From Marsupella aquatica (Eukaryota; Plantae; Marchantiophyta), in the NCBI GenBank assembly GCA_973895155.1, contig OZ316896.1, forward strand, positions 3,224,001 to 3,288,000: DNA of 64,000 bases, written 5' to 3'. The position numbers were made by a program, and so were the translations under genes. How positions within the stretch are numbered: the first letter of the stretch is position 1; the number at the start of each line of letters is the position of its first letter. Shown here in pieces: positions 1 to 64,000 of the stretch. The notes beneath the pieces were generated by a model. The model was not told where the DNA came from, made no database searches, and worked only from the letters and a program-made list of their open reading frames with translations.

Positions 1-35
1 CAAATTTTATTTGGAATGAAGAGACTCATTCTCAT

Positions 36-1717
36 TTGGAGTTAGAGGAGCTCTCATGTGATCGTGTTGCACTACGTGCATGTGCATTGGAAGGAGAAGC
101 CAAACTAAATGATGGACAAAATTTAATTTGGCAACAAGTGAATGATGTTTGTGAGATCATATTGCAAGGTGAATCTCCTCGGGTAAGTATATACATTACT
201 TTTAATGTATTTTGGCATGATAATGATATTTTCTATTTTCACACTACCAATGCTTCTCATGTCTAACTCATGGCTTTTAATTCATCTAGGAGCATCTATT
301 CTTTATTGATGGACCAGGTGAAACTGGAAAGACATTTTTGTATAATCTTCTACTAGCAAGGGTTAGATGTGAGGGGCATATCGCTCTTGCCGTGGCATCA
401 TCGGGGATCCCTCCTTATTATTATAGGGAGGTCGCACGGCACATTTGCGTTTCAAGATTCCACTCATTGTTCACGAAAGCTCTACTTGCAAGTAAGAAGC
501 TGAAATTGTGTTATTATGAAAAGTACTATTATGTGGAATTCTGAGCTATTGGTTTGGTGGATAATATATGAATTCTATTTTTCCCTGATTACTTTTGTGA
601 TGATTGTGTGCACCATAGTAATGGAAAGTGAAGTTGCACGCTTGATCCAATCCGCATTATTGATCATATGGGATGAAGCACCCATGACTCATAGACATGC
701 CTTTGAGGCTATTAGTCGGACACTTCAAGATATCATGAAGTGCAACTTGCCATTTGGGGGAAAATTAATGATCTTTGGTGGTGATTTTTGCCAAGTGCTT
801 CCTGTTGTTCGACATGGAGATCAAGCAGCCATCATTTGAGCCACCTTCAAAAGATCTTCTATATGGTCAAAGATGAAAGTGATGAGGCTAAGTGAGAACA
901 TGAGAGTCAAAACACTAGAAGGTATGTTTTACTATCAATCATTGCTTCAAATGTATATTAAATTATACTTAGTGTGTTATAATTATAATCCTTCTAAAAT
1001 TATATTTTTACTTAGTTTTTGAAATGTTAATTTATTTTAACACTAATAACTTCTCAATGTTGGAATAAGGAAAATGATACTACAGTATGTATAATTTGCT
1101 TCAAAACTTTTGACAACTTTCTTGGATTTTCTTATATATATATAGGACAAGAGGTGCTTGAGCAACAAGGCTTTAGCGATTGGTTACTAGCAATTGGAGA
1201 GGGGATTTTTCCAACAAAGCCTGATTTGGGCGATGATGTCATTTGTTTACCGCATGACTTGATAATGCCAACTGATGATCTTAATGACCTTATTGTTGAG
1301 ATCTATGGCTCAGATCCAATGAACTTCAACAATGTTAACTTTCTAAACGATAGAGCTATCTTGACCACCACAAACAAAGATGTGGATAAGGTCAATGAGG
1401 AGGTGATGTGTGGCTTTCCTGGAGAGGTAAATTCCTTACCACTAGCAACATTAAGAACTTTAAATGTTGTACTTCAAGGAAAATTCTTTCAATGAAAGTT
1501 AGTAACTTTTTTACCATTTTTATTCATGAGTTTTTGCAGGAACATGAGTTTTTGAGTGCAGATTCAATTCCCAATGAAGCAAGTGCTTTCATGTATCCCA
1601 CAGAGTTCCTCAATACATTATTGCCATTGGGGTTACCTCCACACAAGTTGACCCTTAAGATTGGTGCACCCATCATGCTTTTGAGAAACATGAATGGGTC
1701 ACAAGGACAAGCCAATG
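36..1717 (+). pseudogene. Helitron RepHel PIF1-like helicase, 5' exons of the visible portion
   Basis: Motifs FFIDGPGETGKTFLY (Walker A, G>E), VASSGI, IIWDEAPM, FGGKLMIFGGDFCQVLPV, FSDWLLAIGEG, RAILTTTN, GLPPHKLTLKIGAPIMLLRN. GT-AG introns, a frameshift near 410 and an in-frame TGA at 837-839. Confidence 0.92.
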
Positions 1718-3163
1718 TGTCGGATGCCAAATTAGGTAGTAGTTTTAACTAAAGTTTAAAATGGACTAACTATAGTTAGAAGTAACCCCAATTAGAAGTA
1801 GACATAAGGTTAAAGTAAGTAAACTGATGCACAATGGGTCAAGGAGATTAAGTAGGGATAGTTAGGAAGGTCTTAGTTAAAGTCTAGTTGAATTAGGATA
1901 GGTTAGGAAATCTCAAGAAGTAAAAGTAGAAAGTGACAAATGGTCTACTCTGCAGAATTATAGAAAAGTCTCCAAATAGAGTTAAACCTGGAAATCAAGT
2001 AAGTAGATAGTCTTAGGTTCAAGGGACACACTGGCAAAATTTCAGACAAAACAGAGGGCAAGGCACAATGCTGGAGATTTATGAAACTAGAGCTTTGTTA
2101 TAAGTACACTTAAGACGGGATACCATAGAAGTAGGGGTGAGTTCTGAGTACAAAGCAAGTAGTGCTACGGGAGTTTGTCTAGCAGCCAGGTGTCATCATG
2201 GGATTCCTTCTCATAAGGATACAAAATGCAGGGAAAATCTACGTAGAAGCCAAGGAAGGAGCAGCAACAATCAGGCAAAAATTCAAGGGTGTAATTAAGG
2301 GAAATGAACATCGTTCTATAAGGACAATGTGAATTGACTTGGGAGAAGCGAAGGAACCACAGAAATTGCCTGAAGGTAAGGCATGAATTGAATTGAGCTA
2401 CTGGGAGAAACTCTGTGGTGTTGGAAGGAACTCTTGGGATAAGAAAATCTCATCCCCCGAGCAATCTAGTGGTGGCAAAAGATTCAATTTCGTGCCGCTG
2501 CAATTGAAGCTTGGTTGCTAATGCGGAAATTGTTGGTAATTGCCTGAAGCTTTGTATTGTTGGAGTCCGCTGCTGGGGAACTCACTGCTGAAGAGAGTGG
2601 TGTTGTGCTGCCATTGAACTCGTTATGGCCGGGGTTATGGCTGCTGCGCTATTGAGAAGTCCTGGTCCTACTTCACTAAAGCTTGATGCTGCTAAAGAAA
2701 ATTTGATCCTGCTACTCGTTGCTACTTGAACTTGAAGCTGCTGTCCTGGACTTGCTACTAAATAAGAGAAGCTATGTTGCTTCTATGCTGAGAATTGTGG
2801 ATAGAGCATACTGCTGCGAGCTTCTCAGTAAGCTGCTCCAGTGCTGCTGAGTAGCTATGGAGAAGTAGAGCTTGGGAGCTAGGCTGATAGAAGTCAATGT
2901 TGCGGAGGTGAGCTTGCTGATTTATGAGCTATGGAGTAGCTGCCAAGGAGAGCATGAAGCAGCAGCACTTCATCGCTGCTCGCGACTTGTGAAGGGAGGA
3001 GAAAAAAATTGCATTTTGCGAGTAGTCTTCGCGAAAGGAGGAAAAAGGGGTGGTCTTTGCCAAAACTTACCTGGTAGTTGGCTGTCGGCGGCTGGGCTTG
3101 AACTCGCGACCTGCTGTTTGCTAGGGACTTCATTCGGGATACCAACACTAGTAGAAACCGGGG

Positions 3164-3540
3164 GGTATTTAGACCCCATTAAACGACTATTCAGTACCGT
3201 ATAGGACTTGGAAACGACTGGGAAGGACTCCAGTCCTTTATAGGACTATGAGTCGTATGTTTTGTTACTAAAATCAACTGAGTCCTTTATAGAACTGGTT
3301 TATAAGTCGTTTTATAGACTGGATTTTCAGTCTATTGTAGTCTTTGTGTGGGTAGGTTTGGTGAGTCTTTTTCAGTCTTTTATGGGCTGCGATGGTGAGT
3401 CGTTGGGAACAACTCAAAAGGTTATGGAGGGTAGTCTTTAAATATACTTTGTGGGTTTATAAAACGACTAAAGTAGACACTTTGTGGGGGTTTATAAAAC
3501 GACTAAAGTAGACACTTTGTGGGGTATGTACAAGTCTTTC
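3164..3540. repeat. CACTA left subterminal repeats (GACT/AGTC motifs, ~36-bp tandem duplication)
   Basis: Recurrent AAACGACT, AGTCCTTTATAG and AGTCTTT motifs; duplicated CTTTGTGGG..TTTATAAAACGACTAAAGTAGACA at ~3447-3525. Related AGTCTTT motifs at 19300-19420. Confidence 0.7.
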
Positions 3541-4046
3541 ATGTCAACTGGAAATGAGTGATGAAGACCCCACTATACTACTTGGAATGAACTCACTCTT
3601 GTGCACAAATAACACATTTCATTCATGTTTTATTGTGTACTTGGAATGAACTCACTCTATAAGGTCACCATTCACCATGTTAACATTAGAACCTCACACA
3701 AATTTTCAGAAAGCCATCTTCTATACCATGTACACTAATATGAATTCACAGATTCAAACATCATAGACTACAAAGAAGGTCACAAAGCATTCGTCTATAC
3801 CATACACACTAATATTGAATTGATACAAAACAGATTCAAGTATCATAGACAATCACCATAGAGCCATAGTTTGACATCAATCACTTGTTTCATACATACA
3901 GAATTCAGAAATATCAATGTCACACACAACGGCTCCTTCATCCTCTTTACCAAATGGAAAAATTGGTACAGATATTTCTTGGATTTTTCCAAGGCAATGT
4001 CAAAATGTAACACAATTCACATGATTCTATCTACACTTGTATTCAG

Positions 4047-6787
4047 TCACTGCAGACTAACACACTCTGATGGCCAGAGCACAAGAGATCCTACTGCATC
4101 TGCAATTATTTCTTGAGGTGGATCATCGTCTCTATTCGGAAATGGCAAATTACAATCAGATACAATCACTGTAGTCAACAACACTACTACATGGTCATCC
4201 GGGACCACTTTGCCATGGAATTTAGCATGATCCGGTCGCAAAATGCCTGTACCCACACATACCTGCGAGTCATTCTCCCATGATAGAAGATTATGGACTG
4301 GCTCTGCTGTGGCTATCACCTCCACCTTACCCTGGCTGTTTTTCTTGGCTTTCCTGGGTGGCTTATACATGACATTATTCATACCTTGGTTGCGAGTCAT
4401 GACTTTGGCACGAGTGTTTTGTGCTGGTGATCGAGAATTGGCTACACTCTTCTTCAAAGAATCTGCATCCATATTTGACACTTCCGATTGTGTAGCAGGA
4501 TTTCCCTGCGACATCATCTCAGTATCTGCTAACATTGTACTTGCTTCAATTGAAGCATCTACAATCTTACTTGCATCCAATGTTGCTCCCAAGTTTCGAC
4601 GTCGCTTCACCCTGCTCCCACTTGGTTGAGAGTCTGTCAACTCTGCATCAACTACAATTCAATGCATTGTCCAACATAAGTGAATCACTCATCACATGTG
4701 CGCCATGTACATGTCACCATCCACAAAGTTGTCACTATCTCCTTACCATTATGAACAGCCTTCTTCCCCTTCTTTGCCATTGCCATATCCTCCATGTCTG
4801 CTTCTGCTGATCAATAAACAGACCACAAGATTCAGGTTCAATCTATTAACCACTGAATTGTTTCTCAACAATGGTAGGAGAGGAATTTAAAGCATCAGCT
4901 TACCTGATACCTCCTTGGCTATGGTCACTGAGGCACTGGGCACATCTTTTTCATTGCTCTTTGAATCACCTGATACATCAATCATGATGTCACTTCAGTT
5001 CCCAGTTTATCCAACCAATTCTTACAGAAAAGATTACCTCCAACCGGCTTAAGCTTCACAAAACTCCATGCACTTTTCAAATGTAATGTACTGGATCATA
5101 GCAGGTTACTTGTCTCAGGAACCTTTTTGCCATTCTGCTTACTGATTACAGGGTCCAGGTTCTCTGCCTCCACTCTTCCTACATTCAAACCATTCACTCA
5201 ATTCATGAAAACTTACTTCTAACATTTGAACATAGGACACAATGAACAATGGGCCTCTCTTGTTTCAAAATCCTCATTGCATACCTGTGTCAGATTTGCC
5301 AATTCCCTTTTTTGTTAACAAGGGCACACTTTGTACAATGTTGCCCTCATTGTTTGGTTGGGAACCACCCAATTTTTCAATCACAAGCTTGAAATTAGAT
5401 TCCACTGATGCAAGAAGGTTCGCTACAGATGCCTCCACAATATCCAAACGATCAGCCAATTTACTTTCCACTCGAGGGAGTCCACACTCTAATGACTTCA
5501 ACCGTTCAGACATCTCTGTGAGAGTTGTAACAGTTCCCTGTCATAACACAGTTTACATATCTCAGATAATTGTCCCCAAGAACTGGTTGCTTACTTCCTA
5601 CTACAATTCTTTCTGATGCTCAAGGCCAAATAGTCACAGAACATATAGAATTACAACATAATCACCTGTTTGGAAGTCACACTTGTCACCTCACTCCTTT
5701 GTTTCATGAACTCCTCTCTCACTTCTTGTGCTGATGGTTCTTCACCTGTCAATTTCTTCTGCAGTCCACATCAACATACATATGAATGAAACCAAGTGTT
5801 GATTGTCAATGAAAATGTAATAATGGTAGCAAGATGATAAGTTTGAGGCTTACTATCAGGCATGTCACTGCCTTACCAATTGTTCTTTCACTGGAGCATA
5901 ACTTCCTCTCCCAGCCTGTGAAAGGTGTTTCACTTTGCCTCGAGCATTTGACATCAGTTCACTCTTGCTCTGTCCAGCCTCCGACATGAACCCTTTGATT
6001 AACTGTGTCCATTGATCCAGTTCCAATGATGGGGGTGGTGGCATTCTCCTGTTAGAACCATTGTCTATCCACATCCTTTTCAACCTATGCCTTTCTTGTT
6101 TCAAAATCCTCATTGCATAATCTGATATGCAATCTTCAACTGGGCCCTTACCATCATTACCAACATAGTCCCACCGTTCAAGAATGTCCTTGCAGATAGC
6201 AGCCCAATCAGCTTTGTTCTGACTCCTAAACTCTGTAATGCTCAAATCTAACCAACGCAATACTTCTCCTCTTAGGTCAGAATGCCAACGGTTCTTACCA
6301 TCACATGTGGGAGTTATCCAACCTTCGGAATTCACTTCTACTTTACCAAATTTGTTACTGTCTCCTGCCTTGGTACTCCCTGAAGCGCTACTAGGTGTCC
6401 CTCCACGGCCTGGTGTCCCCCCACGGCCTGGGGTCCCTCCACGGCCTGATCTCCCCCCACGGCCTGGATTGCATTGTCCAAACCTCCCTGGAGTCCCTGC
6501 ACATTTACAGGATCCATTTACAGTCACTTACATTAGGTAAGTATGAATCATAAATCCTGCTGCCAAATATACACTGGACTTCAGAGCAATTCTGCAATGA
6601 CCAAGTTACCTCTCCCTTGGCGCATAGATGGTTCTGGACCACCTGTCCTATTGCTTTGTCTTGATGAATTAGGGCCGTTTCTCCCGCCTGTGAATGATTG
6701 CCGCCTATCTGAACGTGGATGGCCTTTGTTGTTTTCGTGATTGTCCCAATCAGAGTCTGCATACCAACAGGTACATGCCACACTCAT
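4047..6787 (-). CDS. CACTA TnpA/Ptta-like multi-exon DNA-binding protein (exon structure approximate)
   Basis: 5865-6527 has QWTQLIKGFMSEAGQSKSELMSNARGKVKHLSQAGRGSYA (Ptta/En/Spm signature) and GTPGRGG repeats. 4047-4640 has FHGKVVPDDHVVVLL..LPFPN..IADAVGSLVLWP (Tnp1/En/Spm C-terminal domain). Several GT-AG bounded exons lie between. Confidence 0.75.
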
Positions 6788-7408
6788 GGACCTGTAAGAT
6801 AAAATCTTTGCCCTAGCTACACATCAGATAAGTCCATATTGAGCTAAATCTCTACTACCATCACAAAATCACTAGCACAAGGCACTTACTTGTCCAATCA
6901 TCCTCCTCACCTTTCCATTGCCTCTGTACCCGTCTCTACCACGCTCTGGGTGTTCATATTCATCCCATCCATCTTCTGCTCCATCATAGTCATCATCATA
7001 ATTATCAGGCGTCCCTTGCCAATAACTCTAGCTCCTTCTAGGGTATGGATTATGTGATTTCTCTCTAGCTGCCCACCTACCTGGGACTTGATGAGGGCCC
7101 TGTGCATCCTGCACAGGTGCATTTTTCTGTGAGCCCCCTGCATCTGGGTCTCCATCCATATCCAATCTTTCCTCTTCACCCCACTCTCCAAGCCCCATGT
7201 CTGTCTCCATGTCATCACCCTCTTCCCCCATAGCTTCTGCACAGCACCCACAACCAAACAGGGAGAATCAGCACACTAAATTCAAAGTATCAATCAATTT
7301 CATGCATATCCAACTATCCTAAACATCATTCCAGGCAGCAATTCCCGTTCTGTGACTCTGTGCAGGTAGTCATCCTCAACCTCATACTTGCCAATCGCCA
7401 GCTGTTGC

Positions 7409-10400
7409 CTATTGCAAATCATCAACCTCATCATATTCCATTTGCCCAGGTTCATCATATGTCTCTCTCAATGTTAAGGGGATGTAGTCAGTCCCTGCCC
7501 GAGTTGGAAGTACAGTCTCATGACTAGGATGCTCGAATGCAGCATGGTCATCCAAACTGAACTCTACTTTACTTCCATCCATCCGCCTGTTCCGTGCTTG
7601 GCTATGGCATACCACCCTCCAGCCATGTGACTCCTCCACATCTGCAAAGAAAGCCTGTTCAACTTGGCTAGGGAAAACAAAAGGCTCAGACCATTCTGGT
7701 ACTCTGGACCTAAAATTGGCCAACAAGAACCCATCATGATCACGCTTCATGGTGGCCCTTGGTCTCTGCCACTCTGATTTCACCCATGATCCCTTCATCA
7801 ATATCACTGGGACACTTGTGTTACCATAATTCAACACCCAAATGTCGGTCAACTCCCCCACGTAACCCATCTTCATCCACCCCCTCTGTTCTTCAGAGGT
7901 TCTCTGCTCAAACACAGAAATCAAACCACAATCATATGATACACAATGGTCACCCTGCTCATCCCTCACTCGATAATGATTTCCATAAGCTCTCATCCAT
8001 TTGTAGGTCAGAATAGACAATCGTGGTGGCACAGATAGAAGATACAAATCCTTCTCCATATCTGGGTGATGTCTACTATGCTCTCGAATTGTCACCCGAA
8101 TCCACTGCTCGAACTGTGGGAAGGGATCCTGCTGCCCAGAGTGTGCAGCTTTTTGCATATCATATTCCCTGCAATATGAGGTACAGGCATAGTTAGGTCT
8201 AAACAACACATGACAACCTAAGATCACCCTTGGAACAGACAAGAAGCATCACAACAAAGGCAAGTCAATTCAATCACTCACCTCCACCATGGTTGCATAG
8301 GCTCTGTGTTTGCCAGCACATATGAATGAGCCTTGTCTCAAATCGCAACAGGCAGCTGAACAGCACGTCCCACACCTTCAACAACCTCGCCACTCACTCC
8401 ATCATCTTCACCAGATTTCCAAACTCTTGTCATAGCTTCACCAGACCCAGCCATGTACTCTGTTAGGAATCCCAACGTCTCATCCTTAATGTACCCCAAT
8501 GCCATGGAAGCCTCTGGCCTGTAGTATGTTCTCACATGACCTTTCAACAACTTCATGTATCGCTCCATAGGGTACATCCATCTGGTACTGACTGGCCCAT
8601 ACTGCCCTAGCTCTTCTACCACATGGATTAGGAGATGAGTCATAACATCAAAGAAAGCAGGGGGGAAGTATATCTCCAAGTCACAGAGGACATAAGCAGC
8701 ATCCTGCTTCAACTGCTCCAATCCTTGGGGATCCCACACTTTCACACATATACGGCGAAATATATTGCACAGTCGAAGAATGACATTACGGACTGGTTTC
8801 TGCATGAGACCTCTGAGGCATAGGGGCAGAATGTGCTACATCAACACATGGTAGTCATGTGTTTTCATACTGCCAAGTTTATTCTTTGTAATATGCTTCT
8901 TGAAGGCACCAGCATAGCCAGAGGGCACTTTCAGACAGCTCAATCTATACAAGAATGTCTTCCATTCATCCTGTGTGCACACATAGGGAGCTTGGAACTT
9001 GAGAAGTACATTGGGATTGCTTGCATGGGGCTTCAACCAAAGGTGAGGGCGAATCCCCTTCTGTTGCATATCAGCTCGAACTGCTCCTGTATCTTTCTCA
9101 CCCGACAAGAACTTCAGCAAGCTCTCACAAATATTTTTCTCAATGTGCATGACGTCCACATTGTGTTTGCTGGGCTCGAATTCCTGCACTCCACAAAGCA
9201 AAGAATTCAACAACAGAAACACTAATTAACCACATAGGAGGATTGTAACCAACATCAATCCACCATTGCTCCAATCTAAAATTGCAATCATACAGGGGCT
9301 GGAGGCTAAGTACATTACCCTCCAGTACTCCAACTCCAAGTCCATCAAGGTCTGTCTTTTCACACCGTGTTTCACCACTGGATCCTCAGGTTCTCGATCA
9401 GTGGCACTTCTCTTGTCCCAATCAGCCTTCCTGGCTGCCCACCTCAGGACTTGCTCTCTGGTGACCCTCTGTGGTGGGCCACAAAGCTCTGTTTTGTTGT
9501 TGAAGTGTGCAATTTGAGACCGTGTGTGCCTGTAAGGATGATCAATAGGCAGATACCTTCTATGCCCCTGAAATTTCATACTGTGCAGGGCATGCGACCA
9601 CTCACTTGTCACATTTTTCCCACATGGTGTGCACCCCACATAGCCCTTTGTCACTCGTCCAGATATGATGCCATGGCCTGGGTAATCTGCTATATCCAGC
9701 AAACAAATTGCATGCAGTCTAAAGGTGCTGGGTCGAAGAAGCCCCTTCAGAACATCATGGGTTAACACCCCTTCTATCCACAAAGTCTTCCACTCTTCCA
9801 CTGCTGGAGCCAACATGATATCTATGAATTGCTCGGTCACAGAAGCTGGTCCAGGGATTAACAGCACCATCATGACAAAACACCTCTTTGTAGTCATCCA
9901 TGGGGGAAGGTTGTAATTTAGCAGCGTAACCGGCCAACATGAATAACGGTTGTTTTTGTCTCCAAATGGGTTTACTCCATCCAGTGATAGACCAAATCTA
10001 AAGTTCCGCTTCTCTGCAGCAAACTGTGGCCACCTCTCATCAACAAATTTCCAATGGTTGGAATCTCCAATGTGACGCTGCAGGCCATCACTGCTCTTGT
10101 TATCAGGAGTCCATGTCATCAGCTTGGAAATGGCAGGGCATCTAAACAGACGTTGTAGTCTAGGAATGAGAGGAAAATGACGAAGAACCTTGGCAGGGTG
10201 TGTACATTTCCCTACATTCTTGTACCTGTGCTTACCACAATGAGGGCATGTCAATTTATCTGCATGCTCTTTGCGAAAGAGAACACACCCATCAGGGCAT
10301 GCGTCAATAGACACATAGTTCAGCCCAAGGTTAGACATCAATTTCCTAGCCTCGTACATACTTTTTGGAATTGAATTACCATCTGGTAACACATTTCGGC

Positions 10401-11109
10401 GCAGGAAGGTCAACAACTCTGTCACAAATATATTGGGAACATTGTGATTGCCATAGATGTTCAACAACAACACGACAAAACCCAGCTTGGAGTAGTTCGA
10501 CCCCTCGTAGATAGGAATGCAAGCTTCTTTGATGTGTTTTGGGCCCCCAAACACCCACTCCCTCTCTGCTGCACCTTCCCCAATGTCAAAGTCAGGTTCA
10601 GCTTGGCCGTCGCCAATGTGTGGCTGCGGTTCATTGTCCTCTTCTGATTCCACTGTGTCGTAAAAAGCATCAAGGTCTTCAAAAATCTCTTGAACCATTC
10701 TTGGGACATCCATCCCACCGTCCTCAGTGACTGCCTCTCCATCTCCATCTTGGTCATCCACGTTCTCATGTTGGACCCCAGGACCATCCTCTGCACAGTC
10801 TATGTCCTGCTCTACGTAGTCTCTATGCCTAGCTGTATTAGAATCCACAAAGTCAGCTCTCCACTCTTCATCAGAGGAGTCTTCTTCTGCTGGTACATTC
10901 CAAACCCTCCACCGAGGGTGCCTTTCATGCCGCAGCAGGTGAAGGTGCACAGTGTTCAAACTCAACGACTTGAATCCTTGGCACTGTGTGCATGGGCATC
11001 TCATCCTCCTACTCCTACCTTGGGCGGCCCGGGCTTGTTCACGCATCCACAATTTAGAATCATGATGCCTAATCCTAAATGGGTTGTGAAGAGGCAACCT
11101 TGGAGCCAT
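7409..11109 (-). pseudogene. CACTA Tnp2/TnpD transposase (transposase-associated Zn motif, Transposase_21, DUF4218- and DUF4216-like), two nonsense mutations
   Basis: CPCTQC, IDACPDGCVLFR, LRHFPLIPRLQRLF, GLSLDGVNPF, WPVTLLNYNLPPW, DVMHIEKNICE, FPPAFFDVMTHL, RWMYPMERYM, EPFVFPSQVEQAFF. Intron 9318-9184. In-frame TAG at 8836-8838 and TGA at 8338-8340. Confidence 0.93.
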
Positions 11110-11435
11110 CACTATACACACGCACTCAGCACCCTGTCATTTTATTATGCAAGTGAAAAATACACTTCCTGTTAAGGATTTCACCCCCGACTGTACTTGC
11201 CAAAATACGTAACGTTCCAAAAAAACAAAAAAACAAAAAATATAGGTGCCTGAGTCATGTACCTATTCTCAAGTGAATGAGACAAAATTCCTAAATGTTT
11301 GAGGGTGTCAACTCCTCCACTGTCCTCACATGTACTGCCTCTGCACGTACATCCATGACCATATCAGAGTCCAATCATGTATAGTCATAGACACAGGTGC
11401 CAGGTGCGAGACCGGTGTGAGATGTCCTCATCTTA

Positions 11436-11969
11436 CTACCACATCAAATACGGATACCAATCCTGTTGTCGATGCCACTCAGCCCTGAGGTACTCAGGCA
11501 TGTACATTAAGTCATCAAGGTCTAAACCCTGCTCATGCCATGGTGGTCTTCGATCCGTGCCTACAAGCAGTGGCAGTAGTGCCCTCCATGGTGCACATGT
11601 TGCTACCAAGTCCCTCCACTGGGTACTAATTAGTCTATATTTGCAGATATCTTGTGCGCCAGACACCACAAGAACCCTCGGCCAGACATGTGTAAGAACT
11701 ATATCATCCGCCAAATCAGGCAACAAGGAACCACCTACAGCATCGTGCTTGTCTAACTCATCTGCTGAAAAGTAAATGTCCTCTTCCGACTGTGCATCCT
11801 CATTCACCACAGCATTCACAACACATCCAAGGTCTGCAGGCATTATCTCGGATGGAGCTACACTCTGTCTGGTTACCAATCCACACAAGTAAGCCCAAGC
11901 AGTAGCCATGCACGATGCAACCCGTAGGAGGACCCTACATAGGGCCTGACGGTCTGGAAGAGGCAGCAT
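11436..11969 (-). CDS. F-box-like protein without a recognisable substrate-binding domain (CACTA cargo)
   Basis: LLPDLADDIVLTHVWPRV..DICKYRLISTQWRDLV fits the plant F-box pattern LLPGLPDD..L..L.RV......R.VS..WR.L. Intact and intronless; first ATG at 11969. Confidence 0.65.
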   Translation of the reverse strand: MLPLPDRQALCRVLLRVASCMATAWAYLCGLVTRQSVAPSEIMPADLGCVVNAVVNEDAQSEEDIYFSADELDKHDAVGGSLLPDLADDIVLTHVWPRVLVVSGAQDICKYRLISTQWRDLVATCAPWRALLPLLVGTDRRPPWHEQGLDLDDLMYMPEYLRAEWHRQQDWYPYLMW

Positions 11970-12145
11970 ACCCACCAAAGTCTTCAGCCAAACAGAGCCC
12001 AGCAAGTAGATTCACAGTCACACCCCACGCAGCAGGAAACAACAATCACTTCAACTGCGACCAACCATGACAAGATGAGTTAGTTCAAGGATCACATTTA
12101 TTACAAAATTGTGATTTATACAAAAATATGAGGGACTCCTACTCC

Positions 12146-12994
12146 TCACTCTCTCCCACCTTTGCTAAGCATACATCTCCGCTGAATCTTGGAGGGCCAG
12201 GCCTCAAAAATATCAAAGTCCCAAGCATTCTGTCGCTTCCCTCTAGCTGCTGATTCCAGAAGCCAATCAGGGGAAAGCACCCAAAGATTGTTGTTCATGA
12301 CAAAATCACGCACTGTTGTCTTAAAGAATTTTCTGCATATTTTCATGTATGACAGACCTACAACATGAGTGGAGGTTTCTGTTAGACTCTCCTCCACTGT
12401 CCCACCTAGCTCAACAACTATAGACTTGTACAATCTGCACTTAGTCTCCCCAATTCCTTCTTCTGCAAATACCACACTGAACCCCTTCATAATGGTATTT
12501 CTCTCCTTGCCATGCTCATTCAATATAGCATCTGCACGCATAGGATGGTGTCCTATGTTGACAACAGGTCCATATTGGACAGAAGCAAAGTTGGGTTTCT
12601 CTGCCGCTGCTTCATAGGCTTCCTTTTCAGCCAAAGCCTCTGCAGTGGCCTCCTCACTCTCCCACAACTCATATTGCTCAGTACTCTGTACACACCTATG
12701 TTTAACAGAATCGGTCAGCCAAGAGACTTCAACTACTTTTAGACCTTGGTTGGTAATGGCAGAATCAATGAAGGACCATGACCACTTGTTCATCACATCC
12801 AGCCATGTCCCCGCAACAACATGTGTAGTCTGTGGAGTGATGTCCTTGACTTCAGTCCCATGGAACTTTGAGAATCGTTTTTGTACGATTGACCAACTCA
12901 CTTGGGTGAACCCATAGTGGCCAGGAATCAAAATGGCTTTGATTCCAGCCAACAGAGGCGGGTGGTCAACCTTTGTACGTTTCCTAGAGGCCAT
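12146..12994 (-). CDS. Tandem BRCT-domain protein (CACTA cargo), 282 aa
   Basis: Two BRCT repeats: FHGTEVKDITPQTTHVV..VVEVSWLTDSVKH..EQYEL and LGGTVEESLTETSTHVV..VLSPDWLLESAARGKRQN. Basic N-terminus SRKRTK. Intact, with AATAAA about 50 nt past the stop. Confidence 0.85.
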   Translation of the reverse strand: MASRKRTKVDHPPLLAGIKAILIPGHYGFTQVSWSIVQKRFSKFHGTEVKDITPQTTHVVAGTWLDVMNKWSWSFIDSAITNQGLKVVEVSWLTDSVKHRCVQSTEQYELWESEEATAEALAEKEAYEAAAEKPNFASVQYGPVVNIGHHPMRADAILNEHGKERNTIMKGFSVVFAEEGIGETKCRLYKSIVVELGGTVEESLTETSTHVVGLSYMKICRKFFKTTVRDFVMNNNLWVLSPDWLLESAARGKRQNAWDFDIFEAWPSKIQRRCMLSKGGRE

Positions 12995-13592
12995 GTACAC
13001 ACGGGCCACCTAATCACTGCAGACCGGAAGATAATGCGTTCACCTGATAATCGGAGGGCCCTTAAAATGCTGCGTTTATAACTTGGTCCAGTCCAGTCGT
13101 CTGGTGAGTCTTTGCTCCGATTCCAAACGGGAGAAATATTGGGACAAACGTACTAGACACCTGCAAGCATGCACCTCATAGTTTGAATATGTGCCTTCAC
13201 AATATTGAAGGTGACAAGTGCAATTGTTTTGTGATGCCACATACAGATGTTATAAATGGGCAGACATTCAATGAGAATACAAAATGTTGGTACACTTTAA
13301 GGGAATTCTCGCAAATTAAATAGCCTTGTAACTTATATGCTCATAATGAGAAGTCCTGATTTAATTTAAGCAGTGTCATGTAAGTCGTGATCAAAATGAT
13401 TGCAGAGTTAAAAAAGTTCCTAGAAGGCTTAAGGGGAGTTTTTGAAGGCATGTACCCAGGAACAAGTAATGAACTTAGGGTACTTGTTGCCTAAGCATCC
13501 TCTCCTACAGAGGTCCTTCTTCTCAAAATTGGAATGTCTGCAATCTCCAAGGTATCCACATCAGGTGCACTATGCATGTACATTATTCAGGT

Positions 13593-14262
13593 TCAAAGCC
13601 AAGAAATGTGATCTCTCATGGGAGTGTGCAAAGTAGGATCTATGGCATGGCGATGACAATAGAAGATCCATCGATCAACACCATGTGCAGAGTGATCATA
13701 GATGTGTCTGTCACAAGCATAGCCTTCTGCTTGACGCTCCTTCAAACAATGAAAGTGCCACATGGTGGGACACCTAACACAGTGGACTATGTCCACCCAG
13801 AAATCTTCATCGTGCTGACCACATGCCTTGCACTTATGAAGTGGGCAAGCTGTGGCAAGATCGGGCAAACATGAAAAACAAAAGAACCTCACACAATATC
13901 TGTCAGGGCATTTCCTAACAAGTGGTGGAGCATCAACAGAGCCCTCATAAGACCCCAACTTCCCACACTGTGCACACTTAGCCTGCTTCTCCAAACAATC
14001 AGTGCACATCCAGCCTCCCTGGTGTGCCCACCCCTGGACAGTTGTTTTCTGCAGCAAGGTCAGACTCCGGGTTGAGGTGGAAATGCCTCATGCAAGGGCC
14101 CTCACATATGGCTAAGCCACCACCATCGTCACAAATGGCACAACAATGAGCTGCCTTCTGGAAAATCTGACTTGCGGAGAAGTTACTACCATCTGGCCCA
14201 ACTACACCTGTGTTGCTCACCTCTGTCCCCCGCTTCTTGGCTCGGATTTTAGGGCGTGCCAT
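13593..14262 (-). CDS. EDM2-like composite PHD-finger protein (CACTA cargo), one frameshift near 14010-14030
   Basis: CAICDDGGGLAICEGPCMRHFH..WMCTDCLEKQAKCAQCGKLGS..CPLHKCKACG..CVRCPTMWHFHCL..IFYCHRHAIDPTLHTPMRDHISW. This parallels the plant EDM2 PHD region as I recall it (CAICDNGG..CEG.CLRSFH..CPLHKC..CRRCPKSYHRKCL..LIYC..HEID..L.TP.RDH). Confidence 0.82.
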
Positions 14263-14931
14263 GCCTACGCATGAGACAGATAGTACAATTTAGCAGAGTG
14301 CACAGACAATACAATTTAGTGCAGTGTACAAAAAGTACAGTGTAGCATATAGACTAGAGTGGCAATTGCTACTGCAATGAAATGTTCACACACATGTGCA
14401 GAGTAGACATACTTTTTGGTTTGTTGAGCCCACACTAAAAACTGATCCCCTCGTACAATAGCTCCACCTACACCTCAATTTTGTGGCTATGATTCACCAA
14501 AGGAGATCTGCAACAAGATTTAATGCATTTGAATCACATATAACAGTCGTGACATGTAAAACAGGCATTTTTTGAATAGGATTGGTATCAAGCACTGTGA
14601 TCAGGGTTGTAATTTATACATCCTAAATAGGCTATGATAGTGAATGAGACAAATAAGTTAGGCATAAATCACTTTTTCCAGGTTATCACATGGCCCATTA
14701 ATTCCAGTCTTTGAAAGAAGACTTTTAAGTGAGCTTGCTAGCCTCTTAAATTAGGATATTGTACTTAGTGCAGCCATAATAGGATAAGTTATGTACTGTT
14801 GACCCTAAACCCTGGACCCAAAATTGGTCATAATTCAAAATCTTAAGTAAATATCCTCTCTGTTCAAGTCAAAGTGTTAAGTTATAGGTCAATGGTCTCT
14901 GGTTTGTGCATGCGGTGTGACAAGTGGTCCT

Positions 14932-15381
14932 CTAGAGCGTGTGATCCAAACATGTGTAGACACCAAAGTGACCGGTGGTGGGGTCTGGGAGGGCAGGACA
15001 AGTGACATCGCCAGGCACACTGCAGGATGGCGAGTGGTTCCAGATGATACATTGTGCTCTGTGAAAAAACCGACATCCAAGAGAACGGTCATCCAACTCT
15101 AGGCCAGAAGCCCTACAGGCAGGACAGTCATATTGGCAACTGTGCACACACCCTTGGGCCCTAATTTGTGGCGGGTCATGTACTAGAGACAGAAATACCA
15201 AGGATGTTGGGAAGGGTGGAGAAGCAGGTACAGGCCGGCTGTAGTTGTTCCTGGCAACAACTGGGTACTCAAAGTACCATGCAGACTGGGCTGGAAGGAT
15301 CCCAAGTCTGACATACTCAAGGCGCAACATCTCTGCCTTGCGTGCAAGCCGCACATGTTCAGCGTTGCGGGTCCTCACCAT
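14932..15381 (-). CDS. Hypothetical Cys/His-rich protein (CACTA cargo)
   Basis: ATG-initiated 149-aa ORF, co-oriented with the other cargo. Contains CVHSCQYDCPAC, CRFFHRAQC and a basic N-terminus MVRTR. No family recognised. Confidence 0.45.
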   Translation of the reverse strand: MVRTRNAEHVRLARKAEMLRLEYVRLGILPAQSAWYFEYPVVARNNYSRPVPASPPFPTSLVFLSLVHDPPQIRAQGCVHSCQYDCPACRASGLELDDRSLGCRFFHRAQCIIWNHSPSCSVPGDVTCPALPDPTTGHFGVYTCLDHTL

Positions 15382-17744
15382 AAGTGTTGCTTTTGTGGAG
15401 ATGTCGTGTGTTCACGTCCTCTGATAAGCACCTTCGATCAGCAAGGTGAGCAGGAGCTGTACTTGCCTCACCAACAACAACCAAACCTTAAATTATCAGT
15501 TCCCACTCACTGTGTCATTCCATTGGTTCCAGCTAGGGGTCACAGTGTAAACATAGCATGAAACACTCCTAATCAACTTGCTTACAAACTACAATATCCA
15601 GAAAGAGTGAAAGTCTCACCCTCCAGTGAGCAACAGAGAGGTAGTTCAGTAGATGTGTTGATGTGCAGTTAAACCTCCACTATTGCTTACTTCTGGTGTA
15701 TGCTGCTCAGAAGAAGACATATTAGTAGCAGCAAATTGCAAATAATGGCCATAAGCAAACCGTGAGAGTTTGCAGAATGCTACGACAAATCCATCACAAC
15801 AGTGCTCCACAGGAATGAAACCAAGCAAAATTTGGTGACCTCGGCCAATGACAAGGCCAATGTAGTGAACAATCCTTGACCGATCAGGATATGGATTGGA
15901 ATTACAATTAGTCAGCTCTTCTTCTTTGTTTTCTAACTCTGGGGGAAATGAGCATGACCAGGGAATTCTCTGAGAAATAGAAGAATCGCTAAGTACAGTA
16001 TTCTTAAGAGTAGTTTTGTTCTAATTCTGAAATCTACACATAGGACATTTATCATGAAAACTGAAGATCCATTTGACAACTCCATGATAGCCTATTCCGC
16101 ATTGTGTCCGCCCCATGCAAGCAAGGGGTATTCATCCGAGCTTAGTCTAACCATGCATGATTGTTCTGGAAGCAGTTGCGACAATGTTTTGGTTTTTTTC
16201 TCCTATCCAACTCAATAGCTCACAAACATGGCATTGGACCCATTAACAAATTATACTTGCCATCATTCTCAACTGTATTACATGGCCCACACTGCTAACA
16301 TCCCTGACTCTTAAGGGAAACTCATCTCCTGGGCCAACAACATCTCAGATTCTACAAAAATGAGAAACTATGAAAACTTCTTGATCTCCTATCCTGTGAT
16401 TGTAGCATGTATGATTTGCTGGGACTGCAGGCAGTTCTGGACCTTGCTGCGCTTTATATACAACAACCTGAGCTCCATGAATTTGTTTTTAATAGACATG
16501 CGTTTGACCACGGCTACAACTCCAAAACAATCACCAAATCAAATCATAACAAAACCCACTCGAAAGCTGAACACTAGAACACTGGGCACTGGGAACACAC
16601 TCAAACAGGTTCTGCAAGGATGGCTCTCTGTCGGATCGACTAGAGAATCAGGCAGGCTTCCTATTATGGTCTGCTCAGAGCCTTCCACTCTGGATTAGAC
16701 TCTGAATCCAAATGCGAGTCTACGCTTTCCGTTGCTGGTCACAACGACGGGCAATCAGGATGATGCCATGCCGAGTAGAAGAACAAGAAAGCATTCCATA
16801 AAAGGCACTGAGATGAACCGTATAGTAAAAGTGGTAGTACTTCCGGTAGCACGACCGACTCGCTATGTGACAGTCCAAAGAAAAGCTAAAAGGCTGAAAG
16901 GTGATAGATTTTGTGCTCAATGTGACAGGTTTTTTGAAATGATCAAGCCAAGGTGCAAAGGAAAACTGATTGAAGGTGACATGGGAAAGTTGTCAATGCA
17001 GGAGAAACTCTTGCCTTAGAGTAACCGTGTAACCAGGTAACAATGCAGGAGAAACTCTTGCCTTAGAGTGCTCGACGCTCCTTCAGCTGGATAGGGGCAG
17101 CTCCAACTACACGGTCTGGTCCAATCACCGCCTGCTTTGTTACAAGAAGGTGGACTAAGCCACAGCTGACGTCAATCACACTGTAAAAAATGGACAGATG
17201 AGCCATGTCACGAAAGCATATATAGTCATTCCTCAATATTAAATGAGACTATGAGAGGGCATATATAAGTTCACGACTAGGAAAGAGTCTCACCTTGTAG
17301 CACGGAGATTCTCAAAGCGCACCAAGATGAGTCATTGTAGCAGGTGAATGTTGGGTGGTGTCATGTAAGGCGCAAATCAATAGCTCGCTACCTCCTGTCT
17401 CCCCGTCTGTCTCCCGTGCACTTCTACCTCCCCGTCCGGCTTCCCGTCTGTCTCCCACGTACTTAAATTGAAGTTTTAACAAAAACTGTCAACACCAAGT
17501 GCAGCAAATGCCAACATATTCACACGGCAGAGCATAAAAGTAGTCACAGTTCATGAATCAGTTCCCTATCGAATCATGGGCACTACGCCGAGCACTGCGC
17601 AAGAGACTAGGATAGACACTGCAAACATGGGGACTTTTGTTTGGCAAGAAATCTGGACATCAAACCTTCAGCAATGGCAACAGGAAGCATTACATCAAAC
17701 GAGAGGACATCAAATGAGCAGTCCGGTTATAGGCAAACGGCGAC

Positions 17745-17807
17745 TGACATAGCGGAGGGAAAAAATGCGCATTGACATAGCGGACATGCGCACATTGACA
17801 TAGCGGA
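17745..17807. repeat. Three direct copies of TGACATAGCGGA
   Basis: Exact 12-mers at 17745, 17773 and 17796, in the CACTA 5' non-coding region. Confidence 0.85.
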
Positions 17808-20800
17808 GGGGAGAAAAACTACAAAGCCAACTAACCTTTTTAAGGCCCACAATTTCAAGGGGAGGGACAAAGAGAGCAAGCACTCCAATCTCTTCAATCC
17901 CTTCTGCAAGTAGCCGCCAAAATCTACTTCTTGGGGTCCAGCCCACGGATGGAGATCATGCAAGGTGGTCAATCACAGTAAGTGCAATCGTTGCAATCCA
18001 CAAACAAGCTGCAAATGAAGACACGCAGGAGGGAAAGTCCGCAACACCAACAACATTACCCTTTGTAAAACCCCGAGCTTATCTTCTAGTTGCCAACGCT
18101 CAAACAAAACCTGCTCGGACACTACCAAAACCCTAATTCCATAAGCTCTCACCTTTGCGACACAACTCCTGCACTATATTCAGCTGGCGTTGGCCCACTC
18201 TAAGCTCCCAAGCTTCACTTTAGTCCGCGCCGCGACTAAAGTTTCACTGCCTCTGTGAGCTTTGCAGTCCACCTTACAGATCGAACAAAGCAATCACCTC
18301 CCTTCACATCCGCACTAATCACCTTTCGCAAAGAGTTGCAATCACCTTCCGCAATACCAGGAAGCTTGCTCCCTCTCGTTCAATGCCTTCTGCAGCATGA
18401 GCGATCACCTCTGCCGAAGCAACTTCAATCGAACACACAGCAACGGGGCGGGCAGCGACAACATTGACAGTGAACGATGGACTCTACTCAAACAACCTCA
18501 AAGCTGTCACAAAAGAACGAGGAAACATTGAGGCAGAAAACAAAGTCCCTAGCGCTAGGCAACCAAAGTATCGGGAAACCAAAGGATCGGGACCAAAGGA
18601 AGGGACGACATGGCATTCCAACAACGGGAAGGGGGAACGGGACGCGGGAACGGGCAATTTTTTGATGGTGGGGATGGATGCCAACGATCCAATGGTCCCT
18701 AAACCCCCATCCCCTTAACATGCAACCCCCGACCCTTCACATCAAACCCCCCCTTAACCCCCTTTAGTGAAAACCCAGCCACCCCCTAGCCTTGACATAT
18801 AAACCCCCTAATGTGCTTAGGACAACTCGACTGTGGCCACACTATGTTTGCAATGCCAGGGTCATCCATTTAGAGCGCCGCTTGCAAGCTTTGGTTCTCA
18901 AGATCCTCCCAAGGCAGCAAACAAGTTAGGGTTCACGGTCCATGTTCCTTTACCCTAAACCGTTGCGTCACTATTTCAATCGAGTGTTCTTCGGCTGGAC
19001 GTGCCCCTTTACTGACCCACACCCCCTTGAGACCGGTACAAATCTACCTTTGTGCATCTCGGCCTTTTATAGATGGATTTAGTAATGGCCAAGAATATGT
19101 TGACCATCCCTCTGTAGTCCACCCTCCATGAACCTCACTTCATTAAACCCAAAATCTTTTTGGTCACAAAATAAGGCCATTTAATGAGTTATGCCCCTTG
19201 CTATCACCCTCTTTATAGAATTACCCCTCCTCAGCATAAGTGGTCATTACCCATGATGTGCTAGACTATTCATCCTTCACAAAGTAGCAAGGTTACTTTT
19301 CATAGTCTTTTAGTGAACCATAAAACACTAATAGTCTTTTGTAGTCTTCAACAAAACCGGTGCAATGGGTATGAGTTGTTTTAAGTATGGAAAAAGGACT
19401 TAGTGGGCTTAGTCCTATAAGGTATGGTCTAAATTGCCCCGGTTTCTACTAGTGCAAGGGAGCGTTCTTAGCTCTTCGTTTAAGAAGTTTGTAGCAACTC
19501 TACTTAACCTTGTGGCAGCATTGGTTCTGAGCCGTTTGAAGGACTTTGAGGCCGGGTCTAGGCCAGCAGGGGGACCAGGGAGACCAGAGGAGGGCCCAGC
19601 AGGGGTGCCTCAACTTCATGGAGGCCCGGGAAACCATTTTTTATCCCAATAGGATATGCTAAGGAGTTTTCATGAAGGCTTGAAAACCACTATTTGTAAT
19701 AAGTTGTCGGGCTATTATGAAGCCCAACACTTGAGGGGTGCTGGTATACGATGAGTTGTTGCTAGATAGCTCAGCCTTGCACTCGCATAGTAGCCATAGA
19801 ATAACTGCTAATGCCAACATTCTAGTTGGAACCAACTCAAGCGACAGTTGTACTATTCAGGTAAGTTTACAACTGTGTAAAAGCTGACCTGTACTTTTGT
19901 GGTAACCCGAGTCTCAGCGGCAAAACCTGTGACTCAGTGGTAACCTGAAACTCAGTGACGTATTAACCCTCAGTTGTAGGTCAAACTTGGAGTTGATACC
20001 GTGAGAAATATTGTGTTCAGTTAGTTTACAACTCGCGCGGTTAGTTGTAAGAGTTACCAAAGGGGGTACCCTGGTTACTCGTCTTGCCGAGAGCTAGGTT
20101 GCCGCTGTTCAGGTCTTGTGTGGAAACCAGAGTACTGGTTGTAGTTAAGTTAACCTGCGGTAAAATAGAGATTTAACCCGAGTTAAACTTTAGCAAGAAA
20201 GTAGTAAGTTTGCCGTAACTACTAACCTGAGTTAGCACCTTAGGCTTGGTTTGGTTTGGCGTGGGTTTGGTTTGGAGCCCTGAGGTGTAGAAATAAAGAG
20301 GAGAAGCAGGGGGCTGTGTTCTCACTTGTTTAGTTGTCCACTTTCTTAGAGGCTGGGAGCTTGGGGGCTGGGCTCTTCCTTGGAGAGCAGCAGCATGAGC
20401 TTGAGGCACTAGGAAGGGGGGAACAGTGAACTAGTCCACTAGGTAGGCAGCAAGGAGAAGGTCAAGGGAGGTGTTGTGATCTGAACTTGTTTCTATTCTC
20501 TCTAGTAAAGACTTGCGTGTAACCCTCAGTCTTGAAGCAGCTGTCTAGTGAGATGTTGAACTAGTGAGCATGTATGTGGACTCAGGTGTGATTTGATATC
20601 GGAGAGATGAAGCTTGAAGCTTGAGATGAGAGCAGGGTCAGCACTTGTCTTGTTGGGATAGCAAGTGGTAATCCTGCAGTCCTTTGTGAAGGAAATAGGG
20701 TACTCTCTTGGGTGACGATTAAGGAGTGCAGGGACAGCTTGTGGGTGTCCACTGCCCGTGTTGAGATCGGGAGTGGGGTGTTGGGAGTGTTTTCCAGTGG

Positions 20801-21027
20801 GAGAGCAGGGGAGTGATAACCACCCTTCAAGGTTATCTTTCCAGCGGTGGAAGTAAAATTACCCAATTGGGTGTGTGAGTGAAGAAGAAGAGAGAGATTA
20901 AGGGAAAGTGACCTACTGTCCTACTATTTGCCCGTCCTAGGAATCCGGACAACGATAAGAAGGGGCAATAGTGGTAGATTTAACTCTAGTGAAGAGTTAA
21001 GCCCCATTGCAAGGTGTTGACACAATG

Positions 21028-21407
21028 GCACTCGCTTGATAGTTCGTGGTTTTGGGCGTCATGTCATAGATGCAGAAATTATCACAAGGAAGAACATCGG
21101 AGATCGTGTTTTTATTCCACGCATTCCTCTTATTGCATCTGACTCAGGGTTACCATTCGATCTTTGACGATTTTAGTTTCCTATCCGTGTTGCCTTTGGT
21201 ATGACCATCAATAAGTCTCAAGGTCAAACCTTGGCAAAGATTGGGATATTTCTACCAAACCCGGTTTTCTCGCATGGTCAATTATATGTGGCATTGTCTA
21301 GGGTTGGTGCTCGGAGTGGCATTCGCATTATGATATCAAGGAATGCATATCCTGATAAGCATGACCTTTACACAAGGAATGTTGTATACCATGAGATTTT
21401 GAGATGA
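21028..21407 (+). pseudogene. Helitron helicase, final exon
   Basis: GTRLIV..RVFIPRIPL..FPIRVAFGMTINKSQGQTL..VFSHGQLYVALSRV..TRNVVYHEIL. In-frame TGA and TAG around 21166-21177. Confidence 0.93.
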
Positions 21408-22131
21408 TTGCATGATGTTGGGAGGGTGCCTATTCATTCATCTCTTGGTTACACTAGCATGAGCCCATGCATTGACAAAACAACTTCTCTACTCCGAGCT
21501 TCAATAAGCAATTCTTTTGACATTTAACAGGTAAATATTCCTTCTTCATTCATTTCAATTCAATGCTAACTTGACCCTAGATCTTTCAATGGCATGGACC
21601 TTCTTAGTACTTGGAATCCTTTGAAGAGCTTTATATTGCTTACTCCACTCTCTCTACATTCCTCATTCTAGATGGGACGTATTGCATTTGATTTCCTCTT
21701 ATCAATGACCTTCCTTTTGGCTTCTCCTTTTGGGTGTTTGCAGTGGTTAAATTTGGTTGCTTGGCCAGTTCTACGCTCCAAGAAAATGGTGCACTTTGTG
21801 ATATTCAAGCAATATATGTGTACTCTACAATGGACTACTTCATGGAGACTATCATATGGTATTATTGTTGTATGTCATATTGGCATCTACAAGCCATATA
21901 ACATACCTTTTGTTCAAATTTCCACCATTTGAATAAAATTTATGGTTTTCCCCCACTTGAACCATTTTGCCATCAAGTTTTGTCTGGCAAAATTTCTCAA
22001 GTGGGGTTTCCCTAAGTTGTCTTTTGTCTTTTCATACACTACTCTTATTACTTTCCTGAGTCTTTTTTTGTCTTTGGCACTTTTTTGTCCTCACCTTTAT
22101 TGACGTTCAAAGAACGGGTAGTCGGAGCTGG

Positions 22132-22262
22132 TTCTTGTTAAGAGCTACAGATGCTACTGGTCCATTGTCCATAGGAACCAAAATTCCATTAGAAACAAGC
22201 ATGTGTTTTTCTGAAATCATGGAGCAGGCATTAACCCCAGAATAAGCAAATGAGTGGAATGT
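22132..22262 (+). repeat. ~130-bp dispersed duplicate of 47771-47894
   Basis: TTCTTGTTAA(A)GAGCTACAGRTGCTACTGGTCCATTGTCCATRGGAACCAAAATTCCATTAGAA..AACCCCAGARTAAGCAA occurs at both sites. Confidence 0.92.
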
Positions 22263-23313
22263 GTAATAAAAATGGAGAAGCCTGGGACACTTTCCCTGTT
22301 ATATATATATATATAATATAATATATATAAGGGTTCCCCTTTATATATGGGTAGTGAAGGCAATGGTGGCCCGTGGATCTAAAATAATGGCACATGCTTT
22401 GCAAGTAAGGAATAATTCAACAAATGTGCATGCACCAAACTAACTTGAAGAATTTAGGTTTTAGTATAAACTACCGTTCATCACAAAGTAGAGTTTTATC
22501 ATGCGTATGCACGAAAGCTGAAGGTCACACGGCTTAAGGGCTTATGTTTCGATCTATGTAATCAGGGTTGCTAATTTTGTTGAGCGTTCAAGTGTTAGAG
22601 AGAGAGATATTGTAATTCATTACACCCAGTGAAGGCCAAGTCAATACTGCACTTTAGTCAGGTCATAAACTAGTTATGTCCACATAGTATTGGGCATACA
22701 CCAAGTCATTCACTTGCAGAAATCATAACAAGTTGTCAAACAGGTTATAGTAACACACAACAAAAATGTACATACAAGCCATGACCAAGAAAGAGTTTTG
22801 TTGCAACTTAAAAATGTGTATAGTTATCATATAAAATTCTCAGAAGGTTCAGGAAATAAACAAAGAGAAGGTTGATGTATTGTAGCTGTTACTCTAGCGA
22901 AATCATAGATAAGACAATAGACAAAATACTCTCTAAACAACATGCATGTAGCCTGTATATATAATATAATTGTATATTTAAAGAACATGATAAAGATCCA
23001 ACTTGTTAGGTCACAATAACAAGCAAAACTTCAGAATTGGTTAAAAGGTGTTAGTAACAAGGCATACAGTCACTAACAATAGACAAAAATGTATGCAAAT
23101 GCCTAAAAGAAGAGTTAATAAATTCCCAAAGGGAATGAAATAAAGATACGCCATACAAATGGAGATAAGCCATCAACCCAAGTTAAGCTGCAATTGACAA
23201 GCTAGTGCTCCATTGCATCCCCAGGGTCATCATTCAGCCCCTGTCCCTAGGGTGAATCAAACCTTAAATAAAAAAAAGATTCAGATTGTTATGTGTTTCT
23301 GCTACTTGCAGCT

Positions 23314-23660
23314 TGTTGAGCATAGACGACAATTGCAACGGTAAGCACATGACACATCCAACGATCAAGTAGTCGACACAAGAGATACGTGGTTCACCTC
23401 CTTGAAGCTACGTCCACGGGAACACACAAGAAAGTTTTACTGAACTCTAAGCCTGTCGGCTAAACCAAGTCTCCACAGTGTAAGCTCTTCTCATCTCTCA
23501 AGTGACTCCGTAACAATGAGCCTAAGTTCCACTTATCCAAGCAAACACCGCTTGACATATAGAGTGCATCCTAGTTAACCTAACCATGTCTCTGACTACG
23601 GTTAATCTAACTACGGTTAATTACATGTTGTAACCCTAGACCTTGAGTAAATACCTAACA
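23314..23660 (-). mobile_element. Copia-type solo LTR (347 bp)
   Basis: TGTT..AACA termini and TSD CAGCT (23309-23313, 23661-23665). Reverse complement of the LTR at 25316-30374. Confidence 0.9.
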
Positions 23661-25455
23661 CAGCTAGCTAGCTGCACCAGTAATGGGGAGACACACATTA
23701 ACTCAGGGCTAGCAAAGAAATTTTAGCAAAACATTAACTATTGAGGCATGCAAAAAAAATTAAAGGAATATTAATAGGCAAACCTGTTATCCCCTTGTCA
23801 TACTTATGTGTAAGGTGGGTTTGTGCGTGGACACTGTGTGCCAAACCTTGTGCGTGTGCATGAATAGTACTTAGATCATAAAGGAGACAAAAGAAGATTC
23901 AGACAGATACAAAGCTTATGGGACTAGCAACGTCAGGTCTTGGAGGACTTACAGAACTCAGGGGGCTTTACAAGACCGCTGGGACTGTTCCAATTTCTTG
24001 CCATTGATTTCTCCCAGATGTGATCCTAGTAGTGCATTTGTTGAGAACTGGCCGCACTTGACTTTACGAGACCGCGGGGGCCCATTTCCCATAAGAGAAT
24101 CCTGATCCTACATGGACATTAGTGGGGCCCATGTCCGGCCCATTTTTTGCAGACGTGCCATGGCCATTTGGGCAAAGTTTTAGACCACCTCCACGGGTGA
24201 TTTTTTTATTGTCCGTTTGGTCCATTGCTATTTTCAGCCTTCACATTAACTCTTACCCCACCAAAGCGACTATTGAGGCAATTCAGGAGGGCGCCCAATT
24301 TGCGACTTCAAATGTTTGATTCAATATTTCAAAAAACATGAATGCAATAAACCTATCCATAAACTCCCCTAACTAGGGATGACCCATGCAACTTAGGGTT
24401 CCAATGATGCACGGGACAAAAGATTGACTTCTAAAGTTTTTTGGTTCATCAAAGCTGCACGAAAATTGTGTGAAAGTTTCCCGGGACCAAAATTGATACT
24501 TTCAAAGTTTCAATAGTTTCTAAAATTGTGACCTCGGTTAACTAACCAGCATTAAACAGTGATGCATAGGTCTCTCGTGCCCCTGCCTACTTGTTCTTTG
24601 CTTATCAATTCCATTCTTTGCTTATTGATTCCTTCTTGCTTATTGATTCCATTCTTCAAGACTTCATATGCCAATCCCACGCCAATCTCACAATCTTTGT
24701 GTGCCATTTTGTATTTAGTCCCCTCCAAAATTCAGGGCGACGTCAGCCAATAGGGTCACCCAGGTAAGAAAAAGCAGGTGCGATCATTGCTGATCAGCCA
24801 GATCGATGGGACGAATAGCTTGCAGTCCCACCTGAAAAATTATTTGAAGAATTATGAGTTTCCCCATCCTCTGTTCACAAATTCATTGCAATCACAAGCC
24901 ATAAGCAAATCAAAGTATCAGCTTACTAGTGGTGCTCGAGAGATTTTGGACCTCTTCCACAGCCCTCACAACCACATACTCAAGTCAACATAATGTTTTC
25001 GTCACAGTTTGTCAAGCAAGAGTGTTCTCACTAGAGTAGTAAGATAGCAAGAACCACGACGTCATACTGTTAGCACAGCACAATTTACCTAGTCAAGCTT
25101 TCAGAGGGAGCCAAAAACAACACTTCAATTATTCCACTTTTACTTATGCATCTGCTTCTTTCCTCCTTGCTCTCCATCTATCTTTCACTCTTCCACCCAA
25201 TGCCAAATTGTGACAAGCTTCCGCAAATTTGCAATAATATGAAGGCGATCTGCAAAAGAGCAACAAAGGAGAAGAAGAGGAAGTGTCGGGATTGATGAAC
25301 AACAGAGCATAGCTTTGTTAGGATTTACTCTTAGGTCTAGAGTTACGATTGTACCGTAGTTAAGGCTAACCTTAGTCGCAGACTTAGTTAGGTTAGTCAT
25401 GCTGTGCACACTATATACCCAAGCGGTGTTTGCTTGGAGAAAGGGAACTCAGGCA

Positions 25456-28400
25456 TGTTGTCATGATAATTCAATTATTCATGATGAAGTCATTATCACT
25501 AAGAACATGGAGCCTTAAGGGATGAGTCCAAGGCCCGAATTCCTTTTTCAAGATTTTCATGATTTTTCCAAAAGTGCTTTAAAAAAACATATAAAAATGA
25601 AACATGTTTTGTGAACTTTGCTATTATAATTCTTTCAATGAAAATCTTGGGATATTTTCAACATCATTTTCATAATTACCAAAAACAACAAATCCATACT
25701 TAATTACAAACATAAAATTTACGGTCTTTGATCTGAGTTTGTGCAAACTCAAAATCTTAATTAGAATGCCACTATCCATTGTAGGTGTGCATCTAAGTCC
25801 ACTAAATCTCTAAATACAATGCAACTCAACTAATCTAAGGCTTCTCTAACCTCCTCTCCACTTCTAGAAGATCCTTGCTTCAATCCGAGCTAGCTCAATA
25901 GTTACATCTTCTGTTGCACCCTCTACTCTGGTGCGCTTCACGTCCTCCCCACTCTCTTGATCCATACCAATATTGAAATGTACATCGAGTTTGATTTGGG
26001 CAGCCACCTGGCTTCATGAAATCATGAAGCCGGGTTCTCACCTGAAAGAAGCTACCTGATCCTCCTAGCTCCCTCCAGTTAGTTCCCCCAAGCTCGATAG
26101 TTCTCTTTGCTTCTGCTCCCAATCCACCCACCTTGGACTCATTTTTGACCCAGACCAGGCCTGGTCAACCCTTAATCCTCCCTGGATCAATCTTGATTCC
26201 CGATCGGCCCTCCCCCGGTCCCTGATTAGTGAAACCCTTCCCCAATCCTAAACCCTCCCCCCTCGATCTTTTACCGCTCCCCCTCCAATGTTTGATCATC
26301 CCCTTGATGCTCGACTGCCCTCCTCCGGTGCTCCATCCCCCTCTGATGGTTGATCGTTCCCCTGACGGTCGATTGTCCACCCTCCTCCAATCCCTAAATG
26401 GCCCCCCTTCCAATCCCCTTCCAATCCCCTTCCAATCCTTATCAATCCCATTCCAATCTCCCTTGCTCCCTCTCCCATCCTCCACTCGCTCCCCCTTCAA
26501 TCCTTAGGTCTGCTCGATTGAGATCTAGCTCTCAAGCTCAATTTTCACAAATTATCCCTGATCCTTTGTGGCTATCTCCCCTAATTGGAATCTGTCTCAT
26601 TTAATCAGAGTCTACCACAGCTAATTCAAGCAGCAGTCAATCACAGTAGAAGCTCATTCAATAACCAAATCTGAGAAATCAAAGTCCAACACTCAGGTGA
26701 AATCCAGCAATCAAAGCATCAACATCAAACCAGGAATTCAAAATTTCAGCTTCAGGATTTTGAAGGCGACAGCAGAGATTAGCAGTCGTTAAATTAGGCC
26801 ATACCCAGACCATAAATTAGGCCTGACCTCAATCGGCAGCTGATGACAGCACCTTGATGCGACTTGAGCTTAAGTGAGGGGCAATAGCCCTCTCCAGGCC
26901 GCAGCCTCCTTTGCCATAGCCAATTGGCTACCCTAGCCCTTTGTAGGTCATTGAGCCTGCAACAGAGTCTTTGCCCTTTGTATTTTGTCACAACCAGTTT
27001 TGGGGTTCATGAATTCATGAAGCTTTTGGTTTCTCAGTTTCCCAGGTGGTAGCCCCTTCATGAATTCATGAAAGAGAATAAGGTATCTTAGGGAGAGAAT
27101 CTCCAGAATAGCCAAAAGAAAGACTTCAAAAGTGAAAGAAAAGGGGATAACGACAAACCACTCAATCTCAAGAAATGCAAAAAATATGGTGAAATAAAAG
27201 CAAAAAGTGCTCCAAATGCCAATATTCCAAAAAGCATATGGAAACAGTAGGTCAACAAGACAAACTCTCCAATCATGAGTCATGGAAGTACGTATCTTGG
27301 TGGGCAAAAACATATGGGTTTTTACTGGTGGGCAAAAACATATGGGTTTTTAATGCCAATGTTTATCCTCATGAAACGTGGGAATGCAAACCTAAAAATG
27401 ATTTATTTCTCCAAGTAAACTGGATTGCGTAGTCCAAACAATATTGTGAGATTAATAATTGAGCAATCTAGTAAAGGGAGGTATGGGGAAGGGAAAAGGC
27501 CCAAAGAAGCTCTAAGTTGCCCAACAAGCCAAAAAGTCAAAGGACTAGGATACCACCTAGTAGCCAAGAAGACTAATTAATAAAGTGTTGTGTCATAAAA
27601 AACTTTTGGAAATATAATTTTTTCAACTTTTTCCTTGACTTGTTCATCTATGTCATGAAAGGATTGGCTTAATTATTGAAAAATGATTTAAGCATTTCTT
27701 ATTCATTTAAATTAGAGAAAGGACCAATTAAGTTCAAATAGGCGTCCTCTATTCATGAAAACATGTTATTTCATTTGTTTCAAGTTAAAGGGTTTTTGCT
27801 CTTTTGTGTGTTTTGTCTACATTAAGTTCTTCTCACTCATTTGAGAGCACTAGCCTCCCCGGGCGTTAAGTTCTATCCCATGTGGTTGAGACTAGTGTTA
27901 ATTTGGGTGCCCGACTCAAGGGTCTTCAAGATAGTGGACAGTTGAGAAAGCGGACTCATGAATTCATGAAGACCGATTGTAACAAGTTTCTAAAAACACT
28001 AAGTCCTGTCTCAAAACCAGATTGTTGTGCATTTTGGAAAGGTCAAGCGTTGCAACAAGCACCAAGGGGAGAGAGTGAATATGGTCGTCTGACATCTCTC
28101 AAATTCCAGGAAGGTGTAAGAGCGCTGACACAAGCGGGGACACAAGAAGACCTACTGAGGCTGCAAATAATTCCGGCAAGGAAAGGATCATCACAAGAAG
28201 GTCACCCGGGCACACTTGCATCATTTGGCTGAGATTGGAAGCCAATCAATATCAAGAAATTAACTTGAAGGGGAAGAATAAGAATTTGGAAGAGGTCCCC
28301 AAGAAGAGGTTGGGGGAGCCCAGTTGGGTCAATATGTTTGTGAAATTCAGATGTTGCCTAACAAATCAAACTCAGGCATGTTGAGAGCCAGGTTGAGAGT

Positions 28401-30166
28401 AAAAGAGGAGCCATTGAGTGATCTGATTTGGATCAGAACGGGTACATCTGGAAGCGTAGGTGGTGAATTTGTGGAGATATCATCTTCCATTGAAAAGTCT
28501 TCCTCAAAGAGTGAAGGGGCGCATGTTGGAGAGTCAAAAAGAGATCATATTTTATGAATTTGAAAATTTCCCAAGTCTAATAAATTATGGAGGTAATTTG
28601 ATCATTTGTTAAAAATACAAATCATGTTTTGGTAAAAATTGCTAAAATGGCATAGTAAAATTATAGGTAGTAATTTTATCAAAAGTAAGTTGAGATCATT
28701 TTGTAATTAGGAGATGGTGAAAAAAGTGTGTCATTTTAATACTTTCAGTTTGTTTTATAATTTTGTCAAAAAACAGGTAGTATTTTTGGCCACTTTTTTG
28801 CCATTTTCTTTGTTTCTGCAATTTTTTTACGAGAGTGCTTAGAGTTTGGGCTTGTTACTCACCCTTTAAGGCTTCTTGTTTAAGTATATTATTTAGTATA
28901 TAGGTTGGGTTTATATTTTGTTACGGGGTAACTAAATAGTTTGACTATTACTTATGTGCATGCAAGGTAAGCAACTATGCAAACCACAAGATGCATGCAT
29001 AAATTGTTTTATTTGCATGCATTAGTTTTTGTTTTATGTGCATGCAAGGTGAACAAATGTGCAAGCCACAAGGTGCATGCACAAATTATTTTAGATGCAT
29101 GTAAATTATTTTATTTGCATGCATTAGTTATTTTATGTGCATGCAAGGTGAGCAAATATGCAAGCCACAAGGCGCATGCACAAATTGTTTTAGATACATG
29201 CAAATTATTTTATTTGCATGCATTAGTTATTTTATGCACATGCAAGGTGAGCAAATGTGCAAGCCACAAGGTGCATGCATGCACAAATTATTTTAGGTGC
29301 ATGCATTAATTGTTTTACTTGCATGCATTATTTGTTTTGATTGCAATAGTACTAGCACACATTACTACGTTGGATGTGTGCCACTTGGCTTTCATCCAAG
29401 CGTTTGGGCGTAATCCATGCCCTCTTGGATTCAATATAAACAAAGTGGTGAGTGACACTCTCTCCTCATTCCCACATTTTGATAATTTTCGCGTCAAAGC
29501 GATCCTCTTTTCCTTTCTCATCTAGTAGTGGGGCATCATTTGGCCCAGATAGCAAAGGAATGAGTGGTAAACTTATAGATGGGACCTTAAGGAACAAGGT
29601 CTCTTTGGGAACTTAGGGGTGGGGCATCCTTTGGCCCGGATAGCAAAGAAACAAGAGAGAGTCATTATGAATCCAGGAGGGAGAGATATCCCTAATCTTC
29701 CCCTTCGTAACTCACTTTTGGTTAGAGTCCATCTTTTAGATAAGCCACTCATGAGGCAATATTTAACTTATCACAATGAAGCTCAATTTACAGCTGTTGT
29801 TATGAGTTCTAATGAGCCAATAGTATACCCAATAGTATCTTACCGAGAGGAGTGGGAGTGCATTATCTTTATCCTTTATGAAGTCATGAATCTAAATAGA
29901 AGTCCAGATGAAATTCCTATTTCATTTTCTCTTGGAGATATTAGGATTGTATGTCGTAGAAAAATTAGTTTCCGAGATGTGTTGATCTGTAAGTATGGTG
30001 AAATAGGATTTAATAGTATATTAGTTTCACCTGAACCTTTCTTAATACCCACCACCCTTCTTACAAGAGTTATCATTTTGGTTTTAGTGTAGAACTTATG
30101 GGCATGCAAGGTTAACTTCATAAGAGCCAACATGCTCTTACCAGAAAACACGGTCACCCGGACAAC
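25456..30166. mobile_element. Large non-coding insertion, probably a long solo LTR
   Basis: Interrupts the copia LTR. Termini TGTTGTC..GACAAC with an imperfect TSD. No convincing coding domains. Confidence 0.6.
28955..29330. repeat. Tandem repeat, ~99-bp unit, about 4 copies, TGCATGCA-rich
   Basis: CATGCAAGGT recurs at 28959, 29041, 29140 and 29239. Confidence 0.9.
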
Positions 30167-31057
30167 GCTCATTGTTACGAAGCTAGTTGAGAGATAGAGA
30201 GAGCTTGCGCTGTGGATGCTTGGTATGGCCGGTTGGCCTAGAGTGCAGTAAAGCTCATGTCTGTTCTCGTGGACATAGCCTCATGTGGAGGTGAACCACG
30301 TATCTCTCTGTGTTAACTCTTGTGCGTTGGATGGTTGATGGTCTTGCCGTTGCGATTGTTGTCTATGCTCAACAAGCTTTTGCTGTTTGGTGAGAGCGCT
30401 TGTGATTGCGCATTGGAATAAATTGAGTGTCATCAGTTCTCAATGAACTCATGAAATTATCCTCAATGGCAGGGAGGCAAAAGATTCCAGAACGTACTTG
30501 AGATTCTATGCACAACATTTGGACAAGTATTGTTTAATTTTGATTACATGATAATAGTGTAAGGTGTAACATAACTATGGTGTAAATTTTGTCAAAAGGT
30601 TCAAACTCATATGTAAAGACGTGATGTGTTTACGGCTAGTGGACCTCCAAAAGGTTTTTGAAAGTTTTGGTTCAAAGTTGCACCAAATGACTCTTGAAAG
30701 TAAACTTCAGTATAAGGATAGGTTTAATGTCCACCCAAATGTCCACAACAAGATCTTTATGTTCTTTAGCAACATAAGAGTGTAGCAGTAGTGCACATTG
30801 CACATCTCACTCTGCTTACACAGATTTCATTAAATTATCAGTCACGGGATTAGTCATGATAAACCAATCGTTTTTCAGGAATGGCAAGAAAGGCTACAAA
30901 AGCAACAACTGGAAGTTGACTCCAATTTTGTTCAAGATTCACAACTGATTTCTAGCTATAAGGGGGGAGATTCATTCAAATGAATGCACTTTTGTCCCAA
31001 CCTCCATTGGTCATGTCCAATGAAGAATTCCAACACTGCCTCCATGAACCCTCCCCC

Positions 31058-32929
31058 TGTTAGACTCTACCTTGACCGGATGACCGGATCAACCGGTCAT
31101 CCCGGCACCACCATATGTACCATTACCGAGACTATACTGAGACCATTGTTATCACCATCAAACACGTTATCAGCACGAGAAGCAACCAGCGGAGCTGAGA
31201 AGAAAGAGACTCCAATTCTAGTGAATGATTGGCAATTGCGGGAGAGAACACACGTCTGCAGCGAAATCAATGTTTGAGTTAGGGGGGCCCTAAATTTCTA
31301 CGTCTAGAATTGGTTTTGAGAAGTTGAGCAATGTTTCAAACCCGGCTCCATTGTTCAAGTGGAACCAGATGGTGATCGATCATGCACGAATACCAAAGTT
31401 TGTACAAACAAGAGATTCTCGCTCGTGGATTATCAAGCAACGATCAAAGACGAATCAAGCAATTGACAGGAACATGAGCGAAAGGATGCCGCTGCCGAAA
31501 AAGTGAAGCATATATCGTTAAGGTTTGATTGGTAACTCGGATGGAGAGGAATCCATAAGAGAGCAAAGCAGGAAGAATCGAGAAGAAAGAAGGAGCGTGT
31601 GACCCCGATGGTAACCGATAGCTAACGCGAGCCAATTCAAAGTAATGAGAGGAGAAAAGAAAAGAGGCCCATCTCGGAATCGAATTAGACTGCAGCAAGA
31701 AACGAATTGACCTTTTTTTTTAAAGATCGGGAAAGAAGGAGATCGGGAACGCAGGAGATCGGGAACGAAGGACTTAAAGAGCATTTACCATAAGGAGACC
31801 GAAAAGAGGGACCGGAGAATCGATTTCCCCAATTTCGATCGCCCCCATTCTGTACTTGGCCGAGTATAATGGAATGAACACAATGTGAAGTAATCCAACA
31901 AGAGAAGAGACGAAAGCGATAAGGCCACAAGGCGAGTAAGAACGCGAGGAGAAAAAGGGAAGAAAGGAGACTTGATTCCAAAAAGGAACCCGAGGAAGAT
32001 CGGGAGCAAAGGAAAGAAGGGCAACCCGACACAGGAATGAGATTTAGAAGGGAGGCCACCACGAACCAGAAGCACGAACGAGGGAGAAAGCACAACCTGA
32101 AGACCACAAAACTTTGAGGAAGACCTTATGGCAGATTGAGGAAGCCAGAAGAAGACGAGATTTTAAGGAGAGCACCAACCAGGCGCAAGGAGGCATACAA
32201 ATCTCGCAACATCAAGGCTCAAAACAACGAAGAAATGTCGAACCCGAATAAAAACCGCTAAGTGCACGCCTCATAACTGCAACATAACCGCAAAACCTCC
32301 ATACGTGCATTCCGTAACAAAGGGAATTTACTTTACCAAGCCAAATTTGCACATAACCAATGCAAGAGTAAACATAAACCATAACTGCAACCCTAAGTGC
32401 ACAAGTGGATAACTGCACAGTTTAACAAAGAAAAAAGCATCTACAAAGGAAAATTTGCAGTTAAACAAATACCAGGAAAACCCTAACCATTAGTGCAAAC
32501 CCTAAAAAGGAATTTTGGATTTGCATGCGTTCTCCACCCAGCTCCACCTTGCATGCCGCATAAATGTGCTTTGTCATTCCTTACTATACTTACTAGTATA
32601 TAAACCCCAACCACACTTAAAAGGAATCCAGCCATCAACCCGATGACCAACCTCGAGAAACTCAACTTTCCAGCCCTTGACATCGATGGTAGTAACTACC
32701 TAGAATGGTCAATGAATCTTAGAGAGAACCTTACATCGCTAACCCTACTCGGGCAGCGATAGGAATGGCCCAACCTATCCTTGCCGGCGAACCTCAACCA
32801 GATCCACTAACAAAAGCCAACGAATCTAAAGCCCTAGTATTCCTGAGACGCCACATCCATAGGTTCCTCCAGCGACAATACATGCACCTTTCGACCCCTC
32901 GGGAACTATGGACAGCCCTGCATGTTAGG
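31058..32929 (+). mobile_element. 3'-truncated Ty1/copia (Bianca-like): short LTR, PBS, leader, gag fragment
   Basis: TGTTAG..AAACA (31058-31164) followed by CGTTATCAGCACGA (PBS). Gag from ATG 32643: MTNLEKLNFPALDIDGSNYLEW..KALVFLRRHIH..QYMHLSTPRELWTALHVR. Confidence 0.8.
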
Positions 32930-35783
32930 ACAGAACCTGCAAGCAAATTAAATACCTGGTCAGGGCACAAGAAAAAGAGAGCTGCCAAGGCCGCCCCAAC
33001 AAAGAAACCGAAGAAGGCTCAGAAGATTGTGCAGTTGAGTGATGAAGAAGGCAATGGGGAAGATGGAAACTCAGTGAGTAGATGGGCAGACACAAAAGTG
33101 AGCCAGGTCCCTAATATTGTTTTGCTCAAAAATGGATGAGGAGTTTTCAACGAATGCAAAGAAACAAGGTGAGGTTCTCTTCCTAAAATTTCAAATTAAT
33201 TTCTTGTCAGAATTCATCACATGTATAGGTCCATGAAAGTGCATTCTCAAGTATTCGCACTTGTATTTTTTAATACCTTGTCAGTGAACGTGCATTCTCA
33301 AGACTTATTCTCACTTGTATTTTTTTTATAACTTGATTTCTCCCGCTTACACAGGTGTACACATGTGGGAGAAACTACAAGAGAAAATGATTGCTGCTTG
33401 TGATGGATTCAACATGTCAGCTGAGGCAATCAGGTAGAAATGGAAAACCATTTACAAAAATTATTGCACTGACAAACGTATCCTTAGCATATCAGGCGAG
33501 AGATGAAGGATCACCTGTACATTTTTGACGAAATTGATCAAGGCTTCAACAACCGGGCCAACATGCAAAAATTGTGTCATGGAGATGCTTGTGTGTCACC
33601 TACTTATCAAACAAATTTACATGACAAATACCTATTTCCTCCTACTAAAATTGTTTGTTATCGTATGACGGGAACGTGGAGGGACGCTATTCGGATTCCA
33701 TTGCATGTAGGATGAGTATGTTATTTCCGCTCTCGGAAATGTAATTTTTGATCAAGTCTATCGACTAGCCTCTCTGCTTTTGATCAAGTCCCATGGACTA
33801 CGCCACACACCCTTCTGCTGGTCGTTGGTGGAGGCTCTCACCACCTCTCCTACTCACATGGTTGACCAATCCGTGCAAGGATTCCTTAGACACTTCTTGG
33901 GGAAAGAACACAATCGTGAAACAGAAAAGATAACGTCACACCAAAACTTCAAGAATCAAACCAAATCCATATCTTTTGGTAAAAAATCATAACACATTGC
34001 AAGGACAACCCGACCTCCTGCCATTTGCCCAACTCCTGCCTCATTGGGACAAGTGCTACACCTCTACCTCACTACTTTGGCTTGATTCCCTCCTTTGGCT
34101 ATGAGATAACTTCCCTAAGCAAACACTAGACCGAGTTCCCCCCCTACTCCGGGGCTCTCCCCCTAAATACTGAAAAAACACACCAAAGCAACCCTTACGG
34201 GGTCACAACGATGGTGGCTACCCTAGTGGCGCTGCAAAAAAAAACCTTCCACAAGGAATCCCTAACCTAAATCATGCGGCACACACATGCTCCTAACACC
34301 CTCATCTAACTATGGGACCGTCGGTGCCTTCGACAATGCCAACCACACTTGGTAGTCACGGGGAAGTGAGGGGGCCATTCAAGGTCGAAACCCTCAACCT
34401 GAACTACTCCCCTGAGGGGGGCCCTGGATAGCTCTACTCCTCCTGATCACGAATCCGTAAACGGACTCCGGACGACCAAGTTACGGATGTTTGAATCCGT
34501 AATACGCCCGAGCTCATAACTTCTTCATCTTGACTCCGTTCTGGGCGTGCCACACCTTGCCGGAATCAGCTCCTCGAGCTCCTTCCAACAAGCCCGTGAT
34601 TCCCCTCATCCAAGGTGTTGCATAATTCAAAATCCGTACGACCAACGTCCGTACGCCTCACTAGTCTTCCCCCGACTCACTCACGGAACTGGGACTCCAC
34701 CCCCGGGAATCCTCACTCCCGGCGCCCTCCACTGATGTGGGTGTAACACCTACTGTTCTCCTTGTCGGGGGAGTCCTTCCCCGGGCCTGGCCAGAGGCTC
34801 CCCGTCTCCCGATCAAGAACCACTCTCATTTCCCAGAAGTCACCCAATGCTGCCACTGTTGCTATCGTCACAAGATCTCAATCAAATTTCATAGCTCTCC
34901 AAGCCAAGCGCCAAGGGAATACTTCAAAAAAAGAAAAGAAAAAAAGGGGGAGATATGTCGAGAGCTTTCCGCAACGAGGTGTGGGAAAGAAAATGCATTT
35001 GCTTTCGGCACTTGGGTGAGTTACTCCCGGCTTGCGGCCTCCTCCTTGCGCCTACCACCCCACTCGTGGGAGCTTTTACTCCTGCTTGCCTTCTCCTGCC
35101 AGGGCTCGCTACTTCCGGGGCTCGCTACTCTCCGACTGACTCCACCTGGCGCCCCACGGCTCGCGGGCTCCTCCTCCCCGACTGACTCCGCCATATTACA
35201 CCGGGGCCAAGAAAAACTGTCGGGGTCTCCAAATATTAATTGGTGGTATCCCCTTAAGATGCCTAATTTTCTTCTCCCACAACGACAAGACCCAAGAGAG
35301 CAAAGGGTCAATTAAAAAAATAGTTCCTCCCGGGTTCAAATAGCTCCGGCCCTCCAGAGCAACATGAACACACACCGGGATGATTAACTTTTAAGAAATT
35401 AAAATAATTGAAAAACTCTTGTGTATATTGGCTTATTTATTTACATGCATCTTGCCAATAACACCTAATGGTGACTTTTTGAGACGGGGACCCCGTCACA
35501 TCGTGGGACTCCCAATCCATGCCCCCTTCACTTGAATGAGCCAGGAGAAGGACAAGGGTCTACTGAAGGTGGGATTGGACCTGGTTCAGATCAAGGTAGT
35601 AATCCTGCTAACACTACCCCTTCGTCCACAAAATCATCCAAAAAAAGCAATTCAGATATGTATAGTATGTACATGAGTGAGATGGTGACCAACACCTCTA
35701 GCATGGCACAAGACATTCATGAGACCATTGGTGTTCTCAACGAGCTCAAATCCAAAATTTCAAGGCTCATTGACAAACTGTAA
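32930..35783 (+). pseudogene. Harbinger Myb/SANT (trihelix-like) DNA-binding gene, interrupted
   Basis: SRWADTKV..MDEEFSTNAKKQG, intron, MWEKLQEKM..SAEAIR*KWKTIYKNY..FDEID..HGDA|SWDS..coiled-coil tail ELKSKISRLIDKL. Contains stops and frameshifts. The N-terminal part probably lies at ~30870-31057. Confidence 0.7.
33594..35500. mobile_element. Solo LTR (1.9 kb) inserted in the Harbinger Myb gene
   Basis: TGTCAC..GTCACA termini. TSD TTGTG/TCGTG (one C>T). Removal restores GDA-SWDS. Confidence 0.82.
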
Positions 35784-36672
35784 ATGTGGCTGCAGATGAG
35801 TGGGCGATAAGGCTATGCTTTGTCCCTCAACCTTTTGTTATAGAAGTGAGCTACGATGGTGTCCCCCTATCTAGAATATTTTAAATGTTATAAACGGCCC
35901 ACTGAGTTGTACTATCCTTCCAAATTGCTTAACGTACAGGTTTCATTCTACGGATAAGTGCATGAGTTCCTTGAAGTTGGCCTTCAATATCAAAAAGCTT
36001 GACTCCCGGAAGCTATCACATTTTGGATCAATTATGGTAGTTGTATCATTCATTTTTGTTGTAGAATTGCACAATGTGTACAGATTGGGTGAGAATTTAC
36101 TCATCTTTGTTCTAAACTATATTTGAATTTGAATTTCATGTTTGAATGATTTTTCCTTGTCAATTTTGACTTGCCGAATCAGTGATTTTCAGAACTGCGT
36201 TTTGCTTTTCACATGTGTAACTCGGGGTATAACTATCAGCAAAATTCATTCAAGCAAACTTAATTGTCTACTTAAATTGCAATAGCAAAGCCTAGGCAAA
36301 ATCAACCCATAGCCCAGAAATTGTTTTCAATTCCAACTTAGACTATCTTGGAGAATAGATTGCTTGTGTCAATTTCAACTTTAAGAATTGGAGCTCATCC
36401 GGGAGCTCATCAAGGGACTGCATTTTGTCGTCTCAATTTTGACTTTGAGAATGGGAGCCTTTCAGGACTGCGTTTTGCTTTCTAATTTCAGCTTTCAGTG
36501 ATTGTTGCTGTGAACTTTGAGTGAGATTGAATACTTTGCACAATTTCATTTTGACTATTCATTGTTGTGTACTGAAAGAAGAAGATTGCATAAATCGAGT
36601 ACTAGAAAAAGTCAGCATTTATGTCGGACAAAAATTTCCAGTTCACAGACAGCTAGCCTAACAACAATGGCT

Positions 36673-37909
36673 TCAATAGATGTAGGGCATTGACCTAACA
36701 GAATTACTAGAATCATTCTTCAGCATCGCTTGGAGAATTTGTGTCATCATCAATGACACCTTCAGGCAATTCAACCTGTTCATGCAAGTGTCGGTGAAAC
36801 AATCTCTTGGCCAGCTCCACATGCATTGAATGTGACCCTGCTCTTCAAAGCTTGAACAAAGATAAATTTCATTTGTGAGTTTAATCACAACATTGTCATT
36901 GTCATCTGCTAATCCAGCTGTATGTATGAATTCTTCCATATCAATTGTAGCTCTATTCACCTCAACCTGTGCATAAGCAAACATTTTCATGGTCCCAGCC
37001 TGTCTTAAATCCCCAAAATTGCAAGACATTGCTCCTGCAACCACAGTTTTGCATCTGATACGAGCTACTCGTCTCCAGAATCCTTGTGCATAATACATAA
37101 TTTATGCAGACATATAATGCTCTGACAACGTCAACAACATGATCGGTCTTCATTTCTATGCGTCTCAATACAATTTGCCACTTGCCTTTCAAAATGGAAT
37201 ATACATACAAGTTTGGATGAGATATGCAGCATCACCTATGAGTTTATATAGACAGAAATCTCCCCTGGCTACTAGTTTTCCTTCCCATCACTGAGTTTAC
37301 AAATACGGCGTAGTCATGTAGAGAACCTGCCCATCCGAAGTCATAATCCCAAAATGTTGTTTCAGTGTCCACAATACCTTGCAAGAGAACAGAATAAAAC
37401 CCCTTTCTGTTATATATGGAAAGGTGCCGGATCCCCCTCAGGGGCCATGATGGGAATGTGAGAGCCATCTATGGCTTCCATAATAAAAGGCAACCCATAC
37501 TTATCCTCAAACTGGGCTGCTAAAATTTTCAGGATTCTTAAGTCCATTTTGGAACCGCAAGTGGACAAATGTATTTCAACACGGCTTGACAGAATTGTCT
37601 CACAACAATACATGCCAAGCTTTCGCTCATTCTGAATAGGTCAGCACATCCAAGCCAGTAGTTACCTGTACATAGTCTGTTCAATGATAAAGCAACCCTC
37701 TTTTCCAATGAAATTTCTCCACCCTTTTTTGACTTCTGCATGTCTTGGGCAACTAGAGAACAGAGGTAAAAAATTGTGGAAGGTTTGACTCGTAACCTTC
37801 TTGCGAACTCTTTCTCAGTATGGGAAGTCAACAATGTTCTATCCACAAATGGAGATTCACGGTCCAACCTCCAAATGGATCTCTCACGTCCGTCTTTTCT
37901 GTGTCCCAT
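36673..37909 (-). pseudogene. PIF/Harbinger DDE transposase (DDE_Tnp_4/HARBI1-like)
   Basis: FARRLRVKPSTIFYLC, ISLEKRVALSLNRLCTG, AIDGSHIPI, YNRKGFYSVLLQGIVD, GWAGSLHD, LIGDAAY, ILKGKW. Multiple frameshifts; the segment with the third catalytic residue appears deleted. Confidence 0.9.
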
Positions 37910-38617
37910 CTCTCAAAGTGGGCGTTGTTGACTTTACATGAGGCTGGGTGCCGTTTGCTCCAGCCTGGTAGTATGTTTTCCCCCGTTTATACTAATTTTT
38001 GATAATGAAGTGGCTCCTGGTGTTGCTTTGGAAGAGGAGAGACTGAATGGCCCTCACGGTTTTGTTAAGCCCCCCTCAGAATACATCAGCGTCAGGTTTT
38101 GGAAGACTTAAAGAACTCAAAAAATCACACATATATATCATCATTGATTTGTCAGAAAGGAAAAATGTACACATGCAGTACTAAGGCAAGTAGGACAAAC
38201 AAAATTTAAGGAATCTATGGGCCGAGATGGGCCACTCTATGGGCATGCGTATGCAGGGAGAGAGAACATTAGTTGATAAAGGGAGAGGACAAACAGAGAA
38301 CTCTAAGCGCATGTCTATGAAGGAAGTAAAGAACATTAGTAGATACTGGAAGACTGGGAATTGCTCTGTGTTTGAATGAGTATTTATAAAGTTTCATTGG
38401 GTTGCTTGTTTTTTAGGGTAGCCACTAAAAGTGTCCCCTAACCTAAACCTGCAATTTTTAACCCTGTACTCCTGATATACTTGGTACTTTACACAAGAAA
38501 ATGTATTCTTTACATATAAATATAGGAAATGCAATAGATGTATATATACATTTTATGTGGGTATTTGATTTAGAGATTGCTTTTAAAGAAATTTTTACAA
38601 GGAACAATGTTGTATCC

Positions 38618-38672
<55 letters not shown>

Positions 38673-38684
38673 CCCCCCCCCCCC
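38618..38684. repeat. Compound microsatellite (CA)5(GA)~21 followed by poly-C
   Basis: Read directly from the sequence. Confidence 0.97.
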
Positions 38685-41600
38685 TCCTGGTGCTCCTCTT
38701 GTGCACTGCAAATAGGTCAAAAACTCTCCTACTCTGGTGATGATAGTATGATAGACGTGATGATAGTATGATAGACAGTGCGGACTCCTCAAATGTTTTA
38801 GTGTACATAACCATTAAGTCAGAGAACTTACTCACATTTTTGGTCCTTTTTTTCCATTATTTTTTAGAAATCCTACACCCATTCCCTACCTAGTTTTTAA
38901 TCTCCCCTGTTTCTGGGTAGGCAGAGATTGTAATGCATGAATTTAGCACTGAGGATTAAGGCATTCTGGTGCACGAAGAGTTTAGGTTCTGTTGTAATTG
39001 GGCTCATCTCCCAGAATTGGCTAACAACCTTTTGAAAATGCACCCAATTGCTGCTTCTGGATTGACTGCTTAGAACAGAGCTACTCACACCGCAGAGAAC
39101 TTTGCTTTGAGGGGAAAGGAGCCCAATCAAGATATATGTTCAGATTTATAACCTGCATGGCATGATGCGATATTGCGAGGACTTACTGACCTTGTATGCC
39201 ATCCTTGGTTTTACTATAGTGGAGCTTGTTCCTTGGTTCTATCCGGTCCCAGTTGAATTGACATCACTGTAGAACCCTCGTATCTTCTCCTTTTCTACTT
39301 TCATGGATGGGGTTGTACCGACATAAAGCAGCGTTTGATTTACATCAATGATTAGTCAACAACGTTTCTCTCTCAGTCTGCCAGGAGACGGGATGCCAGG
39401 CTTAATTTCATTGGCGTTTGCTATCCTGATATATAAGAGTGGCAGAAAGTGTCATTATATTTGAATGAAAGGTCGAATATATGTAAGTGGTTCTAATTAA
39501 TTTTGTGCGAACCCAGTTTTTCTTTCTGGCGATTGTTGGTAGACATGTGACACGCTCCCGAACGTTCTCCCTGGAATTTCACGTATGTTTTTCATAGAGC
39601 TTTCCATCCTGAATTTTTTGAAAGGTGGGGATGACATCTGCAAATTGAAGTCAAGAAGATGCCAGAACACTTCATGTTCTCAGCTTTCAAGTTGGTTTTC
39701 TCTCGTTTAGGCCGTGCTACTGTGACGGCTTGAGTCAACCTATCGAAAGCTTATGACTCTGCAATCCATCAAAGTTGCACTAAAGTTAGCATGCATCCGC
39801 TTTCAAGGGAATTCCGTGTGTGTACTTTTCCATTATCATCTCACGGCCTTCGCGAAATTTTGTTAGACAGCAAGTAGTTCATGTGTGATGTTGACACTTC
39901 ATGTTTACTTTGTTTCTCTGACCGAAATGTGTTCCAGACTGGAGACTTTTCGGATGTAGCAATTTATCGCTAAGCCCCGCACATTGATTCTCATCAATAC
40001 ATGTCACGATTCAACAGATTTACGTCGGTTGATTTGTCGCTCTAGCTGGTGATACGCTTTGCGCTTGTAGTAGCGTTAGTATGTTATTTGATCCGTTCTG
40101 GGAGCCCAGTACAACAATTTCAATGGAAGTGCAATTGTCCCTGCTCTGAACAGTTGTTGATATTCTTCTTATCAGCAAAATTATAATCTGGCTATAATTC
40201 GATCAGTTCGTTCATGTAACTGTCCCGCGTTCCTACTCTGAGGATCTTTTGTTTAATATAACAGACTTTTGCTCATTGGGTGAGTGTTTGTTTCAACACT
40301 CCCTTGCACCAGGCAATAGTTTGGTCTAAAATTTAATTTTGTTACAACCTGTTTACGAAAGTTCGGGAAGAAGAGGGGACAAACGAGAGGACAGAAGGGT
40401 TAGACAGAGAATTCATTAGAGGAGTGCGATTCTTAGATTTGGAGGAAGATCCCAGTCTCTGTGGAAGCAAGATTCACTCACCTAGCTTGCAGACACTTCC
40501 CTGAACTGGTCGACCGTTTCAGGACGGGAAGCATAGAGGCCAAAAATTGCTGAGATTCAACTGAACTAAATTGCTCTCTCATAGTGATTTGGAATTAATG
40601 ATCTTTTCGTTTGCCCGCGCGTTTGCTTCCGAGTTGAGGCTCAGGCCACAGCCTCGCTCCGAAAGGATGGCCGTCAATTGGAGAGACTAAGGAATAGTCC
40701 GTCCCCCTGAACTTCATTAAACATGCAATCTAGAGCCCGGAGAACTCTGATAGGAGTACTTGAGTCGTCTCCCACAAATACTGCTCGCCCAACTTCAATG
40801 TTCGCATTGTTTTCACAGGCTACGATGGGATGTCCTCCTTCAACTGTACAAGTACATAGGTCACGACGACCCACGATCAGATCCCAAAAGCTTTCTTGAA
40901 CGTCGCCGATGACTTTAAAAAACTTTCGAACAACGACGTACAGTTATACCTTCCCAGATCGCAATCCCAGTTAATTCGTTTCTTCGTTCCATATTCCAAC
41001 TCCTTTCTGCCCAAGAACAAAGCAAACTCGAAAGTAACCTCTTGGCGGCCGTCAGGCCGAGCCACATGTAATTTCCGGAAGTAAAAGAGAGCTTACATTC
41101 GCCCTTGTGAATGCGTCTCTATAATTACGCGGCGTCCCTAGACCACGTCGTTGCATTGCAAAAGAGTGATGAGTGTGAACAGAGTGAATGTCAAATGTGA
41201 TCATTTTCCGGAGGTAACTTTTTCGACTTAATTGTGAATGCGTCCTGCCTATCACGCGGCATGCATTTCAGGGACGTTTTGATCGAGGTTCCGATCACTC
41301 AAAATTCACCACGTCGTTGCCAAAGGATGAATGTGAACTAAAGTGAATCTCAAATGAACGATCGTTTTTTATTTGATTTAACGAATAATTAACGTGAGCC
41401 CCATTCCCTGGACAAAATGGGGAGATTGCATTCTAACAAGCATCGGGGTAACAAGCATCGGGCCACAAAATGAAAGATTGCTAGTCCTACAGAGCGGAAG
41501 ATACGAATCCCTGAAGTCCTCCGATCTCCGAGAAAATATTCTCAGAATTTAGACTAACTGGCTCTAGTCAGTTGGCTAATCATTAGCCTGGAACTCAGAG

Positions 41601-42219
41601 GTCCTAGGTTTACCCTCCCCTTCACACACAGGGACACAAAACTCCTCTTCCTCATATCTGTTCAAGAAAAAAGGACAGATATAGTTTGCGTCTCCGTGCA
41701 TTGATGAGACGACAAATATCTATCGAGACCACTAACGACCATGTTTGTCCATCACTTTTGTTCATGAACTTGGGTATAAGGAGAAAAGGCAGACTTGAGA
41801 ACTAACATAACAGGAAAGCCACAGCCGGAAAAAGGCAGCCCGGGCGAATATTGAGAAGAGGATCGTGGCAGGTAGCACTCGAATTGTCTGGAAAGCGTCA
41901 ACAAACTCGATCATGGCATTAGTTTACATCAGAAATCACGTAGATTCTCGCTAAAGCAAAAAGCGCGCGATGCCGGGGCGTGGTCCGGACTCCAGGAATG
42001 TTTAAAAGCCGCAGCACTTCGACAGGGAAGCTCATCGATCTCAAGCTCACTCCCAGCACAGTAGCCATATATCGCACCCTGTCACCTGAGGATCTAGTAA
42101 GTACTTAAACCTTACTAAGGATCTACTCCAGCATCGCTACTGTACACCGGGATTGAGCGCCAGGTCTCTCTCGATCTCTTCCTCTCGCTACTCGCTAGCT
42201 CCATCCAATCAATCGTCCA

Positions 42220-42627
42220 ATGGCCTACCGCGGGACGCTGCTATCTCTCCTGCTCGTGGCACTTGCGGCAGGCGTGGTCATAGATGGTGTGAACGGCGAC
42301 TCTTCGTTTGTCCGGCGCCGACTGGCTGGACAGGAGACTGGTGTGCCAGGTGCAGCGTCCACTAACTGCCTTATTCCATGCCTATCGCCCTTCTCCTGCT
42401 GCAAACTTCCAAACACCGGAATTCTCCCAGGCCTTTGCATTAACACCGGGACCGACCCGTTGAACTGCGGAATCTGCGGTAATGTTTGCCCTCTCGGTTC
42501 AATTTGCTGCAAAGGTAAGTGCACGAATTTGCTCAACGACCCCAACAACTGTGGAGGTTGCGGCGACAAGTTCAAGTGCCCATTGAAGGACGCATGCAAG
42601 TTTGGCATGTGCAAGTATGCCGCATAG
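42220..42627 (+). CDS. STIG1-family secreted cysteine-rich protein
   Basis: N-terminal signal peptide and the STIG1 cysteine pattern CC..C..D..NCG.CG..C....CC.G.C....D.NNCG.C...C....C.FGMC.YA. Intronless and intact. Confidence 0.92.
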   Translation: MAYRGTLLSLLLVALAAGVVIDGVNGDSSFVRRRLAGQETGVPGAASTNCLIPCLSPFSCCKLPNTGILPGLCINTGTDPLNCGICGNVCPLGSICCKGKCTNLLNDPNNCGGCGDKFKCPLKDACKFGMCKYAA

Positions 42628-45600
42628 GCTCGCAGGATGCATCCAAGCTGCAGCGTGGGTTAAGTTCATAGACTACGTGTACCGAGCAGGAGAAGATTCG
42701 AACAAAGTCGGAGCTATGTCGCGTCGATGAAGCTGTCAACAGTGGGTGGTATAAATACCAATAAATGGTCACGGGACGACATTGCAAGAAGGGCAGCTAG
42801 AACTATCAAAACAAACCTGAAGTAGGAACGAGTCAGATCATTTTCTACAATTAGGCGATATGACAATGAAAGCTAGCGATTTAGTCATCAGTGGATAAGC
42901 CAGTCACCAATTTCCCACCAGGCCATACGTAGACGAGTTGTATGAGTAGATTCTCATGAAGAACGATACGTAAGAATCTGGTCGCTGTTTGGCAATGAAT
43001 AAAAAAATCGTTGATTTACTAGAAGACAATTCCTGTGTCCCAGTAAAAAATAAGTTCGTTTGTTGAATGCAGTCAGCTACATTGACTGACGATTGAATGA
43101 TTTATAGAAGTTAAGATGAGGCCTCTTTGGCATTCTACTCAGCTTGCGATTTGCCGCTAACATTGTACCTGTCCAACTCGTCAATAAAGTATGAAATCTG
43201 ATTTCCTTGACTTAATTTACGCGGAATTGTTATGAAATTTCTTTGCACTGGTTGTAATCGGAGTTCACATTAACCTCTCAGACAGGTTAATGGGGACGTC
43301 TCACGCATCAGTGGTGATGATGATTAATTAGAGTTTAATATGTGTCTGACGAAGTATGCTTGAATCTGGAAACGGGTCTGGAAAATACAATCCTACCTAC
43401 GAAGTCCATTCCAGAACCAGGACCCAGGTCGCACCATGCTAGCTGGAACCCTGGTGGACGATCTCACACATAAACCGCGTGTAGTACCAGCAAGAAGTTG
43501 AGTTAGCGATATGACACTCGAACAGAATGTGATTGTTGGATTTGAAGCCATTGACGCTTTAATTAGATCTACTGAGTTCATATTCTTAGCGGGCAAAGAA
43601 ATTCTCTACAGCTAAAACACAATACGTACGTACAGCTTGATCCCACAAGTTTAGAGCGAATGGCGCCTTTAGCTTCTTTGCATTGCTTTCAATTTTCAGA
43701 CGATTGGAGCTCAATATATTACGACAAATTAACACGTTGATGGCTAGGCCTATAAATGTGGACGACTTGAGTACTGTTTACTTGGGGCTGAAGTGAGCAT
43801 TTCTTTGAATTCTCTCTTACAATTACATAGCATGAGCTCAATCTCGATTATTAATTCCAGTCCATGACCTTGGTTGTGGCGTCAGAGTCTTGCAGTCAGC
43901 CCCGGCCAATGCTCGATTTCTCCCGAAATCCAGGCGCTAGATAACTTTCGATCACGACGATGGGGTTCTTTGATGCGGCTCAGTCTTGTTGATTCTCACC
44001 ATGGAAACAAAATCAATGGCTCCTGTGTACTGTTTCACTCCCCTAAGCTCAGCAACGTATTGTGTCCGCAAAATGTCCTATAACAGTTTCCTTGCATGGT
44101 AGTATCAAATTATATCCGCGACCATATATCATTAATATTCTACCTTAATCCCCTTCCTCAATTCGATGAGGTTTGGATCGAGAACAGGTGAGTGATTCCT
44201 GGGAAAGTGGACTGGTTCAATATTCATACTGTGACACGTACAATTGGAGGACTGAATCCAAGCATTTTCAATTTCCTCAGACCCAAGTTGGCGGGGCCGT
44301 AGCTGTAGGATCAAGAATGGAAGAAAAAGGAACCAGGTTGGGTATTGGGAGATAGCAGTACACTCCGAGTTTAGGGCAGTTTGTCACTTCAATGAACTAT
44401 AAACGATCTATCCACCCAAGATAGAAAGCACATCGAGAGAGACTTGAAATCCATTATAGGATGTGGGGTCACTGCACGAGATTACGTACGTTACTGATAA
44501 TACAAAATGATTGTTGAAATTCCGATTCCCTTGACAACTGCATTATGATCAGTGCTTTTGCCGCTTGAAAACTCAGTTATTGTCCCATTACTTACATCCT
44601 AAGCAAAAACTTAGAGTTTGGTGAGATGCATGGCTCCCAATATATGTCTCGAAAAGCCACCCTCAGTTGTCGTTTTTTTTTCATGGATGTGAAACAGTCG
44701 CTCGAAACGACACTTAACCCTGAGACGCGACAATGAAACGGGAATCAGTGTTCTTTAAGATTTTCCAGCTTTGGGGAATGCATTCTTCGAAGTCACAAAA
44801 ACTCTTTTAGACGTCGATCAGGGAGAGAATGCTTGGTATGAATGATCTCTCTGTGAAGTCACAAATCACCTTGCTGACTTACATAGAGGACCTTCCAGGC
44901 TTGAATGAGTACATTTTCATTGAGCGTAGAGGCGACAGACAATTATCATGTCTTCTGTTAATCACGCAACGTGCCAAGCTAGAGCCCAAGCGTTTGATTG
45001 ATAGAAAAGATGGAATGATCAACTGGCCCACTTACAGATATGTCGAGCAATAGAGATCTGATAAGACTGAGGAAAAACTCCGAACACTCAATGCTGACTA
45101 TTGAATCGAGGGCTCAAAAAACGTTTTTGGAGAAAATCGCTTTGAGCAATTATCATCGCTGCCTTGATAAATGATTGATGAAAAAGGTCAGATGATAAAC
45201 TCCCCCAGAGCAGAACTCCCTAATCGAACACAATTCCTTTGGAAGTGAACGGTGCTGAGATAAAAATGACAAAATACTGTATTAATTATACGATATTCTA
45301 GATTCTTAGACGGAACGAGCCAATGTGGCTGGTTGGCGGAGGTATCTTTACGCTAAAGTTCCAATTCTGATTCAGTCTTCATTCCATCGACCTTGCGTTA
45401 CAAATGTAATTTTGAACAAGTAAAGTTTCCACCTGGAATCACTCCTGACTGTTCGTCAACCTCCAGGGTAGTTCCAGATCGTGTACGTTTGTAAGGCTTC
45501 CTTCGTATGCTCGGAGTCGAGAAAAAAGGAACAATCACCGTATTATGTCCTGTTTATCTCGCAACAACAGATTCTGGATTGGAGGGAGGAAAAACTTAGA

Positions 45601-46050
45601 AAACTGAATGCCGTTTCTTAAATTGGGGGCTCGGAAGATCTAAAACACTGTCTCTGGAAAAAGAAATTCTGAGCACTTAAATGATGTCTGCCTGGATTTA
45701 ATGTCTGATTCAATGATCCAAATGCTAATTAATACAAAGTGTGTCACTCCGAACACATTCGCGAAGTGCCACATGATGTTACCTAAGCAAGCTAATGGTT
45801 CTTGAGACTGATGAAGGAGTTGGCCACCTGCGCGCACCTCTGATCGACCCCCTCCAGCCGCTGCAATTATCTCTACTACCCGGAGGATAGGACTAAACAA
45901 TTTTCAGCTCTCGCACTAATTTTTCAGCACAGGGTCGATCACGAACTGAAACTATCAATCGATCACGAATTGAAACTGAAACTGAACGTACAAGCTATAT
46001 TATGCAAATTATGGCATCCTGTAATATCGTTGGAAAAATTGGGACTAAGC

Positions 46051-46761
46051 CTAGCCAAAGACATGGACGAATTTCGACAAGATGGTTTCCAAGCCTGCCA
46101 CCTCAGTCTCTGTGATGAAGAACGATTTCGCCAGAAGCTCAGGGTCGACGCCAACCCCAAATAAACCCACGGGCATGAGCTGAATCCCGGGATTCTGACT
46201 GTTCAGCACGTTCAAGCTCACTGCCGGCACCGTGCCCTTGTTGAGCTGGAAGTGCAGAAGACCTCTGGGGAAAATGAATGCCTCCCCCTTCTTGACGATC
46301 TTAGCGAATAGCTTGTTGGGGACTGCAGGGTTGTCGCTATTGGTCACGAAACCCGTATAGATCTCGCCCTCTAGGCAGAAGAGAATCTCGGTGGCCAAGT
46401 TGTGGGTGTGTGGCATGATGATCCCGCCGGGGTTGATGTCCAATCGAGCTAGACCCAATCCCAGTGTATTCAGTGCAGGCCAATCGCGAACAAACCCAAA
46501 CGTTGCGGTACCGTTGACGGGGTTGCCTGAAAGATTGGCAGCTTTGGCCAATCCAGAGAATGCGAAGTCTTCCGTTGTGACAGACTGTGCAGCTTTGCAA
46601 GGGTAGCCATTGGATACAGGGCCTCCTGCTGCCAGATCGGCCACACAAAAATCTTGCAGTGGGTCAGGATCACTTGCTCTGACTCCAATGCAAACGGATG
46701 CCACCGCTAGGATCGTGACGAAGAGTCTTAGGCGGAGCGGGGCTGAAACTGTAAAAGCCAT
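46051..46761 (-). CDS. Germin-like protein (cupin), secreted
   Basis: Signal peptide, SDPDPLQDFCVAD, NGYPCK, germin box PHTHNLATEI, and FIFPRGLLHFQ.N with the H/H/E/H metal ligands intact. ATG at 46761. Confidence 0.96.
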   Translation of the reverse strand: MAFTVSAPLRLRLFVTILAVASVCIGVRASDPDPLQDFCVADLAAGGPVSNGYPCKAAQSVTTEDFAFSGLAKAANLSGNPVNGTATFGFVRDWPALNTLGLGLARLDINPGGIIMPHTHNLATEILFCLEGEIYTGFVTNSDNPAVPNKLFAKIVKKGEAFIFPRGLLHFQLNKGTVPAVSLNVLNSQNPGIQLMPVGLFGVGVDPELLAKSFFITETEVAGLETILSKFVHVFG

Positions 46762-47894
46762 GATTCTGAAACACACAAAGGTTTAATTCCAAGGACGATT
46801 GACCTCTCGGTCCAAGCTAGAGATGGATACAATGCGCGAATACTAAAACTAGATCGTGGGCACTCTGAGTCCGAATGCCACAGCTCATACAGAACTCTCA
46901 GCGCGCGCTGGAAAATGTCAATCCAAGACTTTGTCTATTCTAACTAGCTATATAGACAAATTCTGTCACGAGGGCACACTGATAGATTGTGGTTCTAAAC
47001 ACAAGATTGCAATTGGCTATCTGGTACCTCAGTTGGGAGTGGTTTGTCAGCACTGAAGATCAAACTGGATTGAGAGCAAGATGAACTGAGAGTTGACTTC
47101 AAGCTGGTGCGCTATGAGCGAATGATGATTTGAGTTAGACAAAATGAAGCCTGGTATTTAAAGTCTTTTGTCCAATTCAGTACTCTTCATTACTTCCCTC
47201 AGGCACCGTGCGCAGGGCTATTAAGCGAAACTTCACTGCCCTTGGCTGGTCCAGGTGTACGAGCATCCCTGCCCCAAGACCGACAAAACGCCTGGTACGC
47301 AGATAATGCGGAGCAAACACTCGCAGAACACGTCTATAATGATAAGTCTACCCTCTGAGATCGAACGGCTGTTACGTTTGCTTCATGGAGGTATTGGTCA
47401 CTGCAGGTTCCCGGAAGGGACGAAAGAAATGGACGCTGCTGTCAAGTCGAGAGGGGGCTGCATCGTAGAGGCTTCGTGCTAAAGCAAAGCAAGCTAGAGA
47501 AGTGGACTTCAGTGCCGGAGAAAACTGGAGGTTCCCAGCTGAGGCTCGAGATACCTCATTCCAATGACAGATCACTTGTAGTACGTACAGAACTACTGTA
47601 CATCAATGATCCATCCAACCAAGGTAGAAAGCAGGTCGAGACAATCTTATTACAATATAACTCGATGCGACAGATCCCTTCACTCCAGGAGGTGTATGGG
47701 ATGTGGTCGCTGACTCGCAAAGTACAGTAGACAGGCTACGCATTAAAGAGAGGCTATGCAATAAAGAGAATTCTTGTTAAAGAGCTACAGGTGCTACTGG
47801 TCCATTGTCCATGGGAACCAAAATTCCATTAGAAGCAAGCATGTTTTTTTCTGAAATCGTGGAGTTTAACCCCAGAGTAAGCAATTGAGTGTAA

Positions 47895-50518
47895 TCTACT
47901 ACTATAATCCCCTATCCCCCCAAAAGTGGTATATGGTAAACTCGCTTTTGGAGAGAACATTCTCTGACCATTGGATTTATCCTGGCCTTTCATTATTCAA
48001 AAAGCAATCTCCTTAATCCAAAGGAGACAAAACAAGTATTTTGATATACCACTTAGATTCTCTAGGAGAAAGATATGGCATAAGGAGATATGGCATAGGC
48101 TCTCTGTGAGTGCCATGTGTTGTCATTGGGATGGGGGCACTTGGGTGCCATGTGTTGTCATTGGGATAGGGGCACTTGGGACACCATTATGAGGGGACAA
48201 GACTAGAAGCCATAGAGTTCAAAGTAGGGAGGGGAAATTAATTGATGCACCCATGGGTGAGGGGCTAAATATATATTGTGTTACCACCCATAAGTACCTA
48301 GGTGGAAGGGATGAGACAAAGTGGAGCAAGTGGAGATGAAAATACAGTAAAGAAATTAAGTAAGGAATAAGAGGGAAAAAGGAGAGAAAAGGGACAGCCT
48401 TGGAAGAGGAGAGCGGGAGGAGGGGGGGCAGGAGGCCATGAGGAGGAGTGGGGATGTCACCTTAGACCTAGCGTTGTGCAAATGCATGTGCCTCGATTAC
48501 CATCATCTATATATTTAGCTCACGCTCTCCACATCTTTTATGCAATGACATCGTTTACACAACATCTTAAGTGCAACACACGGGTATTGAACATGACCAC
48601 ACAATCTGTATGGTCGGGATCACACATAAAATGTCTCAACAACTATATCGCAAAGCTTACAATTATGTTTTTGCCTCACCTCGACATCTTTTCTTGCCTT
48701 GACACCTTTTTCTCTCGATTTTTCTTGCCTTTTCATATTTCTCTCTCCTTAAAAGTCTTTACCTTGCATTGACATCTTTTTTCACATCGACATCTTCATC
48801 TCACCACAACATTTTCTTCCCACCCTTGACAACTTTCCCCTTGTCATCATCTTTTTCTCTCCTCAAGATCTTTTCTCACCTTGACATCTTATCTTTTTCT
48901 CATCTTGCCATCTTTTTTTCACTTGACATCTTTATCTCACCAAGACATCTTTTCCTCATCTTTGCATCTTTTTCTCACCGGGTTCTCACCTTGCCATCTT
49001 TTCTCTCCTCGATATATTTTTCTCACCTCGACTTCTTTTCCTCACCTCGCCATCTTTTCTCACCTTGGAATCTTTATCTCACAAAGACATTTTTTCCTCA
49101 CCCTTGACATCTATTCTCTCCTTGATATATTTTCCTCATCTTTGCATCTTTTTCTCACCCGGGTTCTCACCTTGCCATCTTTTCTCTCCTTGATAATTAT
49201 CTTTTTCTAACCTCAACTTCTTTTCCTCACCTTGCTATCTTTTCCCGCCTTGAAATCTTTTGTGCAACACACAAGCATTGGGCTACAACACTACAGCAGT
49301 ATGAGTTGCCTCGACATTTAGTTTATGAATCATGAGTGATGGTGAGGTTCTTTCCATCTAACTCTGTAATATGCTATCCCGCCATTATTGGGTTTTGTCT
49401 ACTCACAAAAATTAAAAAAGCAGGATCCAATTCTAATTGTCCATTTAAAATATTGTTTTTTATCACTCTTAGATGCAAGCAACACTATCACATTGCCTCT
49501 CCTATCTGACACTAATTGGTATGGTAGAGGCTCACGTACACTTGCTTAGAGTACATGCACAAAGAGAAAAGACTCAGGTACACCTTCAAGAAGGACAAAT
49601 GTACTTGAAAGTACCATGATTATAGGTTGTACTAGAATGTAAAACTGATAATTGTGTTCATGAGAGATGATGGGATATTGGAGAGAAAATGGCTGGGTTT
49701 AGAAAAAAAAGGGGAGGGAGAAGATAAAAGGAAAACAAAATAATTTAAGGGAAAAATTTCAAGCATAGACATGTTAAAAAGGTGGGGAAAAGAGAAGAAT
49801 GGGAGAAAGGGGGATAATTTAGGATTTTTATCCCCCCAAATACTTATATTTGTATATATATTGTGCCAAGATAATGAGGATTTCACACCCATAAACTATG
49901 ACAAATATTCCTATGGTTTTTCACCGCAATCATCTTACAAAATTGGACTTTTATCATCCCAAAGAAAGCCTGGGAAGCAAAATGAAGAGGGGAAGAGGCA
50001 AGGGGAAAGGGGAACTAAGCGGGATATGTATGGGAAAAGAGAAGGGAGAGGCTTCATCTTGCCCCTTCCATTCGCAAGTAAGGGTGGAAAAATTGTCAAA
50101 TTTATTTTCTCACCTCAAAATCTTTTGCTCTACTTTACATTTTTTTTGCTCAACACCTTTTGTTCTCCTTTGACATCTTTTGTTCACCTCAACATATTTT
50201 CTCTCCTCAATTTTTTTCTCATCTCAACATCTATTTCTCTCAAAATCTTTTCTCTCCTGGACATGTGTTTCTCACCTAGCTCTACATTTTTTGTCTTCTT
50301 GATATCTTTTCTCTTCTCAACATCTTTTTCTCTCCTTGATTTCTTTTATCACCTCAACATCTTTTGTTCACCTCGACATCTTTTCTCTCCTCAACATATT
50401 TTATCTCCTCGACTTCTTTTATCATCTCAACATCCTTTTCTCACCTCGATATCTTTTCTCTCCTCGACGTCTTTTTTTCTCCTTAACTTCTTTTATCATC
50501 TCGACATCTTTTGCTCCC
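47895..50518 (+). mobile_element. Probable non-autonomous Helitron, 5' part; 3' end not found
   Basis: Begins A|TCTACTACTATAA exactly where homology to 22132-22262 stops. Interior has CT-rich degenerate repeats. Confidence 0.55.
48670..50518. repeat. Pyrimidine-rich degenerate repeats (TCACCTYGACATCTTTT), including a ~180-bp direct duplication
   Basis: Two blocks at 48670-49260 and 50110-50518. TTTCCTCATCTTTGCATCTTTTTCTCACC recurs at ~48951 and ~49132. Confidence 0.85.
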
Positions 50519-50894
50519 TGTGATGCCTAGACAGGAATCACTCGGCCAGTTAAGTGGGTAAAGCAGGAAGGCACCCTAGGAACACCTTAGTATAGGGACA
50601 AAACAAGGAAAATATAAACAATTAGGGGCAACCATGGAACCCGGGCCGAGGCCGGAGGTAAGGACACTGAGGGTGAAAACTCGATTAGGGTTAGGGCGCG
50701 TTAAGCGTCGGCGGCTAGGAAGGATCAACGGGAAGAAGGACCGGCAGAGGAGAGGGGTAAGGAGCGCTTGCAGGAGATGGTGGCTCATTTGCGAGCACGA
50801 ACTAGGCAGACGACTACGGGAGGCCAACTACTGTCAGCTGCTTAGGCAAGCACTCGGGGAGAGAGTAGATACCGACGATCGACCTAAGGAGGGT

Positions 50895-53252
50895 ATGAGC
50901 AACGTCAATCAAGCGGCACATTTCTGGGGATGCCTGTTCGAACGGGCAACTGAGTACATCAAGACTTACGAGGACGAGGAATCAGAAAGGGCAGCTCGAG
51001 AACGGCAGGAGCTCGCTCGATTGTGGGAGCTACAGAAGACGGCTTTCTTAGGAGGCGAACTCATCAAGGACGAGTTCCTATGGACGCCTACTTCCAATCA
51101 ACTTGACGATCTTCTGTTTTGCAAAGACAACGTCGTCGGCATCCGAGAAGCCATCAAGAACTGCAATGACATACACTGGGAATTAAAGGGTAGCACGGAA
51201 AGGTGGACCCAGGCAACGGTGCTAGGAGAAACCTCCACAGCAGCAGAGATGAAGAGGAAGGGAGCCGTCAACGATGAAGCCACCCCGACAAAAAGAACGA
51301 GGTCGGCGGCACCAAAGAAGCCAGCCGAGCAACAGAGCAGGAGGCAGGGAGAAGCTGAAGAGGAGGAGGTCGATCCCATCAAGGCCATTCCAACCAGGGA
51401 TGACACCTGGAAGGGCTGGGCGGCAACCCTACCGGTGGAGGTGCAACTACATTTTGCACGGGAGGAGGATGCATGCTTTACGGCCATGCAGACCAAGAAG
51501 TACCAAGGCTTCATGGCCGGATCCGGCTTAGAGGCCTTTGTAAGATTACCATGGCTGAAGCCGGAGGTACCGGAGTCAGACCTATTAGAATTCGTGGGGT
51601 CATGGGAACCCGAGACCAATTGCACGAGGATATATGGGAAGGATTTCTATCTTACTCCCAAGGTAATTGCCGAAGTGTTTGGCTTGCCGATAGGCAATAA
51701 GACCAAAGTTGATACCAAGAAGCAGCCCTGGCTAGGGAAAAGGATTTACCAGGAGGAGATTGGCCGGAGGACATCAGGCGGCTAGCCGAAAAAGGAAGCA
51801 AACCTCTAGCCACGATTGAAGAGATCCGCAAGACGGCTTGGGAGCAGAGGCCGCGATGGGCGATGCCGATCACTTCTACTTACTCCACCTACGCTAAGAA
51901 TAGAGCCATGGAGTATGGTGAGATGTGTGGGGAACTTGCGCTCGGCATCTTTGGAGAGGAGTTGGAGGTAGGACCCTTTTTCCATAGGGAGCAGTTGGAG
52001 AAGCACCAATTAGAAGAAGCGGTGGCTTTAGAGAGAAGCAAGAAGGATGAGGTCATTCGGCGGCTTAGGAGGATGGAAGCCGAGATTGAAGATCTAAGGG
52101 CGGCCAAGAAAGCCCAAGATGAACTGCGGATTAAACGGCATGAGCTGAACATCATGCAGGGGCAGTTGGACACCGCGCAGGCTGATAATCAGAATATCAA
52201 GGATAAACTGACTCAGACGCAGGGAGAGTTGGCCGACACGATCAAAGAGAGGGAGAAGTGGAAGCGAGAGCTGAAGAATACAGAGGAGGCTCACATAACA
52301 ACCAACAGCCGGGCCATGGCGGAGACCCAAAGAAAGGAATGGGCGTTGAAGGGGGAGCTCGAGAAAATCCGCGGAGCCCTTGAGCAGAAGGAGGCCGAGT
52401 TAGGGAAATCCTATCAAGGGATTATGGCGCTGCAGCAGGAGCTTGCGTCCCTGACGGCCAGCTTCAAGGCCGACCTAAGGGAGAAGGACGAGATGCTCGA
52501 ACAGACTTACGCCAAGATGAACCAGATGGAGTCTGTCATCATTGCAGAGCTCGACAAGGAGCTAAGAGCAACCCAGGAGGAGAGGGCTACCTTGAAGAAG
52601 GAATTGGAGGAAGCCCACAGGGAGCAGGAGGAGGCCAAAAACGAGCTGGAGGGGGCACGTAAGGACCTGGATGAACCCAAGAGGAGTTGGAGGAAATCAC
52701 GAGGAAGATGGAGAACCTACAGCGGCGGGCCGACAACCAAACAGAGCGGCTGAAGAAACAAGCCGCAGTATTTAAATGCTTAGCTGCAGCAGGTCCATCT
52801 CCCGTTGGGACAAACCAGTTACCAGGGGTGGTAATTGCCGAAGGACAAGCCGCGCCACCTGCACCAGTGCCGGAAGTAAGTGGGAAGGGGAAGGGACCAG
52901 CTGCCGAGCCACCAACGAAGAAGAAGCGGAAACCTTCAGGGTCAAGGAGTAATACGACTTCACAGGCCGTGGTGATCAAGGAGGTAGACCCAGCACCGAC
53001 CCCAGACAGGGTCACGGCTAGGGATCCAACTACCCTAGGGGAAGGGAGGCCGAAGCCGAGGGAGTGGCTAAGGCCGAAGCCGTGGGTATTGCCGAGGCCG
53101 GTGTCGAGGCTGAAGCTGAAGGTGGACCCAGTCAGGCCGATGGAGAGTTGACTCAGTCAAGGGCAGGTAATCTGTCAGAGAATGAACCTACGGCAGTGGC
53201 TGAGGAGGAAGCGTTGGGGGCGTCCATTAAGGATCCACCACCGGTGTCGTGA
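50895..53252 (+). pseudogene. Retroelement-associated PMD-like plus long coiled-coil ORF, three frameshifts
   Basis: ORFs 50634-51785, 51863-52753, 52687-53151 and 53064-53252 join into one frame set. LLEFVGSWEPETN..LTPKVIAEVFGLPIG resembles the plant mobile domain core. The host element starts abruptly TGTGATG at 50519. Confidence 0.6.
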
Positions 53253-54776
53253 CGGTGCAAGGGCGCCGTTCCTTTTAGGGAGGGCGGACGTGGAGGGAGG
53301 AGGCGTGAGTGGGCAGGGCGGGCGCGGATCTCCACGTTTAGGATTAGGATCAGAACCAGGAGCGGCCCTGACACTTAGCTTAGTGGGATTGCGGTCCCAC
53401 TGGTAGGAGCAACACTTGTGCTCTTGCCTTGCTGTACATAGGTAGATTCGGGCAAGTAGATTACTGTTAAGTAGATTAGGCTTACGATGCAAAGAATGGC
53501 GGATCCACTACCAGGATAAGTACCTGGGCAGCGGGGAGCTCAGGGCCTCTTCTTTAGCAAGTTTTTAGTTTGCACCAGCCGGGCTGGGATCAAGTAGTAC
53601 GAGAAGCTCTCGGTTAGTCATACAGTGACCCTTGTGTATATTCATGTTTCCTCATGCCTAAGAGCTGAATAGAGTTGGCCTCACGGCTTAGTTCGCAGAG
53701 CTTGTGTATGAGATGTACTGTTTGTATGGCAAGTGCATGGTATGACTCAGTCAGAATGAGTCATTTTGCTATTTGTGTGTCGCATTAACTTGTGTGAAGA
53801 GTGCCCACATCAACAGAAGGAAGGAAAGTAAGCAGGGGAGTGAGAGTTGGATGTGTCAAGCTGAGAGAGGTCTTAGCGGCTTAACCAAGCCTATTGGGGA
53901 TCATTCCGGCGGCGGAATCCAAACATATCTAACAAGACGGAGGGGAAGACAGGGGAAGACAGGGGAAGGCCTATATTAGGCCGGCTACGTATCTCATGAC
54001 CCGATGAAGGATCTGTCCAGTATATGTGTGTAAAATGTTAATAGTAGTAGTAGAAGGTTAGCAGCGTCCCATGCCGCTAAGCCGCGGAAACGGCCTCGCC
54101 AAGCACGAAACCTGCGGGAATCGGCTTGAGCTGGGGGGTTTCTTGGGTTTAGGGAGCCATGGGACGCACCACACATTGCCCAGCCCCAATGTGTGCTGCT
54201 CAATTCTATTTTTCCCCCCGCCATTGTTGCTTTGCATTGTTGCGTTGTTGAGCTCCATTGTTGTGAAGAGTTTAGGGTCTGGGTGACATTGCTTGCACTC
54301 TTGAGCTCCATTGCTAGAAGAGAAAGGTGTTGGGTGACATTGCTGCTCAGCTCAATTCGTGAGCTACCTAGGTCCATTGCCTTATGCTGCTTAGTTCAGT
54401 CGCTTGCTGCCTGTTGTTACAATTGCCTGCTCAATCACGCACCCAATCGCCTGGAGCTCATTTGCCTAGAGTTCAATCGCCTACTGCTCAAATTGTTGTT
54501 GCTACAATCGCGATGTGCTCAATCTGTTGTTGCTACAATCGCGAGCTGCTCGATCACAAGCTACCTAGCTCCATTGTGAGTTGCCTCCCTGTTCTCCTTG
54601 TTCTCCCTGTTCTCCCTATGAGGATCGGAGTTCGGCTTTGTTGTTGTGGTGGAAATTCCAGCCAGGCTTTTGGGCAGGGGAATCATGGAATAGCCAGTGG
54701 TTCTCAAGAGTGGTCGCCAGTGATAACTCAGCCATTGGGTGACAAGGTCGTGCTGCCACAACAATTGAGGAGATAG

Positions 54777-57420
54777 CGCTCAAAGACTTCAAAACTCGCG
54801 TGGAATGGACCCACAGCAGTAGCAACAACAGCAACCAGGGATTGTTTTCTGTATCCGTCGCGTGTCCAGAAGTCACATTTTGCCTCTTGTGCAGTAAAAG
54901 GTGTAGATATTGGCTTGCACAAAGGAGATGAGGGTCTCCTGCACGTGTTTCGTTGCGAGGTCAAAGACTGTACGAAGCGATTGCTGGTGAGTTACGGTAT
55001 TCCCTGCCAAGTTCTGCCTTGTATCTGTAAGTTGATGTAGGCAAATTTTCTTCTGCATTGTTCTATTGCTGGATTTTTCTGATGCTGAAGATCATTATGT
55101 GTCCAGACATCGTTTCTTTTGGGATTATTCCTTGGTTTGTCCAAGTGTGCACTATACTGAGGTCTAGTGGATGACATTCTTCTAGAACCTAATTTTAAAG
55201 TGCACATATTACAAAGTGATACTTGCTTTGCACTTAGGCAGCGTAAGCTTGTTCATGCCTATTGTTGCCAGAAGGATCTTGACATCTTGGTTAGTTGTGA
55301 TTAATCCTCCCTGATTCTGCCAATCCTAGACCTTTTTTTCTTTCCCTTTGAGCAAGCCTTGTGAGACAATATGGTTTTTTTTGGTTATGTGCTTCCCATT
55401 GGGCACATCTGCTTCCGCTGTACCTCATGCAGATTGTCACCCGCTTTCTGTCATGTCTAGAGCTATTTCCAGAGTGTCTGGAAACCTTATCGTAGGATAA
55501 AATGTTTGACATAGATGTCGTGTCGAAGTGTTTTGCAGAACATCACACAGAGGAAACCACCCAAACCGTTTACAATTGTGAAGGACGAACCTGGAGAGAT
55601 GGAGATGATGTTGACCAGAATTTATGGGTTGGAAGACATCACTATGTCTTGTGTTCTGCAACTAGTGAGAAAAAATTATCAGCGCAAGCCGGAAGTCGGT
55701 GAAGACCCGGAGAGTCGAACGAAGATGTTGCAGCTGACGATTTTGATCACGAAAGGTGGCGTATCTCCCACTCTCGAAATCAGATGCGAGTGTTACTGGG
55801 ATGGTTTTGCCATTCACCAAGTTGATCTACAATATGAAGACAAGGAACAGACAATATACCGCCCATACTTCTCGTAAGCCTCTTCCACATACATTTTGAA
55901 GTAGGTGTACAAGACTTTGTTATTGTTCTGTGAGTTTGGTACCAAATGTATGGCCATAGGATGATTGAAGTTCACTCTATAAATGCCTGTTTGTGGGTTA
56001 AATTTGACCAGAGCATTCCCTCACCTTGTACCAACCTGCATCTTATTTTCATGTCTGGAGGCTAGACTGTGAAGGCAATGATTAAATTGTATCCACGCTT
56101 CTGATGGGTCAAACCTGATGAAGATATCATCACATTGGTTGAATTTCTTCGTATGAGTTGTCACCCAATCCTATTGATGTCTCATTCCGTGGTAATTAGT
56201 AATCGTTTTCTCAGTCTACCATTCGTTAGTTTCTGAGTCATTTACAGAACGGTTTACGATGGCTCAATGAATTATAGCTAATGGCTTATATTTTAATAGG
56301 GGAGTCAACAGTTGAAGACGTTTCGATAAAAAAAAACAAGTTGACACCGCTATTCAGACAATGTATTAACTGAGATAGGCTTAGGGTCACTGTTGTACAC
56401 ATTTTGAAAAGCGCGCGTTAACAGACGGATTGAACAAAAAACCAAACCAGCAGCGCTTTAGTGAATATCAACAATGCATGGGATGACACAGTAAGACATT
56501 GACGCGAAGGATGGTAGTGAACGGTAGGGACGTGTGCTTAGGAGAGATGAATACTTTGCTACTCGGACGCGGAGATGTCTGTTAGCTATGTTGTCCTCTC
56601 TTGGCTGATTCTCGTATGTAGGATGGTTCGAGAGACTGAGGACGATGATTACATCCTATCCGCGCTTCTGAGGGTTCAAACCTGATGAAGCATACTCAAT
56701 ATTGGTTGAATTTCTTTGTATGAGTCTTTAGTTGGTTGATCCATTTTAGATCCTACCGGTAGGTATAGGTGTTCGTCTTATCTTTTGGTATTCAGCAGTA
56801 CTGAAATGAAACGAGGAATACATAAAATGAAGTCACCTCGTCTCTTTGTTACACATCGTGGAGGCAATGATTAAATACTATCCGTGCTTCTGAGGGGTCA
56901 ATCCTTATGAAGTACACTTGATATTTGGTTGAATTTCTTTGTATGAGCCTCCACTGTTGTCTGAATTTCATCAGATTTTGAGGGTTTAGATTGATAATTC
57001 TCACAGGTATCTACCTCACAGTCCCAAACTAAAGTTTTCATATGCAGAGGTGAATATGATTTTATCTAAGGATGTCTTGGTAGGCATCGTCCATTAATGG
57101 TTTCTTGCTGCCATTGATGTTATCTAAAGTCTGTCTGAAGCGGGTACATTCAAATTGACATATTTTGCCTGGGAACTTAGGGATGAGTTTTGGGACTTGA
57201 ATCTTTAGTGGTCCTTGCCTCTTGATGCAGGAATGGCAAGGACGAGTTGGTGAATAACTTCCAAATATTTCTCTACGACAGAGGGCTGAATGCTGATCTT
57301 GCTGGTTACATTGAGAAGCACTTGGAGAGAAAAAGGCTATTAAAGTCAGCAGCCGCTTTCAAAAAAATGACCAGATTCCTAGAAGCGGATTCCTCTCCCA
57401 GCAGTCCCAGTGATGACTGA
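54777..57420 (+). CDS. MAM33/p32-like (mitochondrial acidic glycoprotein family) gene; exons ..54986, 55539-55873, 57231-57420; start codon unresolved
   Basis: In-frame GT-AG joins give DEGLLHVFRCEV..PFTIVKDEPGE..LTILITKGG..LEIRC..YRPYFSN..FQIFLYDRGLNADLAGYIEKHL..KKMTRFLE. There is an in-frame TAG at 54774 with no ATG after it. Confidence 0.72.
56073..56160 (+). ncRNA. C/D box snoRNA, U36a-like, copy 1
   Basis: Box C-like ATGATT, guide TATCCACGCTT + D' CTGA, C' TGATGA, guide TTGGTTGAATTTCTTCG + D-like ATGA. The guides are antisense to 25S rRNA GAAGAAAUUCAACCAAGCGCGGGUA. Confidence 0.85.
56639..56728 (+). ncRNA. C/D box snoRNA, U36a-like, copy 2
   Basis: Terminal stem AGGAC/GTCTT. Guides TATCCGCGCTT-CTGA and TTGGTTGAATTTCTTTG-T-ATGA. 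Confidence 0.88.
56858..56954 (+). ncRNA. C/D box snoRNA, U36a-like, copy 3
   Basis: Perfect 8-bp terminal stem GTGGAGGC/GCCTCCAC, with the same boxes and guides. Confidence 0.88.
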
Positions 57421-59602
57421 TTCTCTTTGCTTCAAGTGGAAGCGTTGTTCACATCTCTTCCCACATGTTTATTGTGTATACATAGGACAGTTGCCTTTTC
57501 ACTTTTTGGAGCTGTGAAGTTGTAGGATGTGGAGGGAGAAGGCATCCTGAAATTGGCTAAGTAGCACCTGAGAACCCATCCTCGACATTTGCCAGTCCAA
57601 CACCTAAACCACAGCTGCCCAGTCAGTATAAAGGTGCTTCTACGTCTGTCCGATTGCTATGCTCTCGCGCCCAAATGAACAGTGCCCTCCTCGTATCCAT
57701 GCCCGGAGCATCGCTCCATGCTACCTCTCTGCCGTCCATTTCAGCCAATTCAAACGGATCATTTCCAGAGATTTCTCACAACATAAAGTTCTTGCAATCC
57801 ATTTTTGCTAATCCACCATGATTCTACGTTATGATTAGAACTACGTTTTGAACCATCAAGTCAACACGATCGTCAGCAAGGTTGTGAAATGGTAGTGAGA
57901 GCCTAAAGTTTAGAAAAATTTAAATCTACATGCTATTGAAGAGTCTCTCTCAATGAGAGCTACTTTTAAGCCCTAGTCGAAATAGACCATTAATGTGACC
58001 ATTGTACAGTATGTTTAAGACGGCTTGTAATTTTTGTCTGAAATACCCTAAATATTATTTCAGAAGTTTGAAACTTGTAATTGCTAGCTGAAATACTGGA
58101 TTTTGATGTTTCTAACTGACATACTGGGTTTTGTGGTTTATAAAAATTGAACTTTCTTCTTTCAAGCTTGTGGTCGGCTCTTGTTTGCAAGGGGGTGTAG
58201 TGAAGTCTGTGAGAAAGAGCAATGGATATAAAGCATGCTAACTTCGCGTACAAAAAATGAGATAAAGTTTATTTATTATATATTTAATATGTTATACTTC
58301 TAAAGTGATGATGAACATGAATTTTCTTTTGTATTGTAATGTGGAGTGCTCATGAATTGACTATCTCTCCTTATGAAGTGTTACACAATTGTTATAATCC
58401 ATTATTGGATTAGTCATGGTTACAACTTCAATCACTAAATTTCATCTCAACCTTATTACTTATAAACATGACTATGTAGAGACCCAAATGGTTGTGTTTA
58501 TTAGGGTTTATTATGTGACACTAAAAGATCACAAGCTAGTCACTCTTAAGGGCAAGTAAGTCATGGACATGATTTACCCTGTGACTAATTAAAGTCACAT
58601 TGCAGTCACGTATCAACAAGGCTAGACTCCATAATGGAGTCACAGATCAATCACAAATGGGTATCAAGCAAGTCGCAATGTCCAGTATCAATAGTGACTT
58701 CTATTTTTTGGTCTCAACTTTTGCAACTCCAAGGGTCACAGCCTGGGTCACAATATGTTCAGTCACAATGAAGTCACATGAGCCAAAATGAGTCACATAT
58801 TATGGTCTCAGATGAGCTCGGATTCTTCAAGTGAAATAACAGTTATAATTTATGAATTAAAAGATACCCAAAACTCCAAATTTGATCGTCATGTGAACCC
58901 AAGGTTTAGGGACTACCACGCAACTGTGCAGTTACATCCATAGTCAGTTACTTTAACTCACTTCTGGTTAAGCTAAGACTCACGACTAAACAACACTGTT
59001 GCACGATTCAAACCATCAAACCTAATCCCAACCATGATCCACGGATCATGGATTGTTGCCAATACACAAAACTACCCATTGAAAATACAAATAATTTTCT
59101 AGCCCATAAAATAATGGGGGGAATTCAATCTGTGATCAGTGGATCATTGGGTTCCCAAACTCAAAACACATCTTCAAAAACATGCTTTAAATTATTTTTC
59201 AATCCTCCAAACCTTGAGAGGAATTACAATCGTGATACACGGATCATAATTATTGCGAACACACAAAAACCTCCTATCAAAACACCTGGTCAGTCCATTT
59301 GTCACTAGAAGCAAAACATTGAGTATAATCCCAACCATGATACCTGGATCATAATGCTCTCAAAATTCTGGAAACCAGATCATTTCTATATTTTGTCTCT
59401 TAGTGAAAACCAATCAAGCTATGCCATGTGGCAAACACAACCCAAAACTATAAAAGCATGGTCAATCATCAAATTTTGAGCTTCACTTTCATAGGACCTT
59501 CATATTTTTCATTTGTAGGGCGCTCAAGATTTTGAAAATTTTGTAGTATTTAAGCAGTCGTAGAGGCACATCCTATGGGGAAACCTTGGTTGTATAGGGT
59601 TT

Positions 59603-60319
59603 ATGATAACCATGTCTAGCTCTGAGTCAGAAGAAAGCATTGCTAGTTCCATCCAATCCTCCCCCGGGGTTGTTCATAGATTTATTCCTTCTCATTTGCA
59701 AGCCAAACTTCCACCCTCTGAGCAAGTGGAGCCCCAAGTAGACATTAAAGACTCCGATTCAGAGGGAAGTGACAAAGACATTTCTTCATATTACGTCTCA
59801 CCCACTAAACCAGATAAATGACGTCTACTCAGTTTTCCATGTCAACAAAGTCAAATTGGCTCACCTTTAGGATCCCTGGAAGCATTTGTTCAATTTAGAA
59901 CAGAGAGAAAGCAAGTCTCGTCCGTGATGAGAGCATTGGATATAGGAATACCTACACCAGATTCAAAATCACCAGGAATTCGCATTGGAATGCAAAGGAT
60001 GATCACCGGATCAAATTTGGTATTCCCCCCAAAGGAACAAGGATCCGAGGAGGTTGAAAGATGTGCTGGAATACCAACGGTGATCATGGATAGATCATCT
60101 TTGAGATTCACAACCTAGGACGGTTTGAAGGATTCTAGAATTTGTTCTGGAATACCAACCATGATCCCTGTATCATCTAAGGTATTCCAAAGAAAACTTG
60201 GACCGGAGCAAGAGATAATCCAAATTGGTCCTCGACGGATGATCACAGGTTCAACTTTGGTATTCCCAAGAGTTAGGGAATGCACTGTTTATACTTGCAC
60301 TGTTTATACTTGCAATTAG
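59603..60319 (+). pseudogene. Unknown ORF with internal repeats and two nonsense codons, probably transposon-derived
   Basis: ORFs 59603, 59924 and 60125 share one frame, broken by TGA at 59819 and TAG at 60116. Repeated GIPT..RMITGS.LVFP. Confidence 0.45.
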
Positions 60320-61573
60320 TCAGCTCTCACCAAACATAAAAATAGCACATGTGCTTTAATCAGTTACAGCAAGGAAAACATGTAAAGTAGTTTCTTGCAC
60401 TTATCCAGGTGAATCATGTGGTATCTGGGCTTAGCATATGAGGAGTGTGTGTAATATGACAACACATGTGAGAAAGTGCAGATTGAAGTGATCTCCCAAG
60501 CACTTAATAAATATATACTGGGTAGTGCAACCATGCTGGGTAGTGCAACCACCAAGGTCTAGACCCTTAGGATTGTTATTGTAACTTAAACACACCATTT
60601 TTGAACCGAAAAAATTGACAACAATTAGGGAGACCCCTTGTTGGGATGGATAATCATAACTTTAATATCATTTCACATCACCAGCCCTGCTATTTTTGCC
60701 AAGTTGTTAAATTTGGGTTTGAAATGTGTTATGCAATCAGGTTTTAAGGTTGTGATGCAGCCCATCTACTTAGATTAAGGTTCATCAAGCTAGGCTTAGC
60801 TTTTTTTGTTGAACAAATAACTGCTACTCAAAGTGAAGAGCAGCTGTATCTTCCCAATGGACGGTTCAGAATCACATCTTGGAAAGCAGGAAAAAGTCCA
60901 ACATTCAAGCTAGCAAAACTAACCTACAGTCATCATTTATTCTCATTGATTTCACTGAGCTGTTAGAGAACAAAACTAAGCTCATCCTGGAGAAGGGAAC
61001 CATCCCTGCAAATTAATCAAGGTTGTTTGAGTACCGTTCTTTGTTAAGTTGCTACAGCTTGGACGACTGCTTGGCTCAATGGAGGAGGAACTGAATTCAG
61101 GTGGAAACTGGTTCTGGCTTGCTGTAGTGCTGGGGTTTCAATATGACTAATTGAGTTTAATCACTTGACTTGAATTTGGGCACCCACAATTTCAGAATCC
61201 ATTTAGAATGGTCTCTGACAATTCTTGAAGGGCTCCCAACCATTCTGGAAGGGCACTCATGCATATTGTGTGAAAACGGTACGTCTGCTCTCTACATTGA
61301 TAGCTAAAGTTACTCTCGGTCACCTTTTGTGAGAACAACATATTTTTGGGTGAACTTTTGTGAGAACCACATATTTTTGGTCTGTGACCCAGTCCGTCAC
61401 TTTTTTGGGAACCACATATTTTTGGTCTATGATCTGGGTTTGAATTGACTGACAAGTTGTTGTATTGTCCGAACACAAGAGTTATCCTACATGAGCAACA
61501 CTACAACTTGTCATTTGTTGGCTCTAAAAGAGGTGTTGTATATTTGCCTATATTCCCAAGCCTGTTGGGACAA

Positions 61574-61645
61574 GCCTGGGCCGGGGCTGGGTTGGGGTTG
61601 GGCCGGGTTGGGGTAGGGTGTGGGTAGGGGGCCGGGATGATGGGG
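61574..61645 (+). other. G-tract cluster (potential G-quadruplex)
   Basis: About 12 runs of 3 or more G separated by short loops. Confidence 0.7.
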
Positions 61646-62642
61646 TGTGACACATGTCAGATGTAGGGGTCCAGATCCCTCATTTATCGGACAAGTACAA
61701 ACCTGGTCTCCTAGCATTTTGACCCGGCCTCCTAACATTTTGGTCAAGGAAAAGGGAAAGCTCAGGAATGAGGTGGTTTGAGAGGCTCCAATAGCTGGAT
61801 GACTAATTGCGTTCACGTGGCTTGAATCTCTTCTTTGCCATGACCTGAGCTTTCCTTATAGCAGCGCGCAATCTGAAATTTCCGAAGCGCAAAAGGCATA
61901 ATTAATTCTATAGATGTTCCAGACGGTTCTTGTTCATTAACGCACTTTTGGGAATGAGACTGTCAGATTTCACGCAGAAGGTCGACATTGTTTGAGGCAT
62001 TCAATTTCCTGAAGGTCTACTACATTTCCAGCTCGACAATTGCACTGTCCCGGCACTGACCCTTGAACGTGCTGAAGAGTTAAAATCTCGGGATTCAGCA
62101 CTTTAATGCGCGTAACATCGTTTGCAAAGCTCCTTGAGAGGCAATCACTTGCGCCCTGGCTACCTTTCAAGACCGTCATGGCAATTTTCGTTTCCAGTAG
62201 TTGGTTACTCAGATAAAACGCTGTTAACTTTTAGGAGACTGAGACTCTTCAAACATCGATAAACATCTACAATTCCTCTCAGATTCCGACATTTTGCAAG
62301 CTCTACATTTTTATTGTGTGCACAATCTGCCACCCGTGCCTTTCGTGTGCATTTGTGTAGAACCAAATCTCACGGCCCCTACAAAATCAGAAAGGCCCCA
62401 AACCTCTAGGATAGGGGGAACACAGCTGACAATCTCCAATTTGTGCTCTTAATTACAAGGCTCTTCCGAGCTGGGACCTTTGAAGGATTCCCAGGTACAT
62501 CGACGACAACCTAAAACTACGGGGGTATGTAATATTTGTGACAGTAACTCACTACAAGAATCAGGCACGAGGACCTCACTGTTTTTGAAGTTACGTTTGG
62601 GAATTGGCCTGATAGGTAGAAATGCAACTACTTGGGACCGTT

Positions 62643-63893
62643 TTAGGGACGAGTACTCTTGAACATCCTCTTCCATTTGTTCCCATCTCGTGGATTAGTA
62701 TTTGCGACGCCTTTGGCTGTAGAAAAAAGAGCTCTGCCTCGCATACGGTTCGTTGCACCTTTCCCCGAAATTGTTCGAGCTCTGCCTACCGCACGTTTCG
62801 TTGCATCTTTCACCGAACTGACGGATTCACGGAAACCGTGGCCCTCAGTTGTCTTAGAAACCTGTCTAGTTTTGTTACATTCCACCGGATGTCTGCCTAG
62901 AATAGCAAGACCTTCCTCGAGCTGCTTCAGAGATTCCACTCGCACCTTGCAGTTTTCCTCCTCCAGTTCTTTGTCGTCGGGCTCGATCGTCGGGAAGTCG
63001 GCGCTGAGAAAACTTTCGCAACCGGTGAAACTCTCCCGCAAAGCATCCATGTGGGTTTCCACCCAGGCCTGGCCTGAATTAGTAATCACTACAGTGAAGT
63101 TGCTTTTGATGTGTTCTCCAAAAATTTGCATAAAGAACCTCCAGATCTCGTCGTCCAGCGTGTCAAAGCGATCTCGTTTTTTCACGTATATGAAATGAGT
63201 GAAAAGTCCGTGGGTCAACTGGATCTCTTCAAACATCTTCATCGCGAGATGATGTGTGGATGTGGAGCTAAGTTTTTCTGACGGTTTTCCTAGACCTGGC
63301 GTATCAACAACGTACCAGCCTCTACCCTGACCATGTTTGACTCCAAGGCTCTTTCCATCGACACCTGAGTTGGAAGGAAAAGCGTTGGAACAAGAGTCGA
63401 GCTTTTGCAGGGTAAGCATCTGAGCAAGAGTTGACTTGCCGCTGCCCGTCCTCCCGAACAAAATCAGTTTGACAGGCCGGTTGGAAATATGTAGCTCTTC
63501 TCTAGGTGTCAAAACGGAAAGCGTCAGGGGGATCTCTGGGTCCTCCCCAACCTTCGGTACTTGCCGACGAAAAACAATATTGCTCTCTTCAAATCCGTCC
63601 TGTACAAGGAGTTCTCTGATTCTATTCTTCGTAGTGTTGGTACTGACATTCTCGCTACCCTTTATTCGCACAACTATTGTAATCGTTGCTCGACAATTGA
63701 GGAAAATATCAGCCAGCAGAGTGAGCCAAGCATATATACGTCTATGCAATTTCGATTTCGAAAGATTACATTTGTGCTGAAGCGAAGTTAAATCTATCAC
63801 ACACACAACGGAAACCAACTTGCCAAACAGCTCGTTCAAGATATTTGATGAAATCCAATCATCTACAATTTCTGTCAAGTTTCTTCCTTCCAT
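62643..63893 (-). CDS. AIG1/Toc34-type (TRAFAC) GTPase; the frame stays open to the window edge, so the true start may be upstream
   Basis: G1 LILFGRTGSGKSTL, G3 VVDTPG, RFDTLD..FFMQIFG..FTVVITN (AIG1 pattern). No in-frame stop in 63894-64000. Confidence 0.85.
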   Translation of the reverse strand: MEGRNLTEIVDDWISSNILNELFGKLVSVVCVIDLTSLQHKCNLSKSKLHRRIYAWLTLLADIFLNCRATITIVVRIKGSENVSTNTTKNRIRELLVQDGFEESNIVFRRQVPKVGEDPEIPLTLSVLTPREELHISNRPVKLILFGRTGSGKSTLAQMLTLQKLDSCSNAFPSNSGVDGKSLGVKHGQGRGWYVVDTPGLGKPSEKLSSTSTHHLAMKMFEEIQLTHGLFTHFIYVKKRDRFDTLDDEIWRFFMQIFGEHIKSNFTVVITNSGQAWVETHMDALRESFTGCESFLSADFPTIEPDDKELEEENCKVRVESLKQLEEGLAILGRHPVECNKTRQVSKTTEGHGFRESVSSVKDATKRAVGRARTISGKGATNRMRGRALFSTAKGVANTNPRDGNKWKRMFKSTRP

Positions 63894-64000
63894 GATCTTT
63901 CGGTTAACATTCCAGGATGTGGATTCGACAACTACTGGCCTCCCTTCCGTCCTATAATTTACGACCCCTGCCTCAGTCCTTCGAACTTCCCCTCCACTAT

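What the first reader, a model, noticed from the sequence alone, without database searches (positions are those of the whole stretch)
11436..15381. CACTA transposon carrying an array of host-manipulation modules (PHD reader, tandem BRCT, F-box, Cys/His protein)
Seen: between the CACTA 5' end and Tnp2 lie four compact, intronless, co-oriented ORFs. The three I can classify are each reduced to one kind of interaction module, and two of those (BRCT, F-box) are uninterrupted even though the transposase has two nonsense codons. Established: CACTAs normally encode TnpA/TnpD, sometimes with ULP1-like proteases or random gene fragments, and TE-encoded anti-silencing factors exist (VANC of VANDAL Mutators; TnpA demethylation of Spm). 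Inference: this looks like a virus-like accessory gene set aimed at chromatin silencing, DNA repair and SCF ubiquitination. I know of no description of this combination in a CACTA.
Basis: partly seen in the sequence, partly recalled or inferred. Interest (0 to 1): 0.9.

Follow-up and report, generated by a model that had tools for sequence, protein, structure and literature searches.

The report
Plant transposon with four accessory genes
A 16-kb plant DNA transposon carries four extra genes, one a cut-down relative of the plant chromatin reader EDM2, that also turn up in related copies in other samples and look conserved, and they likely help the transposon cope with host silencing, though no function has been tested.

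Summary
Window 3146-19454 is a complete CACTA element: 18-bp TIRs, CAA target duplication, and an empty site seen in run X1. Four co-oriented ORFs lie upstream of Tnp2: an unknown Cys/His ORF, a PHD cluster, a tandem BRCT and a weak F-box. The PHD cluster is related to the PHD module of EDM2 (30-37% identity, 25 of 26 zinc-ligand columns kept) but lacks EDM2's other domains. Its frameshift here is an 11-base loss; 95% of X1 depth is in frame. Contigs from three organism codes cover the whole cargo region. Each ORF has open, like-sized homologues at 51-61% identity. Conservation exceeds a neutral model for PHD, BRCT and F-box, but only weakly for the Cys/His ORF. Simple one-off capture is therefore unlikely. 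Expression, binding partners, true dN/dS and the genomic context of the distant homologues were not established, so host manipulation remains an inference. I found no description of this cargo in seven answered literature searches. Verdict: new variant of transposons with repurposed host genes.

The parts
3146..19454 (-). Complete CACTA/EnSpm element, 16,309 bp, all genes on the minus strand
   Evidence: empty-site contig in X1 joins 3142 to 19455, skipping 16,312 = element + 3
3143..3145 (.). Target-site duplication CAA, left copy
19455..19457 (.). Target-site duplication CAA, right copy
19437..19454 (-). 5' terminal inverted repeat, 18 bp, begins CACTA
3146..3163 (+). 3' terminal inverted repeat, 18 bp; short subterminal repeats follow (3193-3519)
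15748..18917 (.). 5' internal region, no convincing gene; poorly matched by X1 contigs, so probably variable among copies
14932..15381 (-). ORF1, 149 aa Cys/His-rich protein of unknown family, basic N-terminus, conserved CxHxC-x3-CPxC core
13593..14262 (-). Stand-alone EDM2-type PHD cluster, about 225 aa when in frame; frameshifted here by an 11-base loss behind 14025
12146..12994 (-). Stand-alone tandem BRCT protein, 282 aa, basic N-terminus
11436..11969 (-). F-box-like protein, 177 aa, with an upstream acidic FFAT-like motif near residues 65-71
7409..11109 (-). Tnp2/TnpD transposase (Transpos_assoc, Transposase_21, DUF4218, DUF4216); predicted intron 9184-9318; stops at 8836-8838 and 8338-8340
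   Evidence: the 8836-8838 stop reads as a sense codon in 4 of 4 runs
4047..7275 (-). Probable multi-exon TnpA-like second gene
   Evidence: open stretches; Transposase_24 E 0.009, below cutoff

Best explanation
This is a CACTA transposon whose family carries four stand-alone accessory genes, likely derived long ago from host genes and likely kept because they help the element; the EDM2-type PHD protein most likely binds histone H3 in silenced chromatin and counters silencing of the element's own copies. Shown: the element's ends, the four ORFs, their coverage by contigs of other samples, the EDM2 kinship of the PHD, and amino-acid constraint on PHD, BRCT and F-box. Inferred: (1) the genes are expressed with the transposase; (2) the PHD protein, lacking EDM2's other domains, docks on H3K9me2-type chromatin and either shields the mark from host readers or supports read-through transcription together with the TnpA-like protein; (3) the BRCT protein acts as an adaptor at excision or insertion breaks; (4) the F-box-like protein recruits SKP1 to remove a host factor, possibly at the ER through its acidic FFAT-like motif. 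ORF1 probably binds zinc, and its role is open. Estimated odds: selected accessory genes about 0.75; counter-silencing as the PHD's main role, given that, about 0.55.
For: Family-level cargo: 30 of 30 bins of 11000-16000 are covered in X3, X2 and X5, from three organism codes. In X1, cargo bins (summed depth 2662-6732) are covered like Tnp2 bins (1937-2612), against 160-378 in the flanks (not copy numbers). The in-frame PHD form holds 2740 of 2898 depth in X1, and the two 11-base variants seen differ only at synonymous sites. Open, like-sized homologues: ORF1 54-55% (2 of 20 candidates), F-box 51-55% (3 of 100), BRCT 61% (1 of 774), PHD 36-62% in the nine top hits of 93. Neutral simulations, 2000 each: Trp+Cys retention in the PHD C-part was reached in 0-6 runs across 4 pairs; conservative substitution was reached in 1 run for BRCT and in 3, 24 and 4 runs for the F-box pairs. 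Listed variants: 12 synonymous of 27 codon changes, against an expected share of 0.25, p = 0.02. In X7, 5 of the 6 bins with depth over 200 lie in PHD or F-box coding sequence. EDM2 binds H3K9me2 and controls TE silencing and read-through of intronic heterochromatin (PMC7529245, passages). TnpA-activated Spm copies keep H3K9me (bioRxiv 10.64898/2026.08.24.746577, section 4), which gives a reason to carry such a reader.
Against: No function was tested. The genomic context of all distant homologues is unknown, so they may be host genes. No listed contig bridges two cargo ORFs (table 8 was cut). ORF1 constraint is weak: Trp+Cys 84 and 65 of 2000, substitution quality 121 and 1150 of 2000; the PHD N-part is mostly non-significant; F-box Trp+Cys retention is not significant. 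Some copies are broken. The F-box has a 43-base gap in the only X5 contig listed there and in one X2 contig, and a net 122-base gap in one X1 contig; one X7 loose end has a stop in the PHD. The variant test uses only 40 of 426 places. The acidic residues before the first PHD cysteine of the longer host EDM2-like proteins are absent, so histone specificity may differ. The BRCA1-type phosphoserine pocket residues (recalled) are not matched in a weak alignment. Short PHD-only EDM2-like proteins also occur in Marchantia, Triticeae and Miscanthus, so short length alone does not mark a transposon gene.
Confidence: 0.45

Rival explanations
1. The cargo is functional and selected, but the PHD reader (perhaps with the BRCT protein) steers the transposase to a chromatin type or to repair sites. 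It would then set insertion preference, not undo silencing.
For: Same conservation data. A reader without effector domains suits a tethering role. This copy sits inside another repeat with helicase remnants on both sides. Chromodomain-guided retrotransposon insertion is a recalled parallel.
Against: One insertion site says nothing about bias. An F-box is not needed for targeting.
Confidence: 0.25
2. The cargo is passively carried: host gene pieces were captured once by a founder that then amplified. The constraint seen against distant homologues dates from their life as host genes, or the DNA serves only as camouflage from silencing.
For: Homologue context is unknown. The host's own genes were not available. 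Frameshifting gaps occur in some F-box copies. Pseudogenisation is described as the commonest fate of captured genes, and camouflage is proposed (PMC13317346, passages).
Against: All four ORFs are co-oriented, start at matching methionines in most homologues and lack introns. The 12 short PHD proteins form one group apart from named host proteins (93/92). There is a synonymous excess among close copies. Mostly coding cores, not spacers, are matched at depth in X7.
Confidence: 0.2
3. Only some of the genes are selected (PHD and BRCT); ORF1 and the F-box-like ORF are dispensable or cycle in and out, so there is no coherent cassette.
For: ORF1 constraint is marginal. F-box gaps are seen in three runs. 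X7 shows deep matches to PHD and F-box but not to BRCT or ORF1.
Against: F-box substitutions are conservative in 3 of 3 pairs. ORF1 homologues keep the start and the cysteine core.
Confidence: 0.1

Closest known systems
Plant CACTA/EnSpm elements with extra domains (Jozin types 2-4 with Peptidase_C48; PMC8978399, passages)
   Same: Same Tnp2 domain order (TAD, Transposase_21, DUF4218, DUF4216), a second Transposase_24-like gene, and extra sequence upstream of the TAD
   Different: The extras described there are a protease domain or short gene fragments (for example 80 bp of AP2); here there are four separate full ORFs with constrained homologues
VANDAL Mutator elements with VANC/KIU (PMC13317346 and PMC13547354, passages)
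   Same: A DNA transposon carrying an accessory gene proposed to come from a host chromatin protein (MAIN-like for VANC)
   Different: Different superfamily; VANC recognises DNA motifs and its anti-silencing is shown; here the module is a histone-reader type, there are four genes and nothing is shown functionally
Fungal DNA transposons, EnSpm included, that encode TET/JBP dioxygenases (PMC12730594, passages)
   Same: CACTA-type elements carrying an epigenetic accessory gene proposed to help escape silencing
   Different: An enzyme, in fungi; here non-enzymatic interaction modules in a plant
Arabidopsis EDM2 (PMC3632883, PMC7529245; passages)
   Same: Homologous atypical PHD repeat, zinc-ligand positions kept, same C-terminal tail motif
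   Different: About 225 aa against 1200-1600 aa for most long relatives; no DNMT1-RFD domain and no C-terminal domains; second finger shortened; 30-37% identity
Polerovirus P0 F-box-like silencing suppressor (PMC6842623, PMC6593998; search listing and start of abstract only)
   Same: A small F-box-like protein in a genetic parasite; P0 targets ER-associated AGO1
   Different: No homology was tested or found; the target and SKP1 binding of this ORF are unknown; analogy only
Pack-CACTA (PMC13317346, passages)
   Same: Host-derived sequence between CACTA ends
   Different: This element encodes its own transposase, and the cargo is far diverged from known host genes

Membership tests
CACTA/EnSpm transposon | Terminal inverted repeats beginning CACTA | tested here: met
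CACTA/EnSpm transposon | 3-bp target-site duplication | tested here: met
   CAA on both sides; empty site in X1
CACTA/EnSpm transposon | Tnp2 with TAD, Transposase_21, DUF4218, DUF4216 in order | tested here: met
   PF02992 and PF13960 above cutoff; PF13963 and PF13952 at E 1.6e-4 and 1.3e-5, below cutoff
CACTA/EnSpm transposon | Second, TnpA-like gene (Transposase_24) | tested here: inconclusive
   E 0.009, below cutoff, on one exon; no gene model built
EDM2 proteins | Repeat of atypical PHD fingers | tested here: met
   25 of 26 Cys/His columns conserved in 8 host proteins are kept; 6 of 20 looked-up hit clusters carry an EDM2 name
EDM2 proteins | Large multidomain protein with N-terminal DNMT1-RFD and C-terminal ELP-type regions | tested here: not met
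   The window gene is about 225 codons with PHD hits only; long angiosperm hits carry PF12047. It is a derived module, not a family member
EDM2 proteins | Binding to H3K9me2 chromatin | not testable with these tools
   Needs peptide pull-down or ChIP
Phosphopeptide-binding tandem BRCT | Two BRCT repeats | tested here: met
   PF00533, 2 stretches, in the window and P0001
Phosphopeptide-binding tandem BRCT | Ser/Thr-Gly plus Lys phosphate pocket in repeat 1 (positions recalled from BRCA1) | tested here: inconclusive
   Tyr and Ser align to those positions, but the alignment is weak, E 0.025
F-box proteins | F-box motif | tested here: inconclusive
   Best E 0.0011 (P0006), all below cutoff; Atlas: 10 of the 10 best family-bearing hits share the F-box family or clan
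F-box proteins | Binding to SKP1 | not tested
Pack-CACTA | Non-autonomous, without transposase | tested here: not met
   Full Tnp2 present
Pack-CACTA | Cargo near-identical to host gene segments | tested here: inconclusive
   Not so for known plant proteins; the window's own genome is not held
VANC-type anti-silencing system | Accessory protein causes family-specific loss of methylation | not testable with these tools
   Needs transgenic expression and methylome data

The most novel reading that the evidence does not exclude
A lineage of plant CACTA transposons has assembled a virus-like counter-defence cassette: a repurposed EDM2 heterochromatin reader, a BRCT repair adaptor, an ER-tethered F-box that removes a host silencing protein in the manner of polerovirus P0, and a new zinc-binding protein, all kept together across diverged families.
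Probability: 0.2. Interest if true: 0.9.

Novelty: new variant of a known kind. Interest (0 to 1): 0.7.

Why it matters
Known plant transposon anti-silencing factors (VANC, TnpA) recognise DNA sequence, and one survey calls support for anti-silencing confined to context-specific cases (PMC12973397, passage). A transposon that keeps a stripped histone-reader from the host's own heterochromatin read-through pathway, with repair and ubiquitin adaptors beside it, would be a different route. It would blur the line between DNA transposons and viruses with accessory genes. The family looks homogeneous and largely intact in one sample (X1), so each gene can be tested directly.

Tried and rejected
No genome is held for the window, so copies could not be collected. 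No RNA holder listed. Metagenome scans: BRCT profile, 0 of 222 pattern matches confirmed; PHD profile, 1 of 187, an unrelated large chromatin-remodeller-like ORF, rejected. Viral scans: 0 of 70 (F-box) and 0 of 52 (ORF1). PHROGs: 0 of 6 proteins matched. AlphaFold2 models of ORF1 (mean pLDDT 42.9) and of the F-box ORF (40.6) were too poor, so no fold search was run. The Atlas gave no usable hit for ORF1; PDB sequence searches for ORF1 were uninformative. X9, X10 and X11 match deeply only in Tnp2 and one 3' bin; their cargo matches are short pieces at depth 2-12 that could be contamination, so they were not counted. The no-stop test is biased because the databases hold open ORFs only, so I did not rely on it. 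The stop at 9226-9228 was rejected as a nonsense codon (intronic). A transmembrane helix in the F-box ORF is not supported: maximum hydropathy 1.0-1.7, and the segment is missing in P0007. Earlier scan notes: 4 look-ups, nothing found. No complex prediction was run, for lack of a justified partner. The host lineage was not established.
Full report
Element. The 18-base repeat occurs only at 3146-3163 (+) and 19437-19454 (-), against 0.02 expected, with CAA on both sides. A contig of run X1 joins 3142 to 19455, skipping the element plus one CAA, so the ends are confirmed by an empty site. All genes are on the minus strand. Tnp2 shows Transpos_assoc, Transposase_21, DUF4218 and DUF4216 in order, the basic plant CACTA layout (PMC8978399, passages). 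It has stops at 8836-8838 and 8338-8340; the stop at 9226-9228 falls in a predicted intron. A probable TnpA-like gene follows. CpG observed/expected is 0.26-0.41 in the element's genes against 0.71 in a host cupin gene in the window, which fits a methylated, decaying copy. The host is a land plant by inference from these genes; no genome is held.

Cargo identity. ORF1 (149 aa) matches no family. The BRCT ORF has two BRCT repeats. The F-box call is weak: E 0.1 in the window, at best 0.0011 in a homologue, all below cutoff, with Atlas support. The PHD gene is the informative one. A search of 1.84 billion representatives with its C-part gave 93 hits. The nine best are short proteins of 143-245 aa; the rest are mostly long. 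Of 20 hit clusters looked up, 6 carry an EDM2 name (mango, Aristolochia, Physcomitrium, Triticeae, Miscanthus, Tetraselmis), and none of the 5 short-class clusters has an informative name. Read through with X at its break, the window protein is 30-37% identical to 8 host proteins and keeps 25 of 26 conserved Cys/His columns, with a shortened second finger. In a tree of 40 rows chosen from 99 (most angiosperm rows left out), the 12 short proteins lie on one side of a branch, support 93/92, just under the starred level. They were selected as top hits to my query and have long branches, so this grouping is suggestive only.

Is the cargo a family trait? Eleven of 13 listed runs hold part of 9200-15600, four of them half or more, under seven organism codes; the best holder may be the window's source. 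On 11000-16000, 2145, 4888 and 221 contigs of X3, X2 and X5 cover 30 of 30 bins, and X7 covers 26. In X1, long contigs match at high depth with few differences (1644 bases, depth 1912, 8 differences), which suggests a homogeneous, recently amplified family. Cargo bins are covered at least as deeply as Tnp2 bins, while flanks and the 15748-18917 region are lower. These depths are not copy numbers. The PHD frameshift is an 11-base loss: the in-frame form holds 2740 of 2898 depth in X1, and the two variants of the segment encode the same residues. The 8836-8838 stop reads as a sense codon in 4 of 4 runs. No listed contig bridges two cargo ORFs, so gene order in other copies is inferred from continuous cover.

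Selection. ORF1, BRCT and the F-box ORF have open, collinear homologues at 54-55%, 61% and 51-55%. Against 2000 neutral simulations per pair at matched identity, Trp+Cys retention in the PHD C-part was reached 1, 0, 6 and 0 times. Substitution quality was reached once for BRCT and 3, 24 and 4 times for the F-box. ORF1 was marginal (84 and 65 for Trp+Cys; 121 and 1150 for quality), F-box Trp+Cys was not significant, and the PHD N-part passed in 1 of 8 tests. Of the 40 variant places shown out of 426, 30 fall in ORFs and give 12 synonymous and 15 non-synonymous codon changes, against an expected synonymous share of 0.25 (p = 0.02). In X7, 5 of the 6 deep bins are PHD or F-box coding sequence. 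Against this: frameshifting gaps in the F-box occur in X5, X2 and X1 contigs, one X7 PHD piece has a stop, and the context of every distant homologue is unknown. A proper dN/dS was not possible.

Mechanism. EDM2 binds H3K9me2, affects TE silencing and recruits ASI1 and AIPP1 to promote full-length transcripts through intronic heterochromatin (PMC7529245, passages; PMC3632883, abstract and passages). Arabidopsis Spm copies activated by TnpA keep H3K9me (bioRxiv 10.64898/2026.08.24.746577, section 4). A reader-only EDM2 derivative would therefore most likely act on the element's own silenced copies, as a shield or adaptor. Targeting of insertion is the main rival. Caution: the acidic stretch before the first finger in the longer host proteins is missing. 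ORF1, PHD and BRCT begin with basic stretches that look like nuclear signals (seen in the sequence; function inferred). The F-box ORF has an acidic motif that fits the phospho-FFAT pattern (PMC7705450, passages). A loosened pattern matches in 4 of 4 family members, and the strict pattern with an acidic tract appeared in 1 of 20,000 shuffles of the window protein. This was noticed after the fact, so it is a lead. It recalls polerovirus P0, which targets ER-associated AGO1 (PMC6842623, start of abstract only). None of these functions was tested.

Comparison and novelty. The element is a CACTA member by ends, target duplication and Tnp2. The PHD protein is not an EDM2 family member but a derived module. 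Transposons with repurposed host genes are known: VANC/KIU, Peptidase_C48 in CACTA and TET/JBP in fungal EnSpm. Seven searches (CACTA+EDM2; CACTA+anti-silencing, 53; CACTA+liverwort+transposase+accessory, 71; DNA transposon+PHD finger+EnSpm, 72; CACTA+BRCT, 73; CACTA+ULP1/additional ORF, 74; EDM2+PHD+Marchantia, 89) listed no paper whose title or abstract describes this cargo. Term searches within three recent papers on TE products and gene capture and one preprint found no PHD, BRCT or F-box mention. The library is incomplete, Repbase was not searched, and preprint supplements were closed. Verdict: a real, family-level and probably selected accessory gene set; new variant of a known kind; interest 0.7.

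Noticed in passing
P0042, P0028 cluster, P0053: Short PHD-only EDM2-like proteins also exist in Marchantia (280 aa), Triticeae (about 250-340 aa, many records) and Miscanthus (287 aa), outside the short group of the window protein; some may be transposon-borne.
   Followed up: partly
window 1031-1495 and 20901-21401: PIF1/Helitron-type helicase remnants (motifs recalled; no Pfam hit for the first) lie on both sides of the element, and the flanks are themselves repeated in X1.
   Followed up: partly
window 12348-12549: A deep X1 contig departs from the window in the BRCT linker and second repeat but stays in frame where it could be read; this may reflect recombination between subfamilies.
   Followed up: partly
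window 13212-15747: ORF1 and PHD bins in X1 have about twice the summed depth of Tnp2 bins; a second subfamily or derivative carrying only these genes is possible.
   Followed up: no
window 12002-12168: The spacer between the BRCT and F-box ORFs is matched at high depth in X7 although neighbouring bins are not; it may hold a conserved regulatory element.
   Followed up: no
window 46051-46782 (-): Intact germin-like cupin gene (Cupin_1, E 4e-34).
   Followed up: partly
window 50580-53151 (+): Long GC-rich ORFs (401, 346 and 158 aa) with coiled-coil character and no Pfam family above cutoff; possibly part of a retroelement.
   Followed up: partly
window 6394-6465: Tandem 18-base repeats encode a Gly-Arg-rich stretch in a TnpA-like exon.
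   Followed up: no

Follow-up and report, generated by a model that had tools for sequence, protein, structure and literature searches.

A two-BRCT gene in a cargo-carrying CACTA element of the liverwort Marsupella aquatica

The CACTA element and its surroundings

The window analysed here, i.e., the whole 64,000-nucleotide stretch of Marsupella aquatica DNA, contains a complete CACTA/EnSpm element of 16,309 bp (3146-19454), all of whose open reading frames (ORFs) lie on the minus strand. The left terminal inverted repeat (TIR; 3146-3163, plus strand) is 18 bp long, begins with CACTA and perfectly matches the 18-bp right TIR (19437-19454, minus strand), and the target-site duplication (TSD) CAA stands on either side of the element (3143-3145 and 19455-19457). 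The corresponding empty site is found in contigs of three of the four runs (X1, X2 and X5), which join 3142 to 19455 and skip 16,312 bases, that is, 16,309 + 3. The CACTA-initial 18-bp TIRs, the 3-bp TSD and a Tnp2 transposase assign the element to CACTA/EnSpm and bear out the CACTA setting proposed in an earlier note on this DNA. Read from the right end on the minus strand, the element encodes a 149-aa Cys-rich ORF, a PHD cassette, a BRCT ORF, an F-box-like ORF, Tnp2 and Ptta-like pieces.

CACTA elements of the maize En/Spm type encode TnpD and TnpA. Here, the Tnp2/TnpD transposase gene lies in several pieces at 7409-11109 (minus strand; Transposase_21, E 2e-59, with DUF4218 and DUF4216). It is interrupted in the window by an in-frame TAG (8836-8838), and all four runs show another base at 8838; because the stop is private to the window copy, this copy is probably dead, while the CACTA family is not. 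Pieces of a probable TnpA/Ptta-like gene are found at 4047-6527 (minus strand), with a weak, below cut-off Transposase_24 match (E 0.009) in 5868-6527. The remaining ORFs are cargo-like. The PHD-finger cassette (13593-14262, minus strand) is NSD-like and is spread over two frames overlapping near 14002-14087 (Pfam PF23011, E 5e-6; PF23004, E 2e-5; PF22908, E 0.004); in the window copy, this triple PHD cassette changes frame near 14050. We take it to resemble EDM2, a reader of H3K9 methylation, and it could by itself be an anti-silencing cargo. Its depth in the runs is 2-4 times the element level, which implies that PHD paralogues exist. Directly downstream of the BRCT ORF lies a 177-aa ORF (11436-11969, minus strand) with a weak F-box match (Pfam E 0.082, below cut-off), and a 149-aa Cys/His-rich open ORF without Pfam match, also cargo, occupies 14932-15381 (minus strand).

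Summed depth in run X1, which is not a copy number, reaches 1,738-7,737 over 3084-15931 as against 186 in the left flank; taken with the empty site, this raised depth indicates a repeated element family. An internal segment (15932-18851) is present in a minority of copies. Its depth is about one quarter of the element level in X1, and runs X2, X4 and X5 show even less. Most element copies hold other sequence at this place, with loose ends near 15983 and 19015. Compared with four long X1 contigs, the window copy shows 15 differences over 4,076 bases, i.e., about 0.4% from the majority form, which marks it as a young copy whose intactness alone says little. CpG is depleted (observed/expected 0.26 in the BRCT ORF and 0.33 in Tnp2) and CHG is not; the low CpG of the BRCT ORF would fit long residence in methylated DNA.

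Elsewhere in the window, pieces of a PIF1 helicase flank the region at 504-1750 (plus strand; Pfam E 1e-25 and 4e-13) and at about 20990-21400 (plus strand; C-terminal part, by eye), probably the remains of a Helitron broken by an insertion that the CACTA element then entered. Two stretches of ~1.9 kb with 33-42-bp imperfect inverted repeats (23513-25461 and 26012-27971) are likely small TIR elements, and a 99-bp tandem repeat lies at 28947-29325. A Harbinger-like transposase fragment, recognised by eye (37538-37909, minus strand), and long coiled-coil ORFs without clear family (50634-53151, plus strand) probably belong to other mobile elements. Probable host genes are an intronless secreted-protein gene at 42220-42627 (plus strand), whose product is presumably STIG1-like, an intronless germin-like cupin gene at 46051-46761 (minus strand; E 4e-34) and an AIG1-type GTPase gene at 62643-63893 (minus strand; E 3e-8). 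Taken together, the plant-type Tnp2, the two intronless genes (germin and STIG1-like) and the loss of CpG without loss of CHG would suit a land plant of early divergence, such as a liverwort.

The two-BRCT gene and its family

The BRCT ORF (12146-12994, minus strand) is a single exon running from ATG to TGA (12994-12146) that encodes 282 aa with no internal stop, and the plus strand of this interval holds no open frame and many stops. The earlier note had described an intact 282-aa ORF without giving a strand, and this holds for the minus strand. Pfam BRCT (PF00533) matches the product in two stretches (E 9e-14), and AlphaFold2, with an 11-row alignment, predicts two BRCT folds at aa ~13-113 and ~167-266. 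Repeat 1 (aa 13-113; 12656-12958, minus strand) carries the family-typical W64 and W73 in a split alpha-2; it is followed by a helix (aa 114-132; 12599-12655, minus strand), whose T..[LI].EK pattern is conserved in most members, and by a low-confidence linker (aa 133-164) that leads to repeat 2 (aa 167-266; 12197-12496, minus strand). The whole-protein model, built on a shallow alignment, has a mean pLDDT of 73.8 and a pTM of 0.45, while repeat 2 modelled alone reaches 89.9 and 0.81, respectively. Alpha-2 is split into two helices in both repeats of the predicted fold. Assignment to the BRCT fold is supported by the Pfam match, the models, Z scores of up to 16 against solved BRCTs and the alpha-3 tryptophans W92 and W244. 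The two repeats are only 17% identical to each other, in agreement with the two diverged BRCT repeats of the earlier note, and the motifs quoted there for repeat 2 are present in the sequence.

The protein starts with a basic stretch, RKRTK (aa 4-8; 12971-12985, minus strand), and the family members P0002 and P0003 start with a similar one. The NLS-like start claimed earlier is therefore there as a basic stretch, and its role would be that of a nuclear localisation signal. Neither a lyase (8-kDa) nor a polymerase domain was found by Pfam in the ORF or in the 16 family matches scanned, all of which hold BRCT alone; the description of a catalytically empty, duplicated BRCT within a CACTA element fits both this domain content and the anatomy of the element. 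A viral fold library yielded nothing at E<=0.001, and matches in the ESM Atlas were generic BRCT clusters, all below 0.9.

A phmmer search over 1.84 billion representatives returned 17 matches at E<=0.001, of which 16 form one family. The 17th, a 931-aa multi-BRCT protein (E 5e-4), is the only non-family match; among these representatives, no close copy of the protein turned up as a conventional tandem-BRCT gene of a host, which would have counted against the earlier note. The family matches comprise five full-length two-BRCT proteins, one that is N-terminally short and ten with one repeat or less, and cluster look-ups added three further full-length members. This gives eight distinct full-length relatives of 264-321 aa and 17-61% identity, each called as a single ORF, and no informative or host-gene name occurs among the cluster members read. 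Some half-length members may be contig ends. Two truncated members are nearly identical to full-length ones (P0008/P0021, 97.7%; P0013/P0024, 98.2%), and a 1.4-kb metagenome contig found with P0024 (locus L001) carries an in-frame TAG in the linker; such near-identical twins and this stop are what a gene that is both repeated and decaying would leave.

In a tree of 18 repeats, from which the near-duplicates P0019 and P0020 were left out, eight of nine second repeats fall in one branch (support 97/94), which indicates that the repeat duplication is old and shared. The phylogeny of each repeat suggested in the earlier note is answered to this extent, the tree being one of family repeats only. 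The linker measures 41-58 aa in 10 of 11 rows and 19 aa in one, P0023 (cluster 8), which differs from the other members in having two repeat-1-like units. None of the relatives has been placed in a CACTA element, since the sole locus fetched, L001, is 1.4 kb long and holds the gene alone. Searches of viral contigs (queries A1, P0007, P0024 and P0021) and of genome contigs (queries P0023 and P0007) gave no family locus. Word-index protein searches were insensitive: P0001 retrieved one relative, the A3 profile gave two matches and missed most of its own members, and repeat 2 of P0007 gave nine candidates with one weak unrelated match; none of these searches has a bearing on the question of Pol lambda.

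Constraint on the gene differs with the depth at which it is read. In a neutral simulation (substitutions only) carried to the distance between P0001 and P0002 (~61-62% identity), both frames remained free of stops in 0 of 2000 cases, with a mean of 6.8 stops; open frames across such deep divergence indicate that the family has been under selection. G46, W64, W73 and W244 are invariant in alignment A3. The frame is open in other element copies as well as in the diverged relatives, so the doubt raised earlier as to conservation among copies does not apply. Variants listed from the runs (40 of 85 rows) comprise 11 synonymous, 29 non-synonymous and no nonsense changes, and indels in the BRCT ORF among the rows listed total 3 bases, in one X5 contig. 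With 21.9% synonymous changes expected at random, this amounts to a crude dN/dS of ~0.7, each base being scored alone and the rows being selected for support. These recent variants show weak constraint on the BRCT ORF.

A second BRCT gene, ~83% identical at the DNA level, is present in X1 and X5 at a depth about equal to that of the window type (in X1, 1,608-2,018 vs. 1,768-1,931). No doubling of depth is seen for Tnp2 or for the element ends at a mapping likeness of 85%, and it would be simplest if most copies of the element carried this second paralogue as well. The loose ends of this second gene read in frame by eye. Runs X7 and X8 cover 7 and 10 of the 30 bins of the BRCT ORF, respectively.

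Kinship with known BRCT proteins

The earlier note saw in repeat 2 a resemblance to the BRCT of Pol lambda, and this likeness holds in part, at the level of sequence profiles. Queried against the PDB, the whole protein or repeat 2 alone gives a weak BRCA1 match and no Pol lambda at E<=10. Family profiles reach the human Pol lambda BRCT (2jw5) at E 1.6e-5 (A3) and 2.3e-6 (A4), and two hand-picked subsets that lean to Pol lambda-like rows, and hence do not provide fair rankings, at E 1.5e-7 (A5) and 8.9e-6 (A6); with all four, 2jw5 ranks behind REV1 and multi-BRCT chains, BRCA1 or PARP4 being ahead. With a profile of all ten repeat-2-type sequences (A7), 2jw5 obtains 36.4 bits (E 3.9e-8) and leads the next single-BRCT chain by 9 bits; profile positions 5-97 match residues 43-133 in nearly colinear fashion, and the chains ranked above 2jw5 sum several repeats. 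The best single domains with A7 are BRCA1 repeat 1 (31.6), Rad4 (23.3) and Rtt107 (22.2), and the per-domain score of 2jw5, estimated at ~31-32 from the ~5-bit gap seen for REV1, makes a rough tie with BRCA1 repeat 1. All PDB chains matched by the A7 profile are BRCTs from proteins of genome maintenance. For Pol lambda, these comparisons were made on the human BRCT; the plant orthologue presumably looks closer to repeat 2.

Structural searches do not favour Pol X. The comparison with BRCT classes advised by the earlier note recovered BRCT folds, but placed PARP4 and XRCC1 ahead of Pol X. Foldseek with repeat 2 lists XRCC1, Rev1 and PARP4 first, with Pol mu 15th and TdT 40th, and a VIA structure search is led by PARP4 (Z 16.0; rmsd 1.4 over 93 aligned residues) and XRCC1 BRCT2 (Z 15.2), with no Pol X chain among the 50 entries listed. 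Likewise, no Pol X protein occurs among the 17 phmmer matches. Repeat 2 and Pol lambda (2jw5, 9g9l) share a nearly colinear profile match, a long alpha-2 region and a basic stretch before the BRCT, and K/L/Y of repeat 2 may fall at the R57/L60/F61 register, whereas the present protein has two BRCTs and no polymerase or lyase domain, its Ku-contact pair is not conserved in the family, and Pol lambda is not among its top structural matches. A single-BRCT repair protein may have been the donor of the repeats, with Pol lambda as the leading candidate, a derivation to which we give slightly less than even odds.

In human Pol lambda, R57 and L60 are described as key contacts that dock alpha-1 between Ku70 and Ku80 (PMC12056208). 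K185, L188 and Y189 of repeat 2 align with R57, L60 and F61 if the first 23 profile positions are ungapped, a register set by the HMMER end points. Among the family repeats, the first contact position is basic in 9 of 24 and the second hydrophobic in 12 of 24; both occur together in 4 of 24, against ~4.5 expected if the columns were independent. Other carriers of the pair are P0002 and, on deep branches, P0012 and P0014; repeat 1 of the 282-aa protein has no basic residue at the R57-like place and no clear register. It appears unlikely that repeat 2 retains Ku docking.

A phosphoserine pocket is defined by S/T-G in the beta1-alpha1 loop and T/S-x-K at alpha-2 (PMC10386641). In the BRCA1 register, none of 25 family repeats has the full signature; the corresponding positions read P-G and S-W-S in repeat 1 and E-G and F-x-K in repeat 2. 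Canonical tandem BRCT proteins (BRCA1, MDC1 and plant BCP3/4) share the two repeats with the present protein, and the score of BRCA1 repeat 1 is roughly level with that of Pol lambda, but here a long low-confidence linker separates the repeats and the model shows no fixed head-to-tail packing (pTM 0.45, shallow alignment). The C-terminal BRCT pair of DNA ligase IV likewise has two BRCTs and a long helix-containing linker and provides the top Foldseek matches of the whole model (E 3e-11). However, a TM of 0.29 and an rmsd of 22 A indicate that this likeness reflects spacing only; the sequence match is weak (E 3.5e-5), and the linker is at most a putative XRCC4 binder.

Possible roles of the cargo protein

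Altogether, these findings led to a reading in which the ORF is an intact cargo gene of the CACTA element and encodes a non-catalytic two-BRCT protein of an old, likely transposon-borne family, a likely nuclear adaptor or decoy for host break-repair proteins. We put the probability of this reading at about 0.4. The protein would act in the nucleus and bind host proteins through phospho-independent surfaces, and these partners would be host DNA-break-repair proteins. Two points make repair factors the likeliest partners: the profile relatives of repeat 2 all serve genome maintenance, and the BRCT of plant Pol lambda reportedly binds Lig4/XRCC4, the polymerase being active where transposons have excised (PMC4444747). 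Each of the two loosely linked domains would have a partner of its own, held by the conserved tryptophan surface in repeat 1 and by the alpha-1 helix in repeat 2; with such a loose tether and different conserved faces, the protein could well be a bridge or a decoy. Since chromatin, transcription, and PAR or DNA binding are further fields of action of BRCT domains, a repair partner is a prior rather than a result. Cut-and-paste transposons depend on host end-joining to mend their own breaks, a repair that plant Pol lambda reportedly helps to shape, and an adaptor or decoy would likely benefit the element at this cut-and-paste step. The diverged relatives would also sit in transposons.

A more specific proposal is that repeat 2 is a Pol lambda-derived BRCT whose alpha-1 still fits the groove of the Ku70/Ku80 bridge, so that at breaks left by CACTA excision the protein rivals Pol lambda or takes its place. 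CACTA elements of early-diverging land plants would then have acquired the BRCT with which Pol lambda docks on Ku, doubled it and kept the product as an accessory. At breaks made by the element, this accessory would fill or span the Ku70/80 site used by Pol X and so steer donor-site or end repair. We consider both the docking and this history unlikely. The rank of 2jw5 as best single-BRCT chain with A7 and the K185/L188/Y189 register, with its pair recurring in P0002, P0012 and P0014, speak for it, as does the reported dominant-negative effect of catalytically dead Pol lambda, exerted through R57 in human cells (PMC12056208), and the NLS-then-BRCT start matches the reported layout of AtPol lambda (PMC4444747). 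However, the pair is no more frequent than independence predicts and is absent from repeat 1, its register comes from HMMER end points, PARP4 and XRCC1 BRCT2 lead the structural list, profiles other than A7 give REV1 or BRCA1 a higher score than Pol lambda, and Pol X is missing from the 17 phmmer matches.

Other partners are conceivable if the neighbouring ORFs are taken into account. In an anti-silencing or chromatin module, the PHD cassette would read silenced chromatin and the BRCT protein would be a substrate adaptor for the F-box-like protein, or a scaffold, with chromatin or ubiquitin-ligase partners and not end-joining ones. The PHD, BRCT and F-box-like ORFs are indeed consecutive on one strand upstream of Tnp2, extra paralogous depth is seen over both the PHD and the BRCT regions, and VANDAL elements are known to encode accessory proteins that counter silencing (PMC10398659). 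Yet mere proximity of genes proves little, the F-box-like ORF is only weakly matched and the PHD cassette of the window copy changes frame; we hold this module to be quite improbable. We hold the same low expectation of a lineage-specific host gene family captured fairly recently by the CACTA lineage, with selection acting on the host genes and the element copies drifting. Gene capture by CACTA elements is well known (PMC13317346), recent variants are weakly constrained, and no relative has been placed in a CACTA element, one 1.4-kb locus having been fetched. Against such a capture, all relatives are single-ORF genes, 10 of the 16 family matches reach half length at most, although nearly identical full-length twins exist for some of them, the cluster members read include no named host gene, and two diverged types occur at element-level depth in two organisms. 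Finally, that the gene is passive, functionless cargo, intact only through the youth of the insertion, would agree with the ~0.4% divergence and the dN/dS of ~0.7, but as an account of the whole family it appears largely refuted by the neutral simulations and by the eight full-length relatives, which keep W64, W73, G46 and W244 invariant although identity falls as low as 17%, and is very improbable.

The reading as an adaptor or decoy carried by the element can be set beside known cargo and accessory systems. The element shares with CACTA/EnSpm and Pack-CACTA elements the CACTA TIRs, the 3-bp TSD, Tnp2 with DUF4218/DUF4216, a probable Ptta-like second gene and captured extra sequence. It differs from them in its size of 16.3 kb, in its four extra ORFs and in that the BRCT cargo is a whole open gene of a deeply diverged family and not a host fragment. 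Like VANC and other TIR-transposon accessory proteins (VANDAL, MURB), the two-BRCT protein is an extra protein encoded beside a transposase; its fold is unrelated to theirs, and their functions have been tested, whereas the two-BRCT protein is known from sequence. The plant TIR accessory proteins described in the literature examined have silencing or the transposase as their target. Of 775 CACTA clusters surveyed across 1,007 plant genomes, one is listed with a BRCT-named accessory domain, RTT107_BRCT_5, an entry known by name, without traceable sequence (PMC12973397 Table S6; elements <=12 kb). The term BRCT is absent from the main text of that paper and of PMC13317346 and PMC13547354, PMC10787897 contributes nothing regarding this BRCT, and a full-text literature search, with subscription journals and Repbase outside its range, did not turn up any report of a CACTA element that carries a BRCT gene. 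In the literature searched, the two-BRCT family is apparently undescribed as a protein family; tandem-BRCT proteins described from plants are BCP1-4 (PMC11014961). The element is apparently a cargo-carrying CACTA of a new form.

The BRCT-only protein encoded by the element, small and simple to express, is a concrete candidate for direct action of a transposon on DNA repair. If the Ku-docking reading were true, a eukaryotic cut-and-paste transposon would encode its own end-joining modulator; even if the link to Ku fails, there remains a diverged two-BRCT family in a young, multi-copy element, beside PHD and F-box-like neighbours.

What the first reader, a model, noticed from the sequence alone, without database searches (positions are those of the whole stretch)
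13593..14262. Stand-alone EDM2-like PHD cassette inside a transposon
Seen: Cys/His spacing and the C-terminal IFYCHRHAIDPTLHTPMRDHISW match the EDM2 PHD region as I recall it. The ORF has its own ATG and a basic NLS-like start (RPKIRAKKR) and stops right after the cassette, lacking the other EDM2 domains. Established: Arabidopsis EDM2 reads H3K9me2-containing marks and, with ASI1/IBM2 and AIPP1/EDM3, promotes full-length transcription across heterochromatic introns. Inference: the TE version could shield or decoy H3K9me2, promote read-through of its own silenced locus, or steer integration. This copy has one frameshift in a G-rich tract near 14010-14030, either decay or a sequencing error.
Basis: partly seen in the sequence, partly recalled or inferred. 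Interest (0 to 1): 0.82.

Follow-up and report, generated by a model that had tools for sequence, protein, structure and literature searches.

The report
Transposon-borne EDM2-type triple-PHD protein
A plant cut-and-paste transposon carries its own small gene for a three-zinc-finger module related to the host chromatin protein EDM2; this copy is broken, but intact relatives form a conserved family that likely binds chromatin for the transposon's benefit, probably not in the way EDM2 does.

Summary
Real, and larger than one ORF. The minus-strand ORF (14262-13593) lies inside a complete 16.3-kb CACTA element (3146-19454; 18-bp TIRs, 3-bp TSD). It sits in a cargo row with a Cys-rich ORF, a tandem-BRCT gene and an F-box-like ORF, ahead of TnpD. 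The break is an 11-nt deletion at 14028/14029, not a one-base slip. This copy is decayed: TnpD has two premature stops. Intact siblings exist (82% and 78% identical), and 19 of 23 aligned relatives are full-length, 206-245-residue stand-alone proteins. At 43% mean identity they keep 508 of 516 zinc-ligand cells, so the fold is under selection. The closest long proteins are EDM2-type (113-146 bits against 49-56 for NSD2/3), but trees do not fix the donor. The family is not EDM2. It has no RFD or methyltransferase-like domain, has Cys for His in PHD2 (23 of 23), and lacks the acidic patch before PHD1 (0 of 21 against 74 of 77). H3K9me2 reading and read-through therefore cannot be assumed. Best reading: an element-encoded chromatin adaptor. 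No RNA data. Transposon context is shown only for this subfamily. New variant of a known kind; interest 0.6.

The parts
3146..19454 (-). Complete CACTA (En/Spm) element, 16,309 bp, all genes on the minus strand; decayed copy
   Evidence: 18-bp perfect inverted termini starting CACTA, 3-bp TSD CAA on both sides; next-best CACT[AG] pair matches 9 bases
3146..3163 (+). Left TIR; TSD at 3143-3145; short subterminal repeats follow to about 3520
19437..19454 (-). Right TIR (5' end relative to the genes); TSD at 19455-19457
14029..14262 (-). Triple-PHD gene, 5' part: basic N-terminus and most of PHD1
   Evidence: (PF23011)
13593..14028 (-). Triple-PHD gene, 3' part: end of PHD1, PHD2 (His-to-Cys variant), PHD3 (C4HC2H), EDM2-type tail, stop
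   Evidence: (PF22908, PF23004)
14028..14029 (-). Site of an 11-nt deletion relative to intact siblings; translated as is, this copy gives 87 residues
   Evidence: X2 record 8 spans 13963-14149 with 198 letters for 187 window bases and 11 gaps (gap position not printed)
14265..14266 (-). AG 2 nt upstream of the ATG; possible splice acceptor for a 5' leader (inferred, untested)
14932..15381 (-). 149-aa Cys/His-rich cargo ORF of unknown family
   Evidence: no Pfam, NCBIfam or Atlas hit
12146..12994 (-). 282-aa tandem-BRCT cargo ORF, uninterrupted
   Evidence: PF00533 E 1e-13, two stretches; weak BRCA1 BRCT hits, E 0.025
11436..11969 (-). 177-aa F-box-like cargo ORF (weak assignment)
   Evidence: PF00646 E 0.1, below cut-off; no PDB hit
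7409..11109 (-). TnpD transposase, multi-exon, with stops at 8836-8838 (TAG) and 8338-8340 (TGA) inferred to be premature
   Evidence: PF02992 E 2e-59, PF13960 E 7e-28, PF13952, PF13963
4047..7215 (-). Multi-exon accessory gene in the TnpA position; exon limits approximate
   Evidence: PF03004 E 0.009, below cut-off; frames
1718..21022 (.). Host site: about 3.0 kb TG...CA element (solo-LTR-like) split by the CACTA; 5-bp TSD CAATG at 1713-1717 and 21023-21027; it in turn splits a decayed Helitron-type PIF1 helicase gene
   Evidence: PF05970 E 1e-25

Best explanation
This is a broken copy of a conserved, single-exon triple-PHD gene carried inside a CACTA transposon, whose intact product is likely a nuclear chromatin-binding adaptor that would tether the element's own proteins to nucleosomes. 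Shown: the element, the cargo row, the 11-nt deletion, intact siblings, and a divergent family that keeps its zinc ligands. Inferred: old capture of the PHD cassette from an EDM2-type plant gene, nuclear import through the basic N-terminus, and binding to nucleosomes. Also inferred: with no catalytic or RNA-processing domain, it acts by bridging chromatin to TnpD, the accessory protein or the BRCT/F-box-like cargo, so as to choose insertion sites or keep the element accessible. Its mark preference probably differs from EDM2's. I put the descriptive part (real, selected, element-borne in this subfamily) at about 0.85 and the adaptor mechanism at about 0.45.
For: Element anatomy. Intact siblings of 226 and 220 aa; none of 41 differences between the window copy and P0001 hits one of 24 ligands. 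Family alignment A6: 19 of 23 rows full length; mean pairwise identity 0.43; ligand cells kept 508 of 516 against 1283 of 3254 other cells. PHD1 starts at residue 26-55 in 21 of 23 rows and 20 of 23 end within 10 residues of the tail motif. One clade, 100/100 (11 family rows of 43). Model pLDDT 78.8, pTM 0.74; best matches are histone-binding PHD arrays, with low TM-scores of about 0.2. Four of the 6 listed sibling SNPs in the ORF are synonymous (p about 0.04 at 25% expected; only the 40 best-supported of 870 differences were shown). Contigs of 4 of 4 laid runs (3 studies, 3 organism labels) cover all 30 bins of 11000-19600. None of 20 family proteins looked up has an informative name or UniRef entry, against 9 of 10 non-family homologues, as expected for repeat-masked genes. 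Precedent: CopiaMBD (PMC6673714, abstract).
Against: No binding, expression or partner data. Transposon context is shown only for this subfamily. The one other locus fetched (L001, 1495 bp) shows no transposon gene, and no listed contig bridges the PHD gene and TnpD. The acidic patch before PHD1 is lost (0 of 21 against 74 of 77) and I see no aromatic-cage Trp, so histone-tail binding may be weakened or gone. Whether the commonest near-identical subfamily is intact at the deletion site is open: an 11-nt insertion was not among the 12 of 166 indel rows shown. Insertion-site evidence is one site (nested repeats), which selection alone could explain.
Confidence: 0.45

Rival explanations
1. Decoy or shield: the protein would compete with host EDM2-type readers for H3K9me2 chromatin or for their partners, weakening silencing of the element.
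For: It is the reader module without effector domains, the classic dominant-negative build. EDM2 changes H3K9me2/CHG levels at Mu1 and COPIA4 in opposite directions (PMC3632883, passages).
Against: A mimic should keep the host surface, but the family changed it: acidic patch lost, PHD2 His to Cys, about 20-residue insert lost. A sequence-blind decoy would benefit all transposons; the known systems VANC and TnpA are sequence-specific.
Confidence: 0.2
2. Read-through factor: it would recruit ASI1/IBM2 and AIPP1/EDM3 to the element so that transcripts pass the cargo row and reach the distal TnpD and accessory genes.
For: All genes lie on one strand, with TnpD 8-12 kb from the 5' TIR, and an AG lies shortly upstream of several ATGs. 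The AAE complex favours distal poly(A) sites in heterochromatin (PMC7472560, passages).
Against: RFD, ELP/methyltransferase-like and Pro-rich regions are absent. Some Arabidopsis En/Spm families express TnpD and TnpA from separate genes (PMC13547354, passages), so read-through is not required. AG before ATG is weak evidence. The EDM2 region that binds AIPP1 could not be checked (primary papers not held).
Confidence: 0.1
3. Non-histone role: the fingers would bind a protein or DNA, for example in a ubiquitin or DNA-repair module with the F-box-like and BRCT cargo, acting at excision breaks.
For: Loss of canonical H3-tail contacts; neighbouring BRCT and F-box-like ORFs; RING-like weak fold matches for PHD3 at Z about 3. 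Some PHD fingers bind non-histone proteins (PMC3241642, passages).
Against: The F-box call is below cut-off. The RING matches dropped out with the better model. Neighbourhood alone shows no shared function.
Confidence: 0.13
4. Neutral passenger: a Pack-CACTA-style captured fragment that decays without function.
For: This copy and L001 are frameshifted; many family hits are truncated; CACTA elements do capture host fragments (PMC13317346, passages).
Against: 98% ligand retention at 43% mean identity, family-specific fixed changes (23 of 23 against 0 of 132), conserved start and stop, no close host donor among 150 hits.
Confidence: 0.07
5. Host gene family: the small proteins would be ordinary single-exon host genes of an under-annotated plant lineage, one of which was picked up by this CACTA family.
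For: Context is unknown for all but the window's subfamily; L001 shows no transposon gene in 1.5 kb.
Against: No annotated proteome entry among 20 looked up; frequent broken copies; many diverged copies in the laid runs.
Confidence: 0.05

Closest known systems
Arabidopsis EDM2 and land-plant EDM2-like proteins (AAE complex)
   Same: Three NSD-type PHD fingers in the same order, terminal C4HC2H finger, and the tail motif after PHD3 (18 of 23 family rows, 98 of 132 other hits). Highest profile scores among long proteins.
   Different: About 220 aa, single exon, no RFD or ELP/methyltransferase-like domain, basic rather than acidic region before PHD1, PHD2 His to Cys, shorter PHD2, transposon-borne.
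Liverwort EDM2 paralogues with a C-terminal PHD cassette (P0011 Calypogeia fissa, P0013 Riccia sorocarpa)
   Same: Best non-family scores, 129-146 bits, apart from P0010, whose score is inflated by internal duplication; several also stop 5-6 residues after the cassette. A shared clade is not rejected (p-AU 0.35).
   Different: 619-768 aa with a long N-terminal part; keep the PHD2 His and insert; not grouped with the family in the free tree.
NSD1/2/3 PHD1-3 cassette
   Same: Same three Pfam models; NSD2 matches profile positions 16-164 at E 5e-14.
   Different: Score 49-56 bits, no match to the tail, no PWWP or SET domain in the family.
CopiaMBD retrotransposons (PMC6673714, abstract) and Rehavkus PHD transposases (PMC6446971, passages)
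   Same: Host-type chromatin reader domain carried by a transposon; integration steering proposed for CopiaMBD.
   Different: Other element classes and domains; the Rehavkus PHD is part of the transposase. Here it is a separate gene in a plant CACTA element.
VANC (Vandal) and TnpA (En/Spm) accessory anti-silencing proteins
   Same: Non-catalytic accessory genes beside a plant DNA transposase (passages).
   Different: They recognise DNA motifs; this one is a PHD module with no known DNA-sequence specificity.

Membership tests
EDM2 | Tandem atypical PHD fingers ending in a C4HC2H unit | tested here: met
   24 ligand positions in three fingers, last one C4HC2H; definition from PMC3776765 passages. 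Ligand assignment is from alignment.
EDM2 | Tail motif after PHD3 (Y-C-x-x-H...T-P...H-I) | tested here: met
   18 of 23 family rows, 98 of 132 other hits, 0 of 3 NSD-like rows; motif defined here from the alignment
EDM2 | N-terminal RFD (PF12047) | tested here: not met
   Only 26-55 residues precede PHD1; PF12047 found in 9 of 53 scanned hits, all long, and in no family row. A spliced upstream exon is not excluded.
EDM2 | PGR, ELP (methyltransferase-like) and Pro-rich regions after the PHDs | tested here: not met
   Stop follows the cassette in the window and within 10 residues in 20 of 23 rows; domain list from PMC7529245 passages
EDM2 | Acidic residues just before the first Cys of PHD1 | tested here: not met
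   D/E at -1 to -4 in 0 of 21 family rows against 74 of 77 long hits (84 long hits, 7 not parsed)
EDM2 | Nests inside the land-plant EDM2 clade | tested here: inconclusive
   Outside it in the free tree; p-AU 0.13 with all EDM2 rows, 0.019 with seed-plant-type rows, 0.44 with NSD-like rows; long stem, LG+G4 only
EDM2 | Binds H3K9me2-containing tails | not testable with these tools
   Needs peptide or nucleosome assays
EDM2 | Binds AIPP1/EDM3 and, through it, ASI1/IBM2 | not testable with these tools
   Host orthologues not available; no genome held
NSD methyltransferases | PWWP and SET domains | tested here: not met
   No such Pfam hit in the window pieces, P0001 or P0002
CACTA/En-Spm superfamily (carrier) | TIRs starting CACTA and 3-bp TSD | tested here: met
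CACTA/En-Spm superfamily (carrier) | TnpD transposase domains | tested here: met
   PF02992, PF13960, PF13952, PF13963
Autonomous CACTA copy | Uninterrupted TnpD | tested here: not met
   Stops at 8836-8838 and 8338-8340
Pack-CACTA passenger fragment | Recent host fragment without selection on the protein | tested here: not met
   No close host donor among 150 hits; ligand retention 508 of 516; dN/dS itself not computed
Transposon-encoded chromatin readers (CopiaMBD-like) | Insertion bias matching the mark that is read | tested here: inconclusive
   One site, inside nested decayed repeats

The most novel reading that the evidence does not exclude
An old lineage of plant CACTA elements encodes a kit of stand-alone adaptors: a re-tuned EDM2-type PHD reader, a tandem BRCT, an F-box-like protein and a new Cys-rich protein. 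Together they read host chromatin marks and DNA-break signals to aim and protect transposition. This would be a mark-guided counter-silencing and targeting system, distinct from the DNA-motif-guided VANC and TnpA systems.
Probability: 0.25. Interest if true: 0.85.

Novelty: new variant of a known kind. Interest (0 to 1): 0.6.

Why it matters
Known plant DNA-transposon accessory proteins recognise DNA motifs. A conserved, separately encoded histone-reader-type gene in a CACTA element would be a second route, through chromatin marks, and would make target-site choice of plant cut-and-paste elements testable. The family is also a natural minimal variant of the EDM2 PHD cassette: about 200 residues, confidently modelled, with defined changes. 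My PDB sequence searches found no EDM2 structure. It could show which residues give EDM2 its mark preference.

Tried and rejected
Sequencing error at the break: rejected as unlikely. The gap is 11 nt, not in a homopolymer, and the copy carries other lesions: two TnpD stops, and 12 of 17 hand-picked copy-specific differences are C-to-T, 9 of those 12 in CG/CHG context. Raw reads were not seen.

No RNA holder listed. No whole genome held, so no copy count, no dN/dS and no host EDM2. A closer look at sibling contigs across the break was not obtained; the state of the dominant subfamily stays open.

A word-based search for longer homologues of P0001 found none among 190 candidates; the full HMMER scan did find them. 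Context searches: metagenome contigs gave 0 of 102 stretches with A4 and 1 of 155 with A5; viral contigs gave 0 of 45 and 0 of 33. Genome contigs (prokaryotes) was not scanned.

Donor identification by tree failed; rows were hand-picked (79, then 43, of the stored proteins). ORF149 had no hit in Pfam, NCBIfam or the Atlas. No complex prediction was sent. Three look-ups of earlier findings returned nothing.

No description of such a cargo turned up in paper searches (0 papers) and 110. 'PHD' occurs 0 times in the main texts of PMC13547354 and bioRxiv 10.64898/2026.08.24.746577; their supplements were not seen, and Repbase was not searchable. Lei 2014, Duan 2017, Lai 2019 and Tsuchiya 2014 were not held.

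Full report
Observation. It is in two frames. Pfam finds the NSD-like PHD models PF23011, PF22908 and PF23004 in order. A search with the 3' piece found 2 proteins among 2 candidates of 90-287 residues, P0001 (226 aa, 82%) and P0002 (220 aa, 78%), both uninterrupted. Against them the window lacks four residues and keeps one spare base, an 11-nt deletion at 14028/14029. One contig of run X2 spans the site with 198 letters for 187 window bases and 11 gaps. As it stands the copy would give 87 residues.

The carrier. An 18-bp perfect inverted repeat starting CACTA, with a CAA duplication, bounds 3146-19454; the next-best CACT[AG] pair matches 9 bases. From the 5' end, all on the minus strand, come a 149-aa Cys/His-rich ORF with no family hit, the PHD gene, a tandem-BRCT ORF (E 1e-13), an F-box-like ORF (E 0.1, weak), TnpD (PF02992 E 2e-59, PF13960, PF13952) and a spliced accessory gene. 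TnpD has an in-frame TAG at 8836-8838 and a TGA at 8338-8340 between its domains; I infer both are premature. Of 17 differences I picked as specific to this copy, 12 are C-to-T and 9 of those lie in CG or CHG context. CpG observed/expected is 0.37 in the element against 0.71 and 0.86 in two host-like genes. So this is a methylated, decaying copy, and the deletion fits decay better than error. The element sits in a 3.0-kb TG...CA element with a 5-bp duplication, which itself splits a Helitron-type PIF1 gene. Contigs of 4 of 4 laid runs (3 studies, organism labels A, B, C) cover all 30 bins of 11000-19600 at many levels of likeness. Depth there is no copy number, and no listed contig bridges the PHD gene and TnpD. 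The host is a land plant; its lineage was not determined.

The family. A profile of P0001 and P0002 against 1.84 billion representatives gave 252 hits; the best 150 were listed. By my sorting 18 are family members and 132 are not, 84 of the latter 700 aa or longer. A second search gave 27 hits among 706 candidates. Alignment A6 holds 23 members chosen for length; fragments were left out. Nineteen are full length, 206-245 aa. Mean pairwise identity is 0.43 (range 0.28-0.91), PHD1 starts at residue 26-55 in 21 of 23, and 20 of 23 end within 10 residues of the tail motif. The 24 inferred zinc ligands are kept in 508 of 516 cells, other positions in 1283 of 3254; none of 41 window-to-P0001 differences hits a ligand. 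Four of 6 listed sibling SNPs in the ORF are synonymous, while 4 of 4 in the BRCT ORF change the residue; both samples are small. These proteins come from gene calls on short contigs, so an upstream spliced exon is not excluded, and their context is unknown. The one locus fetched, L001 (1495 bp), holds an intron-free relative with its own frameshift and no transposon gene in view. None of 20 family proteins looked up carries an informative name or UniRef entry; 9 of 10 non-family homologues carry a source name.

Relation to EDM2. The long hits include proteins named ENHANCED DOWNY MILDEW 2 (P0014; the short P0022 is named EDM2-like) and Marchantia, Ceratopteris, Calypogeia and Riccia proteins; 9 of 53 scanned carry PF12047 RFD. 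With the A6 profile the best 45 non-family proteins score 113-146 bits, liverwort paralogues with a C-terminal cassette first (P0010, 178, is inflated by duplication). Human NSD2 and NSD3 score 49-56 and miss the tail. The tail motif occurs in 18 of 23 family rows, 98 of 132 other hits and 0 of 3 NSD-like rows. The family is one clade (100/100; 11 of 43 hand-picked rows, LG+G4) on a long stem outside the land-plant EDM2 group. AU tests reject only a union with seed-plant-type EDM2 (p 0.019; group named after the tree was seen, 2 of its 7 long rows have a verified source). They do not reject a union with liverwort paralogues (0.35), all EDM2 rows (0.13) or NSD-like rows (0.44). The donor is unresolved; score and tail favour an EDM2-type gene.

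Fixed differences. The fifth ligand of PHD2 is Cys in 23 of 23 family rows and 0 of 132 others. The PHD2 linker is 7 residues in most family rows against about 27 in most others. An Asp or Glu within four residues before the first Cys occurs in 0 of 21 family rows and 74 of 77 long hits. A review states that PHD fingers reading unmodified H3K4 use an acidic cluster at that place, sometimes also for R8 and K9 (PMC3241642, passages). EDM2's PHD fingers are reported to bind H3K9me2 and other marks, and EDM2 joins ASI1 through AIPP1 (PMC7472560, PMC4980392, PMC11265718, passages). The primary papers were not held, so I could not check which finger or region does what. A model from A6 is confident over the cassette (pLDDT 78.8, pTM 0.74; residues 1-26 low). 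It matches PZP and NSD PHD arrays (Foldseek E 1e-5, TM about 0.2; VIA Z 5.0, rmsd 2.7 over 75 residues to NSD2 PHDvC5HCH). A shared fold shows no function.

Mechanism. Shown: a selected, stand-alone triple-PHD gene inside a CACTA element, dead in this copy. Inferred: nuclear import, nucleosome binding, and benefit to the element. A module without effector domains can work as a tether or as a competitor. I favour the tether (0.45). The family remodelled the surface that a mimic of EDM2 would need to keep, and a reader linked to the element's own proteins gives a benefit specific to the element, as proposed for CopiaMBD (PMC6673714, abstract). Decoy (0.2), non-histone or repair module (0.13), AAE-type read-through (0.1), neutral passenger (0.07) and host gene family (0.05) are the rivals. 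No partner or mark was tested.

Known and new. Reader capture by transposons is known (CopiaMBD; Rehavkus PHD, PMC6446971 passages), as are plant accessory genes (VANC, TnpA; PMC13317346, PMC13547354, bioRxiv 10.64898/2026.08.24.746577, passages). Searches listed no paper describing an EDM2/NSD-type PHD gene in a CACTA element. Subscription papers, Repbase and the supplements of those two 2026 surveys were not seen and may bear on this. Other papers seen as passages: PMC3776765, PMC7529245, PMC3632883, PMC10852260, PMC10241880. Verdict: works like a transposon-captured chromatin reader; not a member of EDM2 or NSD; new variant of a known kind; interest 0.6.

Noticed in passing
window 11436-15381: Four stand-alone cargo ORFs in a row ahead of TnpD (Cys-rich ORF149, PHD, tandem BRCT, F-box-like). 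In ORF149, 3 of 5 listed sibling SNPs are synonymous and the other two share one codon; in the F-box-like ORF 2 of 2 are synonymous.
   Followed up: partly
window 290-1717, 1718-21022, 21023-21400: Three-level nest: Helitron-type PIF1 gene split by a 3.0-kb TG...CA element (TSD CAATG), itself split by the CACTA.
   Followed up: yes
window 18946-19104: Contigs of runs X1 and X2 skip 157 nt whose ends read CT..AC on the plus strand, which is GT..AG on the element's coding strand, near the 5' TIR. Leader intron or deletion derivative; run type unknown.
   Followed up: no
proteins P0022, P0028, P0045, P0047, P0050, P0066, P0098, P0116, P0136: A second group of short (270-386 aa) EDM2-PHD proteins; one is named EDM2-like in Miscanthus. 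They nest among seed-plant-type EDM2 but split, so may be independent truncations. Context unknown.
   Followed up: partly
proteins P0011, P0013, P0017, P0048, P0058, P0061: Clade (100/99) of EDM2 paralogues, two of them named from liverworts, with the PHD cassette at or near the C-terminus and no methyltransferase-like region; candidate donor of the cargo.
   Followed up: partly
window 46051-46782 (-) and about 62060-62100: Germin-like cupin gene (PF00190 E 4e-34); a 38-nt inverted match near 62062-62099 suggests a second copy or remnant.
   Followed up: no
window 42199-42627 (+): STIG1-like secreted Cys-rich protein gene (PF04885 E 8e-14).
   Followed up: no
window 62646-63998 (-): 451-codon open frame with an AIG1-like GTPase domain (PF04548 E 3e-8), running to the window edge.
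   Followed up: no
window 23310-23521 and 30167-30378: Long inverted arms (60-89 nt, 78-83% complementary) about 6.9 kb apart; possibly inverted LTR-like copies or another element.
   Followed up: no
window 48650-50520 and 50580-53156: An 18-19-nt pyrimidine-rich tandem array followed by long plus-strand ORFs (401 and 346 aa, coiled-coil-like, no firm Pfam hit).
   Followed up: no
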